Below are positions 1 through 64,000 of a stretch of DNA of 64,000 bases, piece by piece. Under the pieces are notes generated by a model. That model saw only the letters and a list, made by a program, of their open reading frames with translations, made no database searches and was not told where the DNA came from. The number at the start of each line of letters is the position of its first letter. Position 1 is the stretch's first letter. The position numbers were made by a program, and so were the translations under genes. The stretch comes from an uncultured Pseudohongiella sp. (GTDB lineage Bacteria > Pseudomonadota > Gammaproteobacteria > Pseudomonadales > Pseudohongiellaceae), in NCBI GenBank assembly GCA_902597095.1, contig CACJWK010000011.1, positions 207-64,206 on the forward strand, read 5' to 3'.

Positions 1-22
1 CTGTAATGGTAACTTGATCTAG

Positions 23-71
23 GTGACGCAGGCTGTTGAGGTGAGTTGTGGTTGATTGTCTGCGAGGGACT
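23..71 (+). repeat. Partial copy (cA) of the att-associated repeat family: 49 nt of the left arm, ending inside the CTCATAA loop position
   Basis: GTGACGCAGGCTGTTGAGGTGAGTTGTGGTTGATTGTCTGCGAGGGACT matches 1279-1327 with 1 mismatch, and its last 45 nt match 48782-48826 with 2 mismatches. Homology stops abruptly after GAGGGACT. Confidence 0.75.
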
Positions 72-190
72 AAAACTCCGGGGGCATGTTAATTCATTGA
101 GACTTTGCGTCCGAAATTGCCTGATTTTTCAAGTCGTAGTCGTTCCAACCTGGCAGTATCGATAGCTGTTCTTCCTGCTTCACGGCTAGT

Positions 191-1048
191 TCATTCCAGA
201 CAAGTCACCAACTTCGATGCCAAAGTTTCGATCCCCTCAAGTTCGGTTTCACCCAGCTCCAGTTCATGAGTTCGATTCCCCATGACACCTTTTCCTGAAA
301 GATAAGGGCCGTATTTCTTCCATTGAGCTGAGCTTCTGTATTTCGACATATTTGGGCGCGCTTTCATCATTTCCTGATGCGCGGCAATGAATGGCTTGTC
401 TCCGAATAGTAATTTAACAGCCTGAGGGCCGCTTTCGACCTCAAGCATGCGCTGCGTCAAAATATCAACAATATAGAAAATAGCAAAATCAGCCATGCTT
501 ACTCCATTGCCAATAGCAAAACCACCCGCGTTCTCAGCAAGCACGTTCTCCAAATTAACAAACTTGAGTGGCAACCCAGAAGTTGGACCAGCAAATCCCC
601 CAATAACATCCCGATCCCAGTCCCTGAAGCCCCAAAGCGCGTAGCTTATATTAATAAGGATATCCTCGTAGATGTGATCGCAGATCATGATGACCTTGGC
701 GCGGTCAATAGGGCTGTTTGGCATGTAGCCGGCAATTTCAGCGATATATTGTGCACATGCCCCAGTCTCATTGATTGTGGATCCGTTATGCTGTACCACC
801 GGCAGCGCTTTAAAAGGCCCAGCAAGTTCAGGCATGTACTTCTTTTTGCTTTCCCAGGTTCCCCCCAAAAAGTCCTCGTCGATGTCGACAATATCATCTG
901 TGAAGTCGAGGCCCGCATCATAAGCCATATAACGCATAAGCATACCTCGCCCGGCACAGTTCCAATATCGGAGTACGAGTTTGTTTTCAGATGGGGCATT
1001 TTCTGTAGTCAATTTTCTATCTCCTACTCGGAATTGATTAAACTTCAA
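191..1048 (-). CDS. Glutathione S-transferase-like protein
   Basis: 285-aa ORF. The N-terminal thioredoxin-like part carries LPVVQHNGSTINETGACAQYIA, which fits the GST G-site pattern. The C-terminal half is helical. This is a family-level call only. Confidence 0.65.
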   Translation of the reverse strand: MKFNQFRVGDRKLTTENAPSENKLVLRYWNCAGRGMLMRYMAYDAGLDFTDDIVDIDEDFLGGTWESKKKYMPELAGPFKALPVVQHNGSTINETGACAQYIAEIAGYMPNSPIDRAKVIMICDHIYEDILINISYALWGFRDWDRDVIGGFAGPTSGLPLKFVNLENVLAENAGGFAIGNGVSMADFAIFYIVDILTQRMLEVESGPQAVKLLFGDKPFIAAHQEMMKARPNMSKYRSSAQWKKYGPYLSGKGVMGNRTHELELGETELEGIETLASKLVTCLE

Positions 1049-1102
1049 TTTGAATTAAGTAAATAACTTACCACTCAAGCAGAATAATACGTACTAGCAA
1101 AA

Positions 1103-1436
1103 TATGGAACCAACCAGAATAAAGGGTGGTACCCATGGGGGTGGGTGCTGCCAGGTGCCGTTTTGTCTTTACAGGGGTGGGGGTCTATTTGGACCAAATT
1201 TGGACCACTGCGGCACAACCCACCACAACTAATGACAACAACTGGCAATAGAAAAGCTGCAGTGATACCTTACTTTTAGTGACGCAGGCTGTTGTGGTGA
1301 GTTGTGGTTGATTGTCTGCGAGGGACTCATAATCCGTCGGTCCCAGGTTCGAGTCCTGGTGGGCCCACCAACTAAATCAATAAGTTACACCCCCCGCGCA
1401 GTAATACCCCAATCGATTTGGACCAAATTTGGACCA
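1103..1436 (+). repeat. attP-like composite element, copy c1 (left arm + tRNA-like core + right arm), the most intact copy
   Basis: The left arm (1103-1320) has TATGGAACCAA..AATAAAGG, an ACCC-N4-GGGT hairpin, a G-rich tract and a CA-rich tract. The core is 1321-1370 and the right arm is 1371-1436. Identical 21-mers ATTTGGACCAAATTTGGACCA sit at 1187-1207 and 1416-1436. The element is homologous to 5986-6321 over its whole length. Confidence 0.8.
1321..1370 (+). other. tRNA-like 3' half only (anticodon-arm-like AGGGA/CTCATAA/TCCGT, variable CGGTC, T-arm CCAGG-TTCGAGT-CCTGG, TGGGCCC-A-CCA); not a complete tRNA gene
   Basis: It has a canonical GGTTCGAGTCC T-arm and an encoded ACCA. No complementary GGGCCCA 5' acceptor strand and no D-arm occur within 300 nt upstream. 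The same core recurs at 6205-6255, 13436-13467 (T-arm onward) and 48822-48868 (CCA mutated to ACA). Confidence 0.7.
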
Positions 1437-1601
1437 ATGAGATCCCTAAAACACTCTTGAGTTTTCGCTGTTCATTCACTAGGGTGAACATCAGTGATAC
1501 TTCTGCGCTATGCAGGAGGACCGGCACCACTCAAAAAATGCCGTGCGCTAACAAAACCAATTTGAGGAATAAGCATCGGGGAGACTTAAGTAAACCGGGT
1601 T

Positions 1602-2876
1602 TTATTGCGCCGTGAAACTTCTTCGGAGAGCGCCTAGTAAAGGTTCGAGGACTCCAACCTGACTGAAGTCGTCCTTATAGTATCCGGTATACACAGCAAC
1701 AACATCCAACAAGGGATTAACGAGTATTCCCTGCCCTCCCCAACCACCCTTAAACATGAAGCCATCATCATAGATGCGGTCCCACTGATATGAATTATGT
1801 GATCCATCAATTTGAACAAGATTCGGATTTGGTTGATTTAAGAGCAAATCTAGAGTTTCTTCAGAAACAATCTCATCGTTCGACACGACGCTATAAGAAG
1901 GAGTGAATAGTAGGCCGAATCTAGCCATATCCCTCATGTTCGACAGAAACCCACCGTGCGTAAGGGGAATTCCGTATCTATAAGCCAGAAAAGAGGCGTC
2001 TGACTCCGCCCCTATTTTGCTCCAGATCTCCTCAGTGAAGACTTCATGGAAAGGCTTCTGAGCAATACTTTCGACCAACCACCCGAGAATGAAGGTATTG
2101 ACCCCTGAGTATGAAAACGAGAGGCCTTCGGCACTCACACGCTCCGCCTTGAGTGTTCGCAGAAAGTCATACGGATTGTCAGGAGAGTTATCGTCTCGGT
2201 AGCCATCGCCGATCGCCATCGAATATTGATAGTAGCAGGACTTGCGGTCAGTGTAATCGTCTTGGCAGTCGAGTCCAGATGACATATCGAGAATATTCCT
2301 CACTTTAATGCCTGAAAATGCAGATGACAAAAGTTCAGGTATGTAGAAATCAATAGATCTCGCTGTATCTATCAGCCCCCTTTCCTCAAACAGTCTTACT
2401 AACAGTGCCGGCATGACTTTAGTTACTGACCAATATATAGGTTTCTCATAAGGCCGCATCCTAGGGTAGGACTCGAATACTATCTCTCCTCTATGAAGGA
2501 TAATCATCCCTAATGTGGCTGACGCTTCGTTTGATATAAAAGTATCAAGGTCAAGTGAGCCCTCTTCAGTCTCAACTTGAAATTGAATGGAGTTCTGGGC
2601 TGCTTTTTTTAGGGTACTTACAGAACCTCGGCGGTAAACATTTACGGTGGGAAAGAGCTGGTGAACATTCTTATGCATCCATGCCATTTGATCTCCGGTC
2701 TCTGTCCACCATATGTCGTCAACCGGGACCGATAAATGCCGAGCAGGAGTCCAAGGCCTTTCAAGAAAACTATCCAGCAGATCATCAGCTTGACCATACG
2801 CCACTATAGAGGCGCATAACGTAAAGTCGCCAACAAAGGCTAAAAATATGGATTTAAACTGCCTCTTTTTAATCAT
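1602..2876 (-). CDS. Serine hydrolase, beta-lactamase/DD-peptidase (class C-like) family, secreted
   Basis: 424 aa with an N-terminal hydrophobic signal-like segment. It has an S-x-x-K motif (YWSVTKV), and its length and layout fit the beta-lactamase-related serine hydrolases. Confidence 0.65.
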   Translation of the reverse strand: MIKKRQFKSIFLAFVGDFTLCASIVAYGQADDLLDSFLERPWTPARHLSVPVDDIWWTETGDQMAWMHKNVHQLFPTVNVYRRGSVSTLKKAAQNSIQFQVETEEGSLDLDTFISNEASATLGMIILHRGEIVFESYPRMRPYEKPIYWSVTKVMPALLVRLFEERGLIDTARSIDFYIPELLSSAFSGIKVRNILDMSSGLDCQDDYTDRKSCYYQYSMAIGDGYRDDNSPDNPYDFLRTLKAERVSAEGLSFSYSGVNTFILGWLVESIAQKPFHEVFTEEIWSKIGAESDASFLAYRYGIPLTHGGFLSNMRDMARFGLLFTPSYSVVSNDEIVSEETLDLLLNQPNPNLVQIDGSHNSYQWDRIYDDGFMFKGGWGGQGILVNPLLDVVAVYTGYYKDDFSQVGVLEPLLGALRRSFTAQ

Positions 2877-2954
2877 AAAGAAAACCCGCCTCGCAAGATC
2901 GACCCATAAAGAATCCTAACTAGCTTTGAGTTCGGCGAGATTCGGAAGAATTTG

Positions 2955-3884
2955 TCAAGTCTCCAAATTCGCAAGCCGGCTTGAAATTGATTGAATATGC
3001 TGAGCAGTAGTCCCGCAGCAACCTCCAACGATATTAGCGCCCTGATCAAGCCAATTCATCGCAAAGTCAGCGTAAAAGCTTGGAGTAAGGTCATCTCTCA
3101 TCTGTAGTGATCCATCCGTGCTTTTAGTCCCATCTAATAGCCAATCTTTTGGCACACAGGAGAATGCATTTCCATAGCCACCAACGTAAGGAGCCCCGCT
3201 GCTTGCAAGTGACGCCATCGCGTCAGTGATTCTCTCTGGCAGACAGCAATTAGCTAATATACCAAGGGGCGCAAATGAAATAAGTAACTCGATACAATCT
3301 GTCAAGGATTCACCACTTCTTAAGCGGTTCGACTCATTATCATCGAGAGTTAAACCAATCATGACCGGCTTGCTGAAGTTATAAGCTGCTTTGAGAGCAG
3401 CCTGGGCTTCATTAATTGAGGACATTGTTTCAAATAGGAAAAAGTCAACATAGGGTTCCAACAAATGCATCTGACGATTATAAAGATCTATAAGCAAAGG
3501 GCCGTCTAGGACTCTATCTGGCCGGTAGCTTCCATTTTGGGGAGGCAAACTGCCAGCGACAAGAATCTTCCTTTCCGAGGCTTTTGATGCTTGTTGCGCT
3601 ATCTCTCCCGCCAATAGATTAAGTTCATCGAACCGGTCTGCTAGCCCTTCTTTCTGTAAATCAGACAAGATGATCCCATAGGAATTTGTAGTGATTATAT
3701 CTGCTCCGGCTTGAATATTTTCACTATGGATTTGTTGAACTACGTCAGGTGCAACTAGTAGCGCATTTGCAGACCAAATAGTATTAGGCACATCAACGCC
3801 TTTCATAGACAAGGTTTTGCCCATTCCCGAGTCTAAAATTTTAACGGAACCGTCTAAATTAAGATTTTTTATGTGGTCGACCAT
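2955..3884 (-). CDS. Homocysteine S-methyltransferase family protein
   Basis: 309 aa. It carries a C-terminal IVGGCCGTT zinc-ligand motif and an internal ANCC cysteine. ITTNSY and FLFETM blocks are also present, and the length matches MmuM/BHMT-type enzymes. Confidence 0.8.
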   Translation of the reverse strand: MVDHIKNLNLDGSVKILDSGMGKTLSMKGVDVPNTIWSANALLVAPDVVQQIHSENIQAGADIITTNSYGIILSDLQKEGLADRFDELNLLAGEIAQQASKASERKILVAGSLPPQNGSYRPDRVLDGPLLIDLYNRQMHLLEPYVDFFLFETMSSINEAQAALKAAYNFSKPVMIGLTLDDNESNRLRSGESLTDCIELLISFAPLGILANCCLPERITDAMASLASSGAPYVGGYGNAFSCVPKDWLLDGTKSTDGSLQMRDDLTPSFYADFAMNWLDQGANIVGGCCGTTAQHIQSISSRLANLET

Positions 3885-3953
3885 CTTAGCCTCCAGGAAT
3901 GACTATCAAAGGTTCAAATAAAGACAGAACTTTTTATATAACGCCTCTGAATC

Positions 3954-5585
3954 CTATCTGTGAAATTTCCTGAGAGTACGGACTATGGATATAGCCATAA
4001 GAACATACAGCAACATAACTGGCAAAGAGCCAACTAATGATGCTGTCTGAAGCTCACGCAGACCGCCTACATACAGAAGGGTCAATGGCAATGCTCCTAA
4101 ACCCAAAGCCCAAAATACTCGGAGCCATCGAGGCGGCTGTCTAGACTCCCCAAAACTTTTTGAAGAACCTGAAGCCAAGACATATGAAGCGGAGTCGTAA
4201 GTCGTAGCCGTAAAAATGAGCCCAATAACCGCAAGGTAGGCTAACCAGACCTTTGGATATGGTAAAAAAGAGATTACTTCTGACATAATCACCGCTGGAC
4301 CTATACCGTCACCTACTTTTTCTACCAAATCGTAAGTTCCATCTAATTGAAGACTCAAACTAAAATTACCCAGAACTATAAAAAACAGTGCGCATCCCGC
4401 ACTACCGTAAGCGAGCACGCCCACAATTATCTGTCTAATTGTCCTGCCCTCTGACACTCTAGCAACAAAGATGCCCATGAATGGCCCTAACGCTATCCAC
4501 CATGCCCAATAAAAAACAGTCCAAGATTCTACAAAGTCATTCCGCTCTCGAGGATCGCTCCAAGTTAACATTTCAAAAAAACCATCTGCAAAAGACCCTA
4601 AAGAAACTAAACCCATCTCCAAAATAAATTTACTTGGACCAAGAAGAAAGACGAAACCAATAAACAACAACGCAAGGAATACGTTTACTGTGCTCAACAC
4701 CAAAATGCCTCTTTCTAAACCTCGATAAACGCTAAATGTGATGAGCATTGTTGCCAGTGTGATGACGCATAATTGCAACAGTACAGAATCTGATATTTGA
4801 ATTAATTCACTAGTTGCCGCTGAAACTATCGCAATGCCAAACCCTAACCCTGTGGCAGAGCTCGCGATTACCCCAAAGAGGAATGACAAATCTACTACTC
4901 GGCCTGGCCAACGGGCCGTGAACTCCTTGAGTACCGGGCGGCAGGCCTCACTCAAACGGAAATTCGAGCTACCTTCTAAGTAATACGAGCAGCCAAGGGC
5001 AATAGCGGGAAGGCAATAGAATGACCAGCCTATCGGGCCCCAGTGAAATAATCCGTAAGCTTGAGCCCACTCCAAAGATTCATCAGATAGCGGCGGCAAT
5101 CCAAATGGCGGATCAACATAGTAAAAGACCCATTCTGTGCCGCCCCAGTAAATCAAAGACCCACCAATGCCAGAACAAAAAAGCATAGAGGCCCATTTTA
5201 GAGTCGAGTAATGTGGCTTCTTTGTAGCGCCCAATACAATCGAACCGTATGGACTACACGCAAGCCAAAAAAGAAAGCCGAGGGTGAAAATTGCAGCAAA
5301 TATATAAACAACGCCAATCCGACGAGTCACAAAGACGTACAGCTCGTCAAGTAACAACGCGCTTGATTCGGGGCGCATCATGAAACCCGCAGTGATAATC
5401 AACAATAAGCCCGAACTACCGAAGAACACAGCTGTATCAATAGACGCTTCCGGGACAGGTTTGCTTACTGTTGTAGAGTCATGAGATTCCTTTGAATCAA
5501 CCTCTAGCCTAGATAAACTGCTAGTCAATCTGTAGGGCCTCCTCTCAAAATTGAACCTTCCGTCATCAACTTGCAAAGCCCTCAA
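3954..5585 (-). CDS. BCCT family (betaine/carnitine/choline-type) transporter
   Basis: 543 aa and polytopic. It carries the BCCT signature block WTVFYWAWWIALGPFMGIFVARVSEGRTIRQ. Confidence 0.85.
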   Translation of the reverse strand: MRALQVDDGRFNFERRPYRLTSSLSRLEVDSKESHDSTTVSKPVPEASIDTAVFFGSSGLLLIITAGFMMRPESSALLLDELYVFVTRRIGVVYIFAAIFTLGFLFWLACSPYGSIVLGATKKPHYSTLKWASMLFCSGIGGSLIYWGGTEWVFYYVDPPFGLPPLSDESLEWAQAYGLFHWGPIGWSFYCLPAIALGCSYYLEGSSNFRLSEACRPVLKEFTARWPGRVVDLSFLFGVIASSATGLGFGIAIVSAATSELIQISDSVLLQLCVITLATMLITFSVYRGLERGILVLSTVNVFLALLFIGFVFLLGPSKFILEMGLVSLGSFADGFFEMLTWSDPRERNDFVESWTVFYWAWWIALGPFMGIFVARVSEGRTIRQIIVGVLAYGSAGCALFFIVLGNFSLSLQLDGTYDLVEKVGDGIGPAVIMSEVISFLPYPKVWLAYLAVIGLIFTATTYDSASYVLASGSSKSFGESRQPPRWLRVFWALGLGALPLTLLYVGGLRELQTASLVGSLPVMLLYVLMAISIVRTLRKFHR

Positions 5586-5985
5586 ACAAACACTGGTTCA
5601 GAGAATCATGAATGTGCTCTAACGTAATCATCGTTGGTGCTAGCAGGCCGCGAGTTGATTTCCACACGCAGTGGGATCGATTCATACCGGCCCTCTCCAG
5701 GTTAACACAAATGACTACAATATAAGCCATACCATAGCAACAGACGACGCGCTGGTCGCGCCGGCAGACACCGCGCAGATGCTGCGTAAGATGCCTTGCG
5801 CCAATCAAAATCAAAGGGGAGGGACGATAAGCAGACCAGAGTCAAGTAATCTATCCTCTGTAAGCACCTCGCTCTCGGGATAGCCATTTCTCGCTCTATG
5901 CCGGTTCTAGTGATAGTAAATTCCTGCACGGCCATGTCTCTCAGATTTCCTAATTATTCGTGCAAAATTATTCGTATACACGCCG

Positions 5986-6321
5986 TATGGAACCAATCTG
6001 AATAAAGGTGGTACCCTCGGGGGTGGGTGCTGCCAGATGACGGTTTTTCTTTACAGGGGATGGGGTCGAATCTGATGGGACACTGGTGGGACAAGTTGGT
6101 CCCACTACCCACAACGAATGACAACCATCCACAACAGAAAAGTGTTATAGTTTAGGGGCTTAACCGTTGCAGGCCGTTGGCAATTGTTGGGTAGATTGGT
6201 CGGAGAGGGACTCATAATCCGTCGGTCCCAGGTTCGAGTCCTGGTGGGCTAACCAACTAAATCAATAAGTTACATCCCCCTCGCAGTAATTCCCCAATCG
6301 ATTTGAACTAAATTTGGACCA
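5986..6321 (+). repeat. attP-like composite element, copy c2 (diverged arms, core nearly identical, acceptor-like strand mutated)
   Basis: It has the same order of blocks as c1: TATGGAACCAA, AATAAAGG, ACCC-TCGG-GGGT, GGGTGCTGCCAG, a CA-rich tract, a GT-rich tract and GAGGGACTCATAATCCGTCGGTCCCAGGTTCGAGTCCTGG. The 3' strand is TGGGCTA-ACCA instead of TGGGCCC-ACCA. The right arm ends ATTTGAACTAAATTTGGACCA (6301-6321). Confidence 0.8.
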
Positions 6322-6347
6322 TCGCCAAAGTCAGCCACCACAAATGG

Positions 6348-6533
6348 TTGGGTTATGCCGCAGGGGCTGCATTTGTGACCAGCATCCTTTGTATGCAAGC
6401 GTTTGGTCAACCAGAGTTATATCTGCTTGCTGCTATTGCAACCCTGTTCACTTTGGTGCTGCCATCTCTTTTAACTATGGGGATTGAACATGCCGAGCAA
6501 AACTACCCCAACCGATGCCGAGCCGGCAATTAA
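6348..6533 (+). pseudogene. Possible C-terminal remnant of a membrane protein truncated at the repeat boundary
   Basis: A hydrophobic 61-aa ORF (TTG start) begins right after the c2 right arm and has no plausible N-terminus. It overlaps the next gene by 50 nt. Confidence 0.25.
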
Positions 6534-6816
6534 TATCGGCGAGATTGATCAGGTTATTCATGGACGCATGCGGCTGGGCATTATGGCTTTTCTGTCGGCG
6601 GTTAGCCCGGCCAGCTTTCCTGATTTGCTGGCCAAAACAGGTTCCAGCAATGGCAATCTCTCGACTCACCTCAGCAAGCTAGAAGCCGCAGGCTACACAA
6701 GCCAAAAGAAGGGCTATCAGGGTAAGCGCCCACAGACATTAGTTTACCTTACAGCGGCAGGCCGTAAGGCTTGGATTCAGTATCTGGAAGCTATGAAAGA
6801 GCTGCTGGGAAAATAG
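6484..6816 (+). CDS. Winged-helix transcriptional regulator (MarR/ArsR-like small wHTH)
   Basis: 110 aa. The pattern is RMRLGIMAFL...FPDL...SNGNLSTHLSKLEAAGY...TLVYLTAAGRKA, typical of small winged-helix DNA-binding proteins. Confidence 0.65.
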   Translation: MNMPSKTTPTDAEPAINIGEIDQVIHGRMRLGIMAFLSAVSPASFPDLLAKTGSSNGNLSTHLSKLEAAGYTSQKKGYQGKRPQTLVYLTAAGRKAWIQYLEAMKELLGK

Positions 6817-7079
6817 CAGCTACCCTAAAAAATATAGACCAAGCTTCAGAAATAGAGTTTCGCAACCCAACCTTAGCAGAAGCGTTTTAAACAAAGTTTT
6901 GTGAAAGAATTGAAAAACTATCGGCATCAGGGGACAGATACTAAATTGACGATACGCTCATCTATTAAGTGAAGGGAGAGCTCCGATGGCCCTTGTATCG
7001 GATTTTTACACTCGATTTAGAGACCAACAAATTTAATAAGCATATACACGGCGAACGGGCACTTTGGTTTTCAAATTAC

Positions 7080-7664
7080 TCACCCTATTGAAGTAGAGAT
7101 GAATTCCTGGATGACATAGACCGCAGCGTAAAGTGAAACAAGGATTTGTTGCTGCTTTGTCGTTTTCAGGAAGACTCCAAAGATTAGTAAAATTGGCAGA
7201 ATATATTGACTCCGCTCTAGGAGGGTTGCTTCTATACCGAGGTTGTTTCTTAAAATGTTTATGGATATCAGCAGCTGAAGCCACAAAAAAACAAAACAGA
7301 GAAAAAACACGTTCTTGTACGTCAAGAAGTATTCTTCTCTTGGCATTCGCAGTTTATCAGCACTGTTGACAGGTAAAAAACGGCTTACAAGAAAAAAAAG
7401 GATGACTGAAAGAAACGGCGCAAGCGTGAATTCAAGAATTGAGATATCGCTTCGGTCGCTATACATTCGCCAAAAGCCAAAAAAATAGCCAACAGCAGTA
7501 AACAAGACCAACAAGCCCCATGCTAGGACATGCCAGCTATTCCGAAAAGCCTCATCGAATTGAACCATTAAAGAAACTTTCGTTAGTGTGTTTGAAACTG
7601 CTAACCCCAAAACTAGCGAAACCAATATTGCTATGTATTCGAAAAGGCTCATTGAAGCAACCAA
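7080..7664 (-). CDS. Polytopic membrane protein, unknown family (paralog of 12217-12813)
   Basis: 194 aa with ~6 hydrophobic segments. The N-terminus (SLFEYIAILVSLVLGLAVSN) resembles the TVFEYSSVLMAIIVGMTVNE start of the 12217 ORF, and length and topology are the same. Confidence 0.55.
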   Translation of the reverse strand: MVASMSLFEYIAILVSLVLGLAVSNTLTKVSLMVQFDEAFRNSWHVLAWGLLVLFTAVGYFFGFWRMYSDRSDISILEFTLAPFLSVILFFLVSRFLPVNSADKLRMPREEYFLTYKNVFFLCFVFLWLQLLISINILRNNLGIEATLLERSQYILPILLIFGVFLKTTKQQQILVSLYAAVYVIQEFISTSIG

Positions 7665-7893
7665 TCTGATAAAACCATAGTAGGCAGAGTAGTATATCGC
7701 TTTCGTAAAGAGAAGCTCCTCGCCCTTTTGCGGACGACTGACAAGCGAGATTCATCTTCATTGCGGGTCGGAAATTAACGACTTGGCTTCCTAACCTCGA
7801 ACTTAACGTTAGCTCTCTTCTACAAAGTATTAGAAAGCTCGAGGAGACTCAAAGGTGGCATTATGATGAGCGCGTACAACGCATGAGCTTCAA

Positions 7894-8585
7894 TCATATG
7901 CCAGTCGAAAAACTTAACAATTTTATTTGTTTGATCGACTTGCCCTCCCAGGCAAATCTAAACAACGCAAAGAGCAGGCCATAGAGAATTCCTATTGTGG
8001 CGAACGCTACAATTTCGCCCAATGCGGAAATATCTCCAGAGGAGATACCAAATGTCCAATTTGAGACGCCAATAACTGCAAAGACAAAAACCATAGCCAG
8101 AGACGCATTGAAAGCCCTTTCAACAATCCTCGACTCAGAGAAATCAGGATGCACTAAACAAACAATTGAAATAAGCCTACAAACTCCCGCGGCTAATGGC
8201 GAAATGAAATTTGTTAATGGCAGGCCTTCGGCAACAAAATGAATCAAAGCTGCAGTTACCAGCGGTATAAATAGGGCAACTAAACAAACTTCGAGAATGC
8301 AGGTTCTATATTCTTCGATTTTCTTTGGTTCGATTATCTTAATACGGAAAGATAGGATTAGGCCGAGCGCCGCCTAACCTCGTCCATGTTTGAAACTATA
8401 GAAAGAAGGTTTAATCCACAAACACTTATTCCGATGACGATGCAACATCTCCGAAATATTTGAATCGCTCGCCATCCAATCTTAAATGATAAGCTTGCAG
8501 GCACTACTGCAAGGACCAGAAAGGGATAAATAGAGCTTCCATCGAGCATCACGAGCTCCGCATTGATATCAATCGCAGCAAGCAT
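7894..8585 (-). pseudogene. Membrane protein split into two ORF pieces (8358-8585 and 7894-8247); probable frameshift
   Basis: Both pieces are hydrophobic. The reading frame of the 7894 piece stays open upstream to about 8340 without a start codon (..IIEPKKIEEYRTCILEVCLVALFIPLVTAALIHFVAEG..). A single shift near 8340-8360 would join the two pieces. Confidence 0.35.
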
Positions 8586-8664
8586 ACCAAGTGCGACTAA
8601 AAAGACTACCCACCTTGCGACAGGATTTCTTGAAATCTGGTCTACGTCCAGTCTAGTTATTAAA

Positions 8665-9156
8665 TTATCTATTGTTTGTTAAATACCTTTCTCTGAGTCT
8701 TCTTGGAATCACGCCACTGTTCAAAGCCACAAGGTATTTTGTAGTGCTTTCAAAAACCGCGTCATATACTTTCATGCTTTTTTCTGGAATGGCTCCTCTT
8801 TCCGATTTTGTTAATACCATTTCGCAATTCATAGCATACGCAAGGTGGTAGTAATTGAGAGTAGTCAATTCTTCTTCGTCAAAAATTTCTTGAAGTGCAG
8901 CACGATCAATATGGGGAGGGAGCGGTAGCCATACCCCACCCGTTACCCTATTCCACTTTGAAAGGACTTTGCTTAATTCAGGGTTTTCTGCAGCCCCCAG
9001 CTGCATCTCCTGGGCCCGTATCTGAACTTGCTCTAGGTCCCTATTATCTTCAGCTTGCCTCTTCAATCTCATTTCCATAGCCAGAAACACAAGTGTCACA
9101 ATCAATCCTAATGCGCCAATTACCTCACCCAATGAACCTAATTCACTAATAGTCAT
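8665..9156 (-). CDS. Small single-TM protein, unknown family A (partner of the TolB-like genes)
   Basis: The start is taken at the internal ATG at 9156, which has a GAGGA RBS. The protein begins MTISELGSLGEVIGALGLIVTLVFLAMEMR, followed by a ~130-aa soluble part. Paralogs lie at 11747-12220, 16221-16681 (frameshifted) and 18363-18453 (remnant). Confidence 0.65.
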   Translation of the reverse strand: MTISELGSLGEVIGALGLIVTLVFLAMEMRLKRQAEDNRDLEQVQIRAQEMQLGAAENPELSKVLSKWNRVTGGVWLPLPPHIDRAALQEIFDEEELTTLNYYHLAYAMNCEMVLTKSERGAIPEKSMKVYDAVFESTTKYLVALNSGVIPRRLRERYLTNNR

Positions 9157-9396
9157 TTTTTCCTCGCATACCAACATTAAAAAAAGAATGAAATATAATT
9201 GCGGAACTCTAGGCCAATAATTTGGATATGCAACCATCAACAACGACCAAAAATGGTGCATTCAGTCGCTGTCGATGTTTATCAGGTTAAACATTTGTTC
9301 TGAATTTAGGTGCACTTCCCTTTTGTAGATGGATATCAATTGGTAGTATCAGAAAGTTAAAGACAAATTCAATTTCTAGAGACTGCGGAGAAACAG

Positions 9397-11571
9397 ATGC
9401 CTAGTCAGTGGGAAAGGTTCAAACAGAGTAATATCGCTAAAATAGTTATCGGCTATAGCTTGATAGTGTGGGTGCTTATTCAATTAATCGAGGCTGTTCT
9501 GCCGACGTTCGAAACACCACTCTGGGTTGCTCAAACCCTAACTTTTTTGCTCATACTAGGCTTCCCAATAGCACTTCTTGTCGGATGGGCCTACGAAAAG
9601 CTGCCTGCTCGGACGACTGACTCTGACGGAGCGGAATCAGTGCCTCAGCCAGCGCATTCAACTCCAAAGAAAACGTTAGTCATAGTTGGAATAGGATCAT
9701 GTGCCGTAATCGGGCTCTTTGGCTTCTATATGATGCCCTTTATTTTTGATGGAGATGCCTTTTCAACTCAAAACCAATCAAATGGCCCTATTGTTCAGCG
9801 TACAGCGTCTTATAAAGGCATTCGTTCCAATATCCCAATAGGGGAAAGCGGAGTTAGAAGCGGGCTCAATACTCGCACGGACATCGCAATTTCACCAGAC
9901 GGGAATTTTATAGCCTACTTAATGCACAGAGGGATCAACTCTGAGGTAATACTCCGCGATTTGCGTGGTTATGACAACCAAAAAAGTCTTGGAACTATTT
10001 CTGGCCCGGGAGGCAGTGGATCGCTGCAATTCTCACCGGACGGAGAGTGGATTGTTTTCCAAGATCGAGGACAACTTGCTCGCGTTCGCATAGAGGGAGG
10101 CTCTATCCAAATGTTACCCGGCACGGCAGAACAGCGAGCGTGGGGTAGTCATGCGATTGTGGAAGAAGACATCTATTTTATTAGCGGCTCTGGCTTTCAA
10201 GTTTACCGAATTGCCTTTTCCGGAGAAAGTGACGTAGCTGAACTAATCAGTGTGCCAGAGGAAGGCCTTTTCTTCGGCCAGCCCTCACCAATTCCTGAAA
10301 GCAACAAACTTCTGATCACGGCATGTGACGCAATTAACGGGTGGTCAGACTGCGACGTCGGCATTTTGGACATTTCTACTGGAGAAGTTGAAATAAAAAT
10401 ACAAACAGCCTTTAACGCTCGTTACGTGTCCTCAGGGCATGTGCTTTTCATCCGTGATTCTACACTTTGGGCGGTCCCCTTCGACCCTGAAACACTAAGT
10501 ATCACCGGAGGTCAAGTTCCGGTAGTTCAGGGAATCGAGGGAAATAGTTTTTACACAGGTAATTTTGCGTACTCCGTATCCGACAATGGCAGACTTGTTT
10601 ATCTTAGTGGTAGTGATGCTTTTGAAAGTGGATCTCGGGTAGACATCGCCTGGGTTGATAAAAACGGTAGCAGAGAAGCTTTACCACTTCCAGAGGGCAC
10701 CTATGGAAATATTAACTTATCACCGGAGCAAGATCGTTTGGCGATGACCTCATACGATGGAACGGGTTCAGATGTTTGGATTTGGAACCTTGAGCAGCAG
10801 ATTTTTTCAAGACTCACCTTTCATGACGACGCAGCCTATCCTGTCTGGTCACCTGACGGCTCAGAAGTGATTTACCAGAGAACTCGTCCGCCTTTTGGGC
10901 TCTGGGCTACATCTTCGGATGGAACTGGCCGTGCCTCAATGCTCACTGAATCGCAACAACCATTATATCCTGAAACTATTTCTCCAGACGGCCAAGTGAT
11001 TTTTTCAGTAGGCGATAACACTGCAAGGAAACTGTATAGTTCAAACCTTTCAGATGAGAGGATTCAAACTTTAATAGACATAGGGCCCAATCAAGTACGA
11101 AGCTCACGAATCTCTCCCGATGGCAACTGGCTTCTCTATACCAGCGACGAAAGTGGAGATTTTGAAGCCTTTGTAAGGCCCTGGCCGAATTACGATGACG
11201 GTAAGTGGCAAGCAAGCCGGCTAGGTGGAGGACAGCCATTGTGGGATCAAAGTAATAACCGCCTGTATTTTTGGGCAGCGAGTGGGACTCAATATACAGT
11301 CGACTATGAGATTCAGACAGATGCCAGATCAGGTCGACCATCGTTCCGTTTTCAAGAGCCAAGAGAATTATTCACCTTACGCGAACCCCGATCACTGCAA
11401 ATTTTTCCCGGTTGGGCCTATCATGAAAGCCAAGATAAATTTCTAATGGTGGCGGCAGGAGGTATTGAAGCCGACGCAACTGAGCAAGTGCTCGCTCAAC
11501 AAACAGTTCTATCGCTTGTTGAATACTGGGATAAAGAACTCCAAAGCTTAGCGCCAGCTACAACCCCATAA
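9397..11571 (+). CDS. TolB-like beta-propeller protein with conserved N-terminal membrane anchor (copy 1)
   Basis: 724 aa. The N-terminal anchor reads ERFKQSNIAKIVIGYSLIVWVLIQLIEAVLPTFETPLWVAQTLTFLLILGFPIALLVGWAYE. Repeated [ILFW]SPDG PD40-type blades follow (ISPDGNF, FSPDGEW, WSPDGSE, ISPDGQV, ISPDGNW). The C-terminus is VEYWDKELQSLAP. Confidence 0.8.
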   Translation: MPSQWERFKQSNIAKIVIGYSLIVWVLIQLIEAVLPTFETPLWVAQTLTFLLILGFPIALLVGWAYEKLPARTTDSDGAESVPQPAHSTPKKTLVIVGIGSCAVIGLFGFYMMPFIFDGDAFSTQNQSNGPIVQRTASYKGIRSNIPIGESGVRSGLNTRTDIAISPDGNFIAYLMHRGINSEVILRDLRGYDNQKSLGTISGPGGSGSLQFSPDGEWIVFQDRGQLARVRIEGGSIQMLPGTAEQRAWGSHAIVEEDIYFISGSGFQVYRIAFSGESDVAELISVPEEGLFFGQPSPIPESNKLLITACDAINGWSDCDVGILDISTGEVEIKIQTAFNARYVSSGHVLFIRDSTLWAVPFDPETLSITGGQVPVVQGIEGNSFYTGNFAYSVSDNGRLVYLSGSDAFESGSRVDIAWVDKNGSREALPLPEGTYGNINLSPEQDRLAMTSYDGTGSDVWIWNLEQQIFSRLTFHDDAAYPVWSPDGSEVIYQRTRPPFGLWATSSDGTGRASMLTESQQPLYPETISPDGQVIFSVGDNTARKLYSSNLSDERIQTLIDIGPNQVRSSRISPDGNWLLYTSDESGDFEAFVRPWPNYDDGKWQASRLGGGQPLWDQSNNRLYFWAASGTQYTVDYEIQTDARSGRPSFRFQEPRELFTLREPRSLQIFPGWAYHESQDKFLMVAAGGIEADATEQVLAQQTVLSLVEYWDKELQSLAPATTP

Positions 11572-11746
11572 CCACAGGCGTCTCGCTCAGCGAGGGGGAC
11601 ACCTCTTACTATGTCAGGTGGGAACATGTTCAGATGGAGTATTGGGGCTATTTCCATCATCTAGGCTAACTCCCGTGTCCTCGGGATTCCTGTAGAATTA
11701 TTAGCTCATAAGACGAGCATCTGAATCTCTTCACCAGGCAAGAGTC

Positions 11747-12220
11747 ATGAAGATATCCACGATTAATGAAGTTATTTCGATTATCGCGAACATTGGTGTG
11801 ATCGCATCGATTGTATTTCTTGGACTTGAGATGAGACAGAACTCAAGCATGATGCTGTCGCAGACCAGAAATGAAATGACCCAGAATCAAATGGAAACGC
11901 AGCTTGCTGTTGTTGAGAATAGCGACTATGCAAAGATACACAATGCTTTACGGGCTGATCCCAACGCTTTCCCAGTTAGTTCATCGGAGGCACTACAAGC
12001 GTATTTCTGGAATATAACTCAGCTCCGTATGTGGGAAAACGAGTGGTATCAGTATCAGAATGGCCTATTTGATGAAACTGAGTTCGAGCCAAGACTAAAT
12101 TTATGGCGTAATTCAATGTCCAACCCGTACAACATTTTAGTTTGGGAGCAACAAAGACTGAATTTTTCCCCCGATTTCAGGGAATTGCTGGATAACCTCA
12201 TCCAGGAGCCGAACCCGTGA
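11747..12220 (+). CDS. Small single-TM protein, unknown family A (diverged paralog)
   Basis: 157 aa. It has an N-terminal TM ending FLGLEMRQN, as in 8665-9156, then a W/Y/Q-rich soluble domain. Its stop overlaps the next start (GTGA at 12217-12220). Confidence 0.6.
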   Translation: MKISTINEVISIIANIGVIASIVFLGLEMRQNSSMMLSQTRNEMTQNQMETQLAVVENSDYAKIHNALRADPNAFPVSSSEALQAYFWNITQLRMWENEWYQYQNGLFDETEFEPRLNLWRNSMSNPYNILVWEQQRLNFSPDFRELLDNLIQEPNP

Positions 12221-12813
12221 CTGTTTTTGAATATAGTTCAGTACTCATGGCAATAATAGTTGGTATGACAGTCAATGAGTTACTGCAAAGAATCACGAAT
12301 ATTCTATCTAGGGAAAATGGCCTTGCTTTATATTGGTACGAAGCCTTCTTTACGATTATATTTCTCATAGCTACGATCGCCTATTTCTTTAGCTATTTCA
12401 GCATAGCGGGTAGTGCTGACGTGATCACTGTGACTATGTTCTTAGGACCATTCACGGTCATCTGTGTTTGGTACATCCTCATCTTTTTTTTTCCAGTTCC
12501 GAAAAAAGAAGATGGTGCGATAGATATTGAAGCGCACTTCATTTCAAAGGTTCCTAGGTGGGCCGCTTTTAATGGTCTGTTTATGATCGCTATTCCATTT
12601 GCAATGCTGACTATGGATAACGACATTAGCCTGCTCTTAATAAGCGCCAGTATCCAAAACTATCTTGGGGGGCTGTTGATGACTTCTTTAGGCGTCTTGA
12701 CTCCTATTATTGTTTCCCGAGTTGGAATCCGAAGATTTAAGTTCTGCATGGCCGCCTTATCTGCACCTTGGAGTCTTATTGTCGTTGCCAATAGCTTCTA
12801 TACCTTGTCTTGA
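12217..12813 (+). CDS. Polytopic membrane protein, unknown family (paralog of 7080-7664)
   Basis: 198 aa with ~6 TM segments and an FEY N-terminus. It is translationally coupled to 11747-12220. Confidence 0.55.
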   Translation: MTVFEYSSVLMAIIVGMTVNELLQRITNILSRENGLALYWYEAFFTIIFLIATIAYFFSYFSIAGSADVITVTMFLGPFTVICVWYILIFFFPVPKKEDGAIDIEAHFISKVPRWAAFNGLFMIAIPFAMLTMDNDISLLLISASIQNYLGGLLMTSLGVLTPIIVSRVGIRRFKFCMAALSAPWSLIVVANSFYTLS

Positions 12814-13435
12814 GGAGACCAAGGGCTACAGCGACAGTTTGGCTTTGCTAGTGCGAGAAGAAGCGACTGTTAGATTATTACCCTAGCTTTGGCTTCCTCC
12901 CCCGCGTTCTCGGGGTTCCTTCAGCAAACAAACCAACCTTAAAACCTAACTCTTCTAATTCTCTCAGTTCAGCCAGCTTGGCACTGCGCTCTGCGGGTTT
13001 TTCTCTGTTTTCTCTACCGTGAACTACTGGACGACCACTGCCTTCAGCGCCCCGTGGAATCGACTCTTGATCTTACCTCGGACAGCTGGTGCTATACGCC
13101 TTTGCCGTGTCCGTTTCGATAGTGCATTGCACTGGGTGCATGTCACGCGCCCGCCGATAGTTGTATATTGGTCAATAGGCACTCACTCCGTACTCATGTC
13201 ACCAATAATTCCGCATAGTGAAGTAGATCTTATAAATATAGCATTGACCCCAATTGACCTTACGCCTGAAACTTCTTTCAATAATGTTCTGAAGTGAGAT
13301 TACGGTTTGCGAATAGATGCTATCGACATTAATTGCGCCTCTGAGCATCCCTCTACCCCAGGCCTTATAGGCTTCTTCAATAAACTTTAACTTATGAGCA
13401 TAACCTTGATTCCAATAAATGAAGTCGAGTTTGGT

Positions 13436-13485
13436 GTCTCCAGGTTCGAGTCCTGGTGGGCCCACCAACTAAATCAATAAGTTAC
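13436..13485 (+). repeat. att core fragment (T-arm to ACCA plus 18 nt of the right arm)
   Basis: GTCTCCAGGTTCGAGTCCTGGTGGGCCCACCAACTAAATCAATAAGTTAC matches 1340-1388. Homology is lost on both sides. Confidence 0.8.
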
Positions 13486-13564
13486 GTGCTGCTACTCTAC
13501 ACCTCATCCAACGAATCATTTACGATGTAACGATGGATATAAGCACAAAATTACCATAGATCAT

Positions 13565-13656
13565 CTAACCCTTCGAACGACCCCCCCCCCAAAATAAAAG
13601 CAAACCGGCATCTGACTCGCCCACCCGAGCCCCCCTTTATTCAGTTTTGTTCCATA
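13565..13656 (-). repeat. Left-arm fragment (c4) of the composite repeat, inverted orientation
   Basis: The reverse complement reads TATGGAACAAAACTGAATAAAGGGGGGCTCGGGTGGGCGAGTCAGATGCCGGTTTGCTTTTATTTTGGGGGGGGGGTCG. The block order matches 1103-1190. It contains a C10/G10 homopolymer at 13581-13590. Confidence 0.7.
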
Positions 13657-13730
13657 CGCAATATTTGAGTCTTATTTACTAATGAAGGTTATAAAAATCG
13701 AATGTTGTCTAGCATTAGCGCCGGGCGAAA

Positions 13731-15983
13731 TTACTGAGGGTGATCGAAGGGTACTAAAGTCGCCAGCTCATCGAACCAGTTTTCAACGACGTTCACGATA
13801 ACTTGTGACTCTAAAATTCTTACGCCACCGTCTGAGTCATTTGTGAAAATAAATTCTGTTTCGCTCAAAACATCAAAATTTGGTTGATTACCATTTATAG
13901 GTTTGTTCGACTCAACCAATAATTCAGGACTACTTGCAATCAGGAATTCTGGTCTTCCGGTCTCTAATAAAGGTCCGTACTCTATTTCGGCTTGAAATAT
14001 TTGGGTACTGCCTCTCGACTCAAGCTCCCCATCAAACTCTTGCCTGGTGAAGTAAAGTTTATTCCCATCAGGGTGCCAGTCGAATGAGCTTACATTTCTG
14101 CCAGAAGTAATCTGATATTTACCCTGCGTAATGCTCGGGAAAGACTGTACATATAATTGTCTGCCCCCTGTTTCATTGCTTAGATATGCTATCCAGTTGC
14201 CATCTGGCGAGATCCTTGAGAGGTTTACTCTGAAACCTGGTGGGGTTATTAGTGGCTCGTGGACATTTTCACTGTTGGCATTACTCAAATTAAAAGTGTA
14301 AATCCCACCAGTTGGACTATTCTCTGAATAGACAATAAGGTCCCCGGAGGGAGAGATCGTTTCTAAGTCAATACGGGAAAAAGGGGTCGAGGTTATAAAC
14401 TCGGCAATTGAGGATCCATTAGAGGCTGTCCTCCAAATTTCTGCAGTAGCGTTTTGCTCGGATTGATAAAAAATCGACTGCCCATCACTACTCCATATTG
14501 GAGTGCCATCAACCCCGCCAAAACTTCTCCTTCCCAGGCTTTCTCTTACTAGATCCCAAATCCAGACATCTCTCGAGCCAGACTCATCTAGCCTTGTCAT
14601 TGCAACCGAGTTCTGATCAGGACTTGCTGCAATTTCAGCAAATGAACTTTCCGGAATATTTACCTTCCTAGCTTCGCCAGAGTGACTGAGTCGTGTTAGC
14701 TCTATGTCCAGAACATTAAAATTGCCGGAACCCCTCCGCATCAAGTTACCTGAGATGTATACTAACCTACCATCGTTAGAAAAATTATAATTTCCATAGT
14801 AGAGGTCTCTGCTGATTGTGGTCTCGATACCATTTACCACAGGCACTGAACTTCCCTGAATAGTCATATCTGAGATGCTAAACGGTACTGCCCATAAAGT
14901 ATCCGCCTGCAAGTAAGTAATATGTCCGGACCTTGCATATTTCGATTGATAACCTCGATCTATGATTATTTTAGACACGCCAGTTTTAAGATCTATTAAG
15001 ATAACTTTTGGCTCTTGTTCTGAGAAAACCACCGGCAAAATAGTCGCCATCAAGTAATCAGTATTATCAATAAACTCTAACCAAACAGCTCTTTCACCAT
15101 CATTCTCTACTTCATAGATTAATTCTGTGTCCTCAGAGCCGATGGCTTTTTTTAAAATCTTCCCATCCTGAGTGCCAAAAAATAGAATATTCCCTCTGAC
15201 AGTAAAACCAGTAAGGAGCAGGGGACCGTCTTGAATTGTCTGCGCCGTTCCCCCTTCGACTCTTACACGATTTAATTTCGACCCTCGGTCCGAATAATAA
15301 TAAATCCAGTCGTTCCCACTCTTAAAGGAAGGGAAGCCTGATCTATTCTCAACAGAACCTCGACCTGTATTTAAGCCAGAACGCTGTAAACTCAATGGCT
15401 CGCTGTAACTCTGTAGACTCCTCGCGTAATATTGTGACCCCCTCTCTCCAGGCCTGGCCACTCTATAAATCAGAGTAGCACCATCTGGAGAAAGCGCAAT
15501 CTCTGACTTTAAACCATTCGCTTTTTGCCGACTAACGCCTATGTCGATTTGTGCCTTTAATACGTTTGCTGTACCAGGTCCGTCTGGAGAAATGATGCTT
15601 GGCCTGGACCGTTGCTGAAACTCGCTACTGTTAAAAATAAACGGCATCAAGTAGAAGCCGAAGAGCCCAATTACGGCACATGACCCTGCTCCAACTATGG
15701 CCAGCGTTTTCTTTGGAGTTGAATGTGCTGGCTGGAGCTCTGATTTTACGTCGTCAGTATCAGTAGACTGAGCAGGTAGCTTTTCGTAGGCCCACCCAAC
15801 AAGTAATGCAATAGGGAAACCTAGAATCAGCAAAAAAGTGAGGGTTTGAGCAACCCAGAGGGGTGTTTCAAAAGTGGGTAACACGGCCTCGATCAACTGG
15901 ATTAGCACCCAAACTACTAAGCTGTAGCCAATCACTACTTTTGCAATATTGCTCTGCTTGAACCTTTCCCACCGGCTAGGCAT
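13731..15983 (-). CDS. TolB-like beta-propeller protein with conserved N-terminal membrane anchor (copy 2)
   Basis: The start is taken at the internal ATG at 15983 (MPSRWERFKQSNIAKVVIGYSLVVWVLIQLIEAVLPTFETPLWVAQTLTF...), by analogy with copy 1. It has PD40-type SPDG repeats and the C-terminus VVENWFDELATLVP. Confidence 0.8.
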   Translation of the reverse strand: MPSRWERFKQSNIAKVVIGYSLVVWVLIQLIEAVLPTFETPLWVAQTLTFLLILGFPIALLVGWAYEKLPAQSTDTDDVKSELQPAHSTPKKTLAIVGAGSCAVIGLFGFYLMPFIFNSSEFQQRSRPSIISPDGPGTANVLKAQIDIGVSRQKANGLKSEIALSPDGATLIYRVARPGERGSQYYARSLQSYSEPLSLQRSGLNTGRGSVENRSGFPSFKSGNDWIYYYSDRGSKLNRVRVEGGTAQTIQDGPLLLTGFTVRGNILFFGTQDGKILKKAIGSEDTELIYEVENDGERAVWLEFIDNTDYLMATILPVVFSEQEPKVILIDLKTGVSKIIIDRGYQSKYARSGHITYLQADTLWAVPFSISDMTIQGSSVPVVNGIETTISRDLYYGNYNFSNDGRLVYISGNLMRRGSGNFNVLDIELTRLSHSGEARKVNIPESSFAEIAASPDQNSVAMTRLDESGSRDVWIWDLVRESLGRRSFGGVDGTPIWSSDGQSIFYQSEQNATAEIWRTASNGSSIAEFITSTPFSRIDLETISPSGDLIVYSENSPTGGIYTFNLSNANSENVHEPLITPPGFRVNLSRISPDGNWIAYLSNETGGRQLYVQSFPSITQGKYQITSGRNVSSFDWHPDGNKLYFTRQEFDGELESRGSTQIFQAEIEYGPLLETGRPEFLIASSPELLVESNKPINGNQPNFDVLSETEFIFTNDSDGGVRILESQVIVNVVENWFDELATLVPFDHPQ

Positions 15984-16220
15984 CTCTTTCCCCAAATTTT
16001 TAGAAGCTAAAACTTCAACTGGTTCGATGTTATCAAATTCACTGTTCTCAACAAAAGCAGTCTGATAGCCACAATAATAATTCATTTGGATCCGCCACCA
16101 ACGAATACCTCATTACGCACTATTTTTGGTCATCTATTCTGCTGATTTGACCGATTTATGTATTCAGAGATTCGCCATCATATGTAAACCTTTTTTTAAA
16201 TATTGGTATGAGAGGACAAA

Positions 16221-16681
16221 ATGACTATTAGTGAACTAGGTTCGTTGGGAGAGGTGGTAGGAGCTTTTGGGTTGATTGTGACGCTTGTGTTTCTTGCGAT
16301 AGAAATGCGCATGAAAAGGGAAGACAAGCGTTATAGGGACCTTGAAAGGTACAAATCCGCAATCAAGAACTCCAACTGAGCGTCGCCACGAGCCTATCAC
16401 TTTGTAGTGTCATGACGAAGTGGAACAATTTGACCGGCGGCCATTTCCAGCCACTGCCGAGCGGAGTAGCGGCATATTCAGTCGCTGAGCTTTTTACCGA
16501 AGAAGAGAGGACAGCTCTTGTTTTCTACTTCTACGGCAGCGCCATGAATTTTGAAACGATTTTAGCCAAATTCAATAGAGGCGATATTCCGGAAGCAAGC
16601 ATGCGACATTATGACTCTGTCTTGAAAGAGTCGGCTAGGTATCTTACTGTTCTTGGGAATTTGACGATGCCAAAAGGTTAG
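16221..16681 (+). pseudogene. Family A small TM protein gene inactivated by a frameshift near 16340
   Basis: Frame 1 gives MTISELGSLGEVVGAFGLIVTLVFLAIEMRMKREDKRYRDLER.., then a stop at 16377-16379. A second frame continues KVQIRNQELQLSVATSLSLCSVMTKWNNLTGGHFQPLP... That continuation aligns with EQVQIRAQEMQLGAAENPELSKVLSKWNRVTGGVWLPLP of the intact paralog at 8665-9156. Confidence 0.75.
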
Positions 16682-16842
16682 GCGAAAGATATTTATCAAA
16701 TCAGTAAAATTGGTTTGATTGAGAACGCACGCTCGGGGCATCTCCTGATGCGAGTTCGAAATCATGTGATGCTATTTCCCAACTAGCAGAAACACATGAC
16801 ACAGTATCTCCTAAGGCCATCATAATCTATATGTATACACCA

Positions 16843-17050
16843 TATGGAACCAATATTAATAAAGGAGGTACACCCGCGGGTGGGTGATGTCAGATGAAGG
16901 TAAAATTTTTAAGGGGTGAGGTCTGCGGCCTCTTGACACGCGGGGTGACAACATATTCTGCTCCACCCAACAGATGGTAAAAATATATAATCAACTGCTT
17001 GCTGGACGATCGAGAGGCCCTTGTTGAGGATAGATTATTCGACGCTCAGG
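16843..17050 (+). repeat. Left-arm copy (c3) of the composite repeat, without the tRNA-like core
   Basis: TATGGAACCAATATTAATAAAGGAGGTACACCCGCGGGTGGGTGATGTCAGATGAAGG... follows the block order of 1103-1320 but is diverged. No T-arm or ACCA follows. Confidence 0.6.
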
Positions 17051-17115
17051 AGCGTCCCTAGACATTTTTAGGGCATTCTACTGGTGAGCTGATAATTTCG
17101 ATGGGAAAAGGTCGC

Positions 17116-18246
17116 CTACTTGGGCACTGCCTGCATTAGCGCCGTCCAGAACGCATCGTTGAAACTGACGCCGTCCTTATCTCCGTGAAACCCCAAGCGA
17201 CTCACTACCAAATTCAGGCTTGGCACCAGATAAAGCTTGCGATCACCCGCACCCTGCATGGCGACTAGGTCATCCGGCGCTGTGGGGATTAGCTTGCCCT
17301 CCGACCGAGTCGCCTTGCTGCCCGCACCGAGGGCAAACTCTTGGCCATTTATCCACCAGAGGAGGCCGTACGCTGGGTTTAGGGTTTGTGAGGGAGACAG
17401 CATGCCAGCAATAAAGTCAGTATCTTCGAGTACAACCTCATCACCCCATCTGCCGCCTGCCTGAATCATCAAGCCGAAGCGAGCCAGATCTCGAGCGGTT
17501 GTGGACAAACCCACCGCGATAGCTGCGTCGCGGCCAGGACGAGGCGTCCACACCGTGTTGCTTGCGCCGATTGGATCGCTTATCCAGCGTTTGGTCAGTT
17601 CATTGCGCTCCAGGCCCGTTGCTGACATGAGCACTCGCATGGTGGCATGGTATACAGGCGTGTTATAGAGCCAGACAGTACCCGGCGCTGCCTCATAGCT
17701 GAAGTCAGTGGCCAGGCCGCTGTTCATCATGAGCAGATGTCTCAAGGTAATGGCCTGCTCCTGATCAGCATTTGCCTTGGACCAGCCCGCACCAAGGTAA
17801 ATGGAAACAGCATCATCCAACTTGAGGTAACCCCGCTCCTGAGCTATGCCTGCCAAAATCGCCACAACACTCTTTTGCGCGGAAGCCACATCTTCAATTG
17901 CGCGCTGCTGTTCATCGAGCCCCTTAAGAGAACGTCCGTAGCGGGCATCCTCTGGACCGTCCCAATAGCGTTCAGCCATGATTCGACCGCTATGCACTAT
18001 GACAATACCGGAGGAATTGCGATCTCCCACAACGTCGAGAGCATCGGAAAGTGCCTGCGCGTTCCAGCCAATCCGATCAGGGGCAACGGTTTCCCAGTTT
18101 TCGCCAGAAGGTGGGAAATATAGCTCTGCAGAGTAGGCGATGACGGAAGCAAACAAAGCTAGCAAAGAGGTTAGAGAGCTTATTAGGACAAACATCTGGT
18201 TCTCAATAGAAAACGAAAGAGCTGATCGGAAGTCGAATGCTAGCAA
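17116..18246 (-). CDS. Serine hydrolase, beta-lactamase family, secreted
   Basis: 376 aa. It has an S-x-x-K motif (ASAQKSV) and a signal-like MFVLISSLTSLLALFASVIAYSA, so the true start may be the internal ATG near 18195. General beta-lactamase-related layout. Confidence 0.65.
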   Translation of the reverse strand: MLAFDFRSALSFSIENQMFVLISSLTSLLALFASVIAYSAELYFPPSGENWETVAPDRIGWNAQALSDALDVVGDRNSSGIVIVHSGRIMAERYWDGPEDARYGRSLKGLDEQQRAIEDVASAQKSVVAILAGIAQERGYLKLDDAVSIYLGAGWSKANADQEQAITLRHLLMMNSGLATDFSYEAAPGTVWLYNTPVYHATMRVLMSATGLERNELTKRWISDPIGASNTVWTPRPGRDAAIAVGLSTTARDLARFGLMIQAGGRWGDEVVLEDTDFIAGMLSPSQTLNPAYGLLWWINGQEFALGAGSKATRSEGKLIPTAPDDLVAMQGAGDRKLYLVPSLNLVVSRLGFHGDKDGVSFNDAFWTALMQAVPK

Positions 18247-18362
18247 GCCTACTAATCAGCTAAACAAAACTCAAGCAGGGCAATTAGACGCGGATTCTAT
18301 CGAAAAAGCGAAGCGACAAGTTCCAAGAAATAAAAGAAGCCAAGAGCGTTTTCGCGGCATTA

Positions 18363-18453
18363 ATCTCATTTCCATAGCCAGAAACACAAGTGTCACGATG
18401 AATCCTAATGCGACAACCACCTCACCCAACGAACCTGGTTCACGAATAGTCAT
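18363..18453 (-). pseudogene. 5' remnant (about 31 codons) of a family A small TM protein gene
   Basis: It encodes MTIREPGSLGEVVVALGFIVTLVFLAMEMRL. The DNA is clearly homologous to 9064-9156. The reading frame then diverges into unrelated sequence. Confidence 0.7.
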
Positions 18454-18684
18454 TTTGTCCTACTTAATCAAAATTCAAAATCAGCTTGAATATAGTACCG
18501 GAACTTCAGCCCCATGATTGGGGTATGCAATTAGCAAGAATGACCAAAAATGGTGCATTAGGTCGTCCCTATGCTTACAAGCTAAAGCTTATGCTACAAA
18601 TCTAATAGCTCCTCCCTTTTGCTGAGAAAATTCGATTGCTAATATGGAGTGGTAGCCAAGGTTCAGGATAACTGGAGGATCGAA

Positions 18685-20904
18685 GTGATAAACCCGTTGG
18701 AGAAGTTCAAGCATCGAAACATTGCTAAAGTCGCTACAGCATATGCTGTTGTTGGGTGGTTGATGCTGCAAATGACTGAGATCATACTTCCAACTTTCAA
18801 TGCCCCTCAGTGGATCGCTCAAACCATAATTTTTGTGGTCATTATGGGCTTTCCTATTGCACTGCTAATCGCTTGGGCATCCGAATTGAAATCAGACGTC
18901 AACGATCACGCCTATAGAGAATCGACACTTGAATCGAGCGCGATAAGGGCATCGGGTAGTCAAATTCCAAAAAAACTATTTTATGGCGTGGGTGCAATTA
19001 GCGTTTCTGTGATCGGCCTATTCGCGTTTTACGTTTCAACCAGCCTATTCGATGTAAACAGCCCCAATGAAGAATTGTCCCGCACAACTGGCGGCGCACA
19101 ATTTGAAACTGCACAAAACTTTAGAGGGCCAAGATTCAGTCTGAATCTCGGCGCGACAGGGTATCGAGCCCTACAGAACACAACGACTGACCTCGCGTTT
19201 TCAAATAATGGGAGGCTGCTAGCTTTTCTTGACCATGGCGCTACAACATCCGAAATATTTATAAAAGATCTTCTGTTCCCTGACTCAACAAGGTTGTTAG
19301 GTACTATTGGTTGGACACAAGGAAGTGGCCAGATGTTTTTTTCAGAAGACGGAGAATGGCTTCATTTTATCGATAAGGGGCAATTAAAAAGGGTTCGCGT
19401 TGAGGGCGGCCAATTCCAAACACTCAATGAAGCGGTCACGGTGGTAAGAAGTGGCTTCAGTTCGTTTGACGATAATTTGATCTACAGCAATATCGCAGAC
19501 GGTAAGCTGTATAAACAAATCCTGAGTACGGGCGAAACAAGCAAAATTGAAGTCGATGAAGATGGTGGAAGCTTTTATTCGTGGCCGAAAATTCTTCCCG
19601 ATTATGCTCACTTGCTAGTGACATCTTCAGATAATGCAACGAGTGTGGGCGACGGAAATATTCAAGTCATCGAGCTAGAAACTGGTGTTGCGAAAACCTT
19701 GATTAGGACTGCATCGAATGCCCAATATGTGAACTCAGGTCACATAGTTTTTATCAGAGATGCAGCGCTCTGGGCAGTACCGTTCGATCTTGAGTCACTC
19801 ACATTGAGTGGCGCTCAAGTTCCGGTAATCCAAGGCATAGAAACAAATAGTCAGTACGGCCATGCAACCTTTTCTGTGTCTGATCTCGGAAGGTTGACCT
19901 ACCTCCCTGGTAAAGACAGAGGAGAAGTTGGTGAAGAGTTGGAGCTTAAGTGGATCAGCAAAGATGGCAACGTGACCGGTTCAAACTTAGCAACGGCGTC
20001 TTATGGACACATCGAGCTATCACCGACAGGAGATCGGGCGGCTTTTACCATCTACACGGGCGATGGCTCTTCTGACATATGGGTTTGGGACTTAGGTCGG
20101 GGCACATTAGGCCGAAGGACCTTTGACGGCAAAGCGTCAAGATCAATCTGGTCAGCAAATGGTGACACCCTCTATTACAGGCACCTTGACCTTGGACTTC
20201 GAGCAGTCGCTGCTAATGGAACCGAGCAGCCAATTACCCTATTTGAAACTGACTCACCGCTCTGGCCACAAACAATCTCTCCAGATGGTTCTGCAATTAT
20301 TTTTAACACTGGACAACCTTATGCAACTTACAGATTGTCTCTTGATGATGAAATAGCGGGATCGAACGAACTTAGTGCTGAAGTTGTAAACTTGACGCCC
20401 GTGGTTCCACTTTTCTTGAGTGCAGAAATCTCGCCAACTGGAGATTTCATATCATATTGCTCTAACGAGTCAGGACTGAATCAAGTATATGTCAGACCAT
20501 GGCCAGAAATCGAGAGAGGAAAATGGCAAGCAAGTATCAGTGGCGGATGTGGAGCGACGTGGGATTCATCTGAAGAGCTTCTCTATTATCGGTTCTCAGG
20601 GGTAATGTATGAGGTCCCATATTCTTTGGGTGAATTCAACGACCAGGGTAAACCAACCTTAATCGAATTTGACATACCCACAGAGCTCGAAGCGATGGGC
20701 AGACTAAGCTTTGTCAATTCCCCTAACACATGGGACCCATATGATTACTCTGAGGATAGAGATCAATTTATAGTTGTTGGCAGGATTGGATCGGCATTGG
20801 AAGGCCTTGAGGAGGAACTGCTGTCCGCACAAACAACATTAGTGGTGGTCGAAAATTGGTTTGACGAACTCTTGAGTCTTGCCCCTTCCGCTAGGAGCCT
20901 CTGA
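18685..20904 (+). CDS. TolB-like beta-propeller protein with N-terminal membrane anchor (copy 3, most diverged)
   Basis: The start is taken at GTG 18685, five nt after a GGAGGA RBS. The N-terminus reads INPLEKFKHRNIAKVATAYAVVGWLMLQMTEIILPTFNAPQWIAQTIIFVVIMGFPIALLIAWASE. It has SPDG/SPTG blades and the C-terminus VVENWFDELLSLAP. Confidence 0.8.
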   Translation: MINPLEKFKHRNIAKVATAYAVVGWLMLQMTEIILPTFNAPQWIAQTIIFVVIMGFPIALLIAWASELKSDVNDHAYRESTLESSAIRASGSQIPKKLFYGVGAISVSVIGLFAFYVSTSLFDVNSPNEELSRTTGGAQFETAQNFRGPRFSLNLGATGYRALQNTTTDLAFSNNGRLLAFLDHGATTSEIFIKDLLFPDSTRLLGTIGWTQGSGQMFFSEDGEWLHFIDKGQLKRVRVEGGQFQTLNEAVTVVRSGFSSFDDNLIYSNIADGKLYKQILSTGETSKIEVDEDGGSFYSWPKILPDYAHLLVTSSDNATSVGDGNIQVIELETGVAKTLIRTASNAQYVNSGHIVFIRDAALWAVPFDLESLTLSGAQVPVIQGIETNSQYGHATFSVSDLGRLTYLPGKDRGEVGEELELKWISKDGNVTGSNLATASYGHIELSPTGDRAAFTIYTGDGSSDIWVWDLGRGTLGRRTFDGKASRSIWSANGDTLYYRHLDLGLRAVAANGTEQPITLFETDSPLWPQTISPDGSAIIFNTGQPYATYRLSLDDEIAGSNELSAEVVNLTPVVPLFLSAEISPTGDFISYCSNESGLNQVYVRPWPEIERGKWQASISGGCGATWDSSEELLYYRFSGVMYEVPYSLGEFNDQGKPTLIEFDIPTELEAMGRLSFVNSPNTWDPYDYSEDRDQFIVVGRIGSALEGLEEELLSAQTTLVVVENWFDELLSLAPSARSL

Positions 20905-21034
20905 GGGTAGAGGTTTCACATTGTTTTCAATTAAGATGGCAAATCAAACATATACTCCTGATATATTTGTTGCCATTGAGTCTAAAGAGAATGTGCAACG
21001 CTCAAGCCCATGAAATCAAAACTTGGAGAAAAAG

Positions 21035-21266
21035 ATGCCTAGTCAGTTGGAAAGGTTCAAGCAGAGTAATATTGCTGAGATAGTAATCGGTTATAGCTTG
21101 GTAGTGTGGGTGCTTATCCAACTGATTGAGGCCGCGCTGCCCCACTATCGAAACTCTCCTCTGGGTTGCTCAAACACTAACTTTCTTACTCATTCTGGTC
21201 TTTCCAATAGCTCTGCTTGTGGGATGGGCCTATGAGACATTACCTGCTCAACCTACTGAAACTAGT
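21035..21266 (+). pseudogene. 5' remnant of a fourth TolB-like gene (anchor region only, frameshifted)
   Basis: It encodes MPSQLERFKQSNIAEIVIGYSLVVWVLIQLIEAAL. A frameshift follows, and a second frame gives ..LWVAQTLTFLLILVFPIALLVGWAYETLPAQP. The DNA is homologous to 9397-9610. It is truncated at a repeat-arm fragment. Confidence 0.8.
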
Positions 21267-21310
21267 TACAACAAGTGGCAACAGGAAAGCTGCGGCGATA
21301 CCTTACGTCA
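21267..21310 (+). repeat. Short fragment (c6) of the composite-repeat left arm
   Basis: TACAACAAGTGGCAACAGGAAAGCTGCGGCGATACCTTACGTCA aligns with 1238-1281 (GACAACAACTGGCAATAGAAAAGCTGCAGTGATACCTTACTTTT) with a few mismatches. Confidence 0.55.
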
Positions 21311-21479
21311 AAAGCAGTTACAAAACCGAGCACACTGGATGTGTGACACCATCGAAGATCTTAGGAATATTGCTGTTATCATTCGAGTGCGACAACAAGT
21401 GCTGGAGCTTTGTGAACAATTCCCTGTCTATCGAGTTCGAACACGGCTAACAAATAATGTCGCTTAATGGTTATGTACG

Positions 21480-22877
21480 ATGACTCTCAGCGTTTTTGAC
21501 CTCTTCACCATAGGTATCGGTCCTTCAAGCTCTCACACCGTTGGGCCAATGCGCGCGGCCAAATTATTCATTGATGGCCTTAAGCTAAACGCGGATCTGC
21601 AAAATGTTTGTCGGGTACAAGTCGAGTTGTTTGGATCCTTAGGCGCGACAGGGGGGAGCCATGGCTCTACGAAGGCGGTAATCCTTGGTCTCTTGGGTCA
21701 AGAACCTGAGACTGTGGAAGTTTCCAAAATTGATCACGAATTACGCCAGGTCAGAGAACAGCGTCGACTGATTTTAAATAACGAACGGGCAATTGACTTC
21801 GATGAAAAAACCGATCTACTTATGCACCGAAACCGCTCCCTTCCCTTTCACCCGAATGGTATGAAATTCAGTTCTTTCAACAATTCAGGCACTGTACTCG
21901 CCACGAAAATATTCTATTCGATTGGCGGCGGCTTCGTAATCGATGAGAATGCTAAAACAGAAACTAAGACACCTAAAAACCAGACGCACGTACCCTATCC
22001 GTTTTCTACCGGAAAGCAGCTACTAGATATAGCAGAAAAAACAGGGTACTCGATAAGTAGCATCATGCGCAAAAACGAGCTTACCTGGCGAAGCAAAGAT
22101 GACCTAGAACTGAAATTAAAAGATTTATGGGAGACTATGGAACACTGCATTGACAGAGGATGTCAATCAGAGGGACTGCTACCTGGTGGCTTAAATGTGA
22201 AACGACGCGCTAAAGACCTTTACCGCCAGTTACAAGCGATTGAAGCAAACAGCGAGGATCCACTCGGAACAATTGACTGGGTCACGCTGTACGCGTTAGC
22301 TGTAAACGAAGAAAACGCGGCTGGGGGAAGGGTTGTCACAGCGCCCACGAATGGCGCAGCCGGCATTATTCCAGCCGTCTTAAAATATCACTTGACGTTC
22401 TCTGCCGCAGCCGACCGAGCTGATATAGGGAGCTTCTTGCTCACGGCTGCAGCAATTGGAATCTTATACAAAGAAAATGCTTCGATTAGTGGTGCCGAGG
22501 TTGGCTGTCAAGGTGAAATCGGTTCTGCGTGCTCTATGGCTGCAGGCGCTTTAACCGAAGTGTCAGGAGGCACGCCCGCTCAAGTTGAAAATGCTGCTGA
22601 AATCGCTATGGAACACAATCTGGGGTTAACGTGTGATCCTGTAGGTGGGCTTGTTCAAGTACCGTGTATTGAACGAAACGCTATGGGAGCCATAACGGCT
22701 ATATCAGCATCAAGGATGGCCTTGCGCGGTGACGGAAATCATCTAGTATCGCTAGACAAAGTCATTAAGACCATGCGCGATACAGGCAGAGACATGCAAG
22801 AAAAATATAAAGAAACAGCTAGGGGTGGTTTAGCAGTTAATGTGATAGAGATCCCTGTCAATGTTGTCGAGTGTTGA
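21480..22877 (+). CDS. sdaA: L-serine ammonia-lyase (L-serine dehydratase, single-chain iron-sulfur type)
   Basis: 465 aa. The N-terminus is [24 protein letters not shown]. It also has the C-terminal [11 protein letters not shown] and [17 protein letters not shown] blocks characteristic of SdaA/SdaB. Confidence 0.9.
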
Positions 22878-22927
22878 TTAAACGTTACTATTAACTATGT
22901 CTGTTTGAGAATTACTGCTTTAGAACA

Positions 22928-22953
22928 CCAAAAAGAACTGTCTCGTCAGAGAC
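22928..22953 (-). terminator. Weak candidate intrinsic terminator downstream of the peptide ABC operon
   Basis: On the minus strand it reads GTCTC-TGAC-GAGAC followed by AGTTCTTTTT. The stem is only 5 bp. Confidence 0.3.
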
Positions 22954-23029
22954 TCACACAAGCGAGCCATCCAACCTTCCCCGACTCATAACATCGCTTA
23001 TATTACCGATAGCAAAACAAAATGTGAGC

Positions 23030-24001
23030 CTAGTGCTGTGATCTAACGTGGCAGCGAATAAAGTGATTTGGGTCAATTTCAACTAGGGGAGGCCGTTTAC
23101 TAGCACACTGCGACTCAGCGATCGTGCATCTGCTTACATAAGGACAACCTTTTGGCGGTTCAATAGCATTGGGCAGCTCTCCCCGAATCACGGGCTCTTT
23201 ATAGGTCTTCCGGCGATCGGGGTCCGGAATTGGAATAGCAGAGATCAAAGCCTGGGTGTACGGATGGCACGATTTAGCGAAAATATCCGCAGTTGGGCCT
23301 TCCTCAATAATTACACCTAGATACATTACTTTGACCATATCAGAGATGTGTCGAACAACAGATAAATCATGAGAAATAAACAGATAACTGAGACCTAATT
23401 CTTTTTGTAGACGAGCGAGAAGGTTTAGAATTTGGCTTTGAATTGATACATCTAAGGCACTTACCGGCTCATCGCAAACGACTAACTTCGGAGACATTGT
23501 TAGCGCTCTAGCGATTACCACCCTTTGCCGCTGCCCACCTGAAAGCGCTTGAGGTAGCCGGCCAAATAGGTCAGGATTGAGCCCTACCATTTTCATTAAA
23601 TCGCGCGTTCTATTTTCTATTTTCCGCTCGGGAAACCCCGAAATTTGCATGGGCTCGCCGATCGCTCGACCCACGCTTAATCTGGGGTTTAGTGCTGAAA
23701 CTGGATCTTGGGAAACAACTTGCATTTGTCTCCATACTTGTTTTCTTTCGTTTTTATCCAAAGCAGCTAAGTCTGTGCCTTCAAAGAAAATTTCCCCTTC
23801 GGTTGTTTCAATGATGCCAAGTATCGCCCTTGCAACTGAGGACTTCCCGCAACCCGACTCACCGACTAGTGCAACGGTTTGCCCATGATTAATTCGTAAA
23901 TTAACGCCATCAACAGCACGCAGAGTTGAACGCCTTTCTGAGAAGCTGTGCCTCTTTAATTTGTAGTTAACTTTAAGATTAACTGCATCTAATAAGTACA
24001 T
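23030..24001 (-). CDS. Oligopeptide/dipeptide ABC transporter ATP-binding protein (OppF/DppF-like)
   Basis: 323 aa with Walker A GESGCGKSS and signature LSGGQRQR. It has the C-terminal oligopeptide-type extension CHPYTQALISAIP. Confidence 0.85.
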   Translation of the reverse strand: MYLLDAVNLKVNYKLKRHSFSERRSTLRAVDGVNLRINHGQTVALVGESGCGKSSVARAILGIIETTEGEIFFEGTDLAALDKNERKQVWRQMQVVSQDPVSALNPRLSVGRAIGEPMQISGFPERKIENRTRDLMKMVGLNPDLFGRLPQALSGGQRQRVVIARALTMSPKLVVCDEPVSALDVSIQSQILNLLARLQKELGLSYLFISHDLSVVRHISDMVKVMYLGVIIEEGPTADIFAKSCHPYTQALISAIPIPDPDRRKTYKEPVIRGELPNAIEPPKGCPYVSRCTIAESQCASKRPPLVEIDPNHFIRCHVRSQH

Positions 24002-24004
24002 AGT

Positions 24005-24946
24005 TTAAAGTGGGGAAAAACACGCGGCCCCGTCGACCCCCGGTAAAAGCACTGGCCTTTCCTTACAATCGTCAATCGCACGATCGCAACGCGGGAAAAA
24101 TCTGCACCCACTCCGCTGGTCTCCCGGCGACGGCACACTCCCGCTGATAGTGAATAACTCTTCTTTTCGAGGCCGGTCAATGCGTGGCAGGGTTTGAAGC
24201 AACATTTGCGTATAGGGATGGTGTGGCAAGGCAAATATGTTTTCTACTGAGCCTCTCTCCACTATCCGACCGCCGTACATTACGGATACATCGTCTGCGA
24301 TTTCGGCTACAACTCCCATGTCATGGGTTATAAGAAGTACAGACAAGCCCAGTTCCGATGACAGTTCGGATAACAGCTGTAATATTTGAGCTTGAACCGT
24401 AACATCAAGAGCCGTAGTAGGCTCATCCGCTATCAACAATTTAGGTTCAGCAACTAGGGCAGAGGCGATCATTGCTCGCTGACACATACCGCCGGATAAC
24501 TCGTATGGTAATTGTTTCGCTCTTATCTCCGGTTGAGGGATACCAACCCGCTCCATAAGTTCTATGGCTTTAGAAAAGGCTCTCTTTCCGCTCGCAATTC
24601 CGTGAACCTCCAAACTCTCTGCAACCTGAACGCCCACCGGAGCGAGAGGATTCAAGGAGCCAACCGGCTCTTGAAATATCATAGAAATCTGCCGACCACG
24701 TAAGCTAGACATTTCCCTTTCAGAAAGCTCAGCTATGTTCACATTATCAAATTCTATCCTTCCTTTTATCAATTCGAGGTTGTTACTCAGAAGTCCAATA
24801 GCGGCAAGTGCTGTAAGGGATTTTCCCGAGCCGCTCTCACCAACAAGCGCACTAATCTTTCCACCTTCAACGTCTAAATCTACCCCATCAATCAAGTGCA
24901 GTCCATCTGCAGCCACTATAAGCCCTTTAATCGACAATAAAGGCAT
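24005..24946 (-). CDS. Oligopeptide/dipeptide ABC transporter ATP-binding protein (OppD/DppD-like)
   Basis: The start is taken at ATG 24946 (MPLLSIKGL), one nt after the stop of the upstream gene. It has Walker A GESGSGKS, signature LSGGMCQR and HHPYTQMLL. Confidence 0.85.
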   Translation of the reverse strand: MPLLSIKGLIVAADGLHLIDGVDLDVEGGKISALVGESGSGKSLTALAAIGLLSNNLELIKGRIEFDNVNIAELSEREMSSLRGRQISMIFQEPVGSLNPLAPVGVQVAESLEVHGIASGKRAFSKAIELMERVGIPQPEIRAKQLPYELSGGMCQRAMIASALVAEPKLLIADEPTTALDVTVQAQILQLLSELSSELGLSVLLITHDMGVVAEIADDVSVMYGGRIVERGSVENIFALPHHPYTQMLLQTLPRIDRPRKEELFTISGSVPSPGDQRSGCRFFPRCDRAIDDCKERPVLLPGVDGAACFSPL

Positions 24947-24947
24947 T

Positions 24948-26522
24948 TTAACTCTCCGCCATCGCGGCTGCCCAAGGGCTGTTAGGGTGCGCCGCTCCAA
25001 TGTTTACCCTGTTGCCACATCCCGAAGTTACCAGGGAGGGAACTGCGAAATTTACTGGAAACAGTGTATCTTCAACAATTTGAGTTTTGTGATGTTGAGC
25101 TATGCTTTCGAGTGTTTCAGCCGAGAAAGCCCGATTCATTAGTAGAGTATCGGAGCTCGTGTCTATCCTTGGGGCATGCATAGCCTCTTCGGGTGAGTAA
25201 TTAAGATCAACCAAATAAGACAAGATCTGTGCGACTGCGGGCACTATTTTGCGACCTCCAGCTGCGCCGAGGGCTATTTCAGGCTTCTTACCCCTCAGAG
25301 CTATTACAGGGCTCATATTTGCAAGTGGTTTTTCACCAGGTGCTATTGAGTTTGGTCTGCCTCTACGGGGGTCGAACCACATCATCCCATTATTAAGTAG
25401 GATTTCTAGGTCAGGCACCATGACCTTTGAACCAAAGCGAGACAACAAGGTGTTTGTCAGAGCAACCATATTGCCTTTTCGATCCACAACAGACACGTGA
25501 CTAGTGCAGCTATCTTTCCCCGCAGCATGCCCCATTGTTTCAAGCCTCAACCGATCGGCTGCCATCAGCGCGTTCGCATAGGCGAGGGTCATCTCTGGTT
25601 CACCAGCTGCAGAGAGATCAACGCATCCTAGACTTGCTAATGCTGCTAGTAAAGTCGGCCCCCCGGAAAGTTGGGACATCGTATAAACCTCTCGGTCTCT
25701 GTACTGAACGCTGAGCGGCGCATGCCACTCCGATTGGTAGTCTCTAAGATCCTTCTTTGTAAGCCGGGAACCATTTTGATCTAGAGATTTCAGCATTTTA
25801 TGAGCGATTTCTCCCTCGTAAAAATCATTGGCGCCTTCTTTTGCAAGCCGCTCCAAAAAAGTTACATTTTGCGGCAATCTCAAAAAGTAACTGTTCGGAA
25901 ATTCAGGAGACCTTTCCCACCTACTCTGATTAAGAAACGCTGACGCGGCTGCAGTATTCTTTGAAAGACCATCACGATCATTAGCAATCGCTAGCTCAGC
26001 GAACCAGTCAATTCGCATGCCCCTCGCTGCCAACTCGATAGTTGGAGCTATTACTTCATCCCATCTCAGCGAGCCATAACGTTGAAGGGCAGCCGAAAAG
26101 CCGTGAACCGAGCCAGGAACACAAATCGATTTCGGGCCAATCAGGTTGTTATTGTTCGTCACCCTAGGCCAATTAAACCAATCACCATCTTTGCCTTCTT
26201 CAACAATATAGTCACATGACTGAATAGCTGCTGCCGCTCGGACGCCGAAGTCTAAGGTAATGACCTCACCATCCGAGTTTGCAAACAAAAGGAAGCCTCC
26301 TCCACCAAGACCTGACAACCATGGTTCCACAACCGAGAGGGCGAAAGCCGCGGCTATCGCTGCGTCCATGGCGTTTCCCCCACGCGCTAAAATCTCGCAG
26401 CCCACGCGTGATGCTTCATAGTGTTGAGTAGAGATTACACCACCGTAGCTTTCGACCTGTGGCTTACGAACGGACCATGTGTGATAAAAATCCGACGCTG
26501 CTGAGAGCTTTTTTGTCTGCAA
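24948..26522 (-). CDS. ggt: Gamma-glutamyltransferase family protein (no obvious signal peptide)
   Basis: 524 aa. It has the GLGGGGFLL block and the autoprocessing/nucleophile region CTSHVSVVDRKGNMVALTNTL typical of GGT-family Ntn hydrolases. Confidence 0.8.
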   Translation of the reverse strand: MQTKKLSAASDFYHTWSVRKPQVESYGGVISTQHYEASRVGCEILARGGNAMDAAIAAAFALSVVEPWLSGLGGGGFLLFANSDGEVITLDFGVRAAAAIQSCDYIVEEGKDGDWFNWPRVTNNNNLIGPKSICVPGSVHGFSAALQRYGSLRWDEVIAPTIELAARGMRIDWFAELAIANDRDGLSKNTAAASAFLNQSRWERSPEFPNSYFLRLPQNVTFLERLAKEGANDFYEGEIAHKMLKSLDQNGSRLTKKDLRDYQSEWHAPLSVQYRDREVYTMSQLSGGPTLLAALASLGCVDLSAAGEPEMTLAYANALMAADRLRLETMGHAAGKDSCTSHVSVVDRKGNMVALTNTLLSRFGSKVMVPDLEILLNNGMMWFDPRRGRPNSIAPGEKPLANMSPVIALRGKKPEIALGAAGGRKIVPAVAQILSYLVDLNYSPEEAMHAPRIDTSSDTLLMNRAFSAETLESIAQHHKTQIVEDTLFPVNFAVPSLVTSGCGNRVNIGAAHPNSPWAAAMAES

Positions 26523-26526
26523 TGAT

Positions 26527-27399
26527 TTACCCTCTGGAAGAGGACCTCTGACTTACAGCGAGATCAGAAGGCAGTCTGACTTCAAGCTTCTTGCTAAGCG
26601 TCTCATGATACTTGGCTAATTCTCCGCAGGTCGTAATCCAGACAGACAGATCTTCGCGGATTGTAGTGAAGAGCTCTTCCAGCCTTGCCACTCTTGAAGG
26701 CCGCCCTGATATCCAATCGTGAATGGTAAGCATAAAAAGCCCACCAGAGCTGGCCTGTGCGTCCGCGTCGTTCGCCCATTGTGTAATTACCTCATTATCC
26801 CCTGCTGGCATATGGTCCCCCGGACCCAGGAATTTAAAATAAACAGCGTCGTCGTTATTCCAGAAAACTGGGATTTCAGTGACGCCGTCTATAGTGTATG
26901 GCGCATCAAAACCCATGAGGCTGGAGTCCCAAAGCCCTACCCTCTTGAGCTCACTAAACATGAAAGGCGTCATCTCCCAAGCTGGTGAGCGAAAGCCTGC
27001 AGGTTCTTGACCAGTTTGCTTTCTGAAGAGTTCAATCGCACTGCCGAGTGAGTCAGCGAACTGCTGATCTGAGATATCGCCCACTAATTCGTGATAGTAA
27101 CCGTGCAAAGCGATCTCATGACCTCGCTCTATGAGCCCCGGCAAAAGATCAGGGTTATCTTCTGCAACAACACCTGGTACAAAAAAACTGCCTTTTATTG
27201 AGATTGAGTCCAACATCTTAACGATCCGGGCAAGACCGACACGCATCCCATATTGCCGATGATCTGCGATCGCAACTGTTTTTGGTAAATTTTTACGATG
27301 CTGCCAAAGGTAAGGTGCGTTGGCATCTACATCTACACTAAAGCATGCTGCTGAATTTTTGCCTTCTGGCCAGATGTAGTTCGGTTGGTCCCAGATCAT
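26527..27399 (-). CDS. Polysaccharide deacetylase (NodB homology) family protein
   Basis: 290 aa. It has FFVPGVVAEDNPDLL...GHEIALHGYYHE, a NodB-type metal-binding His motif. Confidence 0.7.
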   Translation of the reverse strand: MIWDQPNYIWPEGKNSAACFSVDVDANAPYLWQHRKNLPKTVAIADHRQYGMRVGLARIVKMLDSISIKGSFFVPGVVAEDNPDLLPGLIERGHEIALHGYYHELVGDISDQQFADSLGSAIELFRKQTGQEPAGFRSPAWEMTPFMFSELKRVGLWDSSLMGFDAPYTIDGVTEIPVFWNNDDAVYFKFLGPGDHMPAGDNEVITQWANDADAQASSGGLFMLTIHDWISGRPSRVARLEELFTTIREDLSVWITTCGELAKYHETLSKKLEVRLPSDLAVSQRSSSRG

Positions 27400-28154
27400 A
27401 GTGCTCTCTTTTTCTCTTGATAAACATCCATTGTGCCGGCGGAATTGCCGCCATCGACCGATAGAGTTGTCCCTGTAATATTGCGAGCCGCACTTGAGGC
27501 AAGATACAAGGCCGCCTGCCCGATGTCATTTTTTGATATCTCGCCTCCGAGGGGGATTGATGACAACACCCGCTCTACGTGTTCTTCACTTAAGCGCGAG
27601 ACTGACGAACCTTTCGCAAACCCGGGCTCCAAACAATTCACCCTTATTCCGTATTCAGCAAGTTCCAGGGCGAATCCTTTGCTCATTCGATCCAGTGCTG
27701 TCTTTGACATACAATATGTCACCGCCGTACGGCGCATCTTACGAGCAGCCCCGGAGGATATGTTTACGAAACTCCCCTTGATCTCTTCCCGAATCATTTG
27801 CAAGGAAAAACCTCTCATCAGAGCGAATGGAGCCCGCACATTAACACCCATAATTTGGTCCCAGTCTTCGATTCGCATATCAAGAAGAAATGAAGACGGG
27901 TATATCCCAGCGTTATTGACGACAATGTGTGGCGCTCCCCACTCCTCGCTAACCGATTCCAACAATTTTTTCAGTCCTAAATCAGTTGTCAGGTCTGCCG
28001 ACACTGCGAACCCCTCAAGCTGATCTGCTGATGTATCTGATGAGCAAACGATTGCACCCTCCGCAAGGAAGTGTTCGATCAACATCCTTCCGATGATTCC
28101 ATTTGCGCCCGTGATCACAACGCGTTTCCCTACAAATTCATTATCAAAATTCAC
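27396..28154 (-). CDS. SDR family oxidoreductase
   Basis: 252 aa with the cofactor motif TGANGIIG, NNAG and the catalytic YCMSK (YxxxK). It has 4-nt overlaps with both neighbours. Confidence 0.8.
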   Translation of the reverse strand: MNFDNEFVGKRVVITGANGIIGRMLIEHFLAEGAIVCSSDTSADQLEGFAVSADLTTDLGLKKLLESVSEEWGAPHIVVNNAGIYPSSFLLDMRIEDWDQIMGVNVRAPFALMRGFSLQMIREEIKGSFVNISSGAARKMRRTAVTYCMSKTALDRMSKGFALELAEYGIRVNCLEPGFAKGSSVSRLSEEHVERVLSSIPLGGEISKNDIGQAALYLASSAARNITGTTLSVDGGNSAGTMDVYQEKKRAL

Positions 28155-29008
28155 GATTTAGTATCCCTATCTGTTGGTAAGCCGCCGACGCGCTCACCAA
28201 TCGTGTTCGCGCTCAAAACCAAAATGAACAAACCTAACCCTGGAAATGTTGAGATCCACCACGCTGTACTCACATAATTACGCCCAGTCGATAACATTGA
28301 CCCCCAACTCGCTGCTGGCGGCTGTACTCCCAGTCCTAAAAAGCTTAACCCAGCTTCAAAGAGAACCATAAGGCCAAACTCCAAGGTTGCGATAACTAAA
28401 ATCTGATTAAAAATATTTGGGAAGATGTGGGTCCTGAGCACATGCAGGGTAGAGGCTCCCATTGCATTTGAGATAACAACGAACTCTCTATTCGCTAAGC
28501 TCAATGTTTGCGCGTGAGCAACTCTTGCATATCGGGGCCAACGCGAAAGACTCAGCACCAGTATGACATTTACTATTCCTGGCCCAAGAATAGCAACCAA
28601 TAAAATTGCGAGGAGTATCGCAGGAATTGAGAGAAAAACATCGACAAGTCTCATGATTATCTGCTCAAACCACCCCCGGTGGTGGCCGGCAAGCATCCCT
28701 AAAGCCGTACCGACTACCCCCGAAAAAATAACCGAGAGAAAAGCCACAGACACGGATATTCTTGCCCCGTAGATCACTCTGCTCAGAACGTCTCTACCGA
28801 GTTCGTCTGAGCCAAGCCAAAATACCCCGCCCCTGACTTCAAATCCTGGTGGTTTTAATCTCGCAAGCAGATGCTGTCGATCCGGGTCGAAAGGCGAAAT
28901 CCAAGGTGAGAAGATTGCCATCGCAATGAAAATAACCAGAAACAAATAAGGCCAGAATTGTGCCATTGCGCGTATCTGGATAAATGTAGATTCTTTCAGG
29001 TATTCCAT
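28151..29008 (-). CDS. Peptide ABC transporter permease (OppC/DppC-like)
   Basis: 285 aa with 6 TM segments and the EAGLSFLGLG EAA-loop motif. Confidence 0.85.
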   Translation of the reverse strand: MEYLKESTFIQIRAMAQFWPYLFLVIFIAMAIFSPWISPFDPDRQHLLARLKPPGFEVRGGVFWLGSDELGRDVLSRVIYGARISVSVAFLSVIFSGVVGTALGMLAGHHRGWFEQIIMRLVDVFLSIPAILLAILLVAILGPGIVNVILVLSLSRWPRYARVAHAQTLSLANREFVVISNAMGASTLHVLRTHIFPNIFNQILVIATLEFGLMVLFEAGLSFLGLGVQPPAASWGSMLSTGRNYVSTAWWISTFPGLGLFILVLSANTIGERVGGLPTDRDTKS

Positions 29009-29009
29009 T

Positions 29010-29924
29010 TCATGGCCGAATGCGAGGATCGATAATTGAATAAAGAAGATCCGATATCAGGTTGGCGGATACTGTAATAAAAGAACCGAGTAGTACAATT
29101 ATCTGCACTATTGCAAAGTCTCTCGCAGCAATACTCTGCATAGTTAGAAGACCAAGGCCAGGCCATGCAAAAACCGTTTCAACAACAACGGCACCTGCAA
29201 GCAACTGAGAGACTTCAATCGCACTTATTGAGACTATGGGAACTAAAGAATTCCGCAAAAGGTGCTTTTGCACCAGTCGCGCAGTGCGAACGCCTCGTGC
29301 GCGAGCGGACCTTATGTAATCCTTGTCGAGCTCTTCTAGTACTGCAGTTCTCGTCATTCGTGCGTAGGTCGCTAAAGAAAGGAGCCCAAGAGAAATCGAT
29401 GGCATAATCAAGTGCGAGAGACTCCCTGTCCCTGACGTGGGAAGCCATTGCAGCCAAACCCCAAAAACTAAGATCATCACAATGCCCGACCAGAATGTGG
29501 GCAACGATTGGCATGCTAAGACAAACGCCATTAGCCACTTCGATACTTGGCGGCGAGCAGTGAAAGCCATAATCAGCCCGAGCGGGAATCCACAAAGCAT
29601 CGAAAAGGCAAGAGCCCCAATCGCTAGCTTGAGAGTCTCAGGAATCCGACTGATAATGATTTCACTTACAGGCGCATTCCGGACAAAACTAAAACCAAAA
29701 TCTAGTTTAAAAGTATCAAATAGGAAATTCGCATATTGAGACCAAACCGGCTGATCAAGGCCCATCACCTCACGCATGACCTTTATATCGTCCTCCGTCG
29801 CGGTCTCTGGCAAGAGGAGGGCAACGGGGTCTCCAGTAAGACGCTGTAAAAAAAATACCAGAGAGACCACACCGAAGATTGTAAGTGCGGCTTGGCTGAA
29901 CCGAAAAACGAGAAAACGAATCAC
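29010..29924 (-). CDS. Peptide ABC transporter permease (OppB/DppB-like)
   Basis: 304 aa with the YIRSARARGV block typical of OppB/DppB permeases. Confidence 0.85.
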   Translation of the reverse strand: MIRFLVFRFSQAALTIFGVVSLVFFLQRLTGDPVALLLPETATEDDIKVMREVMGLDQPVWSQYANFLFDTFKLDFGFSFVRNAPVSEIIISRIPETLKLAIGALAFSMLCGFPLGLIMAFTARRQVSKWLMAFVLACQSLPTFWSGIVMILVFGVWLQWLPTSGTGSLSHLIMPSISLGLLSLATYARMTRTAVLEELDKDYIRSARARGVRTARLVQKHLLRNSLVPIVSISAIEVSQLLAGAVVVETVFAWPGLGLLTMQSIAARDFAIVQIIVLLGSFITVSANLISDLLYSIIDPRIRP

Positions 29925-29925
29925 T

Positions 29926-31485
29926 TCAACGGATGATTCTCATTCTATTGAGAAACATGCTTTCATTCGCGGTTGGTACGAAGTTGAGGTCAACCGCCGC
30001 GCCGTACAGCACAGTTGCCTGATAAAGCGGCAACATTAGGTATTCCTCCCTTACTATTTGATGCACCTGATTATAAGCTTCCTGTCGTACCTCAGGGTCC
30101 AGCGAAGATCTTGCGGCCTCTAACAAGTCATCGAGATGAGTGTTTTTGACACGACTCCAACTACTGCTTGAGTGCAGCAATGGATAGACTACCCCGTCCG
30201 CGTCTTGACAGGCACATGACCATCGACCAAAACTAAGCTCGCTATTTCTACTCGATGGAGATGTGACAATTTCCAGATATCTCGGCATATCTGACATTGA
30301 AATTGCGATGTTGAAACCAACATCATTAAGCATTTGTTGAATGGCTTGGACTATTCTTTGGTCGAATACCGGGGAAGTAGCTAAGGTTGCTGGTGAACTT
30401 GCCAGCGCCTGATTGGTAGATACAATCGCCCTGGCGCGTGCAACGTCGAATTCAAAGGGAGGAACGGCAGCATCGAAGCCAAAATGAGATGGAGTTAACA
30501 TCTGGGAAATAGGGACCTCGCCCGCCTGCAACAGACCCTCTATTAATCCCTGCCTATCAATTGCCATACTCGCAGCTCGGCGCATCTCAAGATTATTGAA
30601 GGGCGGTTTCTCAAGGTTTAGTCCTAGGTATCCAACCCGCTCTGAAAGAGCCGAAAGAATCTTTCCTGTGCCCCCTGAGTTTATTTGCTGTGCGAAGTCA
30701 GCATCAATCGAGACCACTAAATCTGCTGTCCCTGCTCTTAGGTCAGCCACACGAGTCGCAACGTCTGGCACGGACCTAAAGGTCGCGCGAAGAAACGGCC
30801 CAACATCCCCCCAATAGTCCTCATTACGGATGAGCTTGACCATATTGCCCCTATCCCATTCAAGAAAAGCGTATGGCCCAGAACCTATCGGCGCATCGTT
30901 GAATTTGCTGTCCCCAACTTTTGAGATTATATGCTCAGGCACTATGGATAGCTTTACTAACTGAGCAAGCAGGGAAGGGTATGGATCAGCAGTAGAAATG
31001 ACTACTATATTTTCTTCCGCAACAGCATCGACAATTTTATTGAATTGGCCAAGCTGGGGAGATCCAAACTCCGGATCGATGATCCTCTTTATAGAAAATA
31101 CAACGTCAGAGGGTTTAAGAGGTTCCCCATCATGAAAAAAAATACCTTCACGAATTGTGAGCTTCAGGGTCGTATCCGTTGTCTGCTCCCAAGTCTCAGC
31201 TACTTGCCCGACTATCTTGCCCCCATTGTCACGCGTAAACAAGTTATCAAAAATATTGCGATACACATAATAAGATGAAGGATTCCACTGCACATGAGGG
31301 TCCAAAGACGCAGGCTCTCCTGAGAGATCTATGACAATATTTTCTTCGGTCACTGCGAAAGCAGACAGACAAACGCAAGCCAAAAATAAAGCAGCGAGAC
31401 CCTTTAGAAAAAGTGCCAGAAAAGCACGTCCTTCAGAGAAGGGCATTTTTACCAGCACTTCTTTCGTCACCGTCTTGTCCTTCAA
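29926..31485 (-). CDS. ABC transporter substrate-binding protein, family 5 (peptide/nickel type)
   Basis: 519 aa with a signal-like segment (the true start may be the internal ATG near 31446). Size and layout fit OppA/DppA-type SBPs. It sits directly upstream of the permeases. Confidence 0.8.
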   Translation of the reverse strand: MKDKTVTKEVLVKMPFSEGRAFLALFLKGLAALFLACVCLSAFAVTEENIVIDLSGEPASLDPHVQWNPSSYYVYRNIFDNLFTRDNGGKIVGQVAETWEQTTDTTLKLTIREGIFFHDGEPLKPSDVVFSIKRIIDPEFGSPQLGQFNKIVDAVAEENIVVISTADPYPSLLAQLVKLSIVPEHIISKVGDSKFNDAPIGSGPYAFLEWDRGNMVKLIRNEDYWGDVGPFLRATFRSVPDVATRVADLRAGTADLVVSIDADFAQQINSGGTGKILSALSERVGYLGLNLEKPPFNNLEMRRAASMAIDRQGLIEGLLQAGEVPISQMLTPSHFGFDAAVPPFEFDVARARAIVSTNQALASSPATLATSPVFDQRIVQAIQQMLNDVGFNIAISMSDMPRYLEIVTSPSSRNSELSFGRWSCACQDADGVVYPLLHSSSSWSRVKNTHLDDLLEAARSSLDPEVRQEAYNQVHQIVREEYLMLPLYQATVLYGAAVDLNFVPTANESMFLNRMRIIR

Positions 31486-31521
31486 TTGCTTCGCTTATTT
31501 TTAAAAAAGAACTGAGCTGCC

Positions 31522-33183
31522 TTATTGCGCAGAACTCGACCCCTCGGCCTTATTTAATCCCGCATACTCATATATGGCCGTAGCAATAGACTTCTCCATA
31601 CCGGCCATACCGTAGGTATTCCCTGCGCCTTCAACGATAAAGTATTCATTAGCAGCGTGGGACCCGCCCCCACCACCAACGTAACCATCCGCAATTGGAA
31701 TATCATAGACATCACCAGCAAATAAATAGGCCGGCCAGTACCCACCGAGAATAGTCTCTTCAAGGATCGGCTCAGGATTACCAGCACCAAACGTTTCCCG
31801 CATCTCGCGGACGGCCATAGCCAACTCATTGTTGTCATCCATCTTAGCCCAGGGGACATCACCAACTACATTGATCTCAACATCTTCATAGCCATGTTTA
31901 TCCAAATGTGCCCTGAGTTTTGCCACAATGTCAGGCCCTGTTTGATTAGGGACATACCTGAAATTATGTTTGGACACGATGCGATTAGGCAAAATAGCGC
32001 CTGAACCACCCTCAAACATATTACCTGCCCATATTCCGTCAAGATTCATTGACTGGCCATAGCGAGACAGTTTTTGGACCTCATAGGGGTCGTCAGATAT
32101 GAAACGGGCCACGCCAAGACGCTCCGCCGCAACCGTTACATCGTAATCCTCCGCAGCCTCACGCAAAATCGCCTCCTCATCTTCTGTAAGAGGCACGACG
32201 TCATCGTAAAAACCATCAATCAGTACTTCATTTCCGGTATCATCTACCAGCGTCGCAAGCATCTTGATATGACGCCAGGCAGGCGCATCAACCTGACGCT
32301 TACGTCCCCCATGGATATTGCTGTAGGTAGGTCCCCGGCCCCACGCCTCTCCACTTGTAATTAACTCGACGAAAACACTGCCCTCGGAGGCGCCATAACC
32401 CCACATGACGTCGGCTTCAGAGAAGAGCTCCGGATTGTCTCGTATAAACTTACGATAGCCAATGGACATCCGCTCCTCATCCCCTTCAGCAAGAAAAATC
32501 AAATTAACCGGCAGACTCCCTGTCACCGCCTTTATTGACATCATTGCATTCCAGAAAGCCATCTGCCTGCCTTTGGAGTTATTTGCCCCCCTGCCAATGA
32601 TGACTTTGTCAAAAGGAGGTTGCTCCACAATTCTTGCTTCAAAAGGAGGCGATGTCCAAAGGTCAGGCTGCGTAATAGGCATCGTGTCATACATCCAGTA
32701 AACCGCCATGGTCTTTTCCGCACCCTCATCACACTTAGCATAAACTACCGGATTGGCCTGAGTACCGTATTCAGTAAGGCCAGGATCAACAACCTCGGTC
32801 TCCTGACATCCAAACTGATCAAAGAAACCTTCAACCATGTAGGCCGATTCCTGAATGCCTTCACCAGTGTTGGAAACGCTTGGCTGCTGAATCCACCGCT
32901 GCAAATTCTGAACATGCTCATCGATATTCGCATCAATATGATCAAACACCGCGACCAGATCTGGATTGTGTATTCTGCTCATGTCTATCTCGAGCTCGGT
33001 TTTTCCTCTCGGGTTGATGCCCAGAGAAGGCTCTGGAGCAGCAGCCTCCACTGTAGACATCATGGCGGGAGCTGTACTTACCTCAGACTGTTCTGATTGA
33101 GGACTGCAGGCACCAAGCAGAACCGAGAGGGTCAGTGCGATGAAACGCACCATTTGGATTGAATTCTTATAGCAATCAAACAC
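31522..33183 (-). CDS. M20 family metallopeptidase, lipoprotein (copy 1)
   Basis: 553 aa with lipobox LLGAC, the FLAEGDEE metal/catalytic block and a C-terminal GGGGGSHAANEY. It is identical to 40347-41984 except at the extreme N- and C-termini. Confidence 0.8.
   Translation of the reverse strand: MFDCYKNSIQMVRFIALTLSVLLGACSPQSEQSEVSTAPAMMSTVEAAAPEPSLGINPRGKTELEIDMSRIHNPDLVAVFDHIDANIDEHVQNLQRWIQQPSVSNTGEGIQESAYMVEGFFDQFGCQETEVVDPGLTEYGTQANPVVYAKCDEGAEKTMAVYWMYDTMPITQPDLWTSPPFEARIVEQPPFDKVIIGRGANNSKGRQMAFWNAMMSIKAVTGSLPVNLIFLAEGDEERMSIGYRKFIRDNPELFSEADVMWGYGASEGSVFVELITSGEAWGRGPTYSNIHGGRKRQVDAPAWRHIKMLATLVDDTGNEVLIDGFYDDVVPLTEDEEAILREAAEDYDVTVAAERLGVARFISDDPYEVQKLSRYGQSMNLDGIWAGNMFEGGSGAILPNRIVSKHNFRYVPNQTGPDIVAKLRAHLDKHGYEDVEINVVGDVPWAKMDDNNELAMAVREMRETFGAGNPEPILEETILGGYWPAYLFAGDVYDIPIADGYVGGGGGSHAANEYFIVEGAGNTYGMAGMEKSIATAIYEYAGLNKAEGSSSAQ
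31559..33111. repeat. 1553-bp direct repeat, copy 1 (pairs with 40366-41918)
   Basis: A constant offset of 8807 nt holds at both ends of the repeat. I saw only a handful of mismatches, clustered at 31588 and 31683-31695. Confidence 0.9.
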
Positions 33184-33269
33184 GCTGAAACTCCTTTATT
33201 TACGTTCGATAAAATTCCTGTCCTATTGTTTGTATAAGAGGATACAAAAATACTTACCCTCGCGATTAC

Positions 33270-34628
33270 CTAATTCCCGTCGCTCGATGCTCCTGAGCTA
33301 ATAAAGCCTTCGGGCAACTTTTCTGCTCCTATGATTAACTCCTGGAGTCCATCCCAATAAGCAATATTTAATTTGGCTAGACTACTTAGAAATCCAGTTA
33401 CCGTCGAACCCGATATTGGATAAATAGCTGCATAAGCACCATATCTATCAACAAATTCCAAAACCGCTCTTGGGCTCGCAACAAGGAAGTCATTTTCTAG
33501 ACGCACCGCTGCGGCAACGCTTGGCAGTTTTTCATCCGCATATGCCTGAATGGTTTTTGTTACACCGGCGTTAGCGATCTTAACTAGATGATGGACGCGC
33601 AAATATGATTCAATCTCAGAAGCATCCAGTCCCGCTAAAGGAAAGAGCACGTCGCGTTCAAACTCCAATCGTTTATCCTGCGGAAAAGCTAAGCTTATCC
33701 CGTAATCCGCAGCCCCCTCTAAAACAGCGGTCTTCTGAGTTCGAAGTAGCATCAAGCGCTCTTCTGGCGAGAAATCCCCCATCTCATTCAGGCTTTGCTC
33801 AAGCAACACATGTTGCGCATGATGTCCTGGGTAACCTTCGTGACATGCAACATCAATCATCGAACCAACGTAACCCATTGCCAGGGGGTTGATAGAAATT
33901 TCACTCGCACCCTCACCCAAATAAGAATGCCACGGCGTGGAAACTTCTCGAGTCCAGTTGATTTTCACGCCAGAATCTAGATGTAATTCCCAATTCTCCT
34001 TGGTGTTTTTTTCGCAAGCATCCAACGCCAACTCGAATAATTGTTCTCGCTTACTGAGCGGCACCAGGAATCGCGATTGGAAGTCGGATACGCGAAATGG
34101 AAGACTACCCTGCCCAGGTAAAAGTTTATCCAACTCTTCTACAGCTTCTGAGGCAGCAAGCTCGAGAGCCGTCGGGGCGCGATCCACAGATACAACTCGT
34201 CCACTGGCATCCAGACGAGTTTCAGGGCGCAATTCATCTATTGGGATACCAAAGAACCCACCCAACTCTTCCGAAAATGACAGCGAATCGCCGTCTGCCA
34301 AGAAGTCGAGAACCCGCAGAAGATGAGCAATCTTGAGCGCTAATCCTTCTAATCTCGAATCGCTAATATCCTCTCTGGCTCTATCTACTCGCGCTTTCAG
34401 GTCTCCTGCAGTGATTAAGATCTCATCGAGGGATGTCTCTGATATCTGACCAGGATCGTAAGAGCCAAAATAATTGTCCACCTCCCCTCTCGATATTCCA
34501 TCAAGCTTCAAAGCAATGTCGATATAATCCTCCGCGAGACTGGCAACCGAGGTCTGTGATGCAAACCATACAAAACCCGCCACAAGGCTGATTAGGATAC
34601 AGATGACAGCAGCTAATTTGACACGCAT
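33270..34628 (-). CDS. DUF885-like putative metallohydrolase with N-terminal TM anchor
   Basis: 452 aa. It has the HEGYPGHH motif, which fits the HExxPGHH pattern I associate with DUF885, and an N-terminal hydrophobic helix. Confidence 0.55.
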   Translation of the reverse strand: MRVKLAAVICILISLVAGFVWFASQTSVASLAEDYIDIALKLDGISRGEVDNYFGSYDPGQISETSLDEILITAGDLKARVDRAREDISDSRLEGLALKIAHLLRVLDFLADGDSLSFSEELGGFFGIPIDELRPETRLDASGRVVSVDRAPTALELAASEAVEELDKLLPGQGSLPFRVSDFQSRFLVPLSKREQLFELALDACEKNTKENWELHLDSGVKINWTREVSTPWHSYLGEGASEISINPLAMGYVGSMIDVACHEGYPGHHAQHVLLEQSLNEMGDFSPEERLMLLRTQKTAVLEGAADYGISLAFPQDKRLEFERDVLFPLAGLDASEIESYLRVHHLVKIANAGVTKTIQAYADEKLPSVAAAVRLENDFLVASPRAVLEFVDRYGAYAAIYPISGSTVTGFLSSLAKLNIAYWDGLQELIIGAEKLPEGFISSGASSDGN

Positions 34629-34639
34629 TGATATATAAG

Positions 34640-35986
34640 TTACTCCGCCCTGAGAGCGTCAATAGGATCAAGCATGGCTGCTTTTTGCGCAGGGTAATAA
34701 CCAAATATCACTCCAACTGCTGCCGCAACTCCCAGCGCAACCACCACACTGACAAATGTAACCGTTGCAGGCCACCCCAAGATCAAAGTGACTACTTGAG
34801 CGAGCATTAGCCCGACTAGCAAGCCAACTACACCGCCCACGGAGCTGAGCGTGACGGCCTCTACTAAGAATTGGCGCGAAACATCGGTTTTCTTGGCGCC
34901 AGTTGCCATCCGGAGTCCTATTTCTTTTGTTCGTTCCGTGATGGAGACCAGCATAATATTCATAATGCCGATACCGCCGACGAAAAGCGATGCTCCAGCA
35001 ATACTGGCTAAAAGAGCAGTCATCGTCTCATTGGCTTTATCAAGGGTATCTGTCATTTCTTCCAAGTTTACTTGATCAAGTTTGGGTAAATTTGCAAGTG
35101 CAAAGGCAGCGGCAGGTGTATACAGTCCTCGAGTGAGAACTTCTTCAGCCTGAGTCTCAACGGTGAAATCATCAGGAATCCCCCCAGCACCACCTTGGTT
35201 CGCTAAATAGCCAGCCCTCGCTTCGGCATTCGCCTCGTTAATAATCCCATGGCGTTGGCGCAACATAAGCCTTATTTCCTCAGCTACCGAAGCGGCTTCA
35301 CCGGCTCTATTTGTAGATACGATTATTGAATCAAGATTCTGCTTGTTAATAGTTGATTGCAGGCTCTCCCATGGTATGAAAAGCACCTCATTATGATCAT
35401 CAGTAGAATCATCTATGACTCCAACAATCTCAAAGCTAGAACCTCTCAACTGAACACGTTTTCCCAATGCATCGACATAAGAGCCAAAAATGTCACCCGC
35501 AATAGACCGGCCAACAATCACCTCGTCACTAGCCGCGCTTGAAAAATTCGCGCCAGCCAAGAAGTCCCAGGCATACATCCTCGCGAACGCATCTGATACG
35601 CCTTGAATTCGTACGAAAGATTGGCCCTCGCCAAACCCGATGAATGTCCTCAACGAGTTCCCGGGGCTAATGTCTCGAACGCCTAATAATTTTGCGATTT
35701 CCTCACTGTCAGCAACCGATAGGGTGTCTGCGGCACCTCGGCCAGAAAGTATGCCCACCCCTTCACCGCCGCGCGTGTAATTTCCAGACTTAACGTAGAT
35801 GAGATTTGTACCCGCAGATGTGACTTCTTGTTCGACAGAGCCACGAGCGCCGGTCCCGAGAGCGACCATAGTTAGAACCGCGGCCACCCCTATGATCACA
35901 CCAAGCATCGTTAGCGCTGATCTCAATTTATTCCTATTCAGGGAGTCCACCGCGAGCTTTACATTTAACACCATTCTTTGCGCCAA
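34640..35986 (-). CDS. MacB/FtsX-type ABC transporter permease (3 of 3)
   Basis: 448 aa. It has an N-terminal TM, a large periplasmic domain and a C-terminal FtsX block (GGIGIMNIMLVSITERTKEIGLRMATGA). Confidence 0.8.
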   Translation of the reverse strand: MAQRMVLNVKLAVDSLNRNKLRSALTMLGVIIGVAAVLTMVALGTGARGSVEQEVTSAGTNLIYVKSGNYTRGGEGVGILSGRGAADTLSVADSEEIAKLLGVRDISPGNSLRTFIGFGEGQSFVRIQGVSDAFARMYAWDFLAGANFSSAASDEVIVGRSIAGDIFGSYVDALGKRVQLRGSSFEIVGVIDDSTDDHNEVLFIPWESLQSTINKQNLDSIIVSTNRAGEAASVAEEIRLMLRQRHGIINEANAEARAGYLANQGGAGGIPDDFTVETQAEEVLTRGLYTPAAAFALANLPKLDQVNLEEMTDTLDKANETMTALLASIAGASLFVGGIGIMNIMLVSITERTKEIGLRMATGAKKTDVSRQFLVEAVTLSSVGGVVGLLVGLMLAQVVTLILGWPATVTFVSVVVALGVAAAVGVIFGYYPAQKAAMLDPIDALRAE

Positions 35987-36008
35987 GGTAATTTTCCCTC
36001 AAAAAAAC

Positions 36009-37448
36009 CTATTCGGATCTTAAACTTAAAACAGGATCAAGTAATGCCGCTCTTCTCGCCGGTACGAACCCGAAAACCGATCCAACTATTGCAGACGACA
36101 AGGCTGCAATAAAAAACATCGCAGGCGAGAATGCTATTGCCCAACCAAGCCAACCATCTGCCACATACAGCGCAAGGAATCCTACTGCCAGTCCCAAAAA
36201 TCCTCCAAGCATCGCTAGCGTGAGAGATTCGACAAGAAACTGAGTCAGCACATCCCGGACTGTGGCACCAAGTGCCATCCGCAAACCGATTTCTCGAGTC
36301 CGGCTAGAAACAGAGACCAGCATGATATTCATGATGCCTATTCCTCCGACGAGCAAACAAACGGCGGCGGCGCTCGACAGCAGGTAAGTGAAGGTTCTTG
36401 CGGCTTGGCGAAGGCTATTAGCCATCTCTGTAAATGCAGCTTCCTCCAGCTGCGAAACATTTCCATAGACGGCCCTCGCGAGTCGCGGATCAGAACCGAG
36501 AGCAGGCATTGCTGATAAACTCTGAGTTGTGACCCTAAAATCGTCTATAGTGTCATCTGGAAGACTCCTGACTTCTCTCAATATCTCTCGAACAGATTCA
36601 GCGACCTCGGAAGTCACACCCACGTTGGCAGATCGTAGTGCAATTTCCTCGTATTCATTAGTATCGATAACGCTAGTGGCCGCTTCAAGTGGCATGAAGA
36701 CTTCGGGGACGATCACGGGGCTTCTGCTTCTTGCTTGATCATCTGCTAGCGTCCCGACCACTGAGTAGTTAACGTTTTTTACTTGCAGGGATTTGGTGAG
36801 TGGATCTTCACCAGGCCAGAGTGCTGCAGCAACCGACTCAGAAAGGACTAAAACGGGCGAAGAGTCGCGATGCTCTTGTGCAGTTATTAACCGCCCACGA
36901 TTCACTGTCCAGCCATCCATCGAGGGCCAGCTTGCTTGGAACCCTCTTATCCTGGCAATCCTTACTGGGTTACCGGCGTCTTGGTCCAAAGTCAAGTTGG
37001 CTGAAACGAGTGCTGATAAAGAACGTACGTTCCTCACGCTTTTTTTAATGGCATCCAGTTCTGCAGAACCTAGAGGAGGTGCTGGACTCCTGACCTTGGA
37101 ACGCTTAGGAGCAAGAGCTCGCTGCCTTGCCGCCATCATCGCAGCATTTTGCTCAAAAGACGCATCGCCGTAACCTTCCTCGCCAACGACACCCGCGCCA
37201 AGTCCTCCGCCCATGCCGCTGTCTCCTGCCGCCGCGATTGCAGGTGGTTGGAAGTTACCGGCTTTGACCTTTACTAAGGTTGGACCTGAAGCTTCAATCT
37301 GCGACTCTATTTGTTGCTGTGCCCCCAGTCCAAGCCCATGGACGAAAACAACCATGGCCACGCCAACGCCCATCCCTATAAGAGTCAAAAATGCGCGAAG
37401 GCCATTCTTTTGCAGCATCTTGAGAGCTAAAGCGAGGTTTATGGACAT
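36009..37448 (-). CDS. MacB/FtsX-type ABC transporter permease (2 of 3)
   Basis: 479 aa with the same architecture. The FtsX block is GGIGIMNIMLVSVSSRTREIGLRMALGA. Confidence 0.8.
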   Translation of the reverse strand: MSINLALALKMLQKNGLRAFLTLIGMGVGVAMVVFVHGLGLGAQQQIESQIEASGPTLVKVKAGNFQPPAIAAAGDSGMGGGLGAGVVGEEGYGDASFEQNAAMMAARQRALAPKRSKVRSPAPPLGSAELDAIKKSVRNVRSLSALVSANLTLDQDAGNPVRIARIRGFQASWPSMDGWTVNRGRLITAQEHRDSSPVLVLSESVAAALWPGEDPLTKSLQVKNVNYSVVGTLADDQARSRSPVIVPEVFMPLEAATSVIDTNEYEEIALRSANVGVTSEVAESVREILREVRSLPDDTIDDFRVTTQSLSAMPALGSDPRLARAVYGNVSQLEEAAFTEMANSLRQAARTFTYLLSSAAAVCLLVGGIGIMNIMLVSVSSRTREIGLRMALGATVRDVLTQFLVESLTLAMLGGFLGLAVGFLALYVADGWLGWAIAFSPAMFFIAALSSAIVGSVFGFVPARRAALLDPVLSLRSE

Positions 37449-37470
37449 AGTTTTTGAAATTCGAATCCAC

Positions 37471-37905
37471 TTAGTCTGCGCTTAGGCCCATATTCTTCAT
37501 TTCAGTGTCCCCTGCAAATCTGGGCATCACACTAGCAGGAACCTCCAAAGTAACCGGTTGGCCTTGCCAGAAAAACTCGACACGTACAATTGTCTTCGGA
37601 TCTGAGATAGGACCGCACAACCCAGCCCATCGATCGCCCTGATCGCTGACATTCATTTCAAGTGTCTCTTCCGAACCATCAGGCCTGTGTAAAGCAACAG
37701 CTACTTCGGATACTACACTTGCGGGCATGTCTCTGCGCATATCGTCGCTGTAGAAAATTTCGACTCCGCCTTCCTCGGGAATCACAAGTTCTAAATGCAA
37801 GTCAAGGAACATCATCACAAACCCCCCATGACGAGAGCTATGATCTTCGTGCGCCTCTGAGACACCAAAAAAAGCGAATAAGAAAAAAGGAAGGATCTTA
37901 TTCAT
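37471..37905 (-). CDS. Small secreted protein with His-rich HEDHSSRHGG motif, unknown function
   Basis: The start is taken at MNKILPFFLFAFFGVSEA (signal peptide). It overlaps the stop of the upstream permease by 8 nt. The mature N-terminus is HEDHSSRHGGFVMMFLDLHLELV. Confidence 0.55.
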   Translation of the reverse strand: MNKILPFFLFAFFGVSEAHEDHSSRHGGFVMMFLDLHLELVIPEEGGVEIFYSDDMRRDMPASVVSEVAVALHRPDGSEETLEMNVSDQGDRWAGLCGPISDPKTIVRVEFFWQGQPVTLEVPASVMPRFAGDTEMKNMGLSAD

Positions 37906-39433
37906 AGTATAGAGCTCCAACCGGTTCTAAACTTGAAGCCTTATACGCCGGATATAAGCCCGCAAGGACTCCCAACGCGGCCGAGATAACCACCGCAATC
38001 ACCATTGAAAGTGATGACAGATAGACCGCCCATCCCAGAAACTCTCCAACCATATGAACAACAGAAATTCCGACCAAAATCCCAATTACACCACCAGTGA
38101 GTGTCAGTGCTGTGGCTTCAGACATAAATTGGAATACGATGTCCCTCCTTGTCGCCCCCACAGATAATCTGAGGCCAACTTCTTTAGTCCTCTGAGTTAC
38201 CGAAAGTAATAGCAAATTAACTACCCCAATGCCGCCAACTAAGAGCGAGACCCCTGCGATGCTGGCAAGGAGCGTAACCATGGTTGTGTTTGCCCGTTCG
38301 AGAGAACCAGAAAGCTGTTCCATCGTGATGTTGTCTACCGAACCCATATTTCCGGCAACCACGCGGGCAACGTCTGGCGGCAACCCGCTGCCAAGTAATT
38401 TTTCAGCTTGGGTTTGAACGGTAAAGTCATCAGGCATCTGCTCAGTAATTCCATGCCTGCTTCGAAGGAGCATGGTGATATCTTTGGCAAGCCTAGACGT
38501 CTCGCCGGCCGATCGGGCAGCAGCAGTGATTGTATTAAGCTTGCTCAGATTCAATAGCTCGTGAATTGTCGAGACGGGCGTGTAGATTGCGTCGAACTGG
38601 TCATCCCCGGCCGCTGGGCGAGACGCCCAGCTCTTGCTACTAACGACTCCCACTATTTCAAAAGGCTGATTCCACAGGAAAACGGTTTCGCCAACTGGAT
38701 TAGCATTAGTTCCAAACAATCGATCAGACACCACTTGGCCCAACACCATGACATTAGATTTGTCATTAAATTCAGACTCCGAAAAAAATCTCCCACTGGT
38801 ATAGGTCCATCCCGCGCGCAGGCTTGGAAGTGTCGGCTCGGTACCATGAAGCCGTGTGAACCAGCTTTTCCCTCCTTCTTCTTCAGAAAGCGAGACTCGT
38901 GCATTCTCATGCACTCCAGATGCGACAAACGAAATTCCCTCTAAGCTGTTCTCAATAGCTCGAGCATCCTCGATCGATAAGGTCGCAGCGGCGCCCAGTC
39001 CAGCCATCGCATCGCCCAAGCGCTCCGCCGCGGTCGGATGATCATGCTCGGCGTTCGGATCGTCCTCATAATGTGCAAGCAAAAACGTTGCGCCGCCAGT
39101 TTCTGGCTTCTCCAAGTCGCTGATAAGACGTGGTGACTCCATTGACGCTAGCCCTCTCATCACAGATGTGTCAGGCATCAGGAACCCATGGTCTGCTGGC
39201 GCTATGCCAGAATCTTGAGGTCGTTTCACCTGATAGTTTCCTGCGGTCACCACGATCATGTTGGCTCCAATAGCCAGCATTTGATCACCGATGGACTGTC
39301 TGGCGCCGCGCGCCAAACCGAGACTGACAATCAAAGCTGACACGCCAACGGTCACTCCCAATACAGCCAGAAACGCTTGGAAATTGTTTTGCCGGATACC
39401 ATGAAGCGTAATCGCTAGATAGTGTGCTTTCAT
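37898..39433 (-). CDS. MacB/FtsX-type ABC transporter permease (1 of 3)
   Basis: 511 aa. The FtsX block is GGIGVVNLLLLSVTQRTKEVGLRLSVGA, and it has a large periplasmic domain. Confidence 0.8.
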   Translation of the reverse strand: MKAHYLAITLHGIRQNNFQAFLAVLGVTVGVSALIVSLGLARGARQSIGDQMLAIGANMIVVTAGNYQVKRPQDSGIAPADHGFLMPDTSVMRGLASMESPRLISDLEKPETGGATFLLAHYEDDPNAEHDHPTAAERLGDAMAGLGAAATLSIEDARAIENSLEGISFVASGVHENARVSLSEEEGGKSWFTRLHGTEPTLPSLRAGWTYTSGRFFSESEFNDKSNVMVLGQVVSDRLFGTNANPVGETVFLWNQPFEIVGVVSSKSWASRPAAGDDQFDAIYTPVSTIHELLNLSKLNTITAAARSAGETSRLAKDITMLLRSRHGITEQMPDDFTVQTQAEKLLGSGLPPDVARVVAGNMGSVDNITMEQLSGSLERANTTMVTLLASIAGVSLLVGGIGVVNLLLLSVTQRTKEVGLRLSVGATRRDIVFQFMSEATALTLTGGVIGILVGISVVHMVGEFLGWAVYLSSLSMVIAVVISAALGVLAGLYPAYKASSLEPVGALYYE

Positions 39434-39569
39434 AAAGTTAGGTTGCTCCGATTAAATCTTTTTATTTGTTTTACTGACTGATTCGAGATCGAAGGCATGT
39501 CGGCCTTTACCGGCGGCCCTATCAGCCTACAAGCAGCTTTACCTTTGAACCTCCTGCGTAGTCGCTAAT

Positions 39570-40310
39570 TCATTGGTTGCTGGTGTCAGATGTGATTAGG
39601 CCATCCTTCATTGATACTATCCTCGTACCGTAAGCAGCGATCTCAGGCTCATGAGTAATCAGAATGATCGTAATGTTGCGTTTAGCCCTGAGTTCAACCA
39701 ATGTCTCCATCACTTCCCTGCCCGTGTCTGTATCAAGGTTTCCTGTTGGCTCGTCAGCCAGTATCAGCTCCGGGTCATTAACAAGCGCTCTAGCGATCGC
39801 GACCCGTTGTTGCTGACCACCGGACAGCTGATTAGGATGATGGGAGGCACGGTCGTCTAACCTCATCAGATTCAGCGCAGAAAGCGCCTTCTGCTTTCTA
39901 ACACTGGCAGGCTCCAGCGGACGAGAGTATAACAAAGGGACCTCAACGTTCTCTGCAGCAGAAGTCCGTGGCAGCAAATTGAATCCCTGAAACACAAAAC
40001 CTATTTTTTTGTTCCTTATTTCTGCTAAGTCTTCCCGACTTAAGCGAGACACATCTTCAGAACCTAACGAGTAATGTCCTTCAGATGGTGTATCAAGGCA
40101 CCCCAAAATGTGCATCAGCGTGGATTTTCCGGATCCGGACGCACCTGTCACAGTCACAAACTCGCCCTCTTCAACTGACAAAGAAACACCCTTCAGAGCG
40201 TGTACAGACGTTTCGCCCATTTCGTACGTTTTGCGGACATTATCTAATTTTATGACGTTTGCGTTCACTGCAACCTCGTTGGTACCAACTACCTCTCCAA
40301 ATCGACTCAC
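39570..40310 (-). CDS. ABC transporter ATP-binding protein (MacB/LolD type)
   Basis: 246 aa with Walker A GASGSGKST, signature LSGGQQQRVAIARAL and Walker B LILADEPT. Confidence 0.85.
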   Translation of the reverse strand: MSRFGEVVGTNEVAVNANVIKLDNVRKTYEMGETSVHALKGVSLSVEEGEFVTVTGASGSGKSTLMHILGCLDTPSEGHYSLGSEDVSRLSREDLAEIRNKKIGFVFQGFNLLPRTSAAENVEVPLLYSRPLEPASVRKQKALSALNLMRLDDRASHHPNQLSGGQQQRVAIARALVNDPELILADEPTGNLDTDTGREVMETLVELRAKRNITIILITHEPEIAAYGTRIVSMKDGLITSDTSNQ

Positions 40311-40346
40311 GGGCGATCGGCGAACTTGGGGACAGTCTGAGTTTAC

Positions 40347-41984
40347 TCACTGTGGCTCATTCATTCCCGCATACTCATATATGGCCGTAGCAATGGACTT
40401 CTCCATACCGGCCATACCGTAGGTATTCCCTGCGCCTTCAACGATAAAGTATTCATTAGCAGCGTGGGACCCGCCCCCACCACCAACGTAGCCACTGGCA
40501 ATTGGAATATCATAGACATCACCAGCAAATAAATAGGCCGGCCAGTACCCACCGAGAATAGTCTCTTCAAGGATCGGCTCAGGATTACCAGCACCAAACG
40601 TTTCCCGCATCTCGCGGACGGCCATAGCCAACTCATTGTTGTCATCCATCTTAGCCCAGGGGACATCACCAACTACATTGATCTCAACATCTTCATAGCC
40701 ATGTTTATCCAAATGTGCCCTGAGTTTTGCCACAATGTCAGGCCCTGTTTGATTAGGGACATACCTGAAATTATGTTTGGACACGATGCGATTAGGCAAA
40801 ATAGCGCCTGAACCACCCTCAAACATATTACCTGCCCATATTCCGTCAAGATTCATTGACTGGCCATAGCGAGACAGTTTTTGGACCTCATAGGGGTCGT
40901 CAGATATGAAACGGGCCACGCCAAGACGCTCCGCCGCAACCGTTACATCGTAATCCTCCGCAGCCTCACGCAAAATCGCCTCCTCATCTTCTGTAAGAGG
41001 CACGACGTCATCGTAAAAACCATCAATCAGTACTTCATTTCCGGTATCATCTACCAGCGTCGCAAGCATCTTGATATGACGCCAGGCAGGCGCATCAACC
41101 TGACGCTTACGTCCCCCATGGATATTGCTGTAGGTAGGTCCCCGGCCCCACGCCTCTCCACTTGTAATTAACTCGACGAAAACACTGCCCTCGGAGGCGC
41201 CATAACCCCACATGACGTCGGCTTCAGAGAAGAGCTCCGGATTGTCTCGTATAAACTTACGATAGCCAATGGACATCCGCTCCTCATCCCCTTCAGCAAG
41301 AAAAATCAAATTAACCGGCAGACTCCCTGTCACCGCCTTTATTGACATCATTGCATTCCAGAAAGCCATCTGCCTGCCTTTGGAGTTATTTGCCCCCCTG
41401 CCAATGATGACTTTGTCAAAAGGAGGTTGCTCCACAATTCTTGCTTCAAAAGGAGGCGATGTCCAAAGGTCAGGCTGCGTAATAGGCATCGTGTCATACA
41501 TCCAGTAAACCGCCATGGTCTTTTCCGCACCCTCATCACACTTAGCATAAACTACCGGATTGGCCTGAGTACCGTATTCAGTAAGGCCAGGATCAACAAC
41601 CTCGGTCTCCTGACATCCAAACTGATCAAAGAAACCTTCAACCATGTAGGCCGATTCCTGAATGCCTTCACCAGTGTTGGAAACGCTTGGCTGCTGAATC
41701 CACCGCTGCAAATTCTGAACATGCTCATCGATATTCGCATCAATATGATCAAACACCGCGACCAGATCTGGATTGTGTATTCTGCTCATGTCTATCTCGA
41801 GCTCGGTTTTTCCTCTCGGGTTGATGCCCAGAGAAGGCTCTGGAGCAGCAGCCTCCACTGTAGACATCATGGCGGGAGCTGTACTTACCTCAGACTGTTC
41901 TGATTGAGGACTGCAGGCGGATACAAGTAAAACTCCAAGCAATATGGACAGTTCAGCGCGGCTTCTAAAATAATTATTTACCAT
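40347..41984 (-). CDS. M20 family metallopeptidase, lipoprotein (copy 2)
   Basis: 545 aa with lipobox LLVSAC. The body is identical to 31522-33183. Confidence 0.8.
   Translation of the reverse strand: MVNNYFRSRAELSILLGVLLVSACSPQSEQSEVSTAPAMMSTVEAAAPEPSLGINPRGKTELEIDMSRIHNPDLVAVFDHIDANIDEHVQNLQRWIQQPSVSNTGEGIQESAYMVEGFFDQFGCQETEVVDPGLTEYGTQANPVVYAKCDEGAEKTMAVYWMYDTMPITQPDLWTSPPFEARIVEQPPFDKVIIGRGANNSKGRQMAFWNAMMSIKAVTGSLPVNLIFLAEGDEERMSIGYRKFIRDNPELFSEADVMWGYGASEGSVFVELITSGEAWGRGPTYSNIHGGRKRQVDAPAWRHIKMLATLVDDTGNEVLIDGFYDDVVPLTEDEEAILREAAEDYDVTVAAERLGVARFISDDPYEVQKLSRYGQSMNLDGIWAGNMFEGGSGAILPNRIVSKHNFRYVPNQTGPDIVAKLRAHLDKHGYEDVEINVVGDVPWAKMDDNNELAMAVREMRETFGAGNPEPILEETILGGYWPAYLFAGDVYDIPIASGYVGGGGGSHAANEYFIVEGAGNTYGMAGMEKSIATAIYEYAGMNEPQ
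40366..41918. repeat. 1553-bp direct repeat, copy 2 (pairs with 31559-33111)
   Basis: See copy 1. Even the antisense shadow ORFs translate identically (32074-32364 vs 40881-41171). Confidence 0.9.
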
Positions 41985-42042
41985 GATTCAATCCTATGAC
42001 CTATTCAAGATTTGCTAACTTTCTTTCTTATGATGGTACTGT

Positions 42043-42076
42043 AAAAAAGGGCCTAGGGCGAAAACGTCCTAAACCC
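42043..42076 (-). terminator. Candidate intrinsic terminator after the TonB-dependent receptor gene
   Basis: On the minus strand it reads GGGTTTAGG-(10-nt loop)-CCTAGGCCC followed by TTTTTT. The stem is 9 bp including two G-U pairs. Confidence 0.55.
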
Positions 42077-42157
42077 TTCTCTAGTCAGAGCTGCGGTTTG
42101 GGCGCCTACCGCCGTTACCGCAACAACTGAAGTGCGTCTATTGATCATTACCCAAAG

Positions 42158-45046
42158 TTAGAATTCATATCTGATTCCCACTCTGTAACTCCGACCAAGC
42201 CAGTCCATCAGGTACTTATTAACTGGAATGTAGGCTGGAGTATTTTCCGCACCTTGTCGGGCTGGGTTCCCTGCGAGCACCGGATCGGTATCGAGCAGGT
42301 TTTTAACGGACAAGAATACCTCTCCCTCTCCCCCCATGAAGCTCACGTCCATGCCTGCATAGAGATCATAAAAGAACTCGCCTGGGACATGGTTGTTGTT
42401 TACAGTCCAGTTGGGCGCGGAAGAGGCTGGACATTGGCCAGGCACACACTCGATGAAGTCATTATCAACAACTCCATCGCTGTGGCCACGCGCAGTAAGG
42501 TTAAACGAGAACGCATCCACGTCATATCTCGCTGTACCGCGGTAAACCCAATCGGGCGTGCGATCAAAACCCGCATTTTCACCGGCCTGATTGTTTTGGG
42601 TGACCCGGTTATCAGTAGTATTAGCTATGTAATGAGTCGCCATTCCACGAAGCGTCATGGTGCCGGGTCCGATGTCTCGCACATAACCAGCCTCAAAATC
42701 GTAGCCTTCCGCGTAGTACATGTTGAGGTTTTCCCACTTCAAGTCGATGTACTGCAGTGACCCACCCAGCGCGGCGGCGAGCAGATCACCTCCGTATTGT
42801 GGAAAAGTGAGGGGATCGAAGCGAAGCTGATTACAGTAAGATTGGACACTAAATTCAAAGCATGCATCAGCGACCTGCTCAGCGCTCAGGTATCCAAGGA
42901 CACCCTGAATGTCAATGTCGTAATAGTCAACCGAGAATGATAAACCGTCTATAAAACTAGGTTGGAAAACTAACCCAATGCCCAGTGTATCGGCTTCTTC
43001 CGGGCTCACCGTCGGTGTGCCTGTCAGATTTTGTGTAAAATCGACAGATTGTCCAGCGACCTGAACCGCATTCGTTCTAGCTCGACCCGCATCGTAGAGC
43101 TCCGACATATTGGGCGCCCGGATGTCATGTGATTGCGTCACTCGCAGAGTGATGTCGTCGATTGGAGAATAAGTAAATCCCACCTTCCATGTATTTACTC
43201 GACCGGAGGTACTATAGTCGGTGGCACGTCCTGCAGAGTTCAGCTCAAATCCCTCAAAAACAGGCACCACTACTTCGGCATATACCTCGGATACCGAGAC
43301 GTCGCCGAAAGTCATTTTGTAATTGCCGTACTTCCAACCGCTCTTGTATTTTGGATCTACAACGCCAGCTATCGATTCCTCTCGGTACTCGCCGCCAAAG
43401 GCAAGACCGATTGGCCCAGCCCACCCGTCAAGCTCTGTCACGAAATTTACTGCTGTGACGTCTTGCTGAAATCGCTGCTCGCGCCGCGGGCGCCCAAGGA
43501 CGTAGTTCAGTCCCTCCTCTGAAGCAACACCAACTCCAAAGCGATTGAGTGGCACGCATCCATTGCCTGGGTCAGTGAGTGTGGACCTGCAAACAATCGC
43601 GCCATCGTCATTGAAAACCGCATCGGACGCTAGTGATAGATTTCGGAAGCTAAATGTCGGGCGTTGGTGTTCGTCAGTCTTGCTTACACCTCGCTGGTGG
43701 TAGCCGTCCCAGTCGAAGTCTAAAGCACCAAGAGAAAAGCTACCATTTATGCCTGCAACAATCCGGGTCGTTTGCCTGAAGTTATTGGTGCCAGAGACTG
43801 GGAAATCCATGTTTCCCGAACTCATCTTGAATGACGTTTCACCAGCAGCAGTCATTTGATCCCGTATCTCTGCTGGGAGGTAAGCATTATCGATATAGTA
43901 AGTTCGGTTTCGATCAGTAGGCCGTATATAGGCGCTAAAGCCCTCGTAGCTGGCGTACGACACTTGTAGAAATGCTTCTGTCGTGTCTGTCAACTCCCAG
44001 CTCGCCCTAGTAAAAATACTTTCCCGATCGTCTTCGGCCTGAAGCGAATTGGTGCCCAGTGCTGATGAGAGTGTGTATTGCCAATCTCCACCACGCATCC
44101 ACTGGCCTCCAACGTCACCGAAATTCAGCTGATTGACGGAACCTCCCGTTCCAAAGTAGGTTCCGGCAGCCACACCGTTTTTGATGAGGCCTCCCGGGGA
44201 GTAACTCGACAACCCAATGCCCGTATCTATTATGTACCGTGGTTGGCCGGCGGACTGGTCGGGATTCAGCATCGCCCAATATCCGGACTTCGCCCAATCT
44301 GCCACTGTCTCTTCGATCCCGTCCCGGTGGAATATTTCCGCATTGAATAGCAAGTGACCACGATCATTAGCAAATGATGTACCCGCGGTGATTTCAGCTC
44401 TTTGGTCTGCAGCCCCGTACTCGGTTACCTCCCCAGCCACGATGGAGGTTTTGAGTCCTTCATAGTCTTTGTCAAGGATAAAATTCACCACCCCAGCGAT
44501 GGCGTCAGAACCATACGCGGAAGATGCACCACCGGACGCCACCTCGATGCGCTCGATCAGACCTTGAGGAAATGTGTTCGTATCAACTAAGCCGGCGGCG
44601 GAGGAAGGCACGTTTCTCTGACCGTCAAAGAGCACAAGCGTTCGCCCAGTGCCAATGCCCCTGAGGTTCATGGAAGAGATTCCTGCGTTGCCAGAACTAA
44701 GGGAGCCGGAGGATGTTGATGCGGTGGTTGTTCCCTGGATGGAAGGCAGCGTAGCCGCAAACTCCGCAATGCTTCCGGGTACCTCTGCTTCAAGTTCGGG
44801 ACCACCCAGAACGGAGATTGGCGTGGGAGAATCGTAGCCATCTCGAGCTATACGGGACCCGGTAATCACAATAGACTCTATCTCTGGCGCATCCTGGGCG
44901 AGGACGGCGTTGGAGAAGCCACTGGTGGCAATGGAGGTCGCTGCTATGCAGGCCGCGAGCGAAAAATTAGAACTTACTGACTGGTTTTTCAGACACAGAC
45001 AAATGGGTTTTTTCTTAAACTTCGGAAGAATCGAACACGACGACAT
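42158..45046 (-). CDS. TonB-dependent receptor
   Basis: 962 aa with a signal peptide and a plug region (ITGSRIARDGYDSPTPISVL). The body is a long beta-barrel with alternating Y/G-rich strands. It ends in the terminal aromatic YRVGIRYEF. Confidence 0.9.
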   Translation of the reverse strand: MSSCSILPKFKKKPICLCLKNQSVSSNFSLAACIAATSIATSGFSNAVLAQDAPEIESIVITGSRIARDGYDSPTPISVLGGPELEAEVPGSIAEFAATLPSIQGTTTASTSSGSLSSGNAGISSMNLRGIGTGRTLVLFDGQRNVPSSAAGLVDTNTFPQGLIERIEVASGGASSAYGSDAIAGVVNFILDKDYEGLKTSIVAGEVTEYGAADQRAEITAGTSFANDRGHLLFNAEIFHRDGIEETVADWAKSGYWAMLNPDQSAGQPRYIIDTGIGLSSYSPGGLIKNGVAAGTYFGTGGSVNQLNFGDVGGQWMRGGDWQYTLSSALGTNSLQAEDDRESIFTRASWELTDTTEAFLQVSYASYEGFSAYIRPTDRNRTYYIDNAYLPAEIRDQMTAAGETSFKMSSGNMDFPVSGTNNFRQTTRIVAGINGSFSLGALDFDWDGYHQRGVSKTDEHQRPTFSFRNLSLASDAVFNDDGAIVCRSTLTDPGNGCVPLNRFGVGVASEEGLNYVLGRPRREQRFQQDVTAVNFVTELDGWAGPIGLAFGGEYREESIAGVVDPKYKSGWKYGNYKMTFGDVSVSEVYAEVVVPVFEGFELNSAGRATDYSTSGRVNTWKVGFTYSPIDDITLRVTQSHDIRAPNMSELYDAGRARTNAVQVAGQSVDFTQNLTGTPTVSPEEADTLGIGLVFQPSFIDGLSFSVDYYDIDIQGVLGYLSAEQVADACFEFSVQSYCNQLRFDPLTFPQYGGDLLAAALGGSLQYIDLKWENLNMYYAEGYDFEAGYVRDIGPGTMTLRGMATHYIANTTDNRVTQNNQAGENAGFDRTPDWVYRGTARYDVDAFSFNLTARGHSDGVVDNDFIECVPGQCPASSAPNWTVNNNHVPGEFFYDLYAGMDVSFMGGEGEVFLSVKNLLDTDPVLAGNPARQGAENTPAYIPVNKYLMDWLGRSYRVGIRYEF

Positions 45047-45336
45047 AGTTTCCCCTTGATAATGACGTTGGTTTGTGGATAGGTGCCTTAAAGCTACACA
45101 CTCAATGACTATCGTTTAACTACCATCCGTTTGCCATGCATCGCTCGTGCCAATCTGCGGGGCCCGAGTTTCCGCACTCTAGCCGTCTTCTTTAAGAAAT
45201 TTTGCTTCTTTCTGGCACAAAGGTAACCAACACGGTGCAATTTTATGCACAATTTCAATGCACAGATTGTCTTGAATTTCCTTGATAGCAACTCTCGAAA
45301 CCCCTCAACCAAGCTCGGCTTCTAACCGAAACATAC

Positions 45337-46635
45337 TTAAATCGGAGTGAGTGTTACCGCAACTTGTTTGGAAAACAAACAAACAGCTAGAACCCGAAAC
45401 CGTAATTTTTGCCGTTCACAGAACTCAACGAGTGCCCGATATTCGTCTTCCTCCCAGCGCTCATTCATAAGCATTTCATCAAATATCAGAATCGTTTTGT
45501 CGTCTATCACCTTTCTTGCGTAACTCAGAGCACATATGGTCGACGAGTAGAGATCTGCATCGAAGTTTATGACGGATGCAGTCTCGCGTGGCTTTGAAAA
45601 GAACTTGGGCAGCGTATACTCGAACTCACCAGCAATAAATTCTCCTCCGTCCAGCACTGGAGCTTCTCCATCACTATCGTAGGACCCTGGGCTATTATCA
45701 TGCCAAGCCTCTGGGAGCCCTCTGAAAGTATCAAACCCGAAACCCCTATCCAGTGACTTAAGTAAATATCGAAAGGACGCGCCTCTCCAAACACCGAACT
45801 CATAAAACGGTTTCGTGCCGACACACATTTTAATTACTGCGTCGTAAAACGACCACCTGTTGAACAACAACAAAGGCCTTTCGCTTAAGCCTAGAACCCA
45901 AGAAAAAGATCGAACAAAAGGATGATTCGTATACTCGGGCGGTACCCTCTCGAGAATATCCGTATTATCGGTCTCCCACAAATCCATAAAACAAAGCATC
46001 AGTACAGCTTTTTCGCAAGTTGGATCAATGTTGACACACAACTGCAACCACTTCTTCGCTTCTGCGAAACTTGATGATGCTCCAGACAAATTCCAATAAG
46101 CATGAACGCAATGATCATCGATCTCGATAGCAGTGCGAAAGGCGCGCTGTGCCGATGCGATTTTGGCTTGCTCAAGAAACGCATCGCCGAGGTGAACGTG
46201 TGAATCGATCAACATTGGATCAATGGATAAAGCCTTTGCGAAAAACTCGGCTGCTAGTTCGACTTTGCCCTGCGCTTTTAATGCAATTCCGAGGTTGTTA
46301 TATGCCAAAGAAAACGCCGGATTTATATAAATGGCTTTTTCAAAATTTTGGATAGCAAGATCATATTCTTTCAATGCCACTTGGGCATTCCCAAGGTTAT
46401 TTAGAAAGTCAGCATTATTCGGCTCAATCGCAAGTGCTTTCATGTAAAACCCAACAGCTTTAGTAAAAACATTTAAATTCGCGTGAGCTACGCCCGCAAG
46501 GTTAAGTAAAATGCTAGATTTTGGATAAAGTTTAAGCAGCTTCTTCGCACTTCTTGCCATTGCGATAAATTCGCCTCTTTTTCCACTCTCGAGTAAAGCA
46601 TTCAATTTTTTTATAGGGGGATGCAGCGCGTTCAT
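45337..46635 (-). CDS. TPR-repeat protein fused to a TylF/macrocin-O-methyltransferase-like class I methyltransferase domain
   Basis: 432 aa. The N-terminal half has TPR units (AIEPNNADFLNNLGNA, INPAFSLAYNNLGIAL). The C-terminal half has FYEFGVWRGAS and INFDADLYSST..ILIFDE, which fit the TylF-family pattern. Confidence 0.6.
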   Translation of the reverse strand: MNALHPPIKKLNALLESGKRGEFIAMARSAKKLLKLYPKSSILLNLAGVAHANLNVFTKAVGFYMKALAIEPNNADFLNNLGNAQVALKEYDLAIQNFEKAIYINPAFSLAYNNLGIALKAQGKVELAAEFFAKALSIDPMLIDSHVHLGDAFLEQAKIASAQRAFRTAIEIDDHCVHAYWNLSGASSSFAEAKKWLQLCVNIDPTCEKAVLMLCFMDLWETDNTDILERVPPEYTNHPFVRSFSWVLGLSERPLLLFNRWSFYDAVIKMCVGTKPFYEFGVWRGASFRYLLKSLDRGFGFDTFRGLPEAWHDNSPGSYDSDGEAPVLDGGEFIAGEFEYTLPKFFSKPRETASVINFDADLYSSTICALSYARKVIDDKTILIFDEMLMNERWEEDEYRALVEFCERQKLRFRVLAVCLFSKQVAVTLTPI

Positions 46636-47267
46636 ATTTGCTGGGAATTTAACAACTAATTGTAGAAATTGATCCTTTTATGGCTGAAACAGGTCGCTGA
46701 ACAGCATTAGATATGAGAGACTCAAAGGAGTTGGGTCACCCGAACTTCGAATATGGTCTTGTAGTTGACTTTAAGTTTCTGCCAAAGTTCAATCACATGA
46801 TTCGAGCCTTTCGATCTCTTGTACCTATGATCAGTGTTCTTGCGGTAGTTGATGCTCAATCCTCCTTTGATGACCGAGGTATGCGAATGAAGTTCGAATC
46901 ACATAGTACTGCCTCTTTGCATTTCGAGAACAGTAAGCGTTAATTGGAAAGATTCCCAGCATTGCGGGCAACCTTCTCCGAGCACCTGCAATGGCTACTC
47001 TTCAATTGTAAATGTATGCGGCAGCTCTACACGTAACGTGTTCCGGCAGCGACCTCAGCAAGAAGTTGGCAGCAAGCCAAACGGGATTAAATAATCGTCG
47101 CTGGTGTTTTAGGAAAGTGACAAGGGTCTACTCAGTTTCAAGAGCATCAAGATTTTTATGGAAAGATGATCCCAAGTTCGCATTCCAAATAATGTTCGAG
47201 CTAGAAACCGATCTCGAGACACCTGATCAGCTTTTTTTCATCAAATGTGTGCCAAATTTTAAAGCTT

Positions 47268-48650
47268 ATGCGTAGCCAGGTTCTCCCAATTCTCAAAATC
47301 TTTACAAGTCTCTTGGCTATCTTGTCATTCCAAATTTCTAATATCTGCCATTCGCAGGCTGCACACATCGAAAATTCAGACCAACCGAGCCACCGTTTAG
47401 ATCGGTCAGATTTATTCCCACATGGTTCAGCAGATTTTTCAGCCGCACTGGGCAATCTTCTTCTCAACACGCGCAATGATCAAGCAACGTTTCTACTCGA
47501 AGATCACGACCATGAGTCTGCCCTTGCAACTCTTCACAGCGACTTGTTTGATCAGCGTATCTCGTTAGGCCTGAAGTCAAAAGAGGTTTTACCCATTCTA
47601 AATGAGATATCGCAGTTACAAGTAATTCTTGGTGATTGGGAAGGCAGTGCTGACACCATTGCACATACAAGATTTGTCACAGCTAGCAATCATGGGCCCG
47701 ACTCTCTGGAAACGCTCTTCGTTTTGGAGAAGCAAGCGACTTTAAGAATTCTAGAGTTCTACTCAGGCCTTGACGAGCGACAGCCGAAGAAGTTTTTACA
47801 GGCTAGAGATATCCTTGCGGAAACTACCAAGATCGCGAAAAATCTCACGATCGATAAGGGACCTGAGATCTATCCTTGGTACTACAAAAGGGCTCTAAAT
47901 TTAGCAAGATTAGTTGAGCTGATTTATAGTAGCCAAGATATTCTCTCGGGAGACTTTACGAACGACCTACTTAAACAAGATGGACCGATTAGAGTTTACG
48001 GAGCTAGTCGATTTAATGATGTGATTGGGGAAGGATATCTACGACAAGCTACCGAGCAGATTCGAAGTATTTACAATATTGCTCATGACCTTAATGACGC
48101 AGAGGCTAAAGGTTTAGCTGAAATTTACCAGGGAGACTTTAAATTATTAAGTGGAAGTATTTCAAGCAATCGCCACTATGAAAGAGGCCAGCAACTACTC
48201 CGAGAAGCGGGCGTCAAGCAAGAAAAAATAGATAGGATTTTTCTTGCACCAACGCCTATTCCAATACCGCAATTCTTCAGTGATGTTGATGAGCTTCTTA
48301 GTTACCAAGATAGCCAGTTCAATCCCGTAAATTCGGCCGAACAAATGCCGGTTCTACAGATCCTCGATGATTGGTATAGGAAATTGCAAGAGTTCTTCGG
48401 TCGCGACCATGGTTATATTCTTTCCGAGCTTGAACTTTCTTTGAAGGATATTGAGCTTACCGCAGACGTCAGTCAGTCTGGGAAGGTCTCGTTCCAAAGT
48501 AACGCCCGCTCCCAGTTTGCTGAAAATATTTTTGATCTAAGTAGCTTACGCCCTCTAAGCGCTATAAAAATTCGACCTTCATTTTCGGACGGCAAATTTT
48601 ATCCGAGAAAAAATCTAAATATTCGCTATAGCTTTGTCACAGCGAAGTAG
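47268..48650 (+). CDS. Secreted hypothetical protein
   Basis: The start is taken at MRSQVLPILKIFTSLLAILSFQISNICHSQA (signal peptide). It is ~460 aa and mostly helical, with no motif I recognise. Confidence 0.5.
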   Translation: MRSQVLPILKIFTSLLAILSFQISNICHSQAAHIENSDQPSHRLDRSDLFPHGSADFSAALGNLLLNTRNDQATFLLEDHDHESALATLHSDLFDQRISLGLKSKEVLPILNEISQLQVILGDWEGSADTIAHTRFVTASNHGPDSLETLFVLEKQATLRILEFYSGLDERQPKKFLQARDILAETTKIAKNLTIDKGPEIYPWYYKRALNLARLVELIYSSQDILSGDFTNDLLKQDGPIRVYGASRFNDVIGEGYLRQATEQIRSIYNIAHDLNDAEAKGLAEIYQGDFKLLSGSISSNRHYERGQQLLREAGVKQEKIDRIFLAPTPIPIPQFFSDVDELLSYQDSQFNPVNSAEQMPVLQILDDWYRKLQEFFGRDHGYILSELELSLKDIELTADVSQSGKVSFQSNARSQFAENIFDLSSLRPLSAIKIRPSFSDGKFYPRKNLNIRYSFVTAK

Positions 48651-48781
48651 CCTTGGAGTGGGCCTACCCCCAGTTGAATAGCGTTCGACACCCTCAGAAC
48701 AGACTACTCTGGTTTGATAACCTCCCGTGAAATGATAACCACCTTTAACAAAAAAGTGTCTTGATTAAGACGCTTACCCGT

Positions 48782-48924
48782 CGCAGGCTGTTGAGGTGTT
48801 TTGTGGTTGATTGTCTGCGAGGGACTCATAATCCGTCGGTCCCAGGTTCGAGTCCTGGTGGGCCCAACAACTAAATCAATAAGTTACACCTCCCTCGCAA
48901 TAACACCCCAATCGATTTGGACCA
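48782..48924 (+). repeat. att copy c5: 40 nt of left arm + tRNA-like core (CCA mutated to ACA) + right arm, immediately upstream of the integrase remnant
   Basis: The sequence is CGCAGGCTGTTGAGGTGTTTTGTGGTTGATTGTCTGCGAGGGACTCATAATCCGTCGGTCCCAGGTTCGAGTCCTGGTGGGCCCAACAACTAAATCAATAAGTTACAC...ATTTGGACCA. It is nearly identical to 1283-1425. Confidence 0.85.
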
Positions 48925-49088
48925 ATTTACCCAAGGGAATTTTTGTCTAAAATCCTTGCCTTTGGGAAATAACCTCACTATGTTTGACCCAAGTGGCTGG
49001 CAGTATCAAAGTTCCACTCTAAACATATGGCCATGCGTTTGTACCTAATCGAGTCAGCGGCGACTACCGCCGCAGAGTTACTTACCGC

Positions 49089-49430
49089 ATGGCTTCTTTC
49101 GACAAACGCACAGCTCCCCGCTCCAGCAAGGTTACTTGGCGTGTTCGCATTAGGCGAACCAACCTTCCTGATATATACAAGTCATTCCCGAATAAAACAG
49201 AAGCGAAGCAATGGGCCCTCTCAACTGAAGCTGCGCTGATTGAAGGCCGACTGAATACCAGTGCGGCATTAAAAAAAACATCGGGTGAATGAGGTCTATG
49301 ATTTATACGAAGCCGACATCGTCAGACGACTGAAGGCCCCATACAACCGCATCGCGCATCTTAAGTTTTGACGGGCTGAGATAGGCTGCAACCCCTCCAT
49401 GAGTGTTATCAGTGGAGGAATTGGACATTG
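49089..49430 (+). pseudogene. Tyrosine recombinase (phage-type integrase) remnant: N-terminal arm-binding region only, frameshifted and truncated
   Basis: It encodes MASFDKRTAPRSSKVTWRVRIRRTNLPDIYKSFPNKTEAKQWALSTEAALIEGR. This matches the K.G...Y.A.IR..G....KTF..K..A..WA...E N-terminal pattern of island integrases. A stop at 49290 is followed by EVYDLYEADIVRRLKAPYNRIAHLKF in another frame. No catalytic domain follows. Confidence 0.7.
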
Positions 49431-49672
49431 ATAACTTGGCCGCTTAACCAAACTGTTCAAGATATGATTCGACCTAGATTGAGAGATCAGAGCTTGTCGG
49501 ATCCTCGCCCTGACAAGCCTGATGAATGTATTGATTTGACTGAGGAATATGATACCTTGTAACTACGGTATTCCACTGTAATTCAACATTATCAGGATCT
49601 TATACCACCATGATAATCTACTGATGGCTCTGTCGCTCGGCTTAAATGGTGAAACTCTGAAACTTAAAAGAT

Positions 49673-50683
49673 ATGGGCAGTCAATCGGATAAAGAGCAAA
49701 AAAAGCCAAACCAATCATTCGCAAGTGCGAATTCTTTGAAAAACGGCGATGTTCAAAGCGCATATCATTTGGACGACAACAGGCCGGAAGCCATTGCACA
49801 ACGCAAACTGCAACAACAAGCAGTTTCAAGACATCAGACACAGTCCGCTTCGAACCAAAACACAATTCAAAAAAAACCAACAATCCAAAAAGAAGGCGGC
49901 TATCACAAACTGGTTGATCCTGCCGAGACTTTTCACAAAAACCTTGGCAAGCAACTTATTGCAACCTATCGCACCATGGACGCTGCTGCCGATGCACTGC
50001 AAATAGGCAAGAACCGAAGCGCTTTAAAAGAAGCAGTCGTTGGTTTAGCCAAGGCAGGTATTCAAATTGCAACTATGATAGATGGTATACCCAGTATAAC
50101 CGAAGGCTCCGATTTCATGGCTGGTGAAATTGAAGTAAATCTTGGCGCAGACACACTGGGTGCGCAGGTGGGCTCATCAGGCGGAACAGCCGGTCTGGAT
50201 GCTACGCGGGATGTCACTCAAAGTCCCGGTATGCGCCGGGCTGTTCAAGATACCACAACGGGAGGAGCACTCCGAAATAAAATCCACGACAAAGTGGGAA
50301 ATCTGCACAACACGTGTAAAACCCTGCTTAGTTTTGTTCCATTCTTCGATGCAGCAACAAATGTTGCCACGGGTGTCTCGAGGGCGGCGACAAGCAAGGA
50401 CGACTGGAATCGGAAGAAAGGAATATTATTCAAGCACATACGCGACATAGAAGTAGGCATGCGGGACGCCATTTCTGGAATTGATACTGAAAGTTATGGC
50501 AACTTAGATGTGACTAGTGCCAACAAAACCAATTTTCTAAGGCACACGACAAGAACGTTAAATGACGTTTTGGCCAAATTCAATGATAAATCAGCAAAAC
50601 TAAGAGCTGTCACGGATGCCTACAGCGAAAAACATGCTGAAACTGTACCTCTCCTCACTCAAGAATTAGACGATGAAGAGTAG
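49673..50683 (+). CDS. Hypothetical protein with DNRPEAIAQRKLQ / IQKK leader; candidate eCIS-associated cargo
   Basis: 336 aa. The N-terminal ~75 aa is low-complexity and polar, with HLDDNRPEAIAQRKLQQQA, then TIQKKPTIQKE. The rest is helical with G/T-rich loops and an acidic C-terminus. Confidence 0.55.
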   Translation: MGSQSDKEQKKPNQSFASANSLKNGDVQSAYHLDDNRPEAIAQRKLQQQAVSRHQTQSASNQNTIQKKPTIQKEGGYHKLVDPAETFHKNLGKQLIATYRTMDAAADALQIGKNRSALKEAVVGLAKAGIQIATMIDGIPSITEGSDFMAGEIEVNLGADTLGAQVGSSGGTAGLDATRDVTQSPGMRRAVQDTTTGGALRNKIHDKVGNLHNTCKTLLSFVPFFDAATNVATGVSRAATSKDDWNRKKGILFKHIRDIEVGMRDAISGIDTESYGNLDVTSANKTNFLRHTTRTLNDVLAKFNDKSAKLRAVTDAYSEKHAETVPLLTQELDDEE

Positions 50684-50824
50684 GCTTAACAGGATCATTC
50701 TGATGTGAGATTTTAAGCTACCCATAAAATCAAAACCCCTTAAATGAAGAAAATGGGGTGCCTGCATGAAAGAATACGTAGTCAAAGAAAGCTGGACAGC
50801 TCGCCTTCTGAATTAAGAGAATCT

Positions 50825-51375
50825 TTAGCGCATCTGAGTAAGTAATCTTCCCTGCCAATCGAAGTGCATTCTTCCCCTCATGGCCAAGGCATTGAGTTTG
50901 ATCCCTTCCCCTTGTTCCAGGATTACTTCACCCCGGTCGTAATACACATCTGCTAGTGTCAAGTTATCCAGAGATTGATGATAGCGTTCATGATTGTAAT
51001 AACTCACAAATTGCTGTAGACAGTTCTCCAGTTCGCTGGAGAAATAGTAGTTGTTCAGTAGTATCTGGCTCTTCATTGAACGGTGCCATCACTCAATCTC
51101 TTCCTGAGTCTGAGGCTGGTAAGCCATGCCATATTCTTCCAGGTAGCCAGCAAGCTCACCCGATAAGCAACACGGACTGTTATCACTGAGCAGCCTCAGG
51201 CGATACTGCATGTTGACCTCATCCAGGTAGGTAAAACCTCACGCATCATCCAGGCTGTCAGCCAAATCAGTAGGGCGCATGGAGGGCATAGACGCTTCGC
51301 AATAATGCAGTGGGAGCAATCACCCAATACCTTAGACTGGTAATACCAGGCCTGGTCATTGATTCGATGAATTAA
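50825..51375 (-). mobile_element. Remnant of a DDE (rve/integrase-core) transposase gene, IS3/IS481-like, with multiple frameshifts and no ends recognisable
   Basis: The C-terminal piece WHRSMKSQILLNNYYF..FVSYYNHERYHQSLDNLTLADVYYDRGEVIL is intact. Upstream pieces lie in other frames (LLSDNSPCCLSGELAGYLEEYGMAY, WYYQSKVLGDCSHCIIAKRL). The N-terminal HTH part is missing. Confidence 0.7.
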
Positions 51376-51506
51376 TGTCGGACAATGTCACACTTGAGAC
51401 AGCTTGAGCAATTTCCAACGACTCAATGCTATAAGGTTCTTGTTTAATCTTAACTGGGGTTTGGTTACCATGCTAGGTCCCGAGGATCATCTAACGTTTA
51501 TAACTG

Positions 51507-52853
51507 ATGAGTTCGATGAAATCAGCCGCCATTAAAAGTGCCAAACGAAGCTGGCCCCGTTCCGTAAAACGTTGTTTTTCTTATTTTTTACTTGTTATCG
51601 TAGCGGGCTGCCAAAGCAATATCACTGACAGAGCCAGGGAGTCAGCCTCAAACATTACCGCAAACATCTCAAACCTGCCATCCGTTATCCTTCCTGGTGT
51701 CTTTCCCAGCGCTGCCCGCATTGATAGTGACTTCAGCATACCAAATGCAACGATCCTGCCCAACGGTGACCATGCAGTTATCACAACATTTTATTCAACA
51801 AACCGTACGCTTTCTAACTCCATAGCACCAGACGGCATGTTTGGTCAGCGAAGAGCAAATGCTGCAACCTTCGGTAAAAGCTATTCGGTTATACCGCGTT
51901 CAGGATCAAATTTTGAAATCGAACCAGAAACACTGCTCAAGGTGCAGATCAATGAGCCTACAGAAAATAGTAGGGCACTGAAGCAAGTAACAATTCAAGA
52001 CAGAGCTGAATTCTCCAGCGAAATAACTACCAGAATGAGGCTTACAGAAGAAAAGCGCGCACTGTTGTATGTGCATGATTTCAATGTAAGCTTCGAAAAA
52101 GCAGCCAATAACGCCGCTAAATTGGCATATGATCTTGGCTTCTCAGGCACTACTTTTTTCTTCAGCTGGCCAGCGAGGGGTGATGCCCCCGCCTACGTAG
52201 CCGATCTCGAAGATGCGACGAAATCAACGGAATCTTTGCGCTCAATGATTAAGGATATAATACTGCTCACGCCAACAGAGCAACTTCTGATTGTGGGAGA
52301 GGGTATGGGATCTCTAATTGCTAGTAATGCGCTGCAAAGTACGATTACCTTGAATCCCGAATTTCAAAATTTTTTAAAAGAGATTATATTCATTGCACCA
52401 GACATAGAGAACCCGAGCTTCACGAATGTCCTTGCCAGGTTAGTCGCTTCAGCAAATATATATGTTACTCTCTATGCATCAGGAAACTACAATAACGTTG
52501 AGAGCAATGAGTTTTTTGGAGGAATTCAAACGCCCCCAACTCTCAATAATCAAGCTCATACGGAAAATGTAGGGGAAGCGTTGCTCCACAAACTAATCGG
52601 TGCTACTGAAAATGGTGCCTCTGAGGATTTTAAAATCGAAATCATAGACATGAATAGATCTAATACGCGATTGGCGGAGGCAGAAGGATTCGCAGATTCG
52701 AGCGCAATACTCAGAGATATGTGGAATTTGGTTCACTACGGAAATCGCGCGAACTTCCGTAACACCCTCACGCCTTGCCTTTCTGCAGAGGGTACATTCT
52801 GGACTGTAAATCCCGAGGACTTAAGATCGTTTTCACAGGGCTGTCGTAGATAG
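51507..52853 (+). CDS. DUF900-type alpha/beta-hydrolase-fold lipoprotein, nucleophile motif not conserved
   Basis: 448 aa with lipobox VAGC. It has LLYVHDFNVSFEKAANNAAKLAYDLGFSGTTFFFSWPARGD, which fits the DUF900 pattern. Where I expect the family's AHSMG nucleophile elbow it reads VGEGMGS. Confidence 0.6.
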   Translation: MSSMKSAAIKSAKRSWPRSVKRCFSYFLLVIVAGCQSNITDRARESASNITANISNLPSVILPGVFPSAARIDSDFSIPNATILPNGDHAVITTFYSTNRTLSNSIAPDGMFGQRRANAATFGKSYSVIPRSGSNFEIEPETLLKVQINEPTENSRALKQVTIQDRAEFSSEITTRMRLTEEKRALLYVHDFNVSFEKAANNAAKLAYDLGFSGTTFFFSWPARGDAPAYVADLEDATKSTESLRSMIKDIILLTPTEQLLIVGEGMGSLIASNALQSTITLNPEFQNFLKEIIFIAPDIENPSFTNVLARLVASANIYVTLYASGNYNNVESNEFFGGIQTPPTLNNQAHTENVGEALLHKLIGATENGASEDFKIEIIDMNRSNTRLAEAEGFADSSAILRDMWNLVHYGNRANFRNTLTPCLSAEGTFWTVNPEDLRSFSQGCRR

Positions 52854-52874
52854 AAAAGAGTCTTAGAAGCCAGA

Positions 52875-53486
52875 TCAATTGTGATACAGGAAGAGCGTGA
52901 AGAAATCAGTCTCTGGCGAGTTTTTCATGCGAATATTTCCACTTAGCTGCTGGCAATATTCAAAGATTTCATCCGGGTCATATGACACCAAAATCCCATT
53001 ATCGAATCCCGCATCCAGATGCTTAAGCAAGCTCAGACCCACCCCTAGACGAGATATACCATACAATTTAGAAATCATTCTCTGAATAAAGCCACTTTCA
53101 CTGGTTTTATAATTGAGCGCACCAATACAGACCACAAAATCACTAACAGGAAGCAATGCTGAGCCAAACTCGCCAAGCAGAAGTTTCGCGTTCGTGCTTC
53201 CTTCAAGGTTACGCCAGGCTTCCCGTAAAAACGAACTGGATTGATCTATTCCCGTATAGCGTAAATCTCTATATCGATTCATGAGAAAATGATAGAAGTC
53301 GGCCTGGCCACAGCCGACATCAAGAACTGATTTTCCATTTAAATCAGCAAAATCACAGAAATCCTGAAAGCGTTTGCGCTGACTATCCTCGTTTTTCCAA
53401 CCTAAAGCTTCCACGGTTGATTGGCCAAATCGGGCGATCCGATCTTGGTGATAAGCCTTTACCATAGCGTTGTCTTTAGTCTGCAT
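52875..53486 (-). CDS. Class I SAM-dependent methyltransferase
   Basis: About 203 aa. It has motif I VLDVGCGQADF followed by YTGIDQS. The start is ambiguous (53504, 53486 or 53465), and the gene overlaps or abuts the stop of the 948-aa gene. Confidence 0.7.
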   Translation of the reverse strand: MQTKDNAMVKAYHQDRIARFGQSTVEALGWKNEDSQRKRFQDFCDFADLNGKSVLDVGCGQADFYHFLMNRYRDLRYTGIDQSSSFLREAWRNLEGSTNAKLLLGEFGSALLPVSDFVVCIGALNYKTSESGFIQRMISKLYGISRLGVGLSLLKHLDAGFDNGILVSYDPDEIFEYCQQLSGNIRMKNSPETDFFTLFLYHN

Positions 53487-56322
53487 CTCGATGCCAGATC
53501 GCATTTCTGATAGATCGCCGCACTCCTCGAAGCATTCTTGTCCGCTGCCTCTTCAGGCTCCGACTCATATATTTATTACCCGGCATCGTAGTCACAGCTG
53601 CCGGCGTAATATTCTGCATGGGGACAACAAAGACGACAAACGCCAATGGCAACAAAAAGTACATCATCCTCCATATGCTCACATAGGGGTCGACAAACAC
53701 GTAAGTGAGCACGACAAATGTAAAGCTAAGTCCAGTGAAGATTTTAGCGAGGAGCAAAAAAAGTGCACGTATTGGTTCTCGCACAGACCAAATAAGTGTG
53801 AGGATTGAGACCGTGTATATGAAAGTTAGGACAAAAAGAATAAATAATCTGTCTCGAAAATAAAAACTCTCTACATCCTGCTCGACCCCAGCCCAAAATC
53901 CAACATCCTCGACCACCATTGATGAGACGAATGCTTCCTTGATTTGGCGCCCCTGATTAGAATTTTCGACAGGAATTGGCCATATGGCTGCACCACCTGC
54001 TTCACCAAAGATGCGCCTCATGCCATTTAGATCTCTGGAAAGCGTTGAGAAACGTCCTTCTTCATCCATAGCTGGAATCAATATTGGATTTAGCTTTTCA
54101 AGAACTGAATCACTATCGTCGTCGACAAAAACAGTCCGGACAGCATCTATAAGCTGCTGACTGCTGTCCCAGGTGTCTTGCTCTAAGAATAGCAACAATC
54201 GAGAGATGTACTGATTAGGATTGACCTGAGATCCTTTAATCGTAGTCTTAAATTGGCGCAGAACCTCGGAAGTATTTCTTGCATGGAAGTTAAGCATCAG
54301 ATTTATCGGAGGCGCATTCTCACCGAATTCATCTTGTAGGTCCCTTGCAAGACGCTCAATTAGCCTACCAATGAACACAAGATCCTTAACTTGCAAGGTT
54401 TCAGGATCTTCCAGATTATCGAATAGGAGAGTCAGTCCATCCCCCATATACTCGCGGCCTATTGATTCCGTAGCTGTTGGATAAATAGGCAAAAGATAGT
54501 TTTTAGCAAACCGTGTGAATGCGCCGTATTGTAATGGCAATTTCAATCTGTCAATTATGTTAGTGCTGACAACGCTGAAGTGCCTTTCGTCCCAGAGTTG
54601 CCAATAGGGTGAATAAACTGCAAGATCGACCTCAGTCATACGGTTATGGGCTCCGATTATAAATTCATTCATCGCACCACCATTAACCCAGTATTCTCCA
54701 GCGTCAATTTCCCCATTTGCTTTTAATGTCATGCCATAGTAGGCAACCCTATCGTAGTACCTCAAATCAATTTCTTGGGGCACTCCTGGATCAGGGAATA
54801 ACCAGCTAGGATAAAATCCATATATAACTTTACTCTGATCGATATCACATCCGCATCCAAGAAAATTCCAAGAAATATCAGAATTTCCAGTCATATCATT
54901 TAAATCGGTTTCTCTATCTGCTCCACGTATTTCAGCTAAACTAAAAGTTGCCTCTAGAAGAATAAGATATTGTTCATGACTTAAATCCCAATCGCGGTCG
55001 TCCAACTCCGGATTAAATTTTTCCAGAGCCTTATTCACGGCTACTCCCAGCAGCCTCTCATTTGGATAAGGGATGTCATTGACCAAATCGAGCGCCGACG
55101 TCACTTCCAGCAGAAACGCCTCATCTTGCAGGATTTCAATAGACGACCGCTTGTCTAAATTAGATTGGTTGTAACTTAGGCGACTCTCTTCAATTAAGGT
55201 AGCAATGCCAGGCACATTTTGTATATTCGTAATCTGCTCGACTGTAGCCCCACTAATATAGTCAAATGAGTTCTCTATGAAATCGTTTTTAAAAGGGATA
55301 ATAAAATAGTTGCGAGCGATAGCTGCGATATGAAATCGAAGCAGGTCAAGGCTTTCATTCGCAGTTAGCTCTGGAAATTGGATTACCGAAGACCCAATTT
55401 CGGGCTGGAGATTTATTTCAGAAATTTCACCTGCATTCGTATTTTCATTCGAGGAATCAAGTGGTTCCCCGTCGGTTTCAAATGATGCACTTACCGGTAG
55501 TTCTAATATTGAAGGATCGTTGACTAAACCTCCAATCATTAACGTAACATAGTCTATATAGGCGGACTCAAATTCAGTCTTTGAAAGCCCAACAATTTCA
55601 TCACTAAAGTCTCTAAAAAAAGAAGGATCGCTTACAGAAAAATCTGACGTGCTCAAAATAGCTTCATAGTCATCCCCAATCAGTTCCCGCAGCTCGTCTC
55701 GAGTCGCTGAACTTGTGAAGTAGCTCCATAGTGTAGAAACATAGTCCTCAAATAGCGCGGAATATTGATTTGTTGATAATTGTAATATTTGAGATAGCAC
55801 ATACTCCGCAAACTCAATATCCAAACTACTTGTAAGATAATCCGAGGTCAATTGACCAAGATATTGTCGATAAATCGATGCGAATTCCGCCGTACTCATT
55901 TGCTTTATGTATAGTGAAAAGAAGGACTGAAATTCACTATCAATCAACTCACTAAGCTCGATCTCCTGCAAATTCAGAGTATAGTCAGTCACGAAACGAG
56001 CAATATCACCGTCAGTTAGACGTGCAACAAAAACATCTGAGTCTAGTTCAGGGTCAATATTCTCCAAAATAGGAAGAGATATAGCTGAGAGTTTTTCGGC
56101 TAATTGAAGAGGATCTAATATTCTTAGCTCCGCAAAATTATTAATATCTAGAGCTGCATCAGGCATCTCTTGGGCAACATCTCTCTTCGCCGGGAATAAG
56201 CTCAAAGCTAGCAAAACTATTCCTAGCCAAAAGGTTTGTATTTTCCGATGGAGAATGGTCATGGAGTATCCCGGTTTAGGCCGTTTTTCCTTCTTTTCGA
56301 AGCTCTTTGGTGATGCCTTCAA
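53476..56322 (-). CDS. Large membrane-anchored protein of unknown function (N-terminal signal/anchor, ~800-aa extracytoplasmic region, three C-terminal TM helices)
   Basis: 948 aa (928 aa if the start is MTILHRK at 56262). The N-terminal helix is IQTFWLGIVLLALSLFP. The C-terminal helices are LFILFVLTFIYTVSILTLIWSV, ALFLLLAKIFTGLSFTFVVLTYVFV and MMYFLLPLAFVVFVVP. The central segment VIYGFYPSW...YYDRVAYYGM...GDGLTLLFDNLE is vaguely GH18/TIM-barrel-like. Confidence 0.6.
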   Translation of the reverse strand: MKASPKSFEKKEKRPKPGYSMTILHRKIQTFWLGIVLLALSLFPAKRDVAQEMPDAALDINNFAELRILDPLQLAEKLSAISLPILENIDPELDSDVFVARLTDGDIARFVTDYTLNLQEIELSELIDSEFQSFFSLYIKQMSTAEFASIYRQYLGQLTSDYLTSSLDIEFAEYVLSQILQLSTNQYSALFEDYVSTLWSYFTSSATRDELRELIGDDYEAILSTSDFSVSDPSFFRDFSDEIVGLSKTEFESAYIDYVTLMIGGLVNDPSILELPVSASFETDGEPLDSSNENTNAGEISEINLQPEIGSSVIQFPELTANESLDLLRFHIAAIARNYFIIPFKNDFIENSFDYISGATVEQITNIQNVPGIATLIEESRLSYNQSNLDKRSSIEILQDEAFLLEVTSALDLVNDIPYPNERLLGVAVNKALEKFNPELDDRDWDLSHEQYLILLEATFSLAEIRGADRETDLNDMTGNSDISWNFLGCGCDIDQSKVIYGFYPSWLFPDPGVPQEIDLRYYDRVAYYGMTLKANGEIDAGEYWVNGGAMNEFIIGAHNRMTEVDLAVYSPYWQLWDERHFSVVSTNIIDRLKLPLQYGAFTRFAKNYLLPIYPTATESIGREYMGDGLTLLFDNLEDPETLQVKDLVFIGRLIERLARDLQDEFGENAPPINLMLNFHARNTSEVLRQFKTTIKGSQVNPNQYISRLLLFLEQDTWDSSQQLIDAVRTVFVDDDSDSVLEKLNPILIPAMDEEGRFSTLSRDLNGMRRIFGEAGGAAIWPIPVENSNQGRQIKEAFVSSMVVEDVGFWAGVEQDVESFYFRDRLFILFVLTFIYTVSILTLIWSVREPIRALFLLLAKIFTGLSFTFVVLTYVFVDPYVSIWRMMYFLLPLAFVVFVVPMQNITPAAVTTMPGNKYMSRSLKRQRTRMLRGVRRSIRNAIWHRDAD

Positions 56323-57649
56323 TTAGATCATCTTCAATTATCTTGGCCCGATTGGCCTGTAAAGTGCTGATTGCTCCATATCGCACAACGTTGGTAATTG
56401 AGCCACCTGAAAGCTCATATTTCTCAGCGATACCCTTTAAAGATATTTCTAAATCTATATTCTTAGTAGCCCCGAGAATACGCTTCCATAGTAAAAGCCT
56501 GTTTTCACTGTCTGGCATTGGGAAATAAACAATACTTTGAAATCTTCTAGAAAATGCTTCATCAATGTTTGCTTTAATATTTGAAGCTAGAATTACAACC
56601 CCTGGGAAATCCTCTATTCGCTGCAATAAATAAGATATTTCTTGGTTTGCATAGCGATCGTTTGAGCTATTTGCCTGAGTCCTTTTCCCAAATAGCGCGT
56701 CAGCTTCATCGAAAAATAAGATCCAATTTTTACTTTCCGCTTGGTCGAAAACGTTTGCAAGATTCTTTTCTGTCTCACCGATGTATTTAGACACAACCAT
56801 TGATAGATCAATACGATAAACATCGGCATCAACAGAAGAGCCTATTAAGCTGGCAGTGAGTGTTTTCCCTGTACCTGGGGGCCCGTAGAATAGGCTCCGG
56901 TAACCTGGCTTTATTACTTTTTCCAGCCCCCAATCCCTCATTATTGTATTAGAGTGCTTAACCCAAGTGACTATGTTTTCAATTTCCATCATCACTTCAG
57001 TAGGTAGAATTAAGTCTTCCCATGTTAGCTTGGTCGTTATCAGCTTCGCCGGAAAATTCATATTATAGTCAGGCTTGTGATACAGCCCAGTCGTTACTTT
57101 GTTCAAATATTCAGTACTTACACGCAATGCGGCGCTCATAAATGGCTCATCGGATGCGCTGTGCTCAAGTAGAACGATACCTTTACTCACTAGACTACTT
57201 TCACCTTCAAAACAACGTGTAATCTCGAATCGCTTATTCAAATCACTGCCGGCCAACAAAAAGACGGCTGTCTCACATGTAGGTAGAAAGCCTCCGTGGT
57301 TTTTTCCTTTTAAACCGCCAAATTGCGTAAAGCCTCTATCGAAATTTTTATTTCTAGTAAAAAGTATATCTAGCAAGTCAGGTCTTATGTGGGGAATTAA
57401 TGCCAACAAGAATATAAGGCGCTCGTCAATACTGAGCGACAGGTCTCGAACTAGGTCAGAGTAGAGAGAGGCGTCATCCGAAAGATTAGGCGCGGCGATA
57501 TCATAGATACTTTGAAAAAGTGAAGACTCTCCGTCCTCTTCAGACTCATGCTCGAAGTAGAGAGCAATACGCGCGTCCAGTACAGCATTGAACCAAACTA
57601 GTTCTTTTTCAAGAGAGTGCGCATTTGACTGGTTTACAAGATCACTCAT
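56276..57649 (-). CDS. AAA+ ATPase, Afp15/Pvc15-like (eCIS assembly ATPase position)
   Basis: The start at ATG 57649 overlaps the upstream stop (ATGA). It has a ~220-aa N-terminal domain, then Walker A GPPGTGKT, Walker B ILFFDEADALFGKR, and SRRF in a single AAA module. It lies directly after the tape-measure gene. Confidence 0.8.
   Translation of the reverse strand: MSDLVNQSNAHSLEKELVWFNAVLDARIALYFEHESEEDGESSLFQSIYDIAAPNLSDDASLYSDLVRDLSLSIDERLIFLLALIPHIRPDLLDILFTRNKNFDRGFTQFGGLKGKNHGGFLPTCETAVFLLAGSDLNKRFEITRCFEGESSLVSKGIVLLEHSASDEPFMSAALRVSTEYLNKVTTGLYHKPDYNMNFPAKLITTKLTWEDLILPTEVMMEIENIVTWVKHSNTIMRDWGLEKVIKPGYRSLFYGPPGTGKTLTASLIGSSVDADVYRIDLSMVVSKYIGETEKNLANVFDQAESKNWILFFDEADALFGKRTQANSSNDRYANQEISYLLQRIEDFPGVVILASNIKANIDEAFSRRFQSIVYFPMPDSENRLLLWKRILGATKNIDLEISLKGIAEKYELSGGSITNVVRYGAISTLQANRAKIIEDDLIEGITKELRKEGKTA

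Positions 57650-64000: not shown

Follow-up and report, generated by a model that had tools for sequence, protein, structure and literature searches.

An island-like array of old TolB-like propeller genes and divergently oriented small membrane protein genes in an uncultured Pseudohongiella

Gene content and borders of the array

We analysed a 64,000-nucleotide stretch of DNA from an uncultured Pseudohongiella sp. (contig CACJWK010000011.1; hereafter the window), in which every member of two gene families, T (membrane-anchored, TolB-like propeller proteins) and A (small bitopic membrane proteins), is confined to 7-21.5 kb. The open reading frames of an earlier note on this DNA, including three intact TolB-like genes and one 5' stub, are all present at the coordinates it gave; the two pseudogenes at 7835-8672 and 12890-13176 were absent from that note. 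The features are as follows.

6165-6273, +: repeat element at the left border of the T/A region, with a tRNA-Met-like 3' half at its end
6484-6816, +: winged-helix regulator (HTH_34/ArsR-like; Pfam HTH_34, E = 7e-23), first gene inside the bracketed region
7080-7664, -: M2, polytopic membrane protein, distant paralog of M1
7835-8672, -: X295 pseudogene split over three or more frames (with ORFs at 7894-8247 and 8358-8585), downstream of A1
8665-9156, -: A1, intact small bitopic protein (N-terminal TM helix, then an all-helical domain)
9157-9396: A1~T1 spacer, 240 nt, 19-nt motif at 9242-9260
9397-11571, +: T1, intact (2-TM hairpin anchor, linker, third TM helix, tandem beta-propeller ectodomain, C-terminal helix)
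11747-12220, +: A4, remote A superfamily member, first gene of the A4-M1 operon
12217-12813, +: M1, polytopic membrane protein, its start overlapping the A4 stop by 4 nt
12890-13176, -: pseudogene, a frameshifted relic of a gene (130 aa) adjoining X295 in L078
13440-13485, +: att-like fragment in mid-region, 46 nt that duplicate the tRNA-Met-like repeat at its 3' end
13731-15983, -: T2, intact paralog
15984-16220: A2~T2 spacer, 237 nt, 19-nt motif at 16116-16134
16221-16681, +: A2, pseudogene, frameshift near 16320-16410
17116-18246, -: beta-lactamase-family serine hydrolase (Pfam E = 6e-21), abutting the A3 stub
18361-18453, -: A3, 31-codon stub
18454-18684: A3~T3 spacer, 231 nt, 19-nt motif at 18539-18557 (perfect copy)
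18685-20904, +: T3, intact paralog
21035-21266, +: T4, frameshifted anchor-only remnant
21248-21315, +: partial repeat copy (5' part) at the right border, fused to the end of the T4 stub

The whole set of T and A genes is bracketed by tRNA-Met-like repeats. The tRNA-like half of the left repeat comprises an anticodon loop (CTCATAA), a T-arm, the acceptor 3' strand and CCA, and neither ARAGORN nor Rfam called a tRNA in this repeat; a genuine tRNA with the same 3' end as the 13440-13485 fragment is found in metatranscriptome contigs. Beyond their tRNA-like part the repeats reach a further 100-200 nt or so upstream, and a loose end of run X27 at 21260 runs into the repeat element. The window contains neither an integrase nor an integrase remnant, nor do its repeats reproduce the genuine tRNA-Met in L072 and L078. 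In relatives, islands that carry integrases and sit at tRNA or tmRNA genes have these modules as cargo: an A-X295 pair divergent from T3 lies with tRNA-Met and an integrase at L078, a tmRNA adjoins the T1 ortholog at L016, and A4-M1 lies with tRNA-Leu and an integrase fragment at L074. The array is absent from a relative that carries the same sdaA gene, and the island location proposed in the earlier note agrees with what we find, namely an island-like region with structural polymorphism.

A large part of the region is in decay in this genome, with A2, A3, X295, T4 and one further gene broken, and the states previously assigned to the A partners (A1 intact, A2 frameshifted, A3 reduced to 31 codons) hold. 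The A2 frameshift is reproduced without differences in metagenome contigs of three independent runs, and the population is polymorphic at the A3 breakpoint (18362), where loose ends from runs X2 and X4 run on as A-like sequence. The X295 pseudogene was identified through BLASTP and tblastn comparison with the intact genes of L003, L006, L038, L046 and L078, where X295 is a 295-aa polytopic membrane gene in an overlapping operon with A; at L038 and L078 an intact A and X295 adjoin a 93%-identical T3 ortholog. The remnant at 12890-13176 gives tblastn identities of 61-76% in two frames, and the beta-lactamase-family hydrolase has 91-95% identity to its counterparts in relatives, which likewise adjoin T/A genes.

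The AlphaFold2 (AF2) model of A1 is all-alpha (mean pLDDT 84.6), and a comparison of A1 with the PDB gave neither a structural nor a sequence match. A4, previously counted as a family A gene, is joined to A1 in a superfamily alignment, but as a remote relative (28% identity over the N-terminal 64 aa; E = 3e-5 with the A1 HMM). M2 is a paralog of M1, as had been proposed, and a distant one: across 111 aa the two are 21% identical, with E = 4e-8 when a small database is searched, and one M-like gene in L014 is matched by both; M2 has no match in Pfam, NCBIfam, PADLOC or PHROG.

Architecture and age of the T proteins

T1-T3 are members of a large, old inner-membrane protein family with a common plan, in which an N-terminal 2-TM hairpin is followed by a short linker, a third TM helix and a tandem beta-propeller of about 580 aa that ends in a strand and a helix bearing NWF(D/E)EL. 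All three contain PD40 repeats (Pfam). In the AF2 model of T1 (mean pLDDT 85.5), helices at residues 12-38, 42-68 and 91-117 precede about 46 strands and a final helix at 711-718; its top Foldseek matches are two-propeller proteins (LRP6 E3E4, tricorn) and TolB, and TolB is also the nearest solved relative by sequence (PDB search, E = 1e-19). Fold similarity and weak profile similarity link T to tricorn, the N-terminal propellers of S9 peptidases and DPPIV_N. Proteins that combine Pkinase with Tricorn_N/PD40 domains are 29-33% identical to T1 across about 78% of its length (E = 1e-48 to 1e-68), and an NW...L motif terminates 16 of 22 of these T1-homologous kinases. Judged by sequence comparison, the T propeller shares ancestry with the extracytoplasmic domain of bacterial Ser/Thr kinases of the PD40/Tricorn type; in T the place of the kinase is taken by a hairpin that is used in thousands of other proteins, TPR proteins included. 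This hairpin was found in 9,843 representative clusters (proteins clustered at 50% identity) at E <= 1e-3 and in 2,143 at E <= 1e-10. Among 60 sampled matches it is always N-terminal, Y20, P36, P41, W43, P57 and W64 are invariant, and PD40 is present on 22 and TPR on about 19; the L020 protein, for example, consists of the anchor and TPR repeats.

The earlier note took conserved ends around a variable middle as the mark of a diversifying system. The pattern itself is present: T1, T2 and T3 share the C-terminal motif VENW/YW..EL and are 37-40% identical overall. The N-terminal anchor is likewise common to all copies, but its conservation is uneven (over the N-terminal 70 aa, T1 is 96% identical to T2 and 48% to T3), and the bodies are 26-36% identical, against an anchor identity of 96% between T1 and T2. 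Its reading as diversification does not follow, because the anchor is a generic module and the C-terminal motif is also found in PD40-type kinases. Between the T1 and T2 anchors dN is 0.025 and dS is 1.55, indicating that the paralogs are old and that anchor identity reflects constraint rather than recent exchange; across the T1-T3 bodies dS is saturated and dN is 0.74-1.07. The T tree places T1, T2 and T3 in three separate deep clades, and orthologs are 75%, 69%, 59% and 58% identical to T1 and 93%, 66% and 64% identical to T3. The three genes are distinct ancient lineages, each with orthologs elsewhere. Ancient orthologous families, the outcome that the note had set against its own view, largely describe these data, except that several lineages occur together in one genome.

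Against rapid diversification of the propeller, also proposed, stand the near or full saturation of synonymous sites, even in the anchor, and dN/dS along T3. Against its 93%-identical ortholog in L038 this ratio is about 0.08 in the anchor and then 0.3, 0.27, 0.19 and 0.14 along the gene, indicating purifying selection over the entire propeller in this one pair, the sole unsaturated one, an estimate compatible with positive selection at a few loop sites. Clusters at 90% identity have one member for T1, 21 for T3, 46 for A4 and 37 for M1. T1, T2 and T3 are covered by low-depth metatranscriptome contigs, in which DNA carry-over is possible.

The T-A arrangement across relatives

Of the metagenomic T loci, 27 extend 590 nt or more upstream of T, and at 10 of these, as well as at L040, an A gene lies upstream in divergent orientation; the T genes concerned belong to five clades, among them those of T1 and T3. 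A1-type genes are otherwise very rare, with 6 loci among 185,579 species genomes, and the adjacency is documented only in a narrow marine gammaproteobacterial group (Pseudohongiellaceae-like MAGs and SAGs). In the window, the upstream A partner ascribed to every T gene is present for T1-T3 (A1, A2 and A3, respectively) but not for T4. An alignment of the divergent spacer from 17 loci holds its length to 231-245 nt and contains conserved blocks; the spacer (about 235 nt) keeps both ribosome-binding sites and, about 130 nt upstream of T, the 19-nt motif AATGACCAAAAATRGTGCA, which has three matches in the window, against 0.05 expected, all within the three A~T spacers. The motif is also found upstream of T genes without A (for example, in L066), and together with the first 17 codons of T it has been duplicated onto a DUF2147 gene. 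The adjacency is far above chance across deep T clades, as the earlier note had anticipated for co-occurrence and divergent orientation, and part of it could be inherited synteny.

The other 17 of the 27 T loci have no A, and A is found without T in L004/L017, in L010 and in arrays of L019 and L074; any functional tie is therefore facultative. Decayed A genes adjoin a full-length T not only in the window (A2 and A3) but also in L014, L021, L024, L025, L048 and L064. This repeated inactivation beside intact T speaks against A being obligatory as an immunity protein or antidote.

Interpretation and comparison with known systems

The best overall explanation, to which we assign a probability of roughly 0.55, is that ancient twin-propeller T lineages encode a sensor-like receptor without a kinase, accompanied by an accessory A-X295 operon and carried as island cargo. 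Fold and homology suggest that T functions as a periplasmic binding protein of this kind: the twin propeller would bind a periplasmic ligand (a protein or polymer fragment), and through the invariant hairpin T would be linked to something in the membrane. The T~A-X295 unit would have been duplicated as a block and would be co-regulated via the shared spacer, with A-X295 accessory and not required by T, because it has been lost repeatedly while T stays intact. The soluble domain of A is probably cytoplasmic, as judged only by its charge distribution (an acidic N-terminus and RLKR behind the TM helix); contact between A and T would then be confined to the membrane plane or the linker.

A diversifying envelope system (receptor/immunity or sensor/partner), with a fast-evolving propeller and A as the cognate partner of each variant, would fit the contrast between T1-T2 anchors and bodies, the single-member T1 cluster beside the large A4 and M1 clusters, the divergence of the A C-terminal halves (42% between A1 and A2) and the structural polymorphism of the locus. 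It is weakened, and in our estimate very unlikely, given the age implied by anchor dS, the low dN/dS along T3, the orthologs of the paralogs at 58-93% identity, the superfamily-wide occurrence of both conserved ends, the frequent A pseudogenes beside intact T, the probable separation of a cytoplasmic A domain from a periplasmic propeller, and zero PADLOC or PHROG matches. We see no sign of a fast-diversifying receptor/immunity system; the T-A pairing is real and conserved.

That T and A-X295 are functionally unlinked, adjacent by descent in a narrow lineage and a junk-accumulating island, with spacer blocks that are simply each gene's own promoter, would account for A without T, T without A, the free decay of A and a motif that stays with T when A is absent or is copied with the T start onto another gene. 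We nevertheless regard it as rather doubtful, since adjacency and orientation are kept across T clades with saturated synonymous sites and bodies at most 40% identical, the spacer length is held, the pair has apparently been block-duplicated at least three times and A1-type genes are extremely rare elsewhere. A role for T in substrate capture or gating for the periplasmic hydrolysis of dissolved organic matter, with neighbouring hydrolases and no signalling, would be analogous to the propellers of tricorn, DPP-IV and prolyl oligopeptidase. The tricorn, S9 and DPPIV_N similarities favour it, as do the beta-lactamase-family hydrolase and a carboxylesterase that recur near T in the window, L003 and L078, and the peptide ABC transporter and GGT genes downstream in the window; we consider it unlikely, however, because a catalytic domain is absent from T, the neighbouring hydrolases vary and do not share an operon with T, and the closest full-length homologs of T are sensor kinases.

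Compared with integrative islands that target tRNA or tmRNA genes, the array shares tRNA-like direct repeats as brackets, presence/absence polymorphism and a cargo found in relatives beside tRNA-Met, tmRNA or tRNA-Leu; it differs in having no integrase and in repeats distinct from genuine tRNA-Met. TolB of the Tol-Pal system has PD40 blades as T does. Unlike TolB, which is soluble in the periplasm and has one propeller, T is integral to the membrane, has two propellers and no TolB_N domain, is multi-copy in an island and reaches 24-63 bits with TIGR02800, for which the cutoff is 343; the 7-21.5 kb region is devoid of tolQRA and pal, and the earlier judgement that these are not housekeeping Tol-Pal genes stands. 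The same 2-TM hairpin occurs in proteins with the signature ELKRRxVFxVxxxYxxxAWxxxQ...P.F..P.W...GFP.AL..AW..E and TolB_N/FlgO-like and TPR ectodomains, and no Pfam model matched it; most such proteins carry TPR or FlgO/TolB_N-like domains in place of the twin propeller.

PD40/Tricorn_N-type Hanks kinases are abundant in Acidobacteriota and other groups. T departs from them in its 2-TM hairpin N-terminus and in having neither a kinase nor another recognisable cytoplasmic output domain. PD40 is among the domains most commonly tethered to prokaryotic kinases (PMC2877116). These Ser/Thr kinases share with T the tandem propeller (homologous over about 78% of T1, E to 1e-68), membrane anchoring by a TM helix immediately before the propeller and the C-terminal ending (V/I)xNWFEELxxLxP.

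Gene content and decay of the array

On our best reading, the T genes of the window (TolB-like, anchored twin beta-propeller genes; T1 to T3 intact, T4 a 5' remnant) belong to an ancient, multi-copy family: twin-propeller membrane proteins that are sensor-like but lack a kinase, and whose molecular function we infer. With each goes a conserved 5' cis-element and, facultatively, an A-X295 operon (A, a small single-transmembrane gene; X295, a polytopic membrane gene), and the island that carries them is decaying and recombining. All of the open reading frames (ORFs) listed in the earlier note are present, and the T and A family members of the window lie within 7-21.5 kb (A1, A2 and A3 are the divergent partners of T1, T2 and T3; A4 is a remote relative of A1):

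9397-11571 (+), T1, PD40 repeats
13731-15983 (-), T2, PD40 repeats
18685-20904 (+), T3, PD40 repeats
21035-21266, T4, anchor-only stub, frameshifted
16221-16681, A2, frameshifted
A3, 31-codon stub, then unrelated sequence
7835-8672, X295 pseudogene, in three frames (by tblastn)

The last of these was missed in the earlier note: ORFs 8358-8585 and 7894-8247 both derive from a single polytopic membrane gene of 295 aa. In related loci of other genomes or metagenomes (L003, L006, L038, L046 and L078) X295 follows directly after A with an 8-nt overlap, and the intact unit is therefore T ~ A-X295 rather than T ~ A. A polytopic membrane gene tends to come after A-type genes (A1-X295, and A4-M1 with an overlap of 4 nt), and M1 has a distant paralog in M2. 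Likewise overlooked in the earlier note, at 12890-13176 (-) lies the frameshifted remnant, in two frames and with 61-76% identity, of a 130-aa gene that adjoins X295 in L078.

The A2 region has zero differences in contigs of three independent public metagenomes, so its frameshift is not an assembly error. Contigs of two public runs depart exactly at window position 18362, into an intact A-like gene, and other public-run contigs diverge exactly at 21260, into a repeat element; both decay junctions, including the truncation of A3, are therefore polymorphic in natural populations. Besides A2 and A3, broken A genes next to a full-length T occur in L014, L021, L024, L025, L048 and L064. The positions of the breaks differ between loci, and we rejected programmed frameshifting for this reason. 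Proteins at least 90% identical are found in many seawater assemblies, those of Tara among them, and in marine MAGs and SAGs whose labels read Pseudohongiellaceae, Gammaproteobacteria or, for one MAG, "Rhodospirillaceae". Low-depth contigs, 95-100% identical, cover T1, T2 and T3 in four marine metatranscriptomes, and contigs over the X295 pseudogene, M1 and the hydrolase gene occur in the same four (DNA carry-over is possible in all cases).

The divergent T-A unit and its spacer

A1-type genes are very rare: the A-profile scan of 185,579 species genomes returned 6 loci only, too few for a genome-wide co-occurrence statistic, and 51 metagenomic T loci were therefore used instead, among which 27 T genes have at least 590 nt of upstream sequence. 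A divergent A lies about 210-245 nt upstream in 10 of these 27, and L040 supplies an 11th. The T genes with a divergent A come from five clades, including those of T1 and T3; A is missing from two large T clades. Most A1-type genes lie beside T (L003 twice, L005 [nearby], L006-9, L014 and L016), the others, at L004/L017 and L010, having no T. With these counts, spread over several clades, the divergent pairing described in the earlier note is real; the T ~ A unit, though facultative, is old and appears to have multiplied by block duplication.

The A ~ T spacer is 231-245 nt long in 17 loci. Its alignment retains both Shine-Dalgarno regions together with a 19-nt block, AATGACCAAAAATRGTGCA, and a putative -35/-10-like pair (TTGTTG...TAAnAT) upstream of T can be read from it. 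The window contains three occurrences of the block where 0.05 are expected, one per A ~ T spacer, and the block is also present upstream of T genes that have no A (for example, L066). A candidate for a protein that would bind it is the product of the HTH_34 gene at 6484-6816. Synonymous sites are saturated yet the spacer is conserved, indicating a functional cis-element that is primarily T's. A scan with sigma-70 and terminator consensus sequences gave fewer promoter-like sites than shuffles did, and none in the A ~ T spacers.

In two MAGs, A and T are separated by an inserted DUF2147 gene (L003 9220-9762 [-] and L016 6116-6670 [-]). It starts with the first 17 codons of T (88% identical to MPSQWERFKQSNIAKIV; compare window 9397-9447) and has a 19-nt spacer motif of its own; this gene apparently captured the promoter and start of T.

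The model of A1, a confident one (mean pLDDT 84.6), consists of a 55-residue helix, comprising the transmembrane (TM) helix and an extension, and then a small helical bundle. Comparison of A1 with the PDB gave no Foldseek match at E < 1 and no sequence match, and Pfam, NCBIfam, PADLOC and PHROG likewise gave no match. The TM helix is preceded by an acidic N-terminus and followed by an RLKR stretch, which suggests that A is oriented N-out/C-in. A1 and A4 belong to a wider superfamily, with an N-terminal TM helix ending in ...(F/Y)(L/V)(A/G)xE/Q(I/M/L)(R/K)... and a central motif (F/Y)x(Y/F)xxGxxx(E/D)xx(W/F), which also forms T-less arrays in L019, a Pseudomonadales MAG, and beside tRNA-Leu in L074, a Pseudohongiellaceae MAG. 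L019 carries at least six A-like paralogs within 13 kb, interspersed with no T gene, and a segmental duplication of about 1.7 kb (1701-3440 and 11578-13317) with two A-superfamily genes.

Paralog age, selection and the island setting

From the conserved ends and divergent middles of the T genes, the earlier note had suggested a diversifying system, such as receptor/immunity. The shared termini are there (a near-identical N-terminus in T1 and T2, and a VENWFDEL-type C-terminal ending in T1, T2 and T3), with overall identity among T1-T3 at 37-40%. Between T1 and T2, the anchor (the N-terminal 2-TM hairpin of T) has dN = 0.025 and dS = 1.55, and the bodies have saturated synonymous sites and dN of 0.74-1.07. 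Recent gene conversion as the source of anchor identity was rejected on the anchor dS of 1.25-1.8; because this dS is as high for T1/T2 as for T1 and its 75%-identical ortholog in L016 (1.6), the identity of the anchors reflects constraint and not recent conversion. In a neighbour-joining tree of 46 ectodomains, T1, T2 and T3 fall into three separate deep clades, with orthologs at 75%, 69%, 59% and 58% identity for T1 and at 93%, 66% and 64% for T3. At least three T genes are present in one MAG, on different contigs, and T genes stand in tandem in L031 and L036.

The only unsaturated pair, T3 and its 93% ortholog in L038, gives dN/dS of 0.08 in the anchor and then 0.3, 0.27, 0.19 and 0.14; along the propeller this one usable pair (omega 0.14-0.3 over the ectodomain) carries no signal of diversifying selection. 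The sizes of 90%-identity clusters favour the earlier suggestion, in that T1 is a singleton (1) versus 46 for A4, 37 for M1 and 64 for sdaA (a serine dehydratase gene near the array), so that the T1 slot is more variable in the population than its flanks. No toxin domain was found in T. A search of T, A, A4, M1, M2, X295, DUF2147 and Y269 against PADLOC and PHROGs gave no matches, and a defence or phage origin of the array genes was rejected on this basis. In polymorphic toxin/immunity and toxin-antitoxin systems immunity is not losable beside an intact toxin, whereas A is broken beside an intact T in the window and in six further loci. The lack of a toxin domain, the loss of A and the omega values together leave the receptor/immunity reading without support. 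The conserved ends and divergent middle are unequal constraint on ancient paralogs, not cassette-like diversification, and the array is in this respect a correction of a tempting misreading.

Residues 71-120 of T (window 9610-9750 and equivalents; linker and third TM helix) have dS of 0.56-0.78, below that of the anchor (1.25-1.8), the body being saturated. This low dS is consistent in paralog and ortholog comparisons, despite less conserved amino acids, and possible explanations are nucleotide-level constraint or small-sample noise (50 codons).

A repeat element of about 110-230 nt, in the same orientation in every copy, ends with a tRNA-Met-like 3' half and ACTAAATCAATAAGTTAC:

Window ~1160-1388, ~6045-6273 (6165-6273 in its shorter delimitation) and ~48665-48887, full copies
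Window 13440-13485, 46-nt copy of the 3' end
Window 21248-21315, partial 5' copy fused to the T4 stub
L078 12215-12440; L004 ~9560-9767 and ~10950-11181; L023 1-78, copies elsewhere

It lies at the borders of T/A modules, flanking A in L004, following T3 in L078 and truncating T4 in the window. ARAGORN found no tRNA in the border repeats. Rfam was searched at its gathering threshold and with E <= 1, both without a match, and folding six copies together in RNAalifold yielded a tRNA-like structure that is weak, has too large a D-loop and shows almost no covariation. On these results we rejected the repeat as a tRNA or ncRNA. It differs from the genuine tRNA-Met of L072/L078, and in metatranscriptome contigs a real tRNA shares its last ~45 nt. 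Related loci are arranged as follows:

L078, tRNA-Met, intact integrase, small genes, X295-A ~ T3 ortholog, then a repeat copy
L016, tmRNA adjoining a T1 ortholog
L074, tRNA-Leu, integrase fragment, A4-M1, then further A paralogs
L014, T ~ A pair abutting an integrase/primase/helicase element
L077, sdaA at least 90% identical, unrelated genes at the array position

The element beside the T ~ A pair of L014 (4922-13791) encodes a 1,063-aa Mrr_cat-DEAD/ResIII helicase-HA protein, a D5_N primase and a tyrosine integrase, and is a mobile element, one gene of which may act in defence. Integrative genomic islands are marked by direct repeats from a tRNA 3' end, which the window copies provide, and by an internal integrase, which is present in L078, L014 and L074; Pfam and tblastn found no integrase or remnant in the window. 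The island setting proposed for the array holds, given the tRNA-like repeats and the same cargo by tRNA/tmRNA genes and integrases in relatives.

The propeller, its anchor and known relatives

The AlphaFold2 model of T, built on a 71-sequence alignment (mean pLDDT 85.5), places TM helices at residues 12-38, 42-68 and 91-117, about 46 beta-strands within 143-708, and a last helix at 711-718. Foldseek ranks two-propeller proteins (LRP6 E3E4 and tricorn protease) and TolB highest; TolB is also the nearest solved relative by sequence.

A word-index search with the anchor alone returned close fragments only, and an exhaustive search was used instead, in which a profile of residues 1-70 of T1-T3 was compared with 1.84 billion representative proteins. 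It matched 9,843 clusters at E <= 1e-3 (2,143 at E <= 1e-10), nearly always at the N-terminus, in proteins of widely varying length. The T1-T3 anchor carries the pattern of an unnamed 2-TM hairpin family (Y..W..Q / LP.F..P.W / GFP.AL..W..E). Among 60 sampled matches, Y20, P36, P41, W43, P57 and W64 are invariant, and the proteins contain PD40 (22), TPR repeats (about 19) and occasionally FlgO/TolB_N-like domains; at a deltaproteobacterial locus the anchor is carried by a TPR protein. Its thousands of clusters and varied domains make the anchor a membrane module that is generic and highly constrained rather than specific to the array.

A more specific proposal, which we consider unlikely, is that T ~ A-X295 forms a three-protein inner-membrane module (T as a twin-propeller receptor whose hairpin signals, A as its bitopic helical adaptor, and X295 as the polytopic effector or channel) under a dedicated 19-nt operator, with frequent loss of A-X295 tuning or switching off individual receptors in the population. 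If true, it would couple periplasmic recognition to membrane activity independently of a kinase in oligotrophic marine bacteria. Literature searches found no description of the T ~ A-X295 module. The locus itself offers a kinase-less twin propeller that is abundant in marine gammaproteobacteria, multi-copy, island-borne and apparently transcribed in situ, and links this propeller with a small membrane operon and a conserved cis-element. With one ectodomain, one hairpin and one motif, it is a compact, genetically tractable entry to the propeller family and to the widespread hairpin.

Against housekeeping Tol-Pal, from which the earlier note had already set the genes apart, T fails the criteria of TolB in score, domain layout and gene context. 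The TolB equivalog TIGR02800 has a cutoff of 343 bits, and T1, T2 and T3 score 62.7, 58.5 and 24.4 bits; the TolB_N alpha/beta domain has no match in T. TolB is soluble and periplasmic, with a signal peptide and one propeller, whereas the T model has three TM helices and, in about 46 strands, two propellers. TolB is encoded in a tolQRA-tolB-pal cluster, whereas the neighbours of T are A, X295, M, a beta-lactamase-family gene and the serine dehydratase gene.

In bacterial Ser/Thr kinases, twin propellers of the PD40/Tricorn type rank among the most frequent extracytoplasmic domains, and we know of no ligand or role for them. A literature search for a ligand of kinase-linked PD40 repeats found no paper assigning one. 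PD40 repeats are a frequent partner of prokaryotic kinases (PMC2877116). A full-length search from T1 returned about 75 T-like proteins of 700-750 aa and then eukaryotic-like Ser/Thr kinases of about 870-990 aa (E = 1e-48 to 1e-68, about 78% of T1 covered). The extracytoplasmic part of these PD40-type Hanks kinases has the same Tricorn_N/Tricorn_2nd/PD40 signature as T, and both are TM-anchored tandem propellers with an NWFEEL-motif ending. Because ...NWFEELKRLVP ends 16 of 22 PD40-type kinases, the conserved C-terminus of T is a hallmark of the whole propeller family. The cytoplasmic Pkinase domain of these kinases has no match in T1-T3; where they have it, T would, according to the model, have residues 1-117, three TM helices and a linker.
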